Shown in pieces: positions 1 to 64,000 of a stretch of 64,000 nucleotides of DNA. Source of the DNA: Paragordius varius (lineage: Eukaryota > Animalia > Nematomorpha); NCBI GenBank assembly GCA_964247055.1, contig OZ176057.1:5208001-5272000 (forward strand). Reading direction: 5' to 3'. The notes under the pieces are model-generated. The model saw nothing but the letters and a program-made list of their open reading frames with translations, made no database searches and was not told the origin of the DNA. The translations under genes and the position numbers were made by a program. Position 1 is the first letter of the stretch. The number at the start of each line of letters is the position of its first letter.

Positions 1-1366
1 AAATTTGCTGCCAATTAATATAAATTCTATTTTAGCTGTAATATGGATTAGCAACAAATTTGATGTGATTAATCCTAACCGGTCCAACCTTTTTGTATGG
101 TATGAAAAATTTCGATAAAAATGTATTTAACAAAATTGAAATATAAATTAGGTATCCTAATGTATAAATAATATATATGTATCATTTTGTGCAAAAAAAT
201 GTTAACATTATTTTTCATGAGATATTCTGACCAGCTTATTAAAATTTTTTATTTGTTTACGACCTAGTGAAAATCGAAATCGGGCAAAAAGTGAAAAATA
301 AGAATATTAAGGAGGATTCAAAAAATTATAATAAAGTTGAGATATTATGGTTTACTATCATTTAAGCAGATATCAATATATAAATAGTCTAAAATTATTA
401 ATTTATAAAATCTCAGTTAAAAAGATGGCGTTTTTCTTTTTACACACTTAAAAGGCAATTTTTAATCTCTATTAAAATAATTTTTTTAAATTATAAACCA
501 GCTAACTATTATTAAAATCTTAAGATTCATATTTAAAAAATAACTTCTATAACAAAATAAACTGAAAATTATTTTTTTTTATCTTAAATTAATGTCATTT
601 GGTTTGTGATTGTATAAAAATCTACTGTCTTAGTTTAAAGTTTCTCAATTTTAAAGTATATAAAATAATACAAAATGAAATTTACAAGTAGTGAAAAAAA
701 CACCAAAAATCCCTACATATCCCAGTAAAAATATTAATTTGTATTAAAACAAACTTGTTACTTTTGATATTCCAATACTTTTAAATTCGCATAAATATTC
801 TTGATAATTCCCACTCATATAAGATTCCCAATAAAACAGTATATTTTTCTCTAATCATAAACCAGATGACAAAAAAATTAAAAACTAAATGCAAATATTT
901 TTCAGTTTTTTTTGTTATAGAAGGTTTTTACTTAATTAAATGTTTTAATAGTGAAGTTAGTAAATATTTAAAAAATATTTTAATAAAGTTTCATAAATTT
1001 TTTTGACTTTTAAGTGTGTTAGAAACCTTTGAACTAAGAAATATTGAAACCCTATGATTTTAGGCTATTTATATATAAAAATTATCTCCTAAAATGATAT
1101 AAAACCATAATTTCTCAACTTTTATCAATATTTTTTGAATTATCCTTGATTATCCTTTGTAATTTTGCCGAATTTTTCGATTTTCTCTTAATATTTCAAA
1201 AACTAGGTCTACAAAATTAAAATTTTTGCGGAAAATCAATTCACTGGTCATAAGCTATCTCATGAAAAAACAATTTTTGTTAAAAAAATTAATCCTCTTT
1301 TTTGCACACAGTGTTATGTATCTTTATTTAATAAAAATAAAAAAATTTAAAAATATTTTCTGATAC

Positions 1367-1417
1367 TTGATGATGATTGCGATTGAGCGGCTTCAGGTTG
1401 TGAAGTTGCTAATGTTT
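1367..1417 (-). CDS. 51-bp Ser/Gln/Ala-rich linker exon (ETLATSQPEAAQSQSSS)
   Basis: attatag|AA ACA TTA ... TCA TCA A|gtatca; phase 1-1; identical copy at 9916-9966. Confidence 0.6.
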
Positions 1418-4400
1418 CTATAATTAATATGAATTAAAATTTTATGACATTGGTGAACACATATCACTGTACGACATTTTTGGAATTATTTGGCATTTTT
1501 GAGAAATTATTCAAATTATTATTTATTTATTCGAACAAGCGAATATCATATTAATTATTTTAGCGAGAAAGCCATACTATATTAAAATATATACTATAAT
1601 GTTCTTTACAGAAATATTGCTTGGTTTAATCTCACGGATTAAACAAAATAATTAGATATTCCGTTTAAATGCCGATGTCCGAATTTCAATTCGATACATT
1701 AAGGGGAATAAAATTTGAATTTTATTTGGTTAAAGACACATTTTCTGCACACATTTACCCTAAAAATCTCTGCAGCCGTCTATATAATAGTCAAAATTCA
1801 AATCAAATTTTATAATTTCTAATCTAGAAAATATGATAAAATAAGTGATGAATTTCAATATGATGTTTATAAATAATTATTAAGAGATGAATTATGTTTT
1901 AGGAGGCAGCTATTTTACAGAGAGCACGAAACACCAAAATATTTATAAATTTACATAGGCTAGAACTTATCAAAATATTAATGATATTACATATTATTTG
2001 GCCGTTATGATTTATAATATACTTATAATAAATCCCTATAAAAACATTTACTAAATGATTTTATCAAAATTCATTATATATGCATTATTAAATCAATATA
2101 GGCTAATTTACACCGTTTTAAATGATTTTCTTGTGTTTTAAATGATGGAAGTTTGATCCACAATTTATAATGTTATCGCCAACATGCTGATAATCAGTTG
2201 TATGGTTTGCATTAATTTTGTTCGTTAATAGATAGGTTATTAGATTTTAAACAAAAACTGTGAAAAAATTACAAGATAATAAAAAAACTATGTCCTTCAC
2301 CAATTTTTCGTAGTTCGTTTCATTTCCGATTATTAAAAACTTTTAAAAGTAATTTAAGCAATATTAAATTTAAAGCGATTTATTTTTTATAGTAGCAGGA
2401 TTTTTGCGAGTTAAACTTTCTATTTAAATGGCGATTTCCCAAATTCCCCATGGGCCCCAAAAATGATTTTCGGTCCGCGGGCCGCATAGGAAATACCCCT
2501 GATTACCATATATATATATATATATATATTCTAATTAATAAATTACCTGGTTTTGGTGTTGATGGTGAGGGAGATGGTGATGTAGACTTGGTTAAATCTA
2601 AAAAATTAATACATGATAATGTGTGCTATTAAAGCAATAATTGTTTATAATTTACTATATACTATTATACCTAATAATTACAATAATTTCAATTATTTGG
2701 ATGAGGAGCGGAATTATGTTTGAGAAGCAGACTTTTTTTAAAAGTTGCTGAATTTTTAAAGGAAAAATTGCAATCTCTATTTAATATTTTAATTAACGAG
2801 ATTTAAGTCATAAGTTATGGCAGGACGAGTTTTTGTTAAAAATTTTGGGGTATTAACACTGTTTATCGGCATAATGTATATAAAAAAATTTGTAGAAAAT
2901 TTTAAAATACCATATCATACGATCAATCATTTATACCATATTATTATATATATTTTATGTTAACACGTAGGCTCTTAATTTTTTGCCCCTTAAATCACGT
3001 GGTCTTGATATATTTTGCAGAATATTGTTTACTTTTAAAAATGCAAATTTTTACAGTTTTATTGACATATATATATTATAATAACATGTAATTGCTAATA
3101 GCTATATAAAATAAATGTTATACCTGATAATGACAATATTTTAGTCTCTTGTTTTTCTTTAATATCAACTAGTTTTACTGCATGGATAGGAGGAGTTATG
3201 GGAAATCTGAAATGATTTTCGGCCGCGTTAAATGTCACGTTTGATTTTACAAAACCGGATTGCGAGTTGGATTGTGTGTATAATTCGTAATTTGGATCTT
3301 TGTAAGCGTTAAAAATTTTGATATATATAAATTCGTCTTGTTTAATAGCAGTTGCATTCATTATTCCTTTGACTAAATGAAAAATAAATTTATATATAAA
3401 TTGTTAATAATGTTGCTTTTATATCCGGACCAAAATCGGCAATCGCTAAACATGATATTGTGAAATCTATTATAAGCAAAGCCAACAAACAACTAATTCC
3501 ATATATTAAGCTAATTTAAACCGTTATAAATGATTTTCTTGTGTTTTAAATGATGGAAGTTTGATCCACAATTTATAATGTTATCGCCAACATGCTGATA
3601 ATCAGTTGTATGGTTTGCATTAATTTTGTTCGTTAATAGATAGGTTATTAGATTTCAAACAAAAACTGTGAAAAAATTACAAGTCAATAAAAAAACTATG
3701 TCCTTCACCAATTTTTCGTAGTTCGTTTCATTTCCGATTATTAAAAACTTTTAAAAGTAATTTAAGCAATATTAATTTTAAAGCGATTTATTTTTTATAG
3801 TAGCAGGATTTTTGCGAGTTAAACTTTCTATTTAAATGGCGATTTCCCAAATTCCCCATGGGCCCCAAAAATGATTTTCGGTCCGCGGGCCGCATAGGAA
3901 ATACCCCTGATTACCATATATATATATATATATATTCTAATTAATAAATTACCTGGTTTTGGTGTTGATGGTGAGGGAGATGGTGATGTAGACTTGGTTA
4001 AATCTAAAAAATTAATACATGATAATGTGTGCTATTAAAGCAATAATTGTTTATAATTTACTATATACTATTATACCTAATAATTACAATAATTTCAATT
4101 ATTTGGATGAGGAGCGGAATTATGTTTGAGAAGCAGACTTTTTTTAAAAGTTGCTGAATTTTTAAAGGAAAAATTGCAATCTCTATTTAATATTTTAATT
4201 AACGAGATTTAAGTCATAAGTTATGGCAGGACGAGTTTTTGTTAAAAATTTTGGGGTATTAGGACTGTTTATCGGCATAATGTATATAAAAAAATTTGTA
4301 GAAAATTTTAAAATACCATATCATACGATCAATCATTTATACCATATTATTATATATATTTTATGTTAACACGTAGGCTCTTAATTTTTTGCCCCTTAAA

Positions 4401-7400
4401 TCACGTGGTCTTGATATATTTTGCAGAATATTGTTTACTTTTAAAAATGCAAATTTTTACAGTTTTATTGACATATATATATTATAATAACATGTAATTA
4501 CTAATAGCTATATAAAATAAATGTTATACCTGATATGGACAATATTTTAGTCTCTTGTTTTTTTTTAATATCAACTATTTTTACTGCATGGATAGGAGTT
4601 ATGGGATGTCTGAAATATTTTGCAGTCGCGTTGAATGTCGCGTTTGATTTTTCAAAACCGGATTGCGAGTTGGATTGTGTGTATAATTCGTAATTTGGAT
4701 CTTTGTAAGCGTTTAAAATTTTGATATGTATAAATTTGCCTTGTTTAATAGCAGTTGCATTCATTATTCCTTTGACTAAATGAAAAAAAATTTTATAAAT
4801 AAATTGTTAATAATGTTGCTTTTATATCCGGACCAAAATCGGCAATCGCTAAACATGATATTGTGAAATCTATTATAAGCAAAGCCAACAAACAACTAAT
4901 TCCATATATTAAGCTAATTTGACCGAACTCGTTGTAGGTTCAATGCTTAAAACCAGGGCTTCTTAAACTATGGGTCGCGACCCCATTTGGGGTTGCATAA
5001 AATAATTATGGGGTCGCGGGTAATGAAAATACAATATTACAAAAAATGTTTTTAACTTGTAAAATTTTTGTTATAAAGAAAAGTAACAATCATCCTAGTT
5101 AATTACATCAGAATTGATGGTGAGAATCCACTTTTGTTTTAGAAACTACATTTCTATAAATTTTGTGCAATTCTGTTTTAGATTTTTATATGTTTCAAAA
5201 CGAATTCCAAATTTTTATATCATGTATATTGTTACTAATAAATATATCATCAAAAATATTAATTTTCCTTTTATATTTGTTGTGGTCGTTAAAAAACTCG
5301 TAATCATAAATGGGGTCGGGAATTACACAAGTTTAAGAAGCCCTGCTTTTTGACTAACATTATTGTTGAAGGTATAGGCAAATATTGGGTGAAAATTGAT
5401 TAATTTTGTGCAATTATAAGAGATAATATACCTATGTAATTTACCAAATGCCTCCATTTTATGGCTATATAATATATTTAATATTTTTTCTACCACAAAA
5501 TGTAGCATAAAGTATAGCACATATGCAGTACATATCCGAAAAATGTATATTTTCATGATAGGTTTGGAGCTATGAGATTTTTACAGCATGATTAAATATA
5601 GATTGCTATAAAGTTATTAATTATTGCCAAATAGCATATGCAAAGAGAATTATTATTGACAAATAATATTTATATGTGAAAATAATACCTAAAAGCCAAT
5701 AATTCTGCCTTTGTTATTTTGGTAATAATAATAACTTCTAGCAATATATCATACTCATATTCTAATAAAAATATTTACACTACATAACTAATTAGTACTT
5801 AGGATTAATTGCAAAATTTGCGCATTATGCTAGATAATTTATTGCTTCATTCATTTTATTTATGAAAAACAAATAAAAAATTTTATTTTTCGCGTGTAGG
5901 CTCCAAATATCGCAGATTTTTGATCACGTCTAAAATGCCATTTTTTTGATAAACGCCAACTGATATAATGCGATAAAATACAATATGCCAGAATTTAAAA
6001 AAATACATATTTGCTTTAATAAATTTTGGCAAATTATTTTATAGCGTACTTATTAAGTAAGCATGGTGAAAGTATATTCCCCTGAAAGATTTTAAAAGCC
6101 ATTTAATTTTAAGAAAGTGATAATATATAATAAAAAAGGTGTTTTATAAAGCTTTAAACCGATTTCAACTAGTAAACGATTGCCAATAAAATTAAACGAA
6201 ATTTTATTTTTTCAATTTTTTTTATTAGAAAATATAATATCACGCAGTCTTTTTTAATTTTAAAACCACTAGTAGATTTTAGCTGGGGGTTTACGACTAA
6301 AATAAATTTAATAAAAATAATGTTTTCCAGGCAATCTTCTACCAAAATTTATTTAATGTAAGTGCTTTAATCGACTTACAGCTATAAACCAAAAAGTCTA
6401 AATATTTTTTAATTTTTTTACACCAAAAGCACCATTAAAATCCTGACACCTAACAGAGGTATAATTTAATATATATATATATTTATATTATACCTAAATT
6501 AAGGTGTGTTATAGACCAATCCAAAAAGTTTATATTAATTGACAGAAACGCTAAATTGGTGTATATTTATCTCCAAGTAAAGAATTATAATCATGTCAGT
6601 GCCTATTTATTATACCTGCAAACTTATAGATCTCTTGAATACCATTCCTCTTGCAATCTAACTTGAACCCCAATTTATTGTAATTGGTTCTATTATGCAC
6701 ATATGTAATGTCAGATTTGTACGTTTGTATAGTTTTGTTTCCCAGGGACAATGTACATTGGGTTTCTTCCTCAATTTTGCCTTTAATTATCACAACATCA
6801 TCATTGGTAATATTCAACTTGGGCACAACGGCTAAATTTTCAAAAATAAAATGGGAATAAAAATTTGTAAATATATATAGTGTTTGGGCCTTTAAAAAAT
6901 ATTTGCGAAACGTGTTGAAGTTCAAAAGTTTAAATGAACTGATAAAATTTTAACACCAAAATGGCAAAATTTCTTTCTTATATTATTCCAGTTTTCAACG
7001 GCTCACAGGTCTAAATTTTAGGAAAGCGCTTTTTAAAATTATCACATGGGGAGGCTTCATTCTGTGTATAATGTGGCCATAATAATATGTGTGGCTTTGA
7101 AGCTTTAAAAGAACCATATTGATGCATTAAAGCTTTTAGATAATTGAAACACAGAGGAAAATCTTATTCCAGCGCTTTTTTTAATATAACTAGAGGGCCT
7201 ACCCCATAAAATGGGCGTACGAGGAAATAACAATGGGAAAACCACTTTTTGAGATTATTATTCACCAAATTTTAGGTATTCCCCGTATACAGTCAAAGAT
7301 TTTAATCTAATTTTTTTAAATATGTCCCTTGGCAGAGCTTCTTTCCTTTTATAAGTTACTATGCAAAAAATACAGAAGTAAAACATTCACTTGCTCCAAT

Positions 7401-10400
7401 CAGGTGAGGGGTAAGGCTATTCCCTTTAAAATACGCCACTATATAAAATCAAATGAGTGCGCGAATCCATATATTACAAAAGCACGATATTAAAAAAATT
7501 CCTTCTGAATAAAGTTTAGACGATGGGTTTAAAATATTCTTATTAACACATAAAATTCAAAGCCAAAAAATTCCGTTTAGTAGATATATGAAAGAAAATA
7601 TAATAATATATTTGTGATCAAAAAATAATATTATTTTATTAAAATTTTAATATTCAAATGATACTAGAATTTCATAAAATAAATATTTTCAAATCATTTT
7701 TATAATTTTGTTAAAGTAGTAAAAAATAGGTCCTCAAATACTCGAGTTTTAATTTAGAATACGACATATTTTATTAATTTAAGCCTTTAGTTATATAAGT
7801 TTTACATCCTAATAATATTTCAGACAAAAATATTTATCAGATATTATTTAGTAAATAGAATTCGGGTACTTAATAATTTTATAAAAATAGTTGTAATGCC
7901 GGGAATCAAATTTTTATGTTCTTTGTGTAATCGCACGATCTTATGTTTTGATAAATTTATTTATAAAGATAATATATTTAGCGTTCAAAAGTTTCACATT
8001 TATAAAATCAGTAGGATGTTAATAAATTAAGAGCAAAACAAGAATACCAATTAATTTCATGAAATTTAAATTTTTTTTCCGATCAAATAATAACATCCTG
8101 AAATGGGTAAAATATTAAAATGACCTGTATTTACACATAAGCTAAAATTTATATTAACCTTTTTGAAGATTTGTTTGTCCCTAACTGTGATAAAGTATTT
8201 AACTCCTATCTTTAAGTTATTAAATTTACAAAATCTGTAATGTTTTTCACACATTTTTAAATTTGAATGAATAATATCGATGATACTAAAAAATACATGT
8301 GTATTATATCGACAGTTTTGACAAAAGTCTGGGCCACCCTTAATTTTAGATGCACACAACGTCTCTTCTGCGTACTTTTTGCCGACATCTTATCTTAGTT
8401 ATGCCCGTTACACAAAGAACCTTATCGGAAAAAATAATAATGCTTATTGATTCAATCTTACCACATAGGAAATATTTGTTTATCATGTAAAAAATAACCT
8501 TATTTCATATGCTACAGTTTTAATTGGCTAACCATATTTTATCAAATTAAATTTGCTGCCAATTAATATAAATTCTATTTTAGCTGTAATATGGATTAGC
8601 AACAAATTTGATGTGATTAATCCCAACCGGTCCAACCTTTTTGTATGGTATGAAAAATTTCGATAAAAATGTATTTAACAAAATTGAAATATAAATTAGG
8701 TATCCTAATGTATAAATAATATATATGTATCATTTTGTGCAAAAAAATGTTAACATTATTTTTCATGAGATATTCTGACCAGCTTATTAAAATTTTTTAT
8801 TTGTTTACGACCTAGTGAAAATCGAAATCGGGCAAAAAGTGAAAAATAAGAATTTTAAGGAGGATTCAAAAAATTATAATAAAGTTGAGATATTATGGTT
8901 TACTATCATTTAAGCAGATATCAATATATAAATAGTCTAAAATTATTAATTTATAAAATCTCAGTTTAAAAGATGGCGTTTTTCTTTTTACACACTTAAA
9001 AGGCAAATTTTTAATCTCTATTAAAATAATTTTTTTAAATTATAAACCAGCTAACTATTATTAAAATCTTAAGATTCATATTTAAAAAATAACTTCTATA
9101 ACAAAATAAACTGAAAATTATTTTTTTTTATCTTAAATTTATGTCATTTGGTTTGTGATTGTATAAAAATCTACTGTCTTAGTTTAAAGTTTCTCAATTT
9201 TAAAGTATATAAAATAATACAAAATGAAATTTACAAGTAGTGAAAAAAACACCAAAAATCCCTACATATCCCAGTAAAAATATTAATTTGTATTAAAACA
9301 AACTTGTTACTTTTGATATTCCAATACTTTTAAATTCGCATAAATATTCTTGATAATTCCCTCTCATATAAGATTCCCAATAAAACAGTATATTTTTCTC
9401 TAATCATAAACCAGATGACAAAAAAATTAAAAACTAAATGCAAATATTTTTCAGTTTTTTTTGTTATAGAAGGTTTTTACTTAATTAAATGTTTTAATAG
9501 TGAAGTTAGTAAATATTTAAAAAATATTTTAATAAAGTTTCATAAATTTTTTTGACTTTTAAGTGTGTTAGAAACCTTTGAACTAAGAAATATTGAAACC
9601 CTATGATTTTAGGCTATTTATATATAAAAATTATCTCCTAAAATGATATAAAACCATAATTTCTCAACTTTTATCAATATTTTTTGAATTATCCTTGATT
9701 ATCCTTTGTAATTTTGCCGAATTTTTCGATTTTCTCTTAATATTTCAAAAACTAGGTCTACAAAATTAAAATTTTTGCGGAAAATCAATTCACTGGTCAT
9801 AAGCTATCTCATGAAAAAACAATTTTTGTTAAAAAAATTAATCCTCTTTTTTGCACACAGTGTTATGTATCTTTATTTAATAAAAATAAAAAAATTTAAA
9901 AATATTTTCTGATACTTGATGATGATTGCGATTGAGCGGCTTCAGGTTGTGAAGTTGCTAATGTTTCTATAATTAATATGAATTAAAATTTTATGACATT
10001 GGTGAACACATATCACTGTACGACATTTTTGGAATTATTTGGCATTTTTGAGAAATTATTCAAATTATTATTTATTTATTCGAACAAGCGAATATCATAT
10101 TAATTATTTTAGCGAGAAAGCCATACTATATTAAAATATATACTATAATGTTCTTTACAGAAATATTGCTTGGTTTAATCTCACGGATTAAACAAAATAA
10201 TTAGATATTCCGTTTAAATGCCGATGTCCGAATTTCAATTCGATACATTAAGGGGAATAAAATTTGAATTTTATTTGGTTAAAGACACATTTTCTGCACA
10301 CATTTACCCTAAAAATCTCTGCAGCCGTCTATATAATAGTCAAAATTCAAATCAAATTTTATAATTTCTAATCTAGAAAATATGATAAAATAAGTGATGA

Positions 10401-13400
10401 ATTTCAATATGATGTTTATAAATAATTATTAAGAGATGAATTATGTTTTAGGAGGCAGCTATTTTACAGAGAGCACGAAACACCAAAATATTTATAAATT
10501 TACATAGGCTAGAACTTATCAAAATATTAATGATATTACATATTATTTGGCCGTTATGATTTATAATATACTTATAATAAATCCCTATAAAAACATTTAC
10601 TAAATGATTTTATCAAAATTCATTATATATGCATTATTAAATCAATATAGGCTAATTTACACCGTTTTAAATGATTTTCTTGTGTTTTAAATGATGGAAG
10701 TTTGATCCACAATTTATAATGTTATCGCCAACATGCTGATAATCAGTTGTATGGTTTGCATTAATTTTGTTCGTTAATAGATAGGTTATTAGATTTTAAA
10801 CAAAAACTGTGAAAAAATTACAAGTCAATAAAAAAACTATGTCCTTCACCAATTTTTCGTAGTTCGTTTCATTTCCGATTATTAAAAACTTTTAAAAGTA
10901 ATTTAAGCAATATTAATTTTAAAGCGATTTATTTTTTGTAGTAGCAGGATTTTTGCGAGTTAAACTTTCTATTTAAATGGCGATTTCCCAAATTCCCCAT
11001 GGGCCCCAAAAATGATTTTCGGTCCGCGGGCCGCATAGGAAATACCCCTGATTACCATATATATATATATATATATTCTAATTAATAAATTACCTGGTTT
11101 TGGTGTTGATGGTGAGGGAGATGGTGATGTAGACTTGGTTAAATCTAAAAAATTAATACATGATAATGTGTGCTATTAAAGCAATAATTGTTTATAATTT
11201 ACTATATACTATTATACCTAATAATTACAATAATTTCAATTATTTGGATGAGGAGCGGAATTATGTTTGAGAAGCAGACTTTTTTTAAAAGTTGCTGAAT
11301 TTTTAAAGGAAAAATTGCAATCTCTATTTAATATTTTAATTAACGAGATTTAAGTCATAAGTTATGGCAGGACGAGTTTTTGTTAAAAATTTTGGGGTAT
11401 TAGGACTGTTTATCGGCATAATGTATATAAAAAAATTTGTAGAAAATTTTAAAATACCATATCATACGATCAATCATTTATACCATATTATTATATATAT
11501 TTTATGTTAACACGTAGGCTCTTAATTTTTTGCCCCTTAAATCACGTGGTCTTGATATATTTTGCAGAATATTGTTTACTTTTAAAAATGCAAATTTTTA
11601 CAGTTTTATTGACATATATATATTATAATAACATGTAATTACTAATAGCTATATAAAATAAATGTTATACCTGATATGGACAATATTTTAGTCTCTTGTT
11701 TTTTTTTAATATCAACTATTTTTACTGCATGGATAGGAGTTATGGGATGTCTGAAATATTTTGCAGTCGCGTTGAATGTCGCGTTTGATTTTTCAAAACC
11801 GGATTGCGAGTTGGATTGTGTGTATAATTCGTAATTTGGATCTTTGTAAGCGTTTAAAATTTTGATATGTATAAATTTGCCTTGTTTAATAGCAGTTGCA
11901 TTCATTATTCCTTTGACTAAATGAAAAAAAATTTTATAAATAAATTGTTAATTGCTTTTATATCCGGACCAAAATCGGCAATCGCTAAACATGATATTGT
12001 GAAATCTATTATAAGCAAAGCCAACAAACAACTAATTCCATATATTAAGCTAATTTGACCGAACTCGTTGTAGGTTCAATGCTTAAAACCAGGGCTTCTT
12101 AAACTATGGGTCGCGACCCCATTTGGGGTTGCATAAAATAATTATGGGGTCGCGGGTAATGAAAATACAATATTACAAAAAATGTTTTTAACTTGTAAAA
12201 TTTTTGTTATAAAGAAAAGTAACAATCATCCTAGTTAATTACATCAGAATTGATGGTGAGAATCCACTTTTGTTTTAGAAACTACATTTCTATAAATTTT
12301 GTGCAATTCTGTTTTAGATTTTTATATGTTTCAAAACGAATTCCAAATTTTTATATCATGTATATTGTTACTAATAAATATATCATCAAAAATATTAATT
12401 TTCCTTTTATATTTGTTGTGGTCGTTAAAAAACTCGTAATCATAAATGGGATCGGGAATTACACAAGTTTAAGAAGCCCTGCTTTTTGACTAACATTATT
12501 GTTGAAGGTATAGGCAAATATTGGGTGAAAATTGATTAATTTTGTGCAATTATAAGAGATAATATACCTATGTAATTTACCAAATGCCTCCATTTTATGG
12601 CTATATAATATATTTAATATTTTTTCTACCACAAAATGTAGCATAAAGTATTGCACATATGCAGTACATATCCGAAAAATGATATTTTCATGATAGGTTT
12701 GGAGCTATGAGATTTTTACAGCATGATTAAATATAGATTGCTATAAAGTTATTAATTATTGCCAAATAGCATATGCAAAGAGAATTATTATTGACAAATA
12801 ATATTTATATGTGAAAATAATACCTAAAAGCCAATAATTCTGCCTTTGTTATTTTGGTAATAATAATAACTTCTAGCAATATATACATACTCATATTCTA
12901 ATAAAAATATTTACACTACATAACTAATTAGTACTTAGGATTAATTGCAAAATTTGCGCATTATGCTAAATAATTTATTGCTTCATTCATTTTGTTTATG
13001 AAAAACAAATAAATATTTTTATTTTTCGCGTGTAGGCTTCAAATATCGCAGATTTTTCACGTCTAAAATGCCATTTTTTTGATAAACGCCAACTGATATA
13101 ATGCGATAAAATACAATATGCTAGAAATTAAAAAAATACATATTTGCTTTAATAAATTTTGGCAAATTATTTTAAAGCGTACTTATTAAGTAAGCATGGT
13201 GAAATTATATACCCCTGAAAGATTTTAAAAGCCCATTTAATTTTAAGAAAGTGATAATATATAATAAAAAAGGTGTTTTATAAAGCTTAAAACCGATTTC
13301 AACTAGAAAACGATTGCCAATAAAATTAAACGAAATTTTATTTTTTCAATTTTTTTATTAGAAAATATCATATCACGCAGTCTTGTTTAATTTTAAAACA

Positions 13401-15062
13401 CTAGTAGATTTTAGCTAGGGGTTTACGACTAAAATAAATTTAATAAAAATAATGTTTTCCAGGCAATCTTCTACCAAAATTTATTTAATGTAAGTGCTTT
13501 AATCGACTTACAGCTATCCAAAAAGTCTAAATATTTTTAAATTTTTTTACACCAAAAGCACCATTAAAATCCTGACACCTAACAGAGGAATAATTTAATA
13601 TATATATATATATTTATATTATACCTAAATTAAGGTGTGTTATAGACCAATCCAAAAAGTTTATATTAATTGACAGAAACGCTAAATTGGTGTATATTTA
13701 CCTCCAAGTAAAGAATTATAATCATGCCAGTGCCTATTTATTATACCTGCAAACTTAGAGCTGTTTTGAGTACCATTCCTCATGCAATCTAACTTGAACC
13801 CCAATTTATTGTAATTGGTTCTATTATGCACATATGTAATGTCAGATTTGTACGTTTGTATAGTTTTGTTTCCCAGGGACAATGTACATTGGGTTTCTTC
13901 CTCAATTTTGGCTTTAATTATCACAACATCATCATTGGTAATTATCAAATTGGGCAAAACAACGGCTAAATTTTAAAAATAAAAATGGGAATAAAAATGT
14001 GTAAAAATATATAGTGTTTTGGCCTTTAAAAAATATTTGCGAAACGTGTTGAAGTTCAAAAGTTTAAATGAACTGATAAAATTTTAAATTCACCAAAATG
14101 GCAAAATTTCTTTCTTATATGATTTCAGTTTTTAACGGCTCACAGGTATAAATTTTAGGAAAGCGCTTTTTAAAATTTTCATATGGGGAGGCTTCATTCT
14201 GTGTATAATGTGGCCATAATAATATGTGTGGCTTTGAAGCTTTAAAGGAACCATATTGATGCATTAAAGCTTTTAGATATTTGAAACACAGAGGAAAATT
14301 TTATTCCAGCGCTTTTTTTAATATAACTAGAGGGCCTACCCCATAAAATGGGCGTACGAGGAAATAACAATGGGAAAACCACTTTTTGAGATTATTATTC
14401 ACCAAATTTTAGGTATTCCCCGTATACAGTCAAAGATTTTAATCTAATTTTTTTTAAATATGTCCCTTGGCAGAGCTTCTTTCCTTTTATAAGTTACTAT
14501 GCAAAAAATACAGAAGTAAAACATTCACTTGCTCCAATCAGGTGAGGGGTAAGGCTATTCCCTTTAAAATACGCCACTATATAAAATCAAATGAGGCCAA
14601 AGCCTACGAGAACATTTAATTAAATTTTGTTTTTTCCATTTTCGGTACAATAAAAGATTTAAGCGCTTTTTTCAATTAGTGTTTTTGGGTAAAGCCCTCT
14701 CTTTTATTAATTCGCCATCCTATGATACAATGTGAAATTGAAGCAATTTTTTGCCTAAATATAGCGACCATTCAATATGGTTTTTTTCTTGCGTATTAGC
14801 CGACTCCAGAAATTTTTACTCTTTGTTAACACATGACTTCGCGAGGCAAACTTTTTGGTTATATAGATATCTAAATTTTTAGTGCTTCCCCTATAACTCG
14901 ATTATTAAGCAAATACTTTGTTTTAGGAGAAAAATATTTTGTTAACATATTGATAATTAATAATTTCTCCATCATTATATATTTGAAAATAAAGTGTTAT
15001 TTTACCCTTGAATCATTTCATAATTAATATTTAAGAAAGTTTGTACCTAGGGCTTCATGATC

Positions 15063-15103
<41 letters not shown>

Positions 15104-15507
15104 AATTAGTTTTTCCAATTTTTTTTATTTAAATTCCTCTTATATGTAAATGCCTTCAAACAAAACCAGTTATAGTTTAAAGAACATTTTATTAAATCGT
15201 TATGGGATATTAAGATAGACTGCCACGCGCGATAAAGGCACATCTGTATATTATTATAATCATATTATCTTACGAGGATATATGGGATAACTTTCATATC
15301 GTTTTTGTTCTTTCGTACACGCAATATGGATTTTTCTAATTTTATCATTAAAAGAAAAGGTAATGGTTTTATCTGTAATGGTGTTCTCTATTTTGTCTAT
15401 TTTTGTTGTAAATAATAGACATTGCTTCGGATTGAATGCTTGTTCAGGAATTTCGAATGTGACATTGTTTTTAGACCAGGCTAAATTCTCTACCTTTATC
15501 ATCATGG
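1367..15507 (-). CDS. Multi-exon modular extracellular/cell-surface protein gene (tandem FN3/Ig-like domain exons plus S/T/P linker exons); partial, continues past the left window edge, 5' exon not identified
   Basis: Eleven open exons bounded by AG/GT, all phase 1-1 with lengths divisible by 3, which splice into one frame: 15274-15507, 13747-13965, 11671-11916, 11094-11144, 9916-9966, 8125-8388, 6616-6831, 4530-4775, 3953-4003, 3124-3372, 2547-2597, plus a twelfth at 1367-1417. The domain fold is inferred from size, beta-rich pattern and one FN3-like motif. Confidence 0.7.
2445..2501 (-). mobile_element. hAT-like element terminus (copies near 3855-3909 and 10996-11051)
   Basis: CAGGGGTATTTCCTATGCGGCCCGCGGACCG is typical of Charlie-type subterminal sequence; the other end was not found. 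Confidence 0.4.
2547..2597 (-). CDS. 51-bp Ser/Pro/Thr linker exon (DLTKSTSPSPSPSTPKP)
   Basis: Strong acceptor ttttttag|AT TTA and donor CCA G|gtaatt; phase 1-1. Confidence 0.75.
3124..3372 (-). CDS. 83-codon beta-rich domain exon, module D2 variant A
   Basis: catttag|TC AAA GGA ATA ATG ... TCA G|gtataa; open frame (ORF 3095-3361); 249 bp, phase 1-1. Confidence 0.75.
3953..4003 (-). CDS. 51-bp Ser/Pro/Thr linker exon (second copy)
   Basis: Identical to 2547-2597, same splice sites. Confidence 0.75.
4530..4775 (-). CDS. 82-codon beta-rich domain exon, module D2 variant B
   Basis: Same splice sites as 3124-3372; 246 bp; differs by 14 aa substitutions and one in-frame codon deletion. Confidence 0.75.
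4954..5345. mobile_element. Non-autonomous hAT (Charlie-like) MITE; second copy 12090-12481
   Basis: Perfect 16-bp TIR CAGGGCTTCTTAAACT / AGTTTAAGAAGCCCTG; TSD not preserved. Confidence 0.75.
6616..6831 (-). CDS. 72-codon two-cysteine domain exon, module D1
   Basis: aatttag|CC GTT GTG CCC ... GCA G|gtataa; 216 bp, phase 1-1; ...EETQCTLSLG...FKLDCKR... Confidence 0.75.
8125..8388 (-). CDS. 88-codon Cys-rich FN3-like domain exon
   Basis: Open frame containing FNNLKIGVKYFITV, which resembles the FN3 L-x-x-L-x-P-G-x-x-Y-x-V motif. ag|AT GTC ... ACA G|gtcatt gives 264 bp, phase 1-1. The acceptor is weak; an alternative internal acceptor ttttttag lies near 8287. Confidence 0.5.
9916..9966 (-). 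CDS. 51-bp linker exon (ETLATSQPEAAQSQSSS), second copy
   Basis: Identical to 1367-1417. Confidence 0.6.
11094..11144 (-). CDS. 51-bp Ser/Pro/Thr linker exon (third copy)
   Basis: Identical to 2547-2597. Confidence 0.75.
11671..11916 (-). CDS. 82-codon domain exon, module D2 variant B (identical to 4530-4775)
   Basis: ORF 11642-11905 translation identical to 4501-4764; same splice sites. Confidence 0.75.
13747..13965 (-). CDS. 73-codon two-cysteine domain exon, module D1 variant
   Basis: Paralog of 6616-6831 with the same splice sites, one extra codon and clustered amino-acid changes. Confidence 0.75.
15062..15100. repeat. (TA)n microsatellite
   Basis: About 18 uninterrupted TA units. Confidence 0.9.
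15274..15507 (-). CDS. 78-codon two-cysteine domain exon, module D0
   Basis: ataactttag|CC ATG ATG ATA AAG ... CCT C|gtaaga; 234 bp, phase 1-1; size and two-Cys spacing resemble D1 (KQCLL...HIAC vs TQCTL...KLDC). Confidence 0.7.
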
Positions 15508-15616
15508 CTAAAGTTATAAATTTTAAATAATAGTTGGTTAAAATATATATATACATATATGCATAATTTATACATATATATACTTATATATTTAATATAT
15601 TCATATATTTGAATCA

Positions 15617-15761
15617 CAATATGAGTAAGTATGCATTGCTACTAAGTTATTAATTATTGCCAAATAGCATATGCAGCAAAGAAAATTATAATTGGCTTTT
15701 AATTTGCTATTTGGCAAGTAATTATCAATGAAAAATTAGCAGTCTATACTTACTCATACTG
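15617..15761. mobile_element. Fold-back MITE (CAGTATGAGTAAGTA family)
   Basis: Inverted arms ...atgagtaagtat...ttgccaaatagc / gctatttggcaa...atacttactcatactg|ta. Confidence 0.55.
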
Positions 15762-16228
15762 TAGATTTGGATTTTAAAATCTCAAGTTAAAGAGATTAAA
15801 TTTTTTAGTTCTGATACGACTCAGATTAGTGAGTCATATATATAATATCCTAATATCCTGGAGAAAAATAAAAGATAATTGTCATTAAAAAAGAAACATT
15901 TGAAACAAAGAATAGAAATCAATTTTTTTTATCAAATTTATCATTTTGGTTTCAAAAGACTATTGAACCGTAGCTAAAAGTAAATGCGAATCCTTTAGCC
16001 CAAAAAATAATATATTATTTTCACTATATAAATAGTCCTTTACTTTAATTATATATTTTTTTCGTCATCTATTTATAAATTTCTCTATAATATAGTTCAT
16101 TACCTTTTAATTTTTATGTAATGATTATGTTTTGGGATTGTTTTACTTAAACTTGTAACGAATCTATGTTTTGAAAGTTTTTTGGTTAAAAAATATTTAT
16201 AAAACATTGTTCTAATGTGTGAGATATA

Positions 16229-16421
16229 CAGTATCAGTTAGTATATAATGCTAGAAAGTTATTATTTATTTCCAAATAGCATATACAACAAAGGGACTGT
16301 TATTGGCTTATAGTTATATTTTTCATTTTTTATTATTATTAGCCAATAAAACTTCTCTTTGCTCCATTAACTATTTGGCAATAAAAAATTACTTTCTAGC
16401 AATTTATTCTTAGTCATACTG
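16229..16421. mobile_element. Fold-back MITE, TA-flanked (Tc1/mariner-like), same family as 15617-15761; partial copies near 5605-5760 and 12740-12900
   Basis: ta|cagtat...gctagaaagtt...ccaaatagc...ttattggct pairs with agccaataa...ctatttggc...actttctagc...atactg|ta. Confidence 0.6.
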
Positions 16422-17239
16422 TAAAAGCGTATGCAAGAAGTCATTTTTTTAACAGACAATTCTTTTATGCGAAAGCTCATAAACAGCGAATTCATTTGCC
16501 ATAATTTTTTAAAAGTTGAAAAAAAATGAAAATCGGAAATTAAGTAAAAGTGAAAATCAAGGATTAAAGATAAAACTTGAAACATTGAAATTTATCACCA
16601 AGGGTATTAAATGAAACTCGGATAATAAAACGTTTGTCTAACATACTAATACACATTAAAATTTTATGAAGCATTATTTAAATAATTTTTTAAACTATTT
16701 ATTAGTTAACACTATTACATTCATATTTAATACATTTAAAATAATTAATAAAACATATTTTTTAATTTTTCATTTTTGTCATAGTTTAAATTTTTTAGAC
16801 GAGACAACTAATTTTGACTATTTTTAAGTGTATTTTTATTTAAAATTTATTTCATTAAAGTATATAAATAGTAAATCTGAAAAAATTGGTACCTAAGAAT
16901 TTTTTTATTAGGGTTTAGAAAAATTTTCTGCATTTAACATTAGACCCGAATCAAAAGCAAAAGTTTCAGACATTTAGCTGTGTTTATATTTCGAAAAAGC
17001 ACAAAAGACTGATTGGAAAGGTAGTTAGTCATTTAAATCAACTTGATTAACAAAATGTTCGATAATAATTTTCTTCCTATGCTACTAAAAATGATATTTT
17101 TAAAAAAAAGCATTTTTTAGAGGATTATTTTAAATGTATATAAATGTAATTACTGGTTTCAGAGGAGACTTAATAAAATATTAGTATATAAATTATTAAT
17201 ATATGAAAGACGAAGGATCAAGTAAATTACCAATTTTTT

Positions 17240-20200
17240 TATAAGGGTTTAGAGAATTTTTTTTTAACTGAATTTAACATTATACTCGAATCAAAATTAA
17301 ATGTTTCATTTAGCTGTTATATTTCGAAAGAGCTCAAAAGACGGATTCGAAGGGTAGTTAGTCATTTAAATCAAGCCGATATAAAAATATATTTGATAAT
17401 AATTTCCTTATTCTACTAAAAATGATATTTTAAAAAAAAAGCATTTTTTAGAGGATTATTTTAAATGTATATAATAATTACCGGCTACAGAGGACGAGAC
17501 TTGATAAAAGTATATAAATTAATATATGAAAGACATTAAATAAGGATCAAGTAAATGGTTTAGCGTCAAATCATTTTTTGCCAATCCAAAATTATTTTGA
17601 CAAAATTTAAGCGTTTATGTTATCATCTTTATTTTTCGATTTTACTATGGTGATGTATAGAATAACCCATGTTTGGTATCCGATAAAATTATATATCAGC
17701 CTTTGCTGTTTATTTAGATTGTTTTTTTTTCTACAAAATTTGTGTTTTTTTCACATTTAAATTTCATAATAATATATTTTAATAATATATATTGGATCTT
17801 TTTAAGTAAATTGGAATCCCCTATATATGTATTCTTTTCTAAATTATATTAGTAGAGTCTCATTATTAAGAAATTTAATTTAATGAATTAATTTTTGATT
17901 AACAAATGAAAAATAGTGTTGGTCAATTTCAATATATATATATATATGGAATAATTTATATTATCCTTAAAACACAAGTTTATATGTAAATTTTTTTCTT
18001 ATATTATATATCAAATTATGAATTATATATAATAGAGTAAAATAAAAATTAAAGATAAATATTTTTTAAACACTATATTTTTGGGTTCAGGAAATATAGA
18101 TAATTTTTTAATAAAAATAAAATTATTAATTTTGGATATTGTTCACTCTTTATCGCAATTAAATTGGGGTATGTGAATACACCAGACAAAATTTAAGTTA
18201 GGATCTTTTAAAAATTTTTGAAGGAAACGGTCCCAATTCAAATTTATGCTACTATCCTAATAAAAATTATATAAATATCCTTAAATATCTAAATAAAATT
18301 TCTTTAAAGTTCCATGTCAAACTACCTCGACGCCATTTTATTCTACAATATATTCGCAAAATATCGTCTTCATTTAATTTTAAGTGTAAAATTATTTTTT
18401 ATTTAAATTACATCTAACATTGATAGAAATAGAAAAAGTGGTTTATTTTTATATTATTTTTTATTTTCATCATTTTATATATGCCACGTTGACTAAATTT
18501 TTACTTTTAGGTTTGAAATAAATAATATCAAGTATATAAATTTTTTTATATATTTCGGATTATTGATGTTATAGTGCAAAATTTTGCCATGGTTTTGATT
18601 CCTTTTATATTTTTTAGAGAATATAATCTTAAACAGGCCTGGAATATCCAACTACCCCAATTTGAATCGAAGGACTGAAACGAATGTGTTTATCCAAGTA
18701 AGGATGTAGGTATTTTTAGATTCGTAAATAATTTTTATTTTTTAGGTAGAAATCGAAAATTGTATCAACATACAACATCTTAAAAAAATAATTACTTATT
18801 ATTTAAAATATCCATTTTTTTAATATACCTGCAGTTGGAGGTGCTATATGTATATATATATATAACAAATACTTATTATGATATTAAGATTTAATATATA
18901 AAAGAATGTGATTTTTTAAATAAACTCTCTCTCTCCCTCTGAATACCTCCTTAATTTAACCAGGCGCCGATTTAGTTAGCAATAGTGTCTATTTGTAATA
19001 TTTCTTATATTATAAAATAATCCATTTTCACTCATACTAAAACTAAAGTAAAATCTCATTTCATTCTTGAATATAAAAAAGGATACATAGGTACACACTT
19101 AATGTTAGTCAATACAGCATTGGCCATTTAGCAATACAGTAGGTAGCGAATGGTATAAAAAAAATTCTTTCTCTAATTTTATGTTGTAAGATTTTAAAAA
19201 TTTTAAATTAGTCATTCGTTATATAGCATACGCTATTGTATTGTCAATTGGCCAAAAATAATGTTAATTGACTAACATTCTTGGCATACTATACATATAT
19301 AATAGCGTCATTCTTTGAATGGGTAATCTCTTTTAAATCATGTGATATATACTATAATAAATTACCAATAATATTTAAATGCAAAAGCACCAACCTCAAA
19401 TTTTTCACATAGTATAATTGTCTTAATAGTTTGATTGCAAAGATATCCTCTTAAATGTTGCGTTTTATTTATTCGTTTATCTTCATAGTTATGAATATGA
19501 TATCAACTCTTAGTCTATTGATATACAAAACTACCAATTTATTTCATTTTGATTGTTTTCATTATAATCTTAGGATAAAAACTAATATTTTTCATGCGTG
19601 ATTGGATGAAATTAGATGGCTTCTAATTAACCAACATTTATATTACTAAAAGTTTTACAATGTAATCCATTTGTAGATTCGGCCTTTAAAACCTCTTATT
19701 TCCTCAAAAATAACGATTGAGAAGCAGGACAAGGCTCGGTGATAACTAAAGCATCCAGAAATATAACTTTAAGGGTGGAATCGATTCCATTTATTATTCT
19801 CAAAGCTCAGATTTATTTTCTTATTTGTTGTTTATATAGCAAGTGGGTTAGGGTCCATTTTGTTTCATAGCTCTTACGGTAAAAAAATTTTAATTTTATA
19901 ATCCCGCTTAAATCTTTATTTCATAATCTTATATATTGAACATATAAATACGAATAAAAAACTCAATATCGCACTAGAGTTTGCTATCAGGACAATATGT
20001 AGTCTTTGAATTAGAATGCCAGTTTTAAAAAAATTTAATAATATAATCACAAAAATTTTTAATATTTTCAAAATCAAAATAATTTAGTAATTGTTACCAC
20101 CTCCGTTTGAATCTAAAAATATATAAATAAAAATTTTAGAAACAACATATATGGTACTTAAAAGCTCCAATAGAAATATAATATAGGCAGGTCATAAGAT

Positions 20201-23200
20201 TATCAATAAAATAATTTATATAGATTCCTTCTTTTATTTAAAAAACATCGACTAAAATTCGAACTTTATATTTCGGTGTACCATTATTTTTGTTTATATC
20301 TACCATATTTTTTTGTTTTTCTATAAGGGTTTAGAGAATTTTTTTTAACTGAATTTAACATTATACTCGAATCAAAATTAAATGTTTCATTTAGCTGTGT
20401 TTATATTTCGAAAGAGCACAAAAGACTGATTCGAAAGGTAGTTAGTCATTTAAATCAACTTTATATAACAAAATGTTCGATAATAATTTTCTTCCTATGC
20501 TACTAAAAATTATATTTTAAAAAAAAGCATTTTTTAGAGGATTATTTTAAATGTATATAATAATTACCGGCTACAGAGGACGAGACTTGATAAAAGTATA
20601 TAAATTATTAATATATGAAAGACATTAAATAAGGATCAAGTAAATGGTTTAGCGTCAAATTATTTTTTGCCAATCCAAAATTATTTTGACAAAATTTAAG
20701 CGTTTATGTTATCATCTTTATTTTTCGATTTTACTATGGTGATGTATAGAATAACCCATGTTTGGTATCCGATAAAATTATATATCAGCCTTTGCTGTTT
20801 ATTTAGATTGTTTTTTTTTCTACAAAATTTGTGTTTTTTTCACAGTTAAATTTCATAATAATATATTTTAATAATATATATTGGATCTTTTTAAGTAAAT
20901 TGGAATCCCCTATGTATGTATTCTTTTCTAAATTATATTAGTAGAGTCTCATTATTAAGAAATTTAATTTAATGAATTAATTTTTTAATAACAAATGAAA
21001 AATAGTGTTGGTCAATTTCAATATATATATATATATATATATATATATGGAATAATTTATATTATCCTTAAAAAACCAATTTTATATGTAAATTTTTTTC
21101 TAATATTATATATCAATTTAATTATGAATTATATATAATAGACAAATTGAAGAAAACATAAATATTAAAAATAAATATTTTTTCCAAAACACTATATTTT
21201 TGGGTTCCAAAGAAGGCAATAGATAACACTAAATGAGTATTATGTAATAAAAATAAAATTATTAATTTTGGAGTGATATTGTTCACTCTTTATCGCAATT
21301 CAAATTGGGGTATTTAGATACACCAGACAAAATTTAAGTTAGGATTTTTTAAAATTTTTTGAAGGAAACGGTCCCAATTCAAATTATGCTTCTATCCTAA
21401 TAAAAATTATATAAATATGCTTAAATATCTAAAAAAAATTTCTTTAAAGTTCCACCATGTCCAACTGCCTCGACGCCATTTTATTCTACAATATATTCGC
21501 AAAATATCGTCTTCATTTAATTTTAAGTGTAAAATTATTTTTTATTTAAATTACATCTAACATTGATAGAAATAGAAAAAGTGGTTTATTTTATATTATT
21601 TTTTATTTTCACCATTGCACATATGCCACGTTGACTAAATTTTTACTTTTAGGTTTTATCTTGAAATAAATAATATCAAGTAAATAAATTTTTTTATATA
21701 TTTCGATTGATGTTATAATGCAAAATTTTGCCATGGTTTTGATTCCTTCCATATTTTTTAAAGAATTTAATCTTAAACAGGCCTGGAATATCCAACTACC
21801 CCAATTTGAATCGAAGGACTGAAATGAATGTGTTTATCCAAGTAAGGATGTAGGTTTTTTTAGATTTATTACTCGTAAATAATTTTTATTTTTTAGAAAT
21901 TGAAAATTGTATCAACATACAACATCTTAAAAAAATAATTATTTATTATTTAAATTATCCATTTTTAATATACCTGCAGATGTAGATTCTATTTTTTTTA
22001 AATAACAAATACTTATTATGATATAACTAAGATTTAATCTATAAAAGAATGTGATTTTTTAAATAAACTCTCTCTCTCCCTCTGAATACCTCCTTAATTT
22101 AACCAAGCGCCGATTTTAGCAATAGTGTCTATTTGTAAAGATATTTGTTATATTTTAAACTCCCAATCCATTTTGACTCATACTAAAACTAAAGTAAAAG
22201 CTCATTTCATTCTTTAATAAAAAAAGGATACATAGGTGCACACTTAATGTTAGTCAATACAGCATTGGCCATTTAGCAATACAGTAGGTAGCGAATGGTA
22301 TAAAAGAAATTCTCTCTCTGAAAATTATGTTGTAAGATTTTAAAAACCATTCGTTATATAGCATACGCTATTGTATTGTCAATTGGCCAAAAATAGTGGT
22401 AATTGACTAACATTCTGGGCATACTATACATATATAATAGCCTCATTCTTTGAATGGGTAATCTCTTTTAAATCATGTGATATATACTAAGATAATTAAT
22501 TACCAATAATTTTAAAATGCAAAAGCCCCAAGCTCCTCAATTTTTTTCATATAGTATAATTGTCTCAATAGTTTGTTTGCAAAGATATCCTCTTAAATGT
22601 TGCGTTTTATTTATTCGTTTATCTTCATAGTTATGAATATGATATCAATTGTTAGTCAATTGATATACAAAACTATTACCATTTTATTTCATTCTGTTTG
22701 TTTTCATTATAATCTTATGATAAAAACTAATATTTTTCATGCGTGATTGGATTTAGAAATTTGATGGCTTCTAATTAACCAACTATAGTACTAAAAGTTT
22801 TAAAATGTAATCTATTTGTAGATTCGGAACCTATTATTTCCTCAAAAATAACGATTGAGAAGCAGGACAAGGCTCGGTGATAACTAAAGCATCCAGAAAT
22901 AAACTTTAAGGGTGGAATCGATTCCATTTATTATTCTCAAAGCTCAGATTTATTTTCTTATTTGTTGTTTATATAGCAGGTGGGTTAGGGTCCATTTTGT
23001 TTCATAGCTCTTACGGTAAAAAAAATTTAATTTTATAATCTCGCTTAAATCTCTATTTCATAATCTTATATATTGAACATATAAATACGAATAAAAAACT
23101 CAATATCGCACTAGAGTTTGCTATCAGGACAATATGTAGTCTTTGAATTAGAATGCCAGTTTTAAAAAAATTTAATAATATAATCACAAAAATTTTTAAT

Positions 23201-23461
23201 ATTTTCAAAATCAAAATAATTTAGTAATTGTTACCACCTCCGCTTGAATCTAAAAATATATAAATAAAAATTTTAGGGTATTTAAACAACATATATGGTA
23301 ATTAAAAGCTCCAATAGAAATATAATATAGGCAGGTCATAAGATTATCAATAAAATAATTTATATAGATTCCTTTTTTTATTTAAAAAAACATCGACTAA
23401 AATTCTAACTTTATATTTCGGTGTACCATTATTTTTGTTTATATCTACCATGTTTTTTTTG
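17240..23461. repeat. Older ~3.1-kb tandem duplication (17240-20321 vs 20322-23461) with a ~330-bp partial third copy at ~16905-17235
   Basis: tataagggtttagagaatt at 17240 and 20322; colinear throughout with many small indels. Confidence 0.92.
18161..18663. mobile_element. ~500-bp MITE with imperfect ~25-bp TIRs; copies at 21302-21807 and 44801-52514 (interrupted by the LTR element)
   Basis: aaattggggtatgtgaatacaccag pairs with ctggaatatccaactaccccaattt; three dispersed homologous copies. Confidence 0.6.
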
Positions 23462-23769
23462 TGTAAATCCCCTTATTTATATATAAACTATAACAAAAAA
23501 TTACCTTGCGACAACGCTAAATAAACATATTTAATGGAATAAGTATGCAATAATTAAATGGGTATAAATATGTAAAACATACTAAACTTCACGTATCCCA
23601 GGTAGATAAAAAGCAGTAGCAGTTTGGGACAAATTTTAATACCCATTTTGCTTGAAAATTTTTTTACCAGAGATGTGTGTTTTAAAAATCAGTTATTTTT
23701 GAACCAGAGAATAGTAAAAATAAATTTAATGAAAATTATTTATCATTAAAAAAATAGTTAAATGATATA

Positions 23770-24170
23770 TATGTATAATAAGACTATTTATATATCATCA
23801 GAGTAGTCGAGACTAAACAAAATTGATAACCAATTAAAATCAACCACACATTTTGTTTATACATAAGGTAAGGTAAGGTAGTAAACGATTATAAGTTATA
23901 AAAAATAAATCAGTATAGATGCATTAACACAGGTACTTTAAATTTACGATTTGAAAAAAATGTATGAAAAGCAATATCTATACTCTTTAGATAAAAGCTT
24001 ATTTTATATATTATCAGAGTAGTCGAGACTAAACAAGATTGATAACCAAGTAAGAACCAATTAAAATCAGCCACACATTTTGTTTATACATTAGGGAAGG
24101 TAAGGTAGTAAACGATTATAAGTTATAAAAAATAAATCAGTATAGATGCATTTACACAGGTACTTTAAAT
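23770..24170. repeat. ~220-bp local direct duplication
   Basis: atcagagtagtcgagactaaacaa...cacaggtactttaaatt occurs at ~23795 and ~24013. Confidence 0.85.
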
Positions 24171-25329
24171 TGGCGAATATAATGTATGAAAAGCAACTTC
24201 AATTTAGGTAAAAGGATATTTGTTTACATTAGATATATGTATAATATAAAAATTCTTATAATGAAAACGGCTGTACATATATTATTTTCAGGGCATTATA
24301 TCCTCCTCATTTTCGAATAATAAAAAACAGGTACAAACGAAAAACTATGTATTTTATATAAATGGATGGGTGGATGATTTTGATTGGCTCTAAATGTTTT
24401 AGATAGTTATATATTGTCTGTAAAACATATCAGATAAATAATATGTTTCCAATTGATAATATGTTTAACTATAAATAATTATATAAATGATTGATAGCAT
24501 AATATTGGATATATAATATTCAGAGTCTTTTATTGTTAAAATTACCCCTTGCTATTTCCGGGGCTTATTCTTATTATTATTCATATGAAGAATAATACCT
24601 AGATTGCCAATTCAAACACATGGTCATGAAATAATTTCATATAATTCCATCGAATTTGGCTTAATGCAATATCTAGCGTTCTTAAACACTCTATTACCCT
24701 TTCACCTTTTTGTCCTAGTTCATTTTTTGGGTAGTTTTATATCCCAGATAAATATACAGTTTTGGAAGTTATTTTAGATGCATTAGATAAAAAATCTTCT
24801 AAATTTTTCATTGTGACTTCTAGAGTCTAATTGGACTGCTCCTAAGTACGATTGAAACGGAGAGCTGATATTAAAAGCAAAAGGTAAAATATAGCCTGAG
24901 AGCTTTTTAAAGTCGCAGTACAGGGATATAATCGATCTGTGACTACTTATTTCTCGTAGGTAATTAAATGGCTATCTGTTTTTGATATATTTGTTATAGC
25001 TAAATTATAAGATTGAGAAAATCTTAATAAATTAGCTCCCTACTTTTTAACACCGTAACTTTATCATGCCGATCAAAACTTCTTAGATTTTGTCCCATGT
25101 CCACAGCAATCACCACAAAAAATGATTTCTGTCTTTCGGTAATAAAGTAGCTCTCTATCCAACAAACTATAAAATTTCTCTATTCTCAGTTTAGTCAACC
25201 CTATCTGAGAATCTTAACGCTAAGGATTGTAGAAACCCTTTTATCTAACAATATCATAGTGTTAGCAATGTCAGCACATCTAACCTCAATTAAATGATTA
25301 GCAAAACTGGAATAAATGACAGCGTAGTT

Positions 25330-27022
25330 AATATTCAACTTTTTGCTAGACTTCGTGGACAAATTAGGCTGATCTGTCTGAGGATAAATTGATCAGATTG
25401 GAGATTGTAAGGTGGGTGTCGTTATTTATTTTGACCATCTTCTGGGTCTGCCTTTACGTTTACCCTCAAACAGGCCCAGTATGATTGTTTTCTCCAATTG
25501 TTATTACGGATGACGTGGCCAAAGTAGCCTAATCTCCGTTTGTTATCATTTGAAGTAGTGTAATCTTAGCGTTTATTGCGGATCCATTCATTAGTGAGTT
25601 TGTCCGTCAATTTTTTATCAAGTAGCATTCTCCAACAGGTTTGCTTAAAAGCTTGTATAATTTTTTGGTCGGAGTTTTTGCATACCCCACTTTCACAGCC
25701 ATTGGTTGCGATTGGGAATATTAATGTAAATTTTTTTTTTCGCTATTTTATTTATTTTTCGTGAAGGCCATATCTTGCCATATTCCTTTAATTTTAGCCC
25801 TGGCTATGGCTAGTCTTCGTTTAATTTCAGGGTGTTGTATTTTATTATTAATTTCTACCCCTAAATATATGTTGTCGAGTGTTTGTTACTTTTATACAGT
25901 GTTCGTCCATTTCGATTGAGCATGTGGCATGATTTGATATGACTTTGGTTTCTGCCGAGTCAATTTCGAGGCCATGAGATTGGCTCTAAAGATATAGTTT
26001 TTCCACGAGGCGTTGTAAATCGTAATGTAAGTCAGCAAGTAGGAGGGTATCGTCCGCGTATTTAAGGTTATTATTTCTCCGCCTAATTTTACACCGATAT
26101 GATTCTCAGTATCTAACTTGGACCAGATATGTTCGGTGTAGATATTGAATAATAGTGGTAAAAGGATGCCCTGACGGGCGCCCCGATAGGAAACCAATCA
26201 GAGGTACCGTGGAATGTTTGAATACATTCCTCAGTGTTGCTGTATAAAGATCTTATTATTTGAATGAGACCAGGTGTTGTGCCATAGTGTGCTGTGAATA
26301 ATCTTGTCAAAGGCTTTTGATTAATCAATAAAACATAGATAAAATGGTTTGTTGTGTTCAATATATATATTAAGGCAGATAAGGTCCTGCAGCCTCTTCC
26401 CCTCCGAAAACCAGCTTGATTTTGTGAGATGTTATTCTCAACTTGGGATAATAATCCATAATACAATATTTATAATAATATTTTGAGGCGTGCGATATAA
26501 GCGCTATTGTTTGGTAGTTGTTGCATATTTTAGGAATGCCTTTTTTATGTATCGGTATAAGTAGAGATTTAGACCAATTGTTTGGCCAGATGCCGGATTG
26601 AAAATTTTTTTTATAAACGATTGTAAGTGTTTTAATTTAGTATTTCTATAGGGATGTCGTCTTATCCCAAAGCTTTGTTGTGAGGAAGGTATTTGATTGC
26701 ATTGTGGACCGCACTTTTTAGGATGGGTGGTTCATCTATGGGGATGTTATGGGGAGAATGTGTGACGTTTGAGTCACTGTAAGTCTTTAAAATATTGTTT
26801 CCATCTGTTAATTATATTTTTTAGTAATTTCTATCCCATTGGAATCAAGTATAGGGCCTTTCTATATATATGTTTTTGTTGCAATAATTTGTTTGACTGA
26901 GGTGAAAATATTATACCCTTTTTATTTTTATAAAATAGTTTATAGTTACCCAACGTTTTAGTGCAGATTCCACGGTACCTAATCTCCTGAATGCACAAGA
27001 AATTTAATTTTCTCACCTTCAT
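25330..27022 (-). mobile_element. Degenerate RTE-clade non-LTR retrotransposon (APE endonuclease and RT fragments)
   Basis: LNFLCIQEIRYRG (APE), NQAGFRRGRG, GARQG..LLPLLFNIYTE (RT), EGKRKGRPRRW (RTE C-terminus); many stops and frameshifts, internally deleted. Confidence 0.8.
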
Positions 27023-27267
27023 ACTTTCAGCTAATACATATAGCTTAGTTTTTAGGGAACCAACATTTATACTACTCTACAACATTTTTTATCTCTGTTT
27101 GCCCCTACACCCATGAAGCTACTTTTCACTTAAAACTCATAAAAAATGACAATACAAATAAATAAATGATAATACCGTAAATACAGTAAAATAATGATTA
27201 ATAAAGAACAGTAAAATTTATTACTTAAAAATTAAATAATAAACAAACTAAAAAATATATAAATATA

Positions 27268-30200
27268 CTAGCGTAAATCTCGTGCTGGTACGCAGCCCGA
27301 GGAAGTCCTTCGAACTTCTGGAGGGGGGGGTTATTTGAAAAAAGGGACAATAAAATGATCCACATATGTTTTCGATATTTGAAATGATTGGGTTCACCGG
27401 TTTTCCGGAAACAGATCACAAAATTACATGAGGAATCAGTTTTCAGCGGGTAGCTCCTTACCCAGCAGCTATCATCAAAGAAACCCCTGACTAAAATTTT
27501 TGCCTTTCAACAGGGAATACGTGGAATTCATATAATTTTTACGGTCTCATACCTTGGGCAAAAAAATACAATCAAAAAATTATTTTTGTGGACTGTTTTT
27601 TTTGAAAAAAATGGCATTTTACGGGGGTGGCGGGTAAAAAGAGGGCCTAAATCAAAAAAGTGAGCAGATGTTCAGCGCGATCAAAAATAAGTTAACAAAA
27701 ATCATATTTAAAATTTAATGGTCCAACACGTTCTCCAAAAAATTGACTTAACCCATTTTTCACACGGATTGGGCCCGAACTGGGGACCTAATTCCAAAAA
27801 AGGGCGAAGCTATTGTCGGGCATTCATTAATGATTATATTTTTTCGATATTTGGATTTGATTGGGTTCACCGGTTTTCCGGAAACAGATCACAAAGTTAC
27901 ATGAAAAATCAGTTTTTCGCGGGTAGCTCCTTACTCAGCATCTATCATCAAAGAAACGCTTGACTAAAATTTTTGCCTTTTAACAGGTAATACGAAAAAA
28001 CCTTCTCGAATTTTTAGAGTCTCATAACTTGGGCAAAAAATACAATCAAAAAATTATTTTTGTGGACTTTGTTTTTTTAAAAAAATGGTATTTTACGGGG
28101 GTAGCGGGTAAAAAGAGGGCCTAAATCAAAAAAGAGACTCGACTATGTTCGGCGCAATCAAAAATAAGTAAACAAAAATCATATTTGAAATTGAATGGTC
28201 CAACATGTTCTCCAGAAAATTGTCTCAAAGACACGATTTTTGTGGACTTGTGTTTTCAAGAAAAAACCCATTTTTCACACGGGGTGGGCCCGAACTGGAG
28301 ACCTATCTCAAAAAAAGGGCGAAGCTATTGTCGGGGCATTCATTAATGATTATATTTTTTCAAAGTTTGGATTTGAATGGGCTACCGTTTTTCCTGTACC
28401 AGATCACAAAGCCAGCATTTTCCATTTTTATAAATATATAGATTACCATAAATAATGTATTAATATCCATATATCTTTTAACATCCTATACATATGATAG
28501 ATACTCCTTACCGAGCAGCTATCATCAAAGAAACGCTTGACTAAAATTTTTGCCTTTTAACAGGCAATACAAAAAATCCTTCTCGAATTTTTACAGTCTC
28601 ATACCTTGGGCAAAAAAATACAATCAAAAAATTATTTTTGTGGACTTTGTTTTTTTTTGAAACTGGCATTTTACGGAGGTGGCGGGTAAAAAGAGGGCCT
28701 AAATCAAAAAAGTGAGTAGACTATGTTCAGCGCTATCAAAAATAAGTAAACAAAAATCATATTTAAAATTGAATGGTCCAACACGTTCTCCAAAAAATTG
28801 ATTTAACCCATTTTTCACACGGGGTAGGCCCGAACAGGGGACCTAATTCCAAAAAAGGGCGAAGCTATGGTCGGGCATTCATTAATGATTATATTTTTTC
28901 GATATTTGGATTTGATTGGGTTCACCGGTTTTCCGGAAACAGATAACAAAGTTACATGAAAAATCAGTTTTTCGCGGGTAGCTCCTTACTCAGCATCTAT
29001 CATCAAAGAAACGCTTGACTAAAATTTTTGCCTTTTAACAGGCAATACAAAAAATCCTTCTCGAATTTTTACAGTCTCATACCTTGGGCAAAAAAATACA
29101 ATCAAAAAATTATTTTTGTGGTTGTTTTTTTTTTGAAACTGGCATTTTACGGAGGTGGCGGGTAAAAAGAGGGCCTAAATCAAAAAAGTGAGTAGACTAT
29201 GTTCAGCGCGATCAAAAATAAGTAAACAAAAATCATATTTAAAATTGAATGGTCCAACACGTTCTCCAAAAAATTGACTTAACCCATTTTTCACACGGGG
29301 TAGGCCCGAACTGGGGACCTAATTCCAAAAAAGGGCGAAGCTATTGTCGGGGCATTTATTAATGATTAAAATTTTTCGATGTTTGGATTTGAATGGGTTC
29401 ACCGGTTTTCCGGAAACAGATCATAAAATTACATGAGAAATCAGTTTTTAGCGGGTAGCTCCTTACCCAGCAGCTATCATCAAAGAAACGCCTGACTAAA
29501 ATTTTTGCCTTTTAACAGGGAATACGTGGAATCCATATTGAATTTTTACGGTCTCCTACCTAGGGCAAAAAATAGATTTAAAAAATTATATTTGTGGACT
29601 GTTTTTTTTTGAAAAAAATGGCATTTTACGGGGGTGGCGGGTAAAAAGAGGGCCTAAATCAAAAAAGTGAGTAGACTATGTTCAGCGCGATCAAAAATAA
29701 GTAAACAAAAATCATATTTAAAATTGAATGGTCCAACACGTTCTCCAAAAAATTGACTTAACCCATTTTTCACACGGGGTAGGCCCGAACTGGGGACCTA
29801 ATTCCAAAAAAGGGCGAAGCTATTGTCGGGGCATTTATTAATGATTAAAATTTTTCGATGTTTGGATTTGAATGGGTTCACCGGTTTTCCGGAAACAGAT
29901 CATAAAATTACATGAGAAATCAGTTTTTAGCGGGTAGCTCCTTACCCAGCAGCTATCATCAAAGAAACGCCTGACTAAAATTTTTGCCTTTTAACAGGGA
30001 ATACGTGGAATCCATATTGAATTTTTACGGTCTCCTACCTAGGGCAAAAAATAGATTTAAAAAATTATATTTGTGGACTGTTTTTTTTTGAAAAAAATGG
30101 CATTTTACGGGGGAGGCGGGTAAAAAGAGGGCCTAAATCAAAAAAGTTAGTAGACTATGTTCAGCGCGATCAAAAATAAGTAAACAAAAATCATATTTAA

Positions 30201-33200
30201 AATTGAATGGTCCAACACGTTCTCCAAAAAATTGACTTAACCCATTTTTCCCACGGGGTAGGCCCGAACTGGGGACCTAATTCCAAAAAAGGGCGAAGCT
30301 ATTGTCGGGGCATTTATTAATGATTAAAATTTTTCGATGTTTGGATTTGAATGGGTTCACCGGTTTTCCGGAAACAGATCATAAAATTACATGAGAAATT
30401 AGTTTTTAGCGGGTAGCTCCTTACCCAGCAGCTATCATCAAAGAAACGCCTGACTAAAATTTTTGCCTTTTAACAGGGAATACGTGGAATCCATATTGAA
30501 TTTTTACGGTCTCCTACCTAGGGCAAAAAATAGATTTAACAAATTATATTTGTGGACTGTTTTTTTTTGAAAAAAATGGCATTTTACGGGGGTGGCGGGT
30601 AAAAAGAGGGCCTAAATCAAAAAAGTGAGTAGACTATGTTCAGCGCGATCAAAAATAAGTAAACAAAAATCATATTTAAAATTGAATGGTCCAACACGTT
30701 CTCCAAAAAATTGACTTAACCCATTTTTCCCACGGGGTAGGCCCGAACTGGGGACCTAATTCCAAAAAAGGGCGAAGCTATGGTCGGGCATTCATTAATG
30801 ATTATATTTTTTCGATATTTGGATTTGATTGGGTTCACCGGTTTTCCGGAAACAGATCACAAAGTTACATGAAAAATCAGTTTTTCGCGGGTAGCTCCTT
30901 ACTCAGCATCTATCATCAAAGAAACGCTTGACTAAAATTTTTGCCTTTTAACAGGGAATACGTGGAATCCATATTGAATTTTTACGGTCTCCTACCTAGG
31001 GCAAAAAATAGATTTAAAAAATTATTTTTGTGGACTGTTTTTTTTTGAAGCTGGCATTTTACGGAGGTGGCGGGTAAAAAGAGGGCCTAAATCAAAAAAG
31101 TGAGTAGACTATGTTCAGCGCGATCAAAAATAAGTAAACAAAAATCATATTTAAAATTGAATGGTCCAACACGTTCTCCAAAAAATTGACTTAACCCATT
31201 TTTCACACGGGGTAGGCCCGAACTGGGGACCTAATTCCAAAAAAGGGCGAAGCTATTGTCGGGGCATTTATTAATGATTAAAATTTTTTGATGTTTGGAT
31301 TTGAATGGGTTCACCGGTTTTCCGGAAACAGATCATAAAATTACATGAGAAATCAGTTTTTAGCGGGTAGCTCCTTACCCAGCAGCTATCATCAAAGAAA
31401 CGCCTGACTAAAATTTTTGCCTTTTAACAGGGAATACGTGGAATCCATATTGAATTTTTACGGTCTCCTACCTAGGGCAAAAAATAGATTTAAAAAATTA
31501 TATTTGTGGACTGTTTTTTTTTGAAAAAAATGGCATTTTACGGGGGTGGCGGGTAAAAAGAGGGCCTAAATCAAAAAAGAGACTCGACTATGTTCGGCGC
31601 AATCAAAAATAAGTAAACAAAAATCATATTTGAAATTGAATGGTCCAACATGTTCTCCAGAAAATTGTCTCAAAGACACGATTTTTGTGGACTTGTGTTT
31701 TCAAGAAAAAACCCATTTTTCACACGGGGTGGGCCCGAACTGGAGACCTATCTCAAAAAAAGGGCGAAGCTATTGTCGGGGCATTCATTAATGATTATAT
31801 TTTTTCAAAGTTTGGATTTGAATGGGCTACCGTTTTTCCTGTACCAGATCACAAAGCCAGCATTTTCCATTTTTATAAATATATAGATTACCATAAATAA
31901 TGTATTAATATCCATATATCTTTTAACATCCTATACATATGATAGATACTCCTTACCGAGCAGCTATCATCAAAGAAACGCTTGACTAAAATTTTTGCCT
32001 TTTAACAGGCAATACAAAAAATCCTTCTCGAATTTTTACAGTCTCATACCTTGGGCAAAAAAATACAATCAAAAAATTATTTTTGTGGACTTTGTTTTTT
32101 TTTGAAACTGGCATTTTACGGAGGTGGCGGGTAAAAAGAGGGCCTAAATCAAAAAAGTGAGTAGACTATGTTCAGCGCTATCAAAAATAAGTAAACAAAA
32201 ATCATATTTAAAATTGAATGGTCCAACACGTTCTCCAAAAAATTGATTTAACCCATTTTTCACACGGGGTAGGCCCGAACAGGGGACCTAATTCCAAAAA
32301 AGGGCGAAGCTATGGTCGGGCATTCATTAATGATTATATTTTTTCGATATTTGGATTTGATTGGGTTCACCGGTTTTCCGGAAACAGATAACAAAGTTAC
32401 ATGAAAAATCAGTTTTTCGCGGGTAGCTCCTTACTCAGCATCTATCATCAAAGAAACGCTTGACTAAAATTTTTGCCTTTTAACAGGCAATACAAAAAAT
32501 CCTTCTCGAATTTTTACAGTCTCATACCTTGGGCAAAAAAATACAATCAAAAAAATATTTTTGTGGACTTTGTTTTTTTTTTGAAACTGGCATTTTACGG
32601 AGGTGGCGGGTAAAAAGAGGGCCTAAATCAAAAAAGTGAGTAGACTATGTTCAGCGCGATCAAAAATAAGTAAACAAAAATCATATTTAAAATTCAATGG
32701 TCCAACACGTTCTCCAAAAAATTGACTTAACCCATTTTTCACACGGGGTAGGCCCGAACTGGGGACCTAATTCCAAAAAAGGGCGAAGCTATTGTCGGGG
32801 CATTTATTAATGATTAAAATTTTTCGATGTTTGGATTTGAATGGGTTCACCGGTTTTCCGGAAACAGATCATAAAATTACATGAGAAATCAGTTTTTAGC
32901 GGGTAGCTCCTTACCCAGCAGCTATCATCAAAGAAACGCCTGACTAAAATTTTTGCCTTTTAACAGGGAATACGTGGAATCCATATTGAATTTTTACGGT
33001 CTCCTACCTAGGGCAAAAAATAGATTTAAAAAATTATATTTGTGGACTGTTTTTTTTGAAAAAAATGGCATTTTACGGGGGAGGCGGGTAAAAAGAGGGC
33101 CTAAATCAAAAAAGTTAGTAGACTATGTTCAGCGCGATCAAAAATAAGTAAACAAAAATCATATTTAAAATTGAATGGTCCAACACGTTCTCCAAAAAAT

Positions 33201-36200
33201 TGACTTAACCCATTTTTCCCACGGGGTAGGCCCGAACTGGGGACCTAATTCCAAAAAAGGGCGAAGCTATTGTCGGGGCATTTATTAATGATTAAAATTT
33301 TTCGATGTTTGGATTTGAATGGGTTCACCGGTTTTCCGGAAACAGATAATAAAATTACATGAGAAATTAGTTTTTAGCGGGTAGCTCCTTACCCAGCAGC
33401 TATCATCAAAGAAACGCCTGACTAAAATTTTTGCCTTTTAACAGGGAATACGTGGAATCCATATTGAATTTTTACGGTCTCCTACCTAGGGCAAAAAATA
33501 GATTTAACAAATTATATTTGTGGACTGTTTTTTTTTGAAAAAAATGGCATTTTACGGGGGTGGCGGGTAAAAAGAGGGCCTAAATCAAAAAAGTGAGTAG
33601 ACTATGTTCAGCGCGATCAAAAATAAGTAAACAAAAATCATATTTAAAATTGAATGGTCCAACACGTTCTCCAAAAAATTGACTTAACCCATTTTTCACA
33701 CGGGGTAGGCCCGAACTGGGGACCTAATTCCAAAAAAGGGCGAAGCTATGGTCGGGCATTCATTAATGATTATATTTTTTCGATATTTGGATTTGATTGG
33801 GTTCACCGGTTTTCCGGAAACAGATCACAAAGTTACATGAAAAATCAGTTTTTCGCGGGTAGCTCCTTACTCAGCATCTATCATCAAAGAAACGCTTGAC
33901 TAAAATTTTTGCCTTTTAACAGGGAATACGTGGAATCCATATTGAATTTTTACGGTCTCCTACCTAGGGCAAAAAATAGATTTAAAAAATTATTTTTGTG
34001 GACTGTTTTTTTTTGAAGCTGGCATTTTACGGAGGTGGCGGGTAAAAAGAGGGCCTAAATCAAAAAAGTGAGTAGACTATGTTCAGCGCGATCAAAAATA
34101 AGTAAACAAAAATCATATTTAAAATTGAATGGTCCAACACGTTCTCCAAAAAATTGACTTAACCCATTTTTCACACGGGGTAGGCCCGAACTGGGGACCT
34201 AATTCCAAAAAAGGGCGAAGCTATTGTCGGGGCATTTATTAATGATTAAAATTTTTTGATGTTTGGATTTGAATGGGTTCACCGGTTTTCCGGAAACAGA
34301 TCATAAAATTACATGAGAAATCAGTTTTTAGCGGGTAGCTCCTTACCCAGCAGCTATCATCAAAGAAACGCCTGACTAAAATTTTTGCCTTTTAACAGGG
34401 AATACGTGGAATCCATATTGAATTTTTACGGTCTCCTACCTAGGGCAAAAAATAGATTTAAAAAATTATATTTGTGGACTTTTTTTTTGAAAAAAATGGC
34501 ATTTTACGGGGGTGGCGGGTAAAAAGAGGGCCTAAATCAAAAAAGTGAGTAGACTATGTTCAGCGCGATCAAAAATAAGTAAACAAAAATCATATTTAAA
34601 ATTGAATGGTCCAACACGTTCTCCAAAAAATTGACTTAACCCATTTTTCACACGGGGTAGGCCCGAACTGGGGACCTAATTCCAAAAAAGGGCGAAGCTA
34701 TTGTCGGGGCATTTATTAATGATTAAAATTTTTCGATGTTTGGATTTGAATGGGTTCACCGGTTTTCCGGAAACAGATCATAAAATTACATGAGAAATCA
34801 GTTTTTAGCGGGTAGCTCCTTACCCAGCAGCTATCATCAAAGAAACGCCTGACTAAAATTTTTGCCTTTTAACAGGGAATACGTGGAATCCATATTGAAT
34901 TTTTACGGTCTCCTACCTAGGGCAAAAAATAGATTTAAAAAATTATATTTGTGGACTGTTTTTTTTTGAAAAAAATGGTATTTTACGGGGGTAGCGGGTA
35001 AAAAGAGGGCCTAAATCAAAAAAGAGACTCGACTATGTTCGGCGCAATCAAAAATAAGTAAACAAAAATCATATTTGAAATTGAATGGTCCAACATGTTC
35101 TCCAGAAAATTGTCTCAAAGACACGATTTTTGTGGACTTGTGTTTTCAAGAAAAAACCCATTTTTCACACGGGGTGGGCCCGAACTGGAGACCTATCTCA
35201 AAAAAAGGGCGAAGCTATTGTCGGGGCATTCATTAATGATTATATTTTTTCAAAGTTTGGATTTGAATGGGCTACCGTTTTTCCTGTACCAGATCACAAA
35301 GCCAGCATTTTCCATTTTTATAAATATATAGATTACCATAAATAATGTATTAATATCCATATATCTTTTAACATCCTATACATATGATAGATACTCCTTA
35401 CCGAGCAGCTATCATCAAAGAAACGCTTGACTAAAATTTTTGCCTTTTAACAGGCAATACAAAAAATCCTTCTCGAATTTTTACAGTCTCATACCTTGGG
35501 CAAAAAAATACAATCAAAAAATTATTTTTGTGGACTTTGTTTTTTTTTGAAACTGGCATTTTACGGAGGTGGCGGGTAAAAAGAGGGCCTAAATCAAAAA
35601 AGTGAGTAGACTATGTTCAGCGCTATCAAAAATAAGTAAACAAAAATCATATTTAAAATTGAATGGTCCAACACGTTCTCCAAAAAATTGATTTAACCCA
35701 TTTTTCACACGGGGTAGGCCCGAACAGGGGACCTAATTCCAAAAAAGGGCGAAGCTATGGTCGGGCATTCATTAATGATTATATTTTTTCGATATTTGGA
35801 TTTGATTGGGTTCACCGGTTTTCCGGAAACAGATAACAAAGTTACATGAAAAATCAGTTTTTCGCGGGTAGCTCCTTACTCAGCATCTATCATCAAAGAA
35901 ACGCTTGACTAAAATTTTTGCCTTTTAACAGGCAATACAAAAAATCCTTCTCGAATTTTTACAGTCTCATACCTTGGGCAAAAAAATACAATCAAAAAAT
36001 TATTTTTGTGGACTTTGTTTTTTTTTTTGAAACTGGCATTTTACGGAGGTGGCGGGTAAAAAGAGGGCCTAAATCAAAAAAGTGAGTAGACTATGTTCAG
36101 CGCGATCAAAAATAAGTAAACAAAAATCATATTTAAAATTGAATGGTCCAACACGTTCTCCAAAAAATTGACTTAACCCATTTTTCACACGGGGTAGGCC

Positions 36201-39200
36201 CGAACAGGGGACCTAATTCCAAAAAAGGGCGAAGCTATGGTCGGGCATTCATTAATGATTATATTTTTTCGATATTTGGATTTGATTGGGTTCACCGGTT
36301 TTCCGGAAACAGATCACAAAGTTACATGAAAAATCAGTTTTTCGCGGGTAGCTCCTTACTCAGCATCTATCATCAAAGAAACGCTTGACTAAAATTTTTG
36401 CCTTTTAACAGGCAATACAAAAAATCCTTCTCGAATTTTTACAGTCTCATACCTTGGGCAAAAAAATACAATCAAAAAATTATTTTTGTGGACTTTGTTT
36501 TTTTTTTGAAACTGGCATTTTACGGAGGTGGCGGGTAAAAAGAGGGCCTAAATCAAAAAAGTGAGTAGACTATGTTCAGCGCGATCAAAAATAAGTAAAC
36601 AAAAATCATATTTAAAATTGAATGGTCCAACACGTTCTCCAAAAAATTGACTTAACCCATTTTTCACACGGGGTAGGCCCGAACTGGGGACCTAATTCCA
36701 AAAAAGGGCGAAGCTAAAGTCGGGGCATTTATTAATGATTAAAATTTTTCGATGTTTGGATTTGAATGGGTTCACCGGTTTTCCGGAAACAGATCATAAA
36801 ATTACATGAGAAATCAGTTTTTAGCGGGTAGCTCCTTACCCAGCAGCTATCATCAAAGAAACGCCTGACTAAAATTTTTGCCTTTTAACAGGGAATACGT
36901 GGAATCCATATTGAATTTTTACGGTCTCCTACCTAGGGCAAAAAATAGATTTAAAAAATTATATTTGTGGACTGTTTTTTTTTGAAAAAAATGGCATTTT
37001 ACGGGGGTGGCGGGTAAAAAGAGGGCCTAAATCAAAAAAGTGAGTAGACTATGTTCAGCGCGATCAAAAATAAGTAAACAAAAATCATATTTAAAATTGA
37101 ATGGTCCAACACGTTCTCCAAAAAATTGACTTAACCCATTTTTCACACGGGGTAGGCCCGAACTGGGGACCTAATTCCAAAAAAGGGCGAAGCTATTGTC
37201 GGGGCATTTATTAATGATTAAAATTTTTCGATGTTTGGATTTGAATGGGTTCACCGGTTTTCCGGAAACAGATCATAAAATTACATGAGAAATCAGTTTT
37301 TAGCGGGTAGCTCCTTACCCAGCAGCTATCATCAAAGAAACGCCTGACTAAAATTTTTGCCTTTTAACAGGGAATACGTGGAATCCATATTGAATTTTTA
37401 CGGTCTCCTACCTAGGGCAAAAAATAGATTTAAAAAATTATATTTGTGGACTGTTTTTTTTTGAAAAAAATGGCATTTTACGGGGGAGGCGGGTAAAAAG
37501 AGGGCCTAAATCAAAAAAGTGAGTAGACTATGTTCAGCGCGATCAAAAATAAGTAAACAAAAATCATATTTAAAATTGAATGGTCCAACACGTTCTCCAA
37601 AAAATTGACTTAACCCATTTTTCCCACGGGGTAGGCCCGAACTGGGGACCTAATTCCAAAAAAGGGCGAAGCTATTGTCGGGGCATTTATTAATGATTAA
37701 AATTTTTCGATGTTTGGATTTGAATGGGTTCACCGGTTTTCCGGAAACAGATCATAAAATTACATGAGAAATTAGTTTTTAGCGGGTAGCTCCTTACCCA
37801 GCAGCTATCATCAAAGAAACGCCTGACTAAAATTTTTGCCTTTTAACAGGGAATACGTGGAATCCATATTGAATTTTTACGGTCTCCTACCTAGGGCAAA
37901 AAATAGATTTAAAAAATTATATTTGTGGACTGTTTTTTTTTGAAAAAAATGGCATTTTACGGGGGTGGCGGGTAAAAAGAGGGCCTAAATCAAAAAAGTG
38001 AGTAGACTATGTTCAGCGCGATCAAAAATAAGTAAACAAAAATTATATGTAAAATTGAATGGTCCAACACGTTCTCCAAAAAATTGACTTAACCCATTTT
38101 TCCCACGGGGTAGGCCCGAACTGGGGACCTAATTCCAAAAAAGGGCGAAGCTATGGTCGGGCATTCATTAATGATTATATTTTTTCGATATTTGGATTTG
38201 ATTGGGTTCACCGGTTTTCCGGAAACAGATCACAAAGTTACATGAAAAATCAGTTTTTCGCGGGTAGCTCCTTACTCAGCATCTATCATCAAAGAAACGC
38301 TTGACTAAAATTTTTGCCTTTTAACAGGGAATACGTGGAATCCATATTGAATTTTTACGGTCTCCTACCTAGGGCAAAAAATAGATTTAAAAAATTATTT
38401 TTGTGGACTGTTTTTTTTTTGAAGCTGGCATTTTACGGAGGTGGCGGGTAAAAAGAGGGCCTAAATCAAAAAAGTGAGTAGACTATGTTCAGCGCGATCA
38501 AAAATAAGTAAACAAAAATCATATTTAAAATTGAATGGTCCAACACGTTCTCCAAAAAATTGACTTAACCCATTTTTCACACGGGGTAGGCCCGAACTGG
38601 GGACCTAATTCCAAAAAAGGGCGAAGCTATTGTCGGGGCATTTATTAATGATTAAAATTTTTTGATGTTTGGATTTGAATGGGTTCACCGGTTTTCCGGA
38701 AACAGATCATAAAATTACATGAGAAATCAGTTTTTAGCGGGTAGCTCCTTACCCAGCAGCTATCATCAAAGAAACGCCTGACTAAAATTTTTGCCTTTTA
38801 ACAGGGAATACGTGGAATCCATATTGAATTTTTACGGTCTCCTACCTAGGGCAAAAAATAGATTTAAAAAATTATATTTGTGGACTGTTTTTTTTTGAAA
38901 AAAATGGCATTTTACGGGGGTGGCGGGTAAAAAGAGGGCCTAAATCAAAAAAGTGAGTAGACTATGTTCAGCGCGATCAAAAATAAGTAAACAAAAATCA
39001 TATTTAAAATTGAATGGTCCAACACGTTCTCCAAAAAATTGACTTAACCCATTTTTCACACGGGGTAGGCCCGAACTGGGGACCTAATTCCAAAAAAGGG
39101 CGAAGCTATTGTCGGGGCATTTATTAATGATTAAAATTTTTCGATGTTTGGATTTGAATGGGTTCACCGGTTTTCCGGAAACAGATCATAAAATTACATG

Positions 39201-40682
39201 AGAAATCAGTTTTTAGCGGGTAGCTCCTTACCCAGCAGCTATCATCAAAGAAACGCCTGACTAAAATTTTTGCCTTTACGTGGAATCCATATTGAATTTT
39301 TACGGTCTCCTACCTAGGGCAAAAAATAGATTTAAAAAATTATATTTGTGGACTGTTTTTTTTTGAAAAAAATGGCATTTTACGGGGGTGGCGGGTAAAA
39401 AGAGGGCCTAAATCAAAAAAGTGAGTAGACTATGTTCAGCGCGATCAAAAATAAGTAAACAAAAATCATATTTAAAATTGAATGGTCCAACACGTTCTCC
39501 AAAAAATTGACTTAACCCATTTTTCCCACGGGGTAGGCCCGAACTGGGGACCTAATTCCAAAAAAGGGCGAAGCTATGGTCGGGCATTCATAAATGATTA
39601 TATTTTTTCGATATTTGGATTTGATTGGGTTCACCGGTTTTCCGGAAACAGATCACAAAGTTACATGAAAAATCAGTTTTTCGCGGGTAGCTCCTTACTC
39701 AGCATCTATCATCAAAGAAACGCTTGACTAAAATTTTTGCCTTTTAACAGGGAATACGTGGAATCCATATTGAATTTTTACGGTCTCCTACCTAGGGCAA
39801 AAAATAGATTTAAAAAATTATTTTTGTGGACTGTTTTTTTTTTGAAACTGGCATTTTACGGAGGTGGCGGGTAAAAAGAGGGCCTAAATCAAAAAAGAGA
39901 CTCGACTATGTTCGGCGCAATCAAAAATAAGTAAACAAAAATCATATTTAAAATTGAATGGTCCAACACGTTCTCCAAAAAATTGACTTAACTCATTTTT
40001 CACACGGGGTGGGCCCGAACTGGGGACCTAATTCCAAAAAAGGGCGAAGCTATTGTCGGGCATTCATTAATGATTATATTTTTTCGATATTTGGATTTGA
40101 TTGGGTTCACCGGTTTTCCGGAAACAGATCACAAAGTTACATGAAAAATCAGTTTTTCGCGGGTAGCTCCTTACTCAGCATCTATCATCAAAGAAACGCT
40201 TGACTAAAATTTTTGCCTTTTAACAGGTAATACGAAAAAACCTTCTCGAATTTTTACAGTCTCATAACTTGGGAAAAAAAATACAATCAAAAAATTATTT
40301 TTGTGGACTTTGTTTTTTGAAAAAAATGGCATTTTACGGGTGGAGCGGATAAAAAGAGGGACTAAATCAAAAAAGCAAGACGACCATGTTCGGCGCAATC
40401 GAAAATAAGTAAACAAAAATCATATTTAAAATTGAATGATCCAACACGTTCTCCAGAAAATTGTCTCAAAGACACCATTTTTGTGGACTTCTGTTTTTAA
40501 GAAAAAACCCATTTTTCACACGGGGTGGGCCCGAACTGGAGACCTATCTCAAAAAAAGGGCGAAGCTATTGTCGTAGCATTCATTAATGATTTTTTTTTC
40601 AAAGTTTGGATTTGAATGGGTCTACCGTTTTTCCTGTACCAGATCACAAAGCCAGCATTTTCCATTTTTATAAATATATAGA
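27268..40682 (-). mobile_element. Non-autonomous Helitron carrying a 13-kb internal tandem array
   Basis: Minus-strand 5' end A|TCTATATATTTATAAAAATGG at 40682; 3' end hairpin CTCGGGCTG-CGTAC-CAGCACGAG, 7 nt, then CTAG|T at 27268; inserted in an A|T site with no TSD. Confidence 0.85.
27420..40682. repeat. Satellite-like tandem array, ~28 monomers of 468-480 bp with three 578-bp variant monomers
   Basis: The atggtccaac anchor recurs 27 times: 27718, 28195, 28773, 29249, 29728, 30207, 30686, 31161, 31640 ... 39482, 39958, 40436. Confidence 0.98.
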
Positions 40683-41067
40683 TTAATTCAAATCGGTGTA
40701 TCTAACCCAGACCACATTTTTGCTATAGTTAAAAATCTACTGAAAGAGACGGTTCCTATATAAATTTATGGTTTTATCCTAATAAAAATTAAATAAATAA
40801 CCAAAATAATTAAATAAAATATATTAGGAAAATCGAGAGAATTACGCATTATATATTGTATAATTTATTTTAAATTGAGCTATAATGCGTATATAATAAA
40901 AATCAAATTTTTAATTTTCGACTTTTATTAAAAAGTCTTTATCGCAAAAAAATAAAATGAATTATATTGAAATGCATTATATAGTATGATATAGGTAAAT
41001 GATGGATAAAACAGTAAAATCAAGATTGTATACTAGAAAAAACCATTACCTTTAAAATATTATACGA

Positions 41068-42698
41068 CAGTAAAACGCGGCCCGGGGGCCGCATGCTGCC
41101 CTAAGAGTGCTTTTATATCGGTCGATAACTATATTAATACTTGAATTATTTTTTTATTGATGATTTTTATGAAACATATAAACGAATTTTCGCTTTTAAT
41201 TATAAATATTTGTTTTTTACCCAATTTGAAATGCGGAAAATTTCCCTACATGAAATTGATTTCAAAATTTTAGCAGACGTTGCTTCTGTTTCTGTATTCT
41301 ATTTTCTTTTCTATTTTGAAATTTTTATTGCATTCTTTTTGTATTTTAGCAAGCCTATCACCCAAACTTGCATATTTTTCATTTCTATCCTGCTTTATTT
41401 TTTATAACTTACTCCCATAAAATATTTTCCAAATCAACATCATTAAATTTCGACCTGTTTTTTTATAGCATAATACAAATTATATTGCTATTTTTTTGGA
41501 AAAATTTACATAATACTTAAACATAAATTCAAAGGATGACATCTTATGTAAAAAAACTTAAATTATCCGATGAAAATCGCTCATTTTAAAAAGAGTGGGA
41601 CGAAAAATTCTTTGTGGTTTTAAATAAAAATGTTGTTACCTGCCTTATATGTAAGGAAAACATATATAAAAAAATAACTATTGAAATACATTTTAAAATA
41701 CATCATTCTCATAGATTACCAGAAAATCATGAGGAAAAAATAGAAAAAAGATTAAGGAATTATACCAGAAAGAACTAGAAAAAAATTAGCGTATGAAATT
41801 GTTATATTTTAGCAATAAATATGAAACCGTTTACATATTCGCAACTAATAAAAGAATGTCTAATAAATGGTTGCATTTTTTATTTGATAAATTCAAAATA
41901 AAGATCTAATCACGAGGCAAATTAAAAACTTCAACTTTCTGATTTAACATGTGCTTGACGCATTGAAGATATGTCTAATATATTGGCTCTGAAAAACTGC
42001 AAATATTGTATTTTTGATTATAGCACTGATATTAGTTCAACACCATTTTGCCAACATAATCATCGAGGAATATTTAAATACCATATATTTTCCAACACTC
42101 AAAACGATTGAGATTAATAGACAATCATTTAACATTTTTATCTAATTAATTGAAATTTAGATTTCAAGAATTAAGAAATACTACAAATTTCTAACTCGTT
42201 GAAAATCCATGGCATATGGATATATCCAATATTAAGCCACTTGAGCATTTCGGATTTTAAAAGTTATTTTAATATGGAGGCTATCAAGGAGAATCGTTGA
42301 GAAGAAAGATATGTAGATTTTTGCAAGATGTGCCAGTTAGGAAATATAAAAAAATGTGCCCAAGTTATCCTAACTGTTTTTCCCTCAACTTATATGTGTG
42401 AGACGGCCTATTCAAAAATGAAGTATGTCAAGGATATCGCTTAACCTATAATCATATGGACGACGTATTAAAATTGGCATGTCTTGAGGCAAAACCAAAT
42501 TTGTCAAAAATAATGGTGCAAAACGAGTTTTTAGCTGGATTTACATGCGATCCGTAAGAAAAATTCATTGTGCTGATAAAGTATAATTATGTCATGTGTC
42601 AAATAGTTATGGAATAATTTGCGATTACCAGGTTCATGGCCCTCGAAAATAAAATATATTTTATTTGGCCCGTCAAATTTTTTCGGTGCGCACCACTG
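41068..42698 (+). mobile_element. Decayed hAT (Charlie/SPIN, GTF2IRD2-like) DNA transposon
   Basis: 8-bp TSD ttatacga/ttataaga; right TIR ...gcgcaccactg; transposase relics FKKEWDEKFF..TCLICK (~41585) and FPSTYMCETAYSKMK (~42380). Confidence 0.8.
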
Positions 42699-43812
42699 TT
42701 ATAAGATATAGATAAATGTAATGTTGTGTGATATTTACAATGGATTGATATAAAGTTATTGTTATAGGCTAAAATTTTGATTGAAATAATTGACATTTCT
42801 TACCATATAACTAAAAATTTTTATGGTTTTTAAAATTGGACTTGTATAGAAAACAAACTGTTAAATATTATATCTATTCAACTTTCTAAAAACAAGTGAA
42901 ACTAACATAAAGTTGTGTTTATTGAAAGATGTAGAACGAATAACTGAGAATATTTAATATTAAAATAGTGTTTCAGTGAGAGTTGGTTCATGTAAGTTGT
43001 AAATTTACTCCTTTAATTTCTTAGATGATATGTAAATATCAAACTCTAGCTGTTTATTAGAGTATTCATTCAAGATGACCATATCGCTTAAATAATGGAA
43101 ATCAATGCAAGCTTTAAGGGTCTTTTTTATCTTTAATAATCCAATAGTTTGTATATTTTCATAATTGAGATTCAACTATTTAACAATCCAGAATTGTTCC
43201 TTAGTTATTATATGTGTTAAGAAACAACAAATTTTACCTGATATATTATGTAATATAATATGCTATAAAATTGTATAATGTAGTATTATAATGACATGTA
43301 CTAAGGTAAGTCATTTGGCCTGCTTAACTTAATTCCTCACCATAAGATTTATTGAGTTAAAACTTAGAATATCACTAGTATTTTAAATTATACTTTAATG
43401 TATATATTTTAATTTTATTTTTTACGTTTGACCAAGATTACTGTAGTAATCGAAAATTCACTCCAATAAATTCATTTAATTTTAGCTGAAATATTATTGC
43501 AATAAGAATAAAATAATAATTTTTTATTGTGTCTCATAGGCGAATAATTGTCATGAATAACTAACTATATAATATTAAACTTTTTTTACATATGCTAATA
43601 TTTGATTGATTTTAATGAATAAAAATAAATTATTTACCTATATAAATTTCACAAAACAAGTATAATTTTGGAGGAAGTTAACATTAAGGGGTTAACATGT
43701 GTTAAAATAATCATTAGCATTTTAACTTGTACCAATAATTTAAAAAAAACCTGTTTTTATTTACTGTTAATATCCAGTTGTTTAAAAAACAGGATAAATA
43801 TATACTTATTTT

Positions 43813-44662
43813 CGGGCTTGGAACAGGTTTAAAAAAAGTGGAACCGGAACCAGGTCGTAAAATAGGAACCGGGGTGTGAAATGGAACCGGAACCGCGTTG
43901 GTTTCTTATAAATTTAGCGGTTCCGGAACCGGTTCTTTACATTGAGAACCGGTTCCATTTTCGGTTCCTACTTTTGATTAAATGATTTTCTTACAAAATA
44001 TTTATTATAATAATAATACAACCAAAATATTAACAATTATCAATCAAACAATTTATTATAAATTGCCAAATATAGTGTATATATTATGACTTTTTTTAGA
44101 ACAGCGGAATCCTAAATTCAGCGAGTATCGCTAATATAATATTAGGCGCTTATTTTGAAGTTTGAAGTATGTAAATATGTAGTGGTACTATCAAATTTAA
44201 ATAATAGAAATTTTTTACAGTAATAATTGATATTATACAGACAAAACATAAAAATTTAAAGACAATTTTTTTTCAAAAGCCAACCATACTTTTTTAAAAT
44301 TAATTTATCCTATATAAACTATCAATTAATATTGTGTATATATATATAATTGATTGTTACAAATTTACATTTCTGTATTATACTTTGTAGATTATAACAA
44401 TGAGTTATATTTTAAAAAAATCAAGATCTTTTAGAAAAAATATTTGTTTTATATTTTTTGTCAGTATAATTTTAATTTTTACTGGGAACCACTAATTAAG
44501 AGGGTGGAACCGGAACCGGGTTGGTTCCTAAAAATTTATAGATAGAACCGTGGTACCCGGGGAAATGGAACCGGAACCGCGTTGGTTCCATCGCAATGGA
44601 ACCGGTTCGTGTTAAAATCCCAACCGGGTTCCGGTTCCATGCGGTTCCGGTTCCAAGCCCTG
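43813..44662. mobile_element. Non-autonomous hAT element with GGAACC subterminal repeats
   Basis: TIR cgggcttggaac / gttccaagccctg; perfect 8-bp TSD cttatttt; many (GG)AACCGG repeats at both ends. Confidence 0.9.
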
Positions 44663-45096
44663 CTTATTTTTGATAAAATATTGTAACAAGGTGTACTTGG
44701 CTTTATTTATTTTCTAAAATATAAAAAAATCAGGTTTTTATTGGGAGGAAGTTAACAATAAGAGATTGACATGTGTTAATATTTTCATTAACACTTCCAT
44801 AATTGGGGTTTTTAAATACCCCAGACTAAATTTAAATTAGGATTTTTAAAAACTACTGGAGGAAACGGTCCCAATTTAAATTTATGCTCCTATCCTAATA
44901 AAATTATATAAATATTCCAAAATATCTAAATAAAATATTGTTTTGAAAAAAATTCCATGTCAAAGTACTTCGAAGCCATTTTATTTTACAAAATATTTGC
45001 AAAATATGTCTTCATTTAATTTTAAGGGTAAAATTAAAGCTAATTTTATTTAAATTACATCTAACATTGATAGAAATAGAAAAAGCGGTTTATTGT

Positions 45097-45353
45097 TGTG
45101 GTGACTCGAGAAACCGTAAAACAAGAATATTTTTTGAGATAAAATAAAACTAAACTATATAAAACTTTCGGTGTTTATATACTTTTTGTGAACATATTTA
45201 CATGTTAACCAAGGTAAAATAACGTGTGCAGGGAAAATACAAAATTGATACATTAGTTTAATTCAAATATAAAGGTCATCAAAAATATATTCAAATCTAA
45301 TATATAAATTTGTCTAGACTAAGATTTGCTAACTAATGTATTCAAATCTATCA
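45097..45353 (-). repeat. 3' LTR of the Gypsy element
   Basis: Direct repeat of 52035-52293 with scattered mismatches (roughly 88-90% by eye). Confidence 0.88.
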
Positions 45354-45559
45354 TATCTCCTTATCCGAATCCGATCCGATCTGGTGCTTTTCTTTCCCTT
45401 TTTCATTTCACCCTGGATTTTTCTCGTTTTCTTTTTTTTTGCTTTGTTCCTCCCCCACCTCCCGATTATTGGTTGTAATACATTCATCTTTATCGTTAAA
45501 CCACCATCAGCCCCCTCTCCGCCGTTCTCGACACCGGTCGGCCATTATTGATCCGCATG

Positions 45560-46115
45560 TTTGCGAAGGGTAATTCCATCTTTTACCGTGTACGAGAGTA
45601 CCCCTGTTCTCTCCAAAATTGAACCTTTTCTCCACCCCGAATTGATTTCATTCTTTATGTACACTTCTTCGTCCGGTGTAAACTTGATTGGGTATGATGT
45701 CGTCCCCTGATTGTTGTAAGGGTATTTCCCTAACCCAAGAAAAAAGGGTATTTATATTTATTTTAAATAAGTTTTGCGGCACTCTTTTGTGGCGCTGTGT
45801 ATACCCATAACACTTGATTTATTTTTTTGTCAGGAGGCAGCTTAGAATCCGTTAGCGATTTATAGTGTGCTTTAAAGGTATAAATGACCCGTTCCACCAG
45901 CCCATTTGTTCGTGGATGATAGGGGGCACTAGTGACATGTTTAATGTTTGCTGGTTGCAAGGTAGCTTTAAAATCCTTTGATGCAAAATATGATGCATTA
46001 TCAGTAACCATCATTCATGGAAACCCGTACCTTACACACCAAATTTCTAACCAATGTAGTATGTTTGCAGAATTAACAGTTCTTAGTAATTCGACTTGAA
46101 CCCATCTGGAGCTAT
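45560..46115 (-). pseudogene. Gypsy integrase catalytic core and C-terminal part
   Basis: SSRWVQV...YGFP*MMVTDNASYFASKDF...TSAPYHPRTNGLVER. Confidence 0.88.
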
Positions 46116-46339
46116 TCATAATTCATCAAAAATCATTACATATTATCTTTTTTTTTCTCTGATTCTTGGTGCCTTATTATTTTAATTTACTAGCATAGCC
46201 ATAATTTCCTTATATTTTTCTTTTATGATGGCTATACAAAGTGAAATATTAATATTTATAATTTATCCAAATTGACAACATTTATAAAGATTACTTTTTA
46301 ATTTTATTTATTATCCTAGATATTAATTCATTTTTTTTT

Positions 46340-49190
46340 GTAAAGAGGATAGGTGAGAGGGAAGGCAATGGCAAACCACCCTCGTTTTATTACTGCCAAA
46401 AAATAATTCTATATGAAATTAACGCGACTTTTCAAAGTTGGATGCTGGAACGTACGTTCCTTAACAGAAACCAAACAGGTTATAATTGAAAGGGAAATGG
46501 AAAGATTGAACTTAGATATACTGGGTCTAACGGAAACCAAGCAAAAAGGTAGTGCGAAAGCACAAAACGAAAATTATACATTGTTAAGATCGGGGAGAGA
46601 TGACCAGAAATCAGAAGGCGTTGCAGTATTAATAAAAAACAAATTAAATAAAAGTCTCATTAGTTATACACCATATACACCCAGAATCATGAGTATTAGG
46701 CTAAGCCACTTAAATTTACATACATAGTAGTCTATGCTCCTACGTCAAACGCTCCCAAAGAAGACATAGAAGATTTTTATGCTAAGTTGCAAATAGTTTT
46801 GGATGAAACGAAGAAAGGAGATATGATTATCATAGGAGGGGATTGGAACAGCAAAGTGTAGATTAAATAGTCGGGCCATATGGATTGGGAGAACGAAACG
46901 AGGCTGGGGAAGCACTGATCAATTTTTGCCAAGAAAATGAGATGATGATAACCAACACATGGTTTACACAAAGGAGGTTATACACATGGACCTCTCCATG
47001 TGGTAAATATAAAAACCGAATTGATTACATAATATGTCCACAAAAATGGAAAAGCTCTATACTCGACACCAAAACAAGCAAAAGCAGCGATTGCTCTAGC
47101 GATCATGAACTTTTATTAACCAAAATCAAACTTAAAATATTTAAAAATAAGGTTAAACAGACACACAGATATGACACTCGGAACATTCCAAATAGTTTTA
47201 GAACAGAAACAAAAGATAGATTAGAAAGATTGGACAATGAATGTAGCTCAGTATAATTATGGGGAAAGATAAAAAATGTTGTAAATGAAGTGGCAAAAGA
47301 AAAAGTGCAAAGGGTAAAGAGGAAAGATAATAAATGTATATAAGAAAAGAGTTTAGAGATAGCAGAAAAGCGGAGAAAAGCTAAATCAAGAGGTGATATA
47401 AAATGGTTAAATTATATAACAAAAATTTCAACGACAAACAAGGAAAGATTTTGAAGATTTTCTTAATAAACAATGTCTGGAAGTGGAATTAAATAACAAA
47501 AAAGGATTAATGCAACCAATGTTTCAGAAACTGAAGCAAATAACTCACAAACCTTATATATCATCCCAAAAGATTAAAAAGGAGAATGGCACCATATTGT
47601 GCAAACAAACAGAAGTACGAGAAAGATGGAAGGAATATGCCCAAAAACTCTATCAGGCTCCTCAAGCAAAAGGGTTGCAAATAAAAGAAGAAGAACGTGA
47701 TCCAGATATACTAAGAGAGGAGGTTTAATTAGCCTTAGAACAAATTCCTAACAACAAAGCGATGGGATTAGACAATATCCCAATAGAGTTCATAAAAGCT
47801 ATTCCTGTAGAAACGTTACACAAGTTATGTCAAAAGGTGTGGGAAACATGTGAGTGGCCAAACGACTGGATATCATCTGTATATCTCCCAATATATAAAA
47901 AAGGAGATGTACTCCAGTGCGAAAACTACCGGAATATAGCTCTTTTAGCCACGCTAGTAAGGTCTTACTAAAAATAATACAAAACAGGATGCACAGTATC
48001 ATACAGTCAGAAATACCAGAAAATCAAGCCGGATCTATGAAGGGAAAAGCACAAGAGACCATATCTCAAACATGAGAAGGATAATGGAAACATCTAAAGA
48101 GTTCCAGAAAGAATTATACATGTGTTTTATTGATTACAGACAAGCCTTCGATTCGATTAACTATGACTCCTTGTGGGAAACATTAAAGTTAGTAGGGGTA
48201 TCGTCTCACTTAATAAGATTGATTAGCTCTCTCTATGTAAAACAAAGAGCGATTATTAGAACATCAGCGGGGACACAGACGAAATACCTATCTTGAAAGG
48301 AGTCAGGCAAGGGTGTTGCTTATCCCCTTATCTGTTCAATATGTGCATAGAAATGATAATGAGGAAGTTAGATGGTAAAAATATTGGAGTAAGAATAGGA
48401 GGGAGAACAATCAATAATTTAAGGTTTGCAGACGATACCACTCTTATAGCTGAAAGTGTAAATGATTTGAAGGATTGAAGAGATTCGAAAGGAAAGTTTG
48501 AGTTTTGGTCTTACGCTTAACCCTAACAAAACCAAAATATTATGTATTGGAGAAAAGCCTACAATTATTATAGAAGGAGTAGAAATAGAAATAGTTAAAC
48601 AGTTAACGTTTTTGGGAGCAATAATTTCAGAGGATGGGTCTTCAACTCCTGACATAGAAAGAGAATAGGATTGGGTAGAGAAGCGATGACCAAATTAATA
48701 CAGATTTGGAAAAACAAAAGCGTAGGAGTTGAAACCAAAAAAAGATTACTCTACTGTTTCGTTCCGCCGGACACGACATATGGATGTGAGGGCTGGACTC
48801 TCAGAAAAAGGGACAAAGAACTCATGGCTTTCAAAAGGAGCTGCTAGCGTAGGATGCTAGGATACACATGGACGGATAAAATTAAGAATGGAAATCTAAC
48901 TACAGAAATAAAACCTAAAACAAACATCCTGGAGATAATTCTAAAAAGAAAGTTAACATATTTTGTTCATCTCATGCGATCAATTCTCTGGAGAAAGATA
49001 CAATGTTTGGGAAGGTAGAAGGACAAAGGAAACGAGGCCGACCATCGATGAGGTGGTTGGATACGATAAAAGAAGAGACTAAAATGACATTAAACGATCT
49101 CAATATAGCTGTAAAAGATAGAAGAAAATGGAAAGAAATAGTGAAAACTATATCCAAAAAGTCGTTTACGACTTAGGAAAAACAAACCAA
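46340..49190 (+). mobile_element. Near full-length RTE-clade LINE (APE + RT), pseudogenised, inserted into the Gypsy integrase
   Basis: VGCWNVRSL, ILGLTETK, GERNEAGEALINFCQEN, YTWTSP, RIDYI, DHELL; RT FIDYRQAFDSI, GVRQGC.LSPYLFN, LRFADD; 3' end agtcgtttacgactta plus a short aacc/aact tail. Confidence 0.93.
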
Positions 49191-52013
49191 CTAACCAATA
49201 AAACCCAGCAATAGGACCGGAAATATCCAGATGTATCCGTTCCCAGATACCCGTATAAAATTCCATTTGTAGGTGGGATTGCTTTTTATGTTACACCGGT
49301 TTAACTGACACCCCATACAAAATCTCACATAACTTTCGATGTCTTGGTTTATACCTGGCCAATAAACCCTTGACTTGGCAGACTGTTTCATTACATTACC
49401 CCCCGAATGTCCAACATGCAAAAATTTTAACGTTAAATTGCGCAACGCCCTGGGGATAAAAAGACGATCGCCCAATACAACAAACCATATGATTCTTATA
49501 TTTCGTTTCTTATGCTCAATATCGAATTTAAAATTGGAGCTGACCAATCATTATGATGTAGAGCCGTTTTTAATGATATCAAAACATCCCGTAAAGTATT
49601 TTCTTTAATTCGCTGAACGTTTAAGTTCTCTGTAGTTAAAAAGTTGATTTGCCTACTGGGTGCTTGCTCCTCAACCTCAATCGGTTCTTCATACGGTAGA
49701 CAAGATAACCAATCCGCCAAATTTTCGCAACCATCAATATATTGAATATTAAAATTATAATCGACTGTTCTGAGTATCTATCTTACTAATTGTTAATATT
49801 ACTTAGATCTCTTTTACAGCCAAACAACTTGATTAGGGGTTTATGAGCGGTTAATAATAAGAACTTTCTGCCATACACAAACATTTTAAACTTTTCTAGC
49901 GCATATAAAATTGCCTTTGCTTTATTCAATCACCGAGAAATGTTTTCTGCTCGCACATTTTCGAGACGCAAAAGCTATCGGCCGTTTTCCATCACTTGTC
50001 ATATGTGATAAGACTGTTCCAAATCCGTCATTCGATGCGTCTGTTTCTAACACCAACGGAAGGTTCGGGTTAAACGGTATTAGACATTGCCCTTTCACCA
50101 ACAGTTTAGCTTTATCAAAAACCATCTTTTCTTTTGTCGACCAACACCACTTCTTAGAACCTGTAAGCGCATGTAAATCCACGATTGTAGCATGCGATGG
50201 AACGAGCGTCAAAATTTAACATTCCCAAAAAAGACCGGATGGATGTCTTATTGGTAGGTAGGACAATTCAAAATTGCTTTTACCTTTTCGTTATCAGGTT
50301 TAATTCTTTTGTCTGAAATTATATATGCTAAGTATGACACTGAGGAACGAATTAATTGGATTTTATCCTTTTTTAATTTCAAACCCACAGCAGCAAATTT
50401 GTTCAAAACTTTTTCTAAGTTATCCTTATGCTTCATTACCGTTGTTCCACTAACAATTACATCATCGAAGTAACGCCATACCTGGCATCCAAAATTTGTT
50501 GAAAAATCGTGGGTGCATTAGCTATTATAAATGGCAGTCTCTTAAATCGAAAAAGACCTATATACGAACTAAACGTGAGTAAATGTTGATAATCTTGGTG
50601 GATAGGCATTTGCCAGTAAGCTTCTTTTAATTCTAGGGCCGTAAAAGCTTTTCCCTGCCCGATTTTAAACATTAACTGTCAAACGTTGGAATGATCCACT
50701 GGAACCAAACTTGGGTTAACAGTAACTCTAAAATCACCACATATGCGAATATCATTATCATTCTTCTTAACTATCACCAACGGAGTTACCCAGTCAATTC
50801 GTGTTTGCGAGGGGTTTATGGCCTCAATGATACCCACACTTTCAAGCCTCTTTAATTTACTCTCCACCTTAGACTGAAGCGTGATAGGTACCCTCCTAAC
50901 TGCAAATCATTTGGGGATGCTCCCTTTTTTGAGAAACAACTTGATGGGTGGCCCCGTGTAACACCCAATACCCTCACAAAACAAATCCTTAATTTTTTAT
51001 AAATCCAAATAACTAACATTCTTTACACAGACATCATGAAATCTACATTGAAAGCTTTTCATCCAGGGTAACCCAAAAATATTACCCCAATCCTCCCTAG
51101 TAAACATTTCCAACTGTTTGCCCATACCATTCCAGTTAACATCTACCACGCATTGTCCCATCACCTCTACACCTTGATGGTTGAACCCAACTATTGGACC
51201 CGTGGGTCCTAAGGTCGGCCTTCCGATCTCCATCCACGTGCTTTTCCCAATCAATGATATTTGAGCTCCGGTATCGTACAGCATCCTCACCCAATGACCA
51301 TTCAGATTTGCTGTTCGGGCTTTATTATTAAATTATTAACATTCACTATATTAACTCGCCGGCAACACCTGCCAAAATGACCTCGTCCTTTGCATCGGTA
51401 ACACTCTTTAATTGAAGCGGGACACCAGTTGATCGCATGCACATACCCACATTTTCCACACATCTTCTCTATTATCATCACCTGCTTATAGCCCTGTTCA
51501 ATTAAACAACTATCCGCCTTTTCGTACGCCATTGCCATTTCTACCACCATCTCCAACGTAACAAGCTTCCCATCAAATATTGCATCTGGAAATTTCGTGA
51601 ACAGATCTATTTACAATCTTTTGAGTTGCAATCCTCCAACAAACCCATCTCTGATTCTTAGCATTGCATCTTGCCCAAAGTTGAACCGAGCAGCACATTC
51701 CTTTACCCGAATCCAATAATCCATCACTGATTCCTTGGCTTCCCTCGCGTAAACTGAAACCTGGCTGCAAACACATTGTATGTCGGAGCAAATATTTTTT
51801 TCCAGCTGCTACTAAAGCATCCCACCCCACTTCCTCTAACACTACAGGACAAACTTCAACTTTGGAATATGGGATAGACCGATGTAGGCCAATAACAAGT
51901 TTTTTTTCGTCATCTCCTTGAATTAATTTCACTTTGAACATTCTATTTATATAATCGATATAGTCATCAAAGCTAGTTGCGGAATCATATACTTTCAGAC
52001 TTAAATTTTTCAT
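49191..52013 (-). pseudogene. Gypsy gag-protease-RT-RNaseH-integrase (N-terminal part), frameshifted
   Basis: ORF fragments 51573-52061, 51302-51556, 50997-51290, 50679-50867, 50457-50672, 50248-50436, 49922-50212, 49496-49720, 49191-49547 are in the canonical Ty3/Gypsy order. Confidence 0.9.
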
Positions 52014-52034
52014 GCGCGAAACGACCGCGCCAAA

Positions 52035-52293
52035 TGTGTGACTCGTGAAACCGTAAAACAAGAATATTTATTGATAAATACAAAAACTAAACTATATAAA
52101 ATTTGCGGTGTTTATATATTTTTTGTGAATATAATATTTACATGTTAAACCAAGGTAAAATAACGTGTACAGGTTAAATACAAAATTGATACAATAGTTT
52201 AATTCAAATATAAAAGGTCATCAAAAATGTATTCGAATCTAATATAAAATTATCTAGTCTAAGATTAGCTAACTGATGTATTTAAATCTATCA
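52035..52293 (-). repeat. 5' LTR of the Gypsy element
   Basis: Followed on the minus strand by the PBS and the gag ATG at 52013. Confidence 0.88.
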
Positions 52294-53219
52294 ATTTGGT
52301 ATTATTTTTCGATTTTACCATTAGCCACATGTCACGTTGACTACTTTTCGGTTTTAGCTAAAAATAACTAATATCAAGTATTTTTGAATAAATATTTCTA
52401 TATATTTCGGTTTATTAATGCTATATAAGTGCAAAATTTTACCATGGTTTCGATTCTTTCCATATTTTTTAGGTAATTTTTTTTAAACAGGCCTGGGGTA
52501 AACTACCCCTATTTGAATCGAAGGACTAAAATGAATGTGTTGTATCCAACTGTAAAGCATTTTTCTCTTTAATTGTATTTTATTTGGCAAATTTTAACAA
52601 AAACCTATCAATCTTTTTAAATTGTTATTTAGTTGTTCATATTACAAAATTCATAATTATATTTCTTACAAGGTTTGCGTGGCTCTAATTTAAATTTTTT
52701 TAAAAAAAATTTTTCAAGTTTTCATTGGGGAGGAAGTTAACATTGATAGGTTATCATGTGTAACAAGTTATATTTTGAAGCCAAAATTGATTGACAAAGC
52801 CGGGGTTCTATTGCCGACTTTATATAGTAAGAAATGATATAATTAATATGTGGATAATTAATGAATTATCATATTAAATATCATAGATAAATTATACATC
52901 CCTAAGATGCGACTGGTGAAAGTGCCATCATTATATTTAATGGCAACTTAATATGGTATTATTAGCCTACTATTGCAATTAGAAGTCATAGTACTTCCTA
53001 TCAGGCAATTGGTGACTTTGTGAAACGAAAATATTAAAAGGACAGTGTTAACCACATTTCATAGTTTGAGACGCGTTTCGTCCTTGTTCTGGATTTATCA
53101 GCCACCCATAATGAACACGTGTAAACACTGTGAGTAGAAAGTTTTGTATATAGATACAGAGTATATTAAGTTTTAAGAATAAATGTTTATTTTATAAAAA
53201 ATAGTTCGACTTGATATTA

Positions 53220-53512
53220 CAGGGAAAATTGAAATTATACGGACAAAACGTAAAAATATAAAGACAGATATTCTTTCCTAAAAGACAACCATAATTTTTC
53301 AAATCTTAATTTTTCCTCTACAACCTATTTAATTATGAATGTAAGATATGAAATTAATTGTATTAGTAATATATCTGTATTTCACACTTTTCCATATTAA
53401 ATAATAAGTTCTAATCGAAAAAATCAAAATTTAAAACGTATGTTTGCCTTTTAGAAAAAAATATTAATATTTATATTTTCACGTTTTGTCCGTATAATTT
53501 CAATTTTTACTG
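53220..53512. mobile_element. Tc1/mariner-type MITE (TIR CAGTAAAAATTGAAATTATACGGACAAAA); further copy 58077-58283, fragments near 54830-54885, 58350, 59970, 62899-63180, 63380
   Basis: Long TIRs flanked by TA on both sides; family repeated across 53-63.5 kb. Confidence 0.75.
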
Positions 53513-54162
53513 TAATTACCTTGCCCGCCCTAATCGGGTAAAAAGTAGGGGGTTAAAAACTATAGTAAATACGCTGTGTATTATCACTGTTTATTTATAT
53601 AAATTCGGTTATATAGATATATTAAAATATATATAAATATATATATTTATATATGTTTATTAAAATACTCGACTTGATACAAATTCTTTACCACCAAAAT
53701 TTCTTGGTTAAAAAAAAATGTGGATGTGTATTAATTAATAATTGCTCAAAAACGCTTAACATCATCGATCTCAGATAAGATACAAATCCAATAAATTTAA
53801 TTATTTTACTTAATATAAAAAATATTAAAACATTGCAAGATAATTATAGGAAAAAAGCAAAAAGTGAATCCTATATGCATGATCTATTTGTGTGTTTATA
53901 TAACATTTCTATCCATAAAAACACATATGTGTATCATTTTTACATTATTTTTCCACAAAAAATAACCTATCAAAAAGGGGGGGGTGGTTGACGCTTGCGC
54001 AAAGGGTATCTTCTTCCCGGGTTTTGGTTTTCGACTACAACACTTTGACTAGGGGTAATTTTACTTGGTGATGTGTCTGATTGCATTGTAATTTTTCCTC
54101 TATAAGCCATTTAATTACGAATGTAAGATATAAAATGATTGTGTTAATAATATATATCTGTA

Positions 54163-54757
54163 CAAGCGTAAATCTCGTGCTGCTACGCAGCCCGAGGAAG
54201 TCCTTCCGACTTCTGGGTAGGGGGGGGGGGGGGCTATTGGAAAAACGGGACAATAAAATGATCCATATAAGTGGATTATTTCGAAACATTATTTAATAGA
54301 TATGATTTTATAGGAATTTTAAAACGGAGCATTCATACTAATATAATGTTTAATTGGGGAAAAATAGATTTAAAAAATTATTTTTGTGGACTTTTTTTAA
54401 AAATGGCATTCTACGGGGGGAGATGGTAAAAAGAGGGACTAAATCAAAAAAGCGAGACTGATATGTTCGGCGCAATCGAAAATAAGTAAACAAAAATTAT
54501 ATTTGAAATTGAATGATCCAACACGTTCTCCAGAAAAATGTCAAAGACACCAGTTTTGTGGACTTCTGTTTTAAAAAAAAACCGTTTTTCACACGGGGTG
54601 GGCCCGAACTGGGGGCCTATTTTAAAAAAAGGGCGAAGCTATTGTCGGGGCATTCATTAATGAATATATTTTTTCGATGTTTGGATTTGAATGGGTCTAC
54701 CGGTTTTCCTGTACCAGATCACAAAGCCAGCATTTTCCATTTTTTTAAATATATAGA
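54163..54757 (-). mobile_element. Solo 595-bp non-autonomous Helitron of the same family as the 27-40 kb array
   Basis: Same 5' end TCTATATATTT, same 3' hairpin, CTTG in place of CTAG, A|T insertion site; contains a single diverged monomer. Confidence 0.85.
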
Positions 54758-56456
54758 TTTCTCACTTTTTAATATTAAATAATGAAATATATTCAAAAAA
54801 GAGATTTAAAAACTATAGAGTTGTCTTTTCGAAAAAAAAATTTGTCTTTATATTTTTGCGCTTTGTCCGTATAATTTCTACTGTAAAATAATCAAATTCA
54901 AACCGTGGTTATGACCACTAATAAATGGGTGATCTTTTATGTATTATGTAAAATAATAACTTATAAATACCCATTTTTTGAAATAAAATTTTGAAATACG
55001 CCGCCCCTTTAACTATGGCGCCCGGGGCATCAGCCCCCCTTTCCTTCCCCCTAGCTACACCTCTGATCTCGAACTAATCAATAATAACTTTCGTTATTTA
55101 CTTTCAAAAACATTTATACATTATTTGTGAGTGAGAATTAAAACTTGCCTCTATAAATTACTTGTTTTTTAGGTAAATATGGAATTGCTGGTTTAACTTT
55201 TTTTGCTAACCGAAATAGTAAAATTTTTCTAATCAAAAATATCTTTTCTAGCATTCATATGGTGGATATACAATTTTTAGCAGCGTTTGTGTCACTTTAC
55301 AAAAATATTAATAAAGAAACGTACTGTAACAAAAATTAATTTAACTCTATAAAAAGACAACCATAATTAGTTTCCATCACAAATAAAATTTTCAAAATCA
55401 ATAATAATAAAAAAGGACCTAAATATGCTTTAGAAATGATAACTATAATATAATATTCCCAGAGTTACGCTATCATAAATGTAGCGCGTTGAAAAATAGC
55501 ATTTACTCTTTAATCTCTCCCCTGGTTTTCCAATAAAATACATATATAATTGGCATGATAAATATTATTAGCTACAGAGCAGACATACTGATGTATGCAA
55601 AAGCCAAAACCATCATTAAAAAATATAAATTTCCCTGTTTTCAATACAATAAATTTTTATTTTAATTTTATATAGATATAGACCAAGAATTACCTTTTTG
55701 ATATCTAAATATAGGATAAAAGATTTCTATTAGATATCTGCTTACGTCAATGTGGTCGATATATATATATATATTTATATATATATATATACATATCATT
55801 TAATCAAATTTAGTACAAAATTTTGAGTATTGCTTAACTGTATATAGAAAATCATCTACTATGCATGCTTAATTAGAAAAAATGAAAATTTTTACTATAT
55901 CTATTTCGAAAATTACAATTACATATATTTTTATAAATAATTGGTCAACAAATAGATTTTTATCAAAAATTTAGCCGTTTTTAACCTTATTTTTTTTATA
56001 TATCTATTATATTGGTTTTTGGAGGTTGCCTTTTCCCACTATTATTCGTAATTTGTCTAATGTCCATATTTTTTTCTGTCTAGAGACAAAAAAAGCTTGC
56101 ATGGACAAAAATCGATATATATATGTATTTTATTTTTGATGTATTATTAAAATAAATTTTATTGTTTATATTTTTATCACTTTTGGTTATGTGAAAAATA
56201 TATTAGAAGCATATATAGGTGTGTTCAAATCAATTATTGAAAATTTTATTTTTATTATTGCATGTGCTAAGTTTTATATTGGAAAAAAAGTTTTTTATTA
56301 TAATAATTTAAGCCCCCTCCTTTAAGATTATTATTCCTGCGTACCAAATCTGTAAATCTAAAATGACCATGCAATAAATTATTATATTTTGTTTTCAACC
56401 TTTTAAATTAATTCTGATATATCATTATTCCATAAATAAAACAACATATATACGAT

Positions 56457-59400
56457 ATGCATTACCCCAATTTGTCATCACTCATATTTAGCATTATGTT
56501 CGTTTGTATGAAATATTCAGTAAATACATCACTTATATCTAAATCAAATTTATCCTCCCTTAATAGGGTACATCGATCAGATATTTCACCCACAATAATA
56601 TACTCTGAAAAGGGTTATTTAGATTCCAAGGATTCATCTGTTTTTAATTCAGTAGATGAGGGCAGTTTTGATAAACGGAGTGTTAATACCTCATTAGCCA
56701 ATATTAAGGGATGTCCGGCCAGTTGTTTATGTATAACACAAAAAATTATACCATACTTTGAAACGATATTGTCGTCAACAACGGAAAAGACTTTGACAAA
56801 GGCAGTTTCCACAGAAAATTCTCAATTGTCAGTCAACGAAAACGCTGTTAAAAATTGGATGGGACGTTTGGAAAGTTTCGGACATTCAACGAAAAACAAT
56901 GATTTTGTCAATAATAACTACTACCTACATAGTTAAGATTATTGTTCTTAAATGTTTTCGCTCATAATTTGTGGAAGGAATGATTATTTAACATTAGAAA
57001 CTAAGATTATGCGGATGCGTAAAATATGGAAGTCATATTTATTTTTCAAATGATCGCTGTTTATAAATATTATCTTAAACTGATCATGAAATAGACATGA
57101 AAATTGGTAAACAAAATTAACTTGTAATAATTTTAATAGGAAAAATTATGGTTCAAAAAAGTAAGGTTTTCTATTAATAAAATATTTGTCTTTTTTGAGT
57201 TTTGTCTATATGATTTCAATTTTTAACATTAAAAAGTAAAATTGAAATACATTATATAGACTCCTTAGGAAAAATAAAATCTATCTCAAGTTCAAAGTTT
57301 CATTTTTGAAAACTATTCCTATAATATTGATTTGGATCGAATTTTCGTGCAAAGACAAAGAGATACGGTTTTTATTTTTAATTAATTTTTCCAATATATA
57401 TCTATAAATTAATAGTATCGATGCCACAGATGGTCTATCTTTTATTTCTAACTTTTTGCACGGTATAAAATGCATATTTGGAAATAAAAATTGAAAAATA
57501 AAGCTAAATTATGTTTAACACTCCATTACCTTTTGATTTATATCTCAGTGTTTAGAAAATATCTCCAAAAGGTATTAAACCAATTTTAAAATGCTTTCTA
57601 TAGTATTTTAGGCGCATAACAGAAATTTTTTTTAAGAATGGTGAAAAAATTCCCATCTCCAACTTTTTCCGCCAATTTTTTCCATTATTTTTTTAAATCG
57701 CCAATGCAACAGGCAAATAAATGTATTTTATGGTTAGAAAATGTAAATAGTCATTATAAAAGGTTTCATTCTACATTTTACCATCAAAAAGTTGATATAT
57801 TTTGATTTTAATATCAGCTGTTCATCCTAATCGTGTTTTGGAGGTGCGTAATTTTAGAGTCTAGAACTCGCAAAATTTTTACAATCTTTTAATACATGAG
57901 AAATATGTATGATAATTAAATTTTATTATACTTCTAAAACTGTAGGTTTTCAAAAAATAGATGGGATATAAAACTACCCCAAAATAAATGTAACAAGGAC
58001 AAAAAGTAAAAAGTTGTGTTTAAAGTTATGGACTCAAAGATGGATTCAAATTTTTATTTTTTCCTATCAAATATTACAGTAAAAATTGAAATTATACGAA
58101 CAAAACGTAAAAATATAAAGACAAATATTTTTTCTTTTTATATTAATATAACTCATTATTATAAATGATAAAGTGTGTAGAGATATATAATACTAAAAAA
58201 ATCAATTGTTTACAATTAGTATGTTTGTTTGAAAATATTTTTTATATTTTTACGTTTTGTCCGTATAATTTTAATTTTTACGGTAATACAACTTGTTTAT
58301 AGTTAAAAATTAAACTGTTCTCTATTGTTTTCATTTTTGGGATTTATATACAGTAAAAATTTACAAACAGACAAAATGCCCAAATATATCATCAAAAGAC
58401 AACCATACTTTTTTAAAGCATTTTTACTACAAAACCTAAATAAACACGTTTGTAAAATATATGAATGATTGTGTAACTAATCATTTCTATTTCTATTTAA
58501 AACAATGAGTTATTACAAAAAAATCAGGTTCAACGAAGTATGGTTATGTCTTTATGTTATAGCATTTTGTGTGTCTGTATGAATTCACTTTTTACTGTAT
58601 ATCCAAAAAATAACAAAAACAGCAATTTTTTGGATATTTTTTTACGAAAAATCCTATAATCACATTTTTAGTGGATGAAACCGATGAGCCCAATGCGACC
58701 CCTGGAAGACAAACTATTTCACGAGGAACGACAGATGGATCGACTAAAGTTCCACTTGAGATGGGTACTGTCGTGATATGTTCCATGACAGATCTTAAAA
58801 TTCTACCTAGAGGATTACCCAAAAACACAATCAAATTAGGTTTATTTTTTTCATAAATTGATATTTTTCACGTTTGAAATGTTAATTCGGGTTCTTATAC
58901 TAAATTTTGCATAATTATGGTTATATTCCGTAAAAATCCAAAAATATATGAATTTTATATGAATTGCATTTGAGAAAATTTGCGTGCTCAGTTATGTAAA
59001 ATTGAATTTATGACTTTACTTTTTATGGAAAAACAGTGAAGTAAAAAGTATATTAAAAATAACCCAATCCATTTCTCTAAAATATGTAGGAAAAAGGTAT
59101 ATTATTATATATTAAACAAATTTAAAACAATAAATAAGGTGTGCAAACATATGCATAATTAAAGAAAAACAAAAAAATTTAATAACCGTATACCGCGGTT
59201 GCAGTTTCAAAATCCGTCCTAGAACCGTTTCCCTTTAAACAATTGTTTACAAATGTAATTATAGGCTGTTTTTAAAAAACAAAAAAATTGATAAAATATT
59301 GATATTATCCTTTTCGGCTATTTTATTGTATATGTAACGAATGACATCTTTTAAAGTTAAAATTAAGCGAACAAAACGCTTTCTTTATATGGTATATATA

Positions 59401-62400
59401 AGACTAACTATCATATGGATATTTGAATGCACCTTACATCTAATTACTAAAAAAAGGTAATGAAATGGAAAACGAAACGAAACAATTTTTTTTAAATGAA
59501 AAAAAAAAACATCTATACTGTAGCTATAGGTATCATGTTCACCCTTTCGGTTGGAATCCTGAGGGGCTACAGATAAAATGATGGGCGTTTTAATTCTTTT
59601 ACAAAAAATGGTTCTGATTTTAGTTTTATTATGTTTTATACGAATGATTGGTTTCGGAAATCGTTTTTTAAACAAAATGGTTAAATATTCGCTCCTAATT
59701 AGTATTAAGAAATAATCAATGTATTACAACAAAATGCAATACCAAAATAATGTGTGTTAAAACACTGGACACATTTATAACATTGTTTGTTATTTAACGA
59801 TTCCTAAAAAAATTCGTTTCGGTGTCACAAAAAGATTTGGTTTTCCCTACTTCTACCTATTTAAAAATTTTCTAAATTAAATTTTAAATAAATGTTCTTT
59901 TTTCATATGATTGTATGGTATTTTCAAAACATTTTCCCTAACTATTACTAATTAACAATAGAATTTAAATTATACGGACAAAAGGTAAAAAAATATATGA
60001 AAATTTTTTTCTAAAAGACAACCATAATTTATTACAATATTAGCCAAAACGAAAGAAATAGCATTCATATAGATCTAGGTGTAAAAAGCGTCTTATAATT
60101 GCATTGCATTTCGATAAATTTCCTAATTTATAAAAAAAATTGTTTAGATTTAAGCCAAAACGAAATATCCTTTATACCGAGTCGGGCTTTCGATAACTTG
60201 CCCATACAACACCTCATTTTGGATAACAATGAGATTCGCGAAATTAAGGCATACGCTTTCACAGGCATGAAATATCTAAAAACACTCCTCATGAAAAATA
60301 ATCCTTTGGATGTTTTGGGCCAAAATAGTATGAGCGGTATCGTGGGCGCCAGAACGATAAACTTGGAATCCAATCATATCGATAGGATTGAACGGGAAGC
60401 ATTTGAAGGTTTTTCATTTTTATTGTGTCGTTTAGAATGTTTACATTCAAGTTTAGTATCAGATACTTTTGTACACTTTGACATGGCATGGGGTATTTGT
60501 AGATTCTATTCTGGGTAGATATATTTTTCAGACATCTTAATTTAATTTATTGCTAATACGTAACATATAGTTGATAACTCATATGACCAAGAATACTAAA
60601 AATATACCCTTCTGTTTTTATTTAATTTTCTATTTTCACCCTATACTCATGCCAAAATTAGGGTCAATCATGCAGGTTTTCTAATTCACAATATTTTTAG
60701 ATAGAACCAGATTTAAGGACTCAAAAAATAACTGATGCGTAAAATATACTTATAGAACTGATTTCAGCACTCGGCAAATCTAAACAATTTTACATAAATT
60801 AATATGGCTAAGACTTTGCTGATCAAGCTTATGATGGTTTAAGGTTTTTCAAATTAAAGCTTATATAAAATGTGAAAAAATTATTACAATAAAATCATTA
60901 GATTTTAAAATTTTTATAATATTTGTTTATTGAGATTATTAATCCAGTATCAGTTTTGTTCTAAACGCTTTAGATTTTTTAAAATCTTATGTTAACACCT
61001 TTACACCCAGAATGAAGAAATAAAAATATGTTTATTAGATTCAAAACTTAGATTTCATAATTAAAAGCACGTTAGTTTTATATCGATAAATTTTTTGTTT
61101 CCATACTTAGTTACGAACGGTATCATCGCATTTTTAAGGGGCCAATGTATAGAAACTAAGCGTAATTTGACAAAATACTCATTAAATATATTTCATGATA
61201 ATTACGAAATGTTATATTTTTTGAATTTAAATAACTAATTTTTGGATTTTAAATGCTTTACTTTACATTTTGAATTTATAAAATTAGCAAAGTTTCTGCA
61301 ATTTTTTGAAATCCGAAAGTCCCTTTTTAATTTTACGATTTCATAATTATATTTTAACCTTAAATTTGGCTCACCATTATTATATATAATATATGCAAGC
61401 TCCTTTGACATGCAAAGTTTAATATTCATAATTATTTTTAATTTTTCGAAAAATAAAACTGTCAAGCGTTTAGAAACTCGAAAAAATTGGGCGTATTTTT
61501 TTATACCAATACTAATATTGTAATAGATAGCATGGATATCGAATCAATAAATTTGTCAGAGAACCCATTGACTTATATAAAAACTAAAGCGTTTCGTGGC
61601 CTTAAAAACGTACAGTATATAACAATTACTAAAACGGGCATTAAACATTTGGAGCCAGGATGTTTTGATGGCCTTGAAAATGTTAATCACATTCAATTCA
61701 GTCAGCTACCTTTGAATGAAATACTTCCAAACACTTTCCGTGGACTGAGAAACGTAGAATCTTTAGTGTTTAGAATGGGCCGACTAACACGCATCCATAA
61801 TCATGCGTTTCGGGATGCCCATAATATTCGATCGCTAACTTTTGTTCAAATGGGTATAGAATCGTTAGCGCCCAAAGCTTTCAGTGACATGAGTTTAGGG
61901 CGTGCTAAACCAATCTATCGAAGGCTTAAGCTGAATAAACCGCTGGGCCTTTTTCAAAGGTACAGCAGTAGCCAAAACTCAATAATAAATCCAGAGTATT
62001 CAACTTTAACGCAAGCTTCCTTGCCCGAAAATGAAGCTACAATTTTAGCTGGGAGTCGAGGTTTTAAAATTCCAATTATGAACTTAAATCTGTCACGCAA
62101 TAAGATACAAACGTTTCATCCCTTACATTTCATTGATTTCGCCACTTATGTCAAGATGTTAGACATTACAGCCAATCCCATAGTATGTGATTGTAGATTA
62201 GCTTGGGTACCTTTGGCTAAACACTTTTACAAATTAACAACGCATCACAATTCACAAAAGATTAGCACCGCCCCTAATAATAAATTCTTATCTCCTCTCA
62301 AAGCCAACAATAAAAATGTTAACTTAACCTCAATCCCACTATTTTACTTTAACCCCGAACAGATTGGACAAATTATATGTCAGGAACCGTCGGAATACAG

Positions 62401-62599
62401 GGGTCGTCAAGCCGAAACGCTAAATTTTGTTGAGGATTTTAATTGCACAACGATGAGCGCCGAAGATTTAATTCAAATTGTCACAAAAGATTTAGCATCT
62501 AATGCCTTAAAGTTGGAAATTATTTGTACTGACTTAAAGCTCTTTTTCACAATACTCCTATGTGCCCACATATTAATTGATAAACATATCAATCAATAA
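56457..62599 (+). CDS. Extracellular leucine-rich repeat protein (signal peptide, LRRNT, ~10-11 LRRs, LRRCT, hydrophobic C-tail), ~658 aa, 4 exons
   Basis: Exons 56457-56931, 58672-58839, 60148-60408, 61527-62599, joined by three phase-1 GT-AG introns, total 1977 nt in frame; CPASCLC...VICS...LPRGLP, LxLxxNxI repeats, ANPIVCDCRLAW...ICQEPSEYRG. Confidence 0.85.
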
Positions 62600-64000
62600 A
62601 TTGCATATTTGCAGAATTAAGTAAACCGTTTATTTTGTAATTAACAACCAAAACGATATAAATTTTCGCAAAAAAATCATTACCGAAATATCTAATATAG
62701 TATACATTTATTATATTCTATTCGCACTCCCTCAGATAGATATAAAGCATATATTTAGTTCCAATCATTCTCCCACGTTCCCAATCCACGAATGAAATGA
62801 ATTCGTTCGATAAATAATAAACATTCTGTTTGCGACCATTTTGTTCGACTTTAACAGCGGTTGGATTCTGGTTATATTTGATCTAAGGAGCATGCATACA
62901 GTAAAAAATAAATATATATATACGGACAAAACGTAAAAATATTAAGACAAATGTTTTTTTGCTGAAATACAACCATAACATTTTTAAGCTTAACCGATAT
63001 AATTCATTGTTTTAAATTGCAAAGTTGGAAATCGACATGTAAATTGTTAGCTCAATCATATAAGTGCATAACAATTAAAAAATAAAACAATACAAATATA
63101 GTAAAAACTAAAGTTTAAAAACAAGTATGTTGTCTCTTAAAAAAATATATTTGACTTTTTTACATTTTGCCTGTAAAACTTGAATTAAATCCTAAAACTA
63201 AATTTTGTTTTAAGCAAATATTAACCGTAGTTTTTGGTCTTTTAGGCATAATACAGCGTTCCACAATATCGTGTTTCCGTGCTTTGATAAAGCAAATGGT
63301 TTGAGTCGCATTGTAATGGTATATGACATCCAATCGTATCTAAATAATTATATATAACAATTTTTTTCATAATAATTAGCACGTACAATAAAATTGAAAT
63401 TATACGGACAAAATGAAAAACCAAATACATTTAATTGCTATAAAACAAAGATAACAACCCTTGAACCATCACTTTGAATTACAAATAGGAGCTATTTATA
63501 AAAAATATAAAAATTTAAAATTGTCAACAAACTACCATTATAATTTTTTCTCAAGTATTTTTAGGATTTTCAATGGTAAGAAACTGTTGGTAAATAAAAA
63601 AAGTATTTTGGTAAAAAAAATAAAATTATTGAATTTCACAATAATTATTTGACATCAATTATTTTTTTAAAATCGGCTGCATGTTTTGATTGTATTGGAA
63701 GGTCTATAAAGTTTAGATTTAAATTTGTAAATCTGGATAGATTGGGTAAGCGCCTTTTATTAAATGTTTGACTTGTTTAAAAATATCTTATATTTTTAAT
63801 CAAAAAAAGCTTTTCAGATTTAAATTTTATTCTTTTCATATGTTACATAAAATGTGCACTTACATCAGAATCTGCCATAAGTTGAGGGTGGGGTAGGACT
63901 TGAAAAATATTTCGTAGAAACAAAAAATTTTCTAATGATATCGAGCCCTTGGCCAATAGTGTATCACCTGAAGTCCTACGGGTTAAATCAAACAATAAAT

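Follow-up and report, generated by a model that had tools for sequence, protein, structure and literature searches.

An exon-centred island of divergence among tandem domain copies in a predicted gene of Paragordius varius: a candidate case of homogenisation by gene conversion

An excess of exon over intron divergence is already known in duplicates that copy from one another, the primate L/M opsins and the MHC among them. In MHC class I and class II genes, the divergence of the peptide-binding exons lies far above that of the introns, a pattern usually accounted for by selection on the exon together with recombination in the introns. For duplicates under gene conversion a 'peak of divergence' has been described (PMC3924837), and gibbon L/M opsins show exons that are more diverged than their introns (PMC3213168). 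Here we describe a locus of the nematomorph Paragordius varius at which one of three tandem copies of a domain exon, D2, stands apart within otherwise near-identical duplicated DNA. We consider it somewhat better than an even chance that these copies have been homogenised through gene conversion or unequal exchange, leaving a peak of divergence centred on the exon. All coordinates refer to the window, the whole analysed stretch of 64,000 nucleotides (contig OZ176057.1, positions 5,208,001 to 5,272,000 of the forward strand).

The locus is organised as two long tandem units. Unit II (7458-14595) measures 7138 bp, and unit I, which starts 1093 bp left of the window and ends at 7457, measures 8550 bp including an extra 1.4-kb module, A. 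This module (2096-3517) comprises a linker exon, an intron and a D2 exon, and is followed by module B (3503-4920); both were delimited by self-BLAST and alignment, with self-BLAST pairing the two at 97.5%. Module C (10645-12056) lies in unit II. The three D2 exons are encoded on the minus strand: exon A (3124-3372), the divergent copy, has 249 bp and 82 full codons, is phase 1 at both ends and is bounded by an AG acceptor and a GT donor, while exon B (4530-4775; 246 bp) is 100% identical to exon C (11671-11916). A 51-bp Ser/Thr/Pro linker exon, read from the sequence and likewise phase 1 at both ends, is present in module A (2547-2597, minus strand), and the columns that align it with its copies at 3953-4003 and 11094-11144 are invariant. 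Modules A and B meet at ~3503-3517, where they share the words GCTAATTT and ACCG, and near this junction B and the left flank of C differ at three sites (3509, 3519 and 3526), the last two located after GCTAATTT. A GC-rich intron motif at 2440-2500 was considered as a dispersed repeat and rejected, its three copies all being located within the modules, and an Rfam search of window positions 1-16000 returned no match.

Through a three-way MAFFT alignment, a site list and Nei-Gojobori counting, exon A was found to differ from exon B by 18 substitutions, 15 nonsynonymous and 3 synonymous, and by a single in-frame 3-bp indel that gives A one extra Pro; no stop or frameshift separates the two. The non-exon part of the 1.4-kb unit shows only 9 substitutions between A and B/C in ~1149 bp (0.78%). 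Six of these, together with a TA microsatellite indel, are found downstream, across ~1 kb made up of intron and linker exon, and the other three are no more than 23 bp from the D2 exon acceptor. Exon and non-exon divergence therefore contrast 9 to 10-fold (Fisher p=1.6e-8). These figures reproduce what an initial annotation had obtained by hand, namely the exon counts, the intact reading frame, about seven changes in ~1 kb downstream, an unchanged linker exon and a roughly 10-fold reversal of the usual relationship between exon and intron. All of the exon differences separate A, the sole outlier, from B and C; since the other two domains of the predicted gene, D0 and D1, show no detectable similarity to D2 or to each other, they offer no internal outgroup by which to polarise the changes.

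The differences between A and B/C are strongly clustered, with 21 of the 27 substitutions, as well as the 3-bp indel, confined to an island of 266 bp (3130-3395; 7.9%), a concentration matched by none of 200,000 random placements; the longest identical run between A and B/C reaches 487 bp (p about 2.6e-4). The initial annotation had described the change as restricted to the exon. The island does nearly coincide with D2 exon A, starting 6 bp inside one end, but at the other end it overshoots by 23 bp into the upstream intron and is thus not strictly exon-restricted. Silent sites within the island carry 6 changes (3 synonymous and 3 in the adjacent intron) in ~72 sites, compared with 6 in 1126 bp elsewhere (p=2.7e-5), which places silent-site divergence ~16-fold above that of the remaining intron; synonymous sites alone also exceed other non-exon DNA (p=0.005-0.012). 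The surplus consequently belongs to the DNA tract rather than to amino-acid selection alone, and a tract whose history differs from that of its flanks speaks for a component of recombination or conversion, bearing out the earlier hint of a raised synonymous rate, on which the interpretation turns. For the exon as a whole, pN is 0.078 and pS 0.061, with a dN of 0.082 and a dS of 0.063; the resulting dN/dS of 1.29 is not different from 1 (Nei-Gojobori, Fisher p=1.0), meaning roughly equal divergence at silent and replacement sites. Diversifying selection on D2, as proposed in the initial annotation, is possible, although this ratio does not demonstrate it. The island exceeds even the most diverged background of the locus (3.3%; p=0.0017), and the replacement divergence of the D2 exon exceeds the oldest intron background (p=0.008). 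Intron divergence is 0.5-0.8% for A versus 0.17% for B against C.

A second island is seen when units I and II are compared, which differ by 22 substitutions in ~5.8 kb (0-0.5%) versus 44 in 1.33 kb around the D1 exon (3.3%). This exon, on the minus strand, has 216 bp and two Cys in unit I (6616-6831) and 219 bp in unit II (13747-13965), and the two copies are separated by 9.5 nonsynonymous and 1.5 synonymous differences and a 3-bp indel; its 42-codon core is nevertheless unchanged within ~1.3 kb that differ by 3.3%. Each of the two islands in the locus contains a domain exon (D1, and D2 of A). Indels in the introns of the D2-module alignment measure 2 and 5 bp, and those in the D1 and D2 exons are both 3 bp; together with the preservation of the D1 core, these exon indels argue for a real, constrained coding sequence.

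In several respects the locus resembles the primate L/M opsins and the model of Teshima & Innan: the paralogs are in tandem, the introns are near-identical with an exon several-fold more diverged, silent exon sites exceed introns, and the peak lies between identical tracts of conversion type (PMC3924837, PMC3213168). Mosaic divergence, as expected of converting duplicates, is present both between A and B/C and between units I and II, and the silent sites of the peak exceed the flanking non-coding DNA (p=2.7e-5), as converting duplicates require. Unlike the opsin duplicates, which are two genes, the copies here are two neighbouring domains within one predicted gene of one genome, and unlike the opsin peak, dN/dS in D2 is about 1 exon-wide, with an excess that is not limited to a few key sites. 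The D2 exon also resembles the MHC class I and class II exons in diverging far above its introns; it differs from them in lacking homology to MHC or any immune receptor, in belonging to a three-copy family, and in showing no replacement excess over silent change. Such an excess is one of two features that would mark a system diversifying from a donor pool; the other, many donor copies, is not seen either: the donor pool envisaged in the initial annotation is absent from the 110-Mb assembly, where a DNA search and a six-frame protein search (E<=10) with exon A recovered only A, B and C. A local tblastn search (E<=50) of the window plus ~18 kb upstream found no extra D2 copies, and DNA and protein searches of the assembly located two copies of D1 only.

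Modular extracellular proteins that combine FN3 or Ig domains with mucin-like linkers are built by the shuffling of phase 1-1 exons. The gene predicted here shares the 'beads-on-a-string' layout of such proteins: each beta-sandwich domain of ~80 residues has a symmetric phase-1 exon to itself, the linkers are of the Ser/Thr/Pro type, N-glycosylation sequons occur, and the Cys of D0 and D1 are paired; neither a signal peptide nor a membrane anchor has been located in it. The D0 exon (15274-15507, minus strand; 234 bp, two Cys) lies upstream within this predicted gene, and downstream a further Ser-rich linker exon (1367-1417, minus strand; 51 bp, phase 1 at both ends, with AG acceptor and GT donor) continues in frame with the preceding exon. 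As read from this exon structure, A and B are neighbouring domains of a single predicted protein, not separate genes. The D2 exon alone is predicted to form a beta-sandwich (pLDDT 87, from a two-sequence alignment) with FN3 and MG domains as its top structural matches (Z 7-8.5), and D2 is thus predicted to be an orphan beta-sandwich of FN3/Ig-like type, with a Ser/Thr/Pro linker after it. The likeness is one of fold only, and in sequence the domain resembles neither FN3 nor Ig nor any Pfam family: neither D2 nor D1 gave a Pfam match at E<=10, and no relatives of D2 were found in a word-index protein search queried with the 88-aa ORF, by HMMER among 1.84 billion representative proteins, or in metagenome contigs by an exact 26-mer scan. 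ESM Atlas features for the domain score <=0.87, which offers a lead only. A generic FN3/Ig-like fold without Pfam matches or relatives lends no support to the earlier suggestion of an immune-recognition or antigenic-variation locus. Within D2, net charge is +2 in A and +8 in B, and B carries a third N-glycosylation sequon. The surface clustering of variable residues that the initial annotation had proposed to test was assessed on secondary-structure classes only, where 10 of the 15 variable positions fall outside predicted strands, a loop preference that is not significant (p=0.25).

We suggest that the host would be a minus-strand gene of an AT-rich animal encoding a modular, extracellular-type protein; its exons, all in phase 1, would each specify either a beta-sandwich domain (72-83 codons) or a Ser/Thr/Pro linker (17 codons). 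Tandem duplication may have enlarged the locus, leaving a 7.1-kb unit (D1, D2 and two linkers) that is now present twice, and a second duplication inside unit I would have placed the 1.4-kb module of D2 and linker, A, beside B at a short microhomology. Ongoing gene conversion or unequal exchange among the copies would then hold most of the duplicated DNA at 0-0.5% divergence, and the two islands, 1.3 kb at 3.3% around the D1 exon and 266 bp at 7.9% nearly coinciding with D2 exon A, would represent tracts that escaped homogenisation or were imported from a diverged copy. The position of the latter on the exon may reflect selection against exchanges that erase the protein difference between A and B, or a favoured amino-acid change in A, with two non-identical neighbouring D2 domains in one protein as the outcome. 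It is from the position of the two islands that we infer selection against homogenisation. Simple retention of the island would need a split of A and B older than the 7.1-kb duplication, followed by the loss of A from unit II, or else extra acceleration; adjacent double substitutions, which make up 2 of the 4 mutation events in the A introns (p=2.5e-4), are not directly predicted by old divergence combined with conversion.

The strongest competing account, which we nonetheless regard as unlikely, is a one-off import, in which a single gene-conversion or templated-repair event carried ~270-300 bp from a diverged D2 donor into A. One event would suffice, and the size of the island, that of a typical conversion tract, speaks for it, as do edges set off from the exon ends (6 bp inside and 23 bp past) and the equal divergence of silent and replacement sites. 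The donor would be the allele of the other haplotype or a since-lost paralog, and in the former case the exon should be highly polymorphic in the population. However, neither DNA nor protein search finds a donor in the 110-Mb assembly, the event needs an allele or paralog that is not seen, with 8% divergence across the exon but flanks that can still be aligned, and an import leaves the higher intron divergence of A unexplained. A rather improbable reading is that a lineage-specific surface protein has in the D2 exon a recognition module that is truly hypervariable, with balanced deep alleles of which one was captured by A, or with selection actively separating adjacent identical beta-sandwich domains of one chain while conversion homogenises the remainder of the module.

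Slightly less probable again is an artefact, whether through an assembly error that set a haplotype variant in tandem as copy A or made its consensus chimeric, or through exons that are chance open frames in non-coding repeats. The failure to find relatives of the domain anywhere (Pfam, word search, 1.84 billion proteins) would be in keeping with this, as would a rough estimate that a 100-codon open stretch arises by chance about once per window even at 25% GC, with its many stop codons. Against this, the 1.4-kb internal tandem repeat has a clean junction at microhomology, which sets it apart from typical false duplications, and three unrelated frames of 72-83 codons on one strand, with AG/GT ends and all in phase 1, are set between 51-bp in-frame linker exons. 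The 3-bp indels of both the D1 and D2 exons, the conserved core of D1 and the predicted folding of the D2 exon alone tell in the same direction.

Error-prone synthesis during the duplication, through microhomology-mediated template switching or break-induced replication, would be expected to leave mutations that are densest a few hundred bases from the junction. The A/B junction does fall on microhomology (GCTAATTT/ACCG) with two mismatches within the following 12 bp, the island starts ~110 bp away, and the adjacent doublets of the A introns belong to a class of change associated with translesion polymerases. We consider this process very doubtful, as a density of one change per 13 bp, sustained for 266 bp, far exceeds what is known for it, the 122 bp closest to the junction are unchanged, and the near-match of the island to an exon would be a coincidence; the spectrum is moreover mixed (13 transitions, 14 transversions, and as many C/T as G/A changes), showing neither strand coordination nor GC bias. 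Least credible is pure diversifying selection on binding-domain residues after a very recent duplication and without recombination, for although 15 of 18 exon changes alter the protein, replacement divergence tops the intron background, and charge, sequons and the placement of variable positions lean its way, a dN/dS not different from 1, a non-significant loop preference and, above all, an equal rise at synonymous and adjacent intron sites, which amino-acid selection cannot cause, all oppose it.

On the reading that we favour, with copies homogenised through gene conversion or unequal exchange, the D2 locus would show neatly and on a small scale how tandem copies that exchange sequence can, under selection on the coding sequence, come to have an exon more diverged than its introns, here in a gene without known relatives. 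An excess of exon over intron divergence does not by itself signal an immune-type generator of diversity. If selection does drive adjacent D2 domains apart while conversion homogenises the rest of the module, the locus would be a natural case of neighbouring domains diverging under homogenising pressure, and if several deeply diverged D2 exon types exist in the population, the gene would be a candidate for a role in recognition or adhesion that merits functional work.

Within the very AT-rich eukaryotic DNA of the window (22-36% GC), drawn from a 110-Mb animal assembly of 44 contigs, we identified a minus-strand series of open exons bounded by AG/GT sites, in phase 1 throughout, as one predicted gene. 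Its predicted beta-sandwich or cysteine-bearing domains are encoded by a D0 exon (15274-15507), two copies of a D1 exon (13747-13965 and 6616-6831) and three of a D2 exon, designated C (11671-11916), B (4530-4775) and A (3124-3372). Each D2 exon is followed by a 51-bp Ser/Thr/Pro linker exon (11094-11144, 3953-4003 and 2547-2597, respectively), and an additional 51-bp Ser-rich exon lies on the same strand at 1367-1417. These linkers, together with N-glycosylation sequons and paired cysteines in D0 and D1, suggest that the predicted protein is extracellular and glycosylated. All searches were performed exon by exon.

Self-BLAST, combined with DNA left of the window, resolved the locus into two tandem units: unit I (8550 bp, starting 1093 bp left of the window and ending at 7457) and unit II (7458-14595; 7138 bp). 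The greater length of unit I reflects doubling of its 1.4-kb module of D2 plus linker (module A, 2096-3517; module B, 3503-4920), and A and B would therefore be adjacent domains of one predicted protein rather than separate genes. The 1.1-kb spacer of the units has a third, older copy (89% identity) ~2-3 kb left of unit I (L010:5094-5976); neither a D1 nor a D2 exon is detectable beside this copy, which points to an earlier duplication round at the locus with modules lost or replaced. Adjoining module B is a ~400-bp element (4949-5350) whose 21-nt terminal inverted repeats are 95% complementary; it looks like a MITE and has a counterpart beside C (12085-12486). Upstream of D0, a 3.1-kb tandem duplication (17234-23459; 92% identity) revealed no convincing exons.

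Exons B and C are identical, and a three-way alignment showed that A differs from both by 18 substitutions (15 nonsynonymous and 3 synonymous by codon count) and by a 3-bp indel adding one Pro to A, with no frameshift or stop, exactly as counted in the initial annotation. Outside the exon, 9 A-specific substitutions occur in ~1149 bp, B and C differ at only 2 sites plus a 5-bp indel, and the linker exon is invariant across all three copies. The reported excess of exon over intron change thus stands (Fisher p=1.6e-8), and the divergence of exon A is confirmed as highly non-random: 21 of the 27 A differences fall within a 266-bp island (3130-3395), a clustering matched by none of 200,000 random placements. 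The island extends 23 bp into the upstream intron and is therefore exon-centred rather than exon-restricted.

A single import into A, its source an allele not seen here or a paralog since lost, would fit the size of this tract, but is unlikely, as its donor is absent from the assembly. The donor pool initially envisaged was not recovered: querying the entire assembly with the DNA of exon A and with its translation (E<=10) returned no D2 copies beyond A, B and C, local tblastn (E<=50) added none, and D1 is present in two copies. Searches for D2 relatives using Pfam, a word search, HMMER against 1.84 billion representatives and a metagenome scan were all empty, and D0, D1 and D2 share no mutual similarity.

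Divergence across the wider locus is very uneven. Alignment of unit I (minus A) with unit II shows 66 substitutions over 7118 bp, with divergence of 0-0.5% between ~100 and 5500 and of 2.5-4.25% around D1 (5935-7139; 3.3% over 5830-7163 versus 12970-14300). Between the D1 copies, 9.5 nonsynonymous and 1.5 synonymous changes and a 3-bp indel are confined to the two ends of the exon, while the 42-codon core is unchanged despite 3.3% divergence of the surrounding ~1.3 kb. This core and the 3-bp exon indels favour real, constrained coding sequence; an assembly or annotation artefact is improbable.

Somewhat more doubtful still is error-prone synthesis during the duplication event. At the A/B junction, modules share the short words GCTAATTT and ACCG, and 2 base differences occur in the 12 bp past them (junction region 3503-3530), which may be a trace of template-switch type duplication. 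Such microhomology with mismatches close by would suit error-prone synthesis, as would the adjacent double substitutions (2276-2277 and 2856-2857) that make up two of the four A-specific intron events (p=2.5e-4, random placement); however, the density of change is too high, the spectrum is mixed and the 122 bp beside the junction are clean. The A-specific changes comprise 13 transitions and 14 transversions with neither strand coordination nor GC bias, an ordinary mixed spectrum that also disfavours a single burst of damage or hypermutation.

Pure positive selection on exon A is the least probable alternative, being contradicted by an excess of silent change. The island contains 6 silent changes in ~72 sites (3 synonymous, plus 3 intronic ones that lie within 23 bp of the acceptor), compared with 6 in the remaining 1126 bp of non-exon DNA (p=2.7e-5; synonymous sites taken alone, p=0.005-0.012). 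Amino-acid selection cannot create such an excess, which indicates that the tract has a history unlike its flanks and supports the conversion component first proposed. The diversifying selection offered beside it was not demonstrated, dN/dS between A and B/C being 1.29 (0.082/0.063), indistinguishable from 1. At 7.9%, the island is more diverged than the oldest background of the locus (3.3%; p=0.0017), and this also applies to replacement sites alone (p=0.008). Under the conversion reading, either the A/B split predates the 7.1-kb duplication, with the A copy lost from unit II, or amino-acid change was also sped up.

The 15 variable positions of D2 (14 replacements and the indel) are concentrated at residues 12-20 and 41-56, with 10 outside predicted strands, a non-significant preference (p=0.25). 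A carries a net charge of +2 and B one of +8, and B has a third N-glycosylation sequon. The D2 exon model, built with confidence from a two-sequence alignment, has six main strands (pLDDT 87, pTM 0.77), and its top structural matches include many FN3-type and macroglobulin-type sandwiches (Z 7-8.5, TM 0.5-0.7), a fold so common that they are uninformative on function. With D2 belonging to no known family, the suggested analogy with immune or antigenic-variation loci is unsupported.

Elsewhere in the window, a 13-kb array (27364-40685; 36% GC) consists of ~479-bp tandem repeats, each bearing an 81-86-aa ORF, with a higher-order period of ~3.4 kb. Retrotransposon remains at 25400-27100 and 45700-52100 include reverse-transcriptase-like, endonuclease-like, integrase, protease and gag-like ORFs, all stop-broken. 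A plus-strand leucine-rich-repeat gene (60099-62599; LRR_8 E=5e-20, with a weak sub-threshold LRRCT match, E=0.06) is unconnected to the exon island.

Both divergence islands, at D1 and at D2-A, contain a domain exon, and long near-identical tracts interrupted by divergent islands are the usual signature of duplicates exchanging sequence. On the favoured reading, gene conversion or unequal exchange holds the duplicated DNA near-identical, with exon A representing a divergence peak that escaped homogenisation or came by import; its coincidence with the exon most probably arises because loss of the protein difference between A and B would be disfavoured. The same pattern has been described for duplicates under gene conversion (PMC3924837). 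In gibbon L/M opsins, conversion tracts lie in introns and exons are more diverged than introns (PMC3213168), the latter a feature shared with D2 A and B. On our analysis, the exon A pattern is of an already known type.
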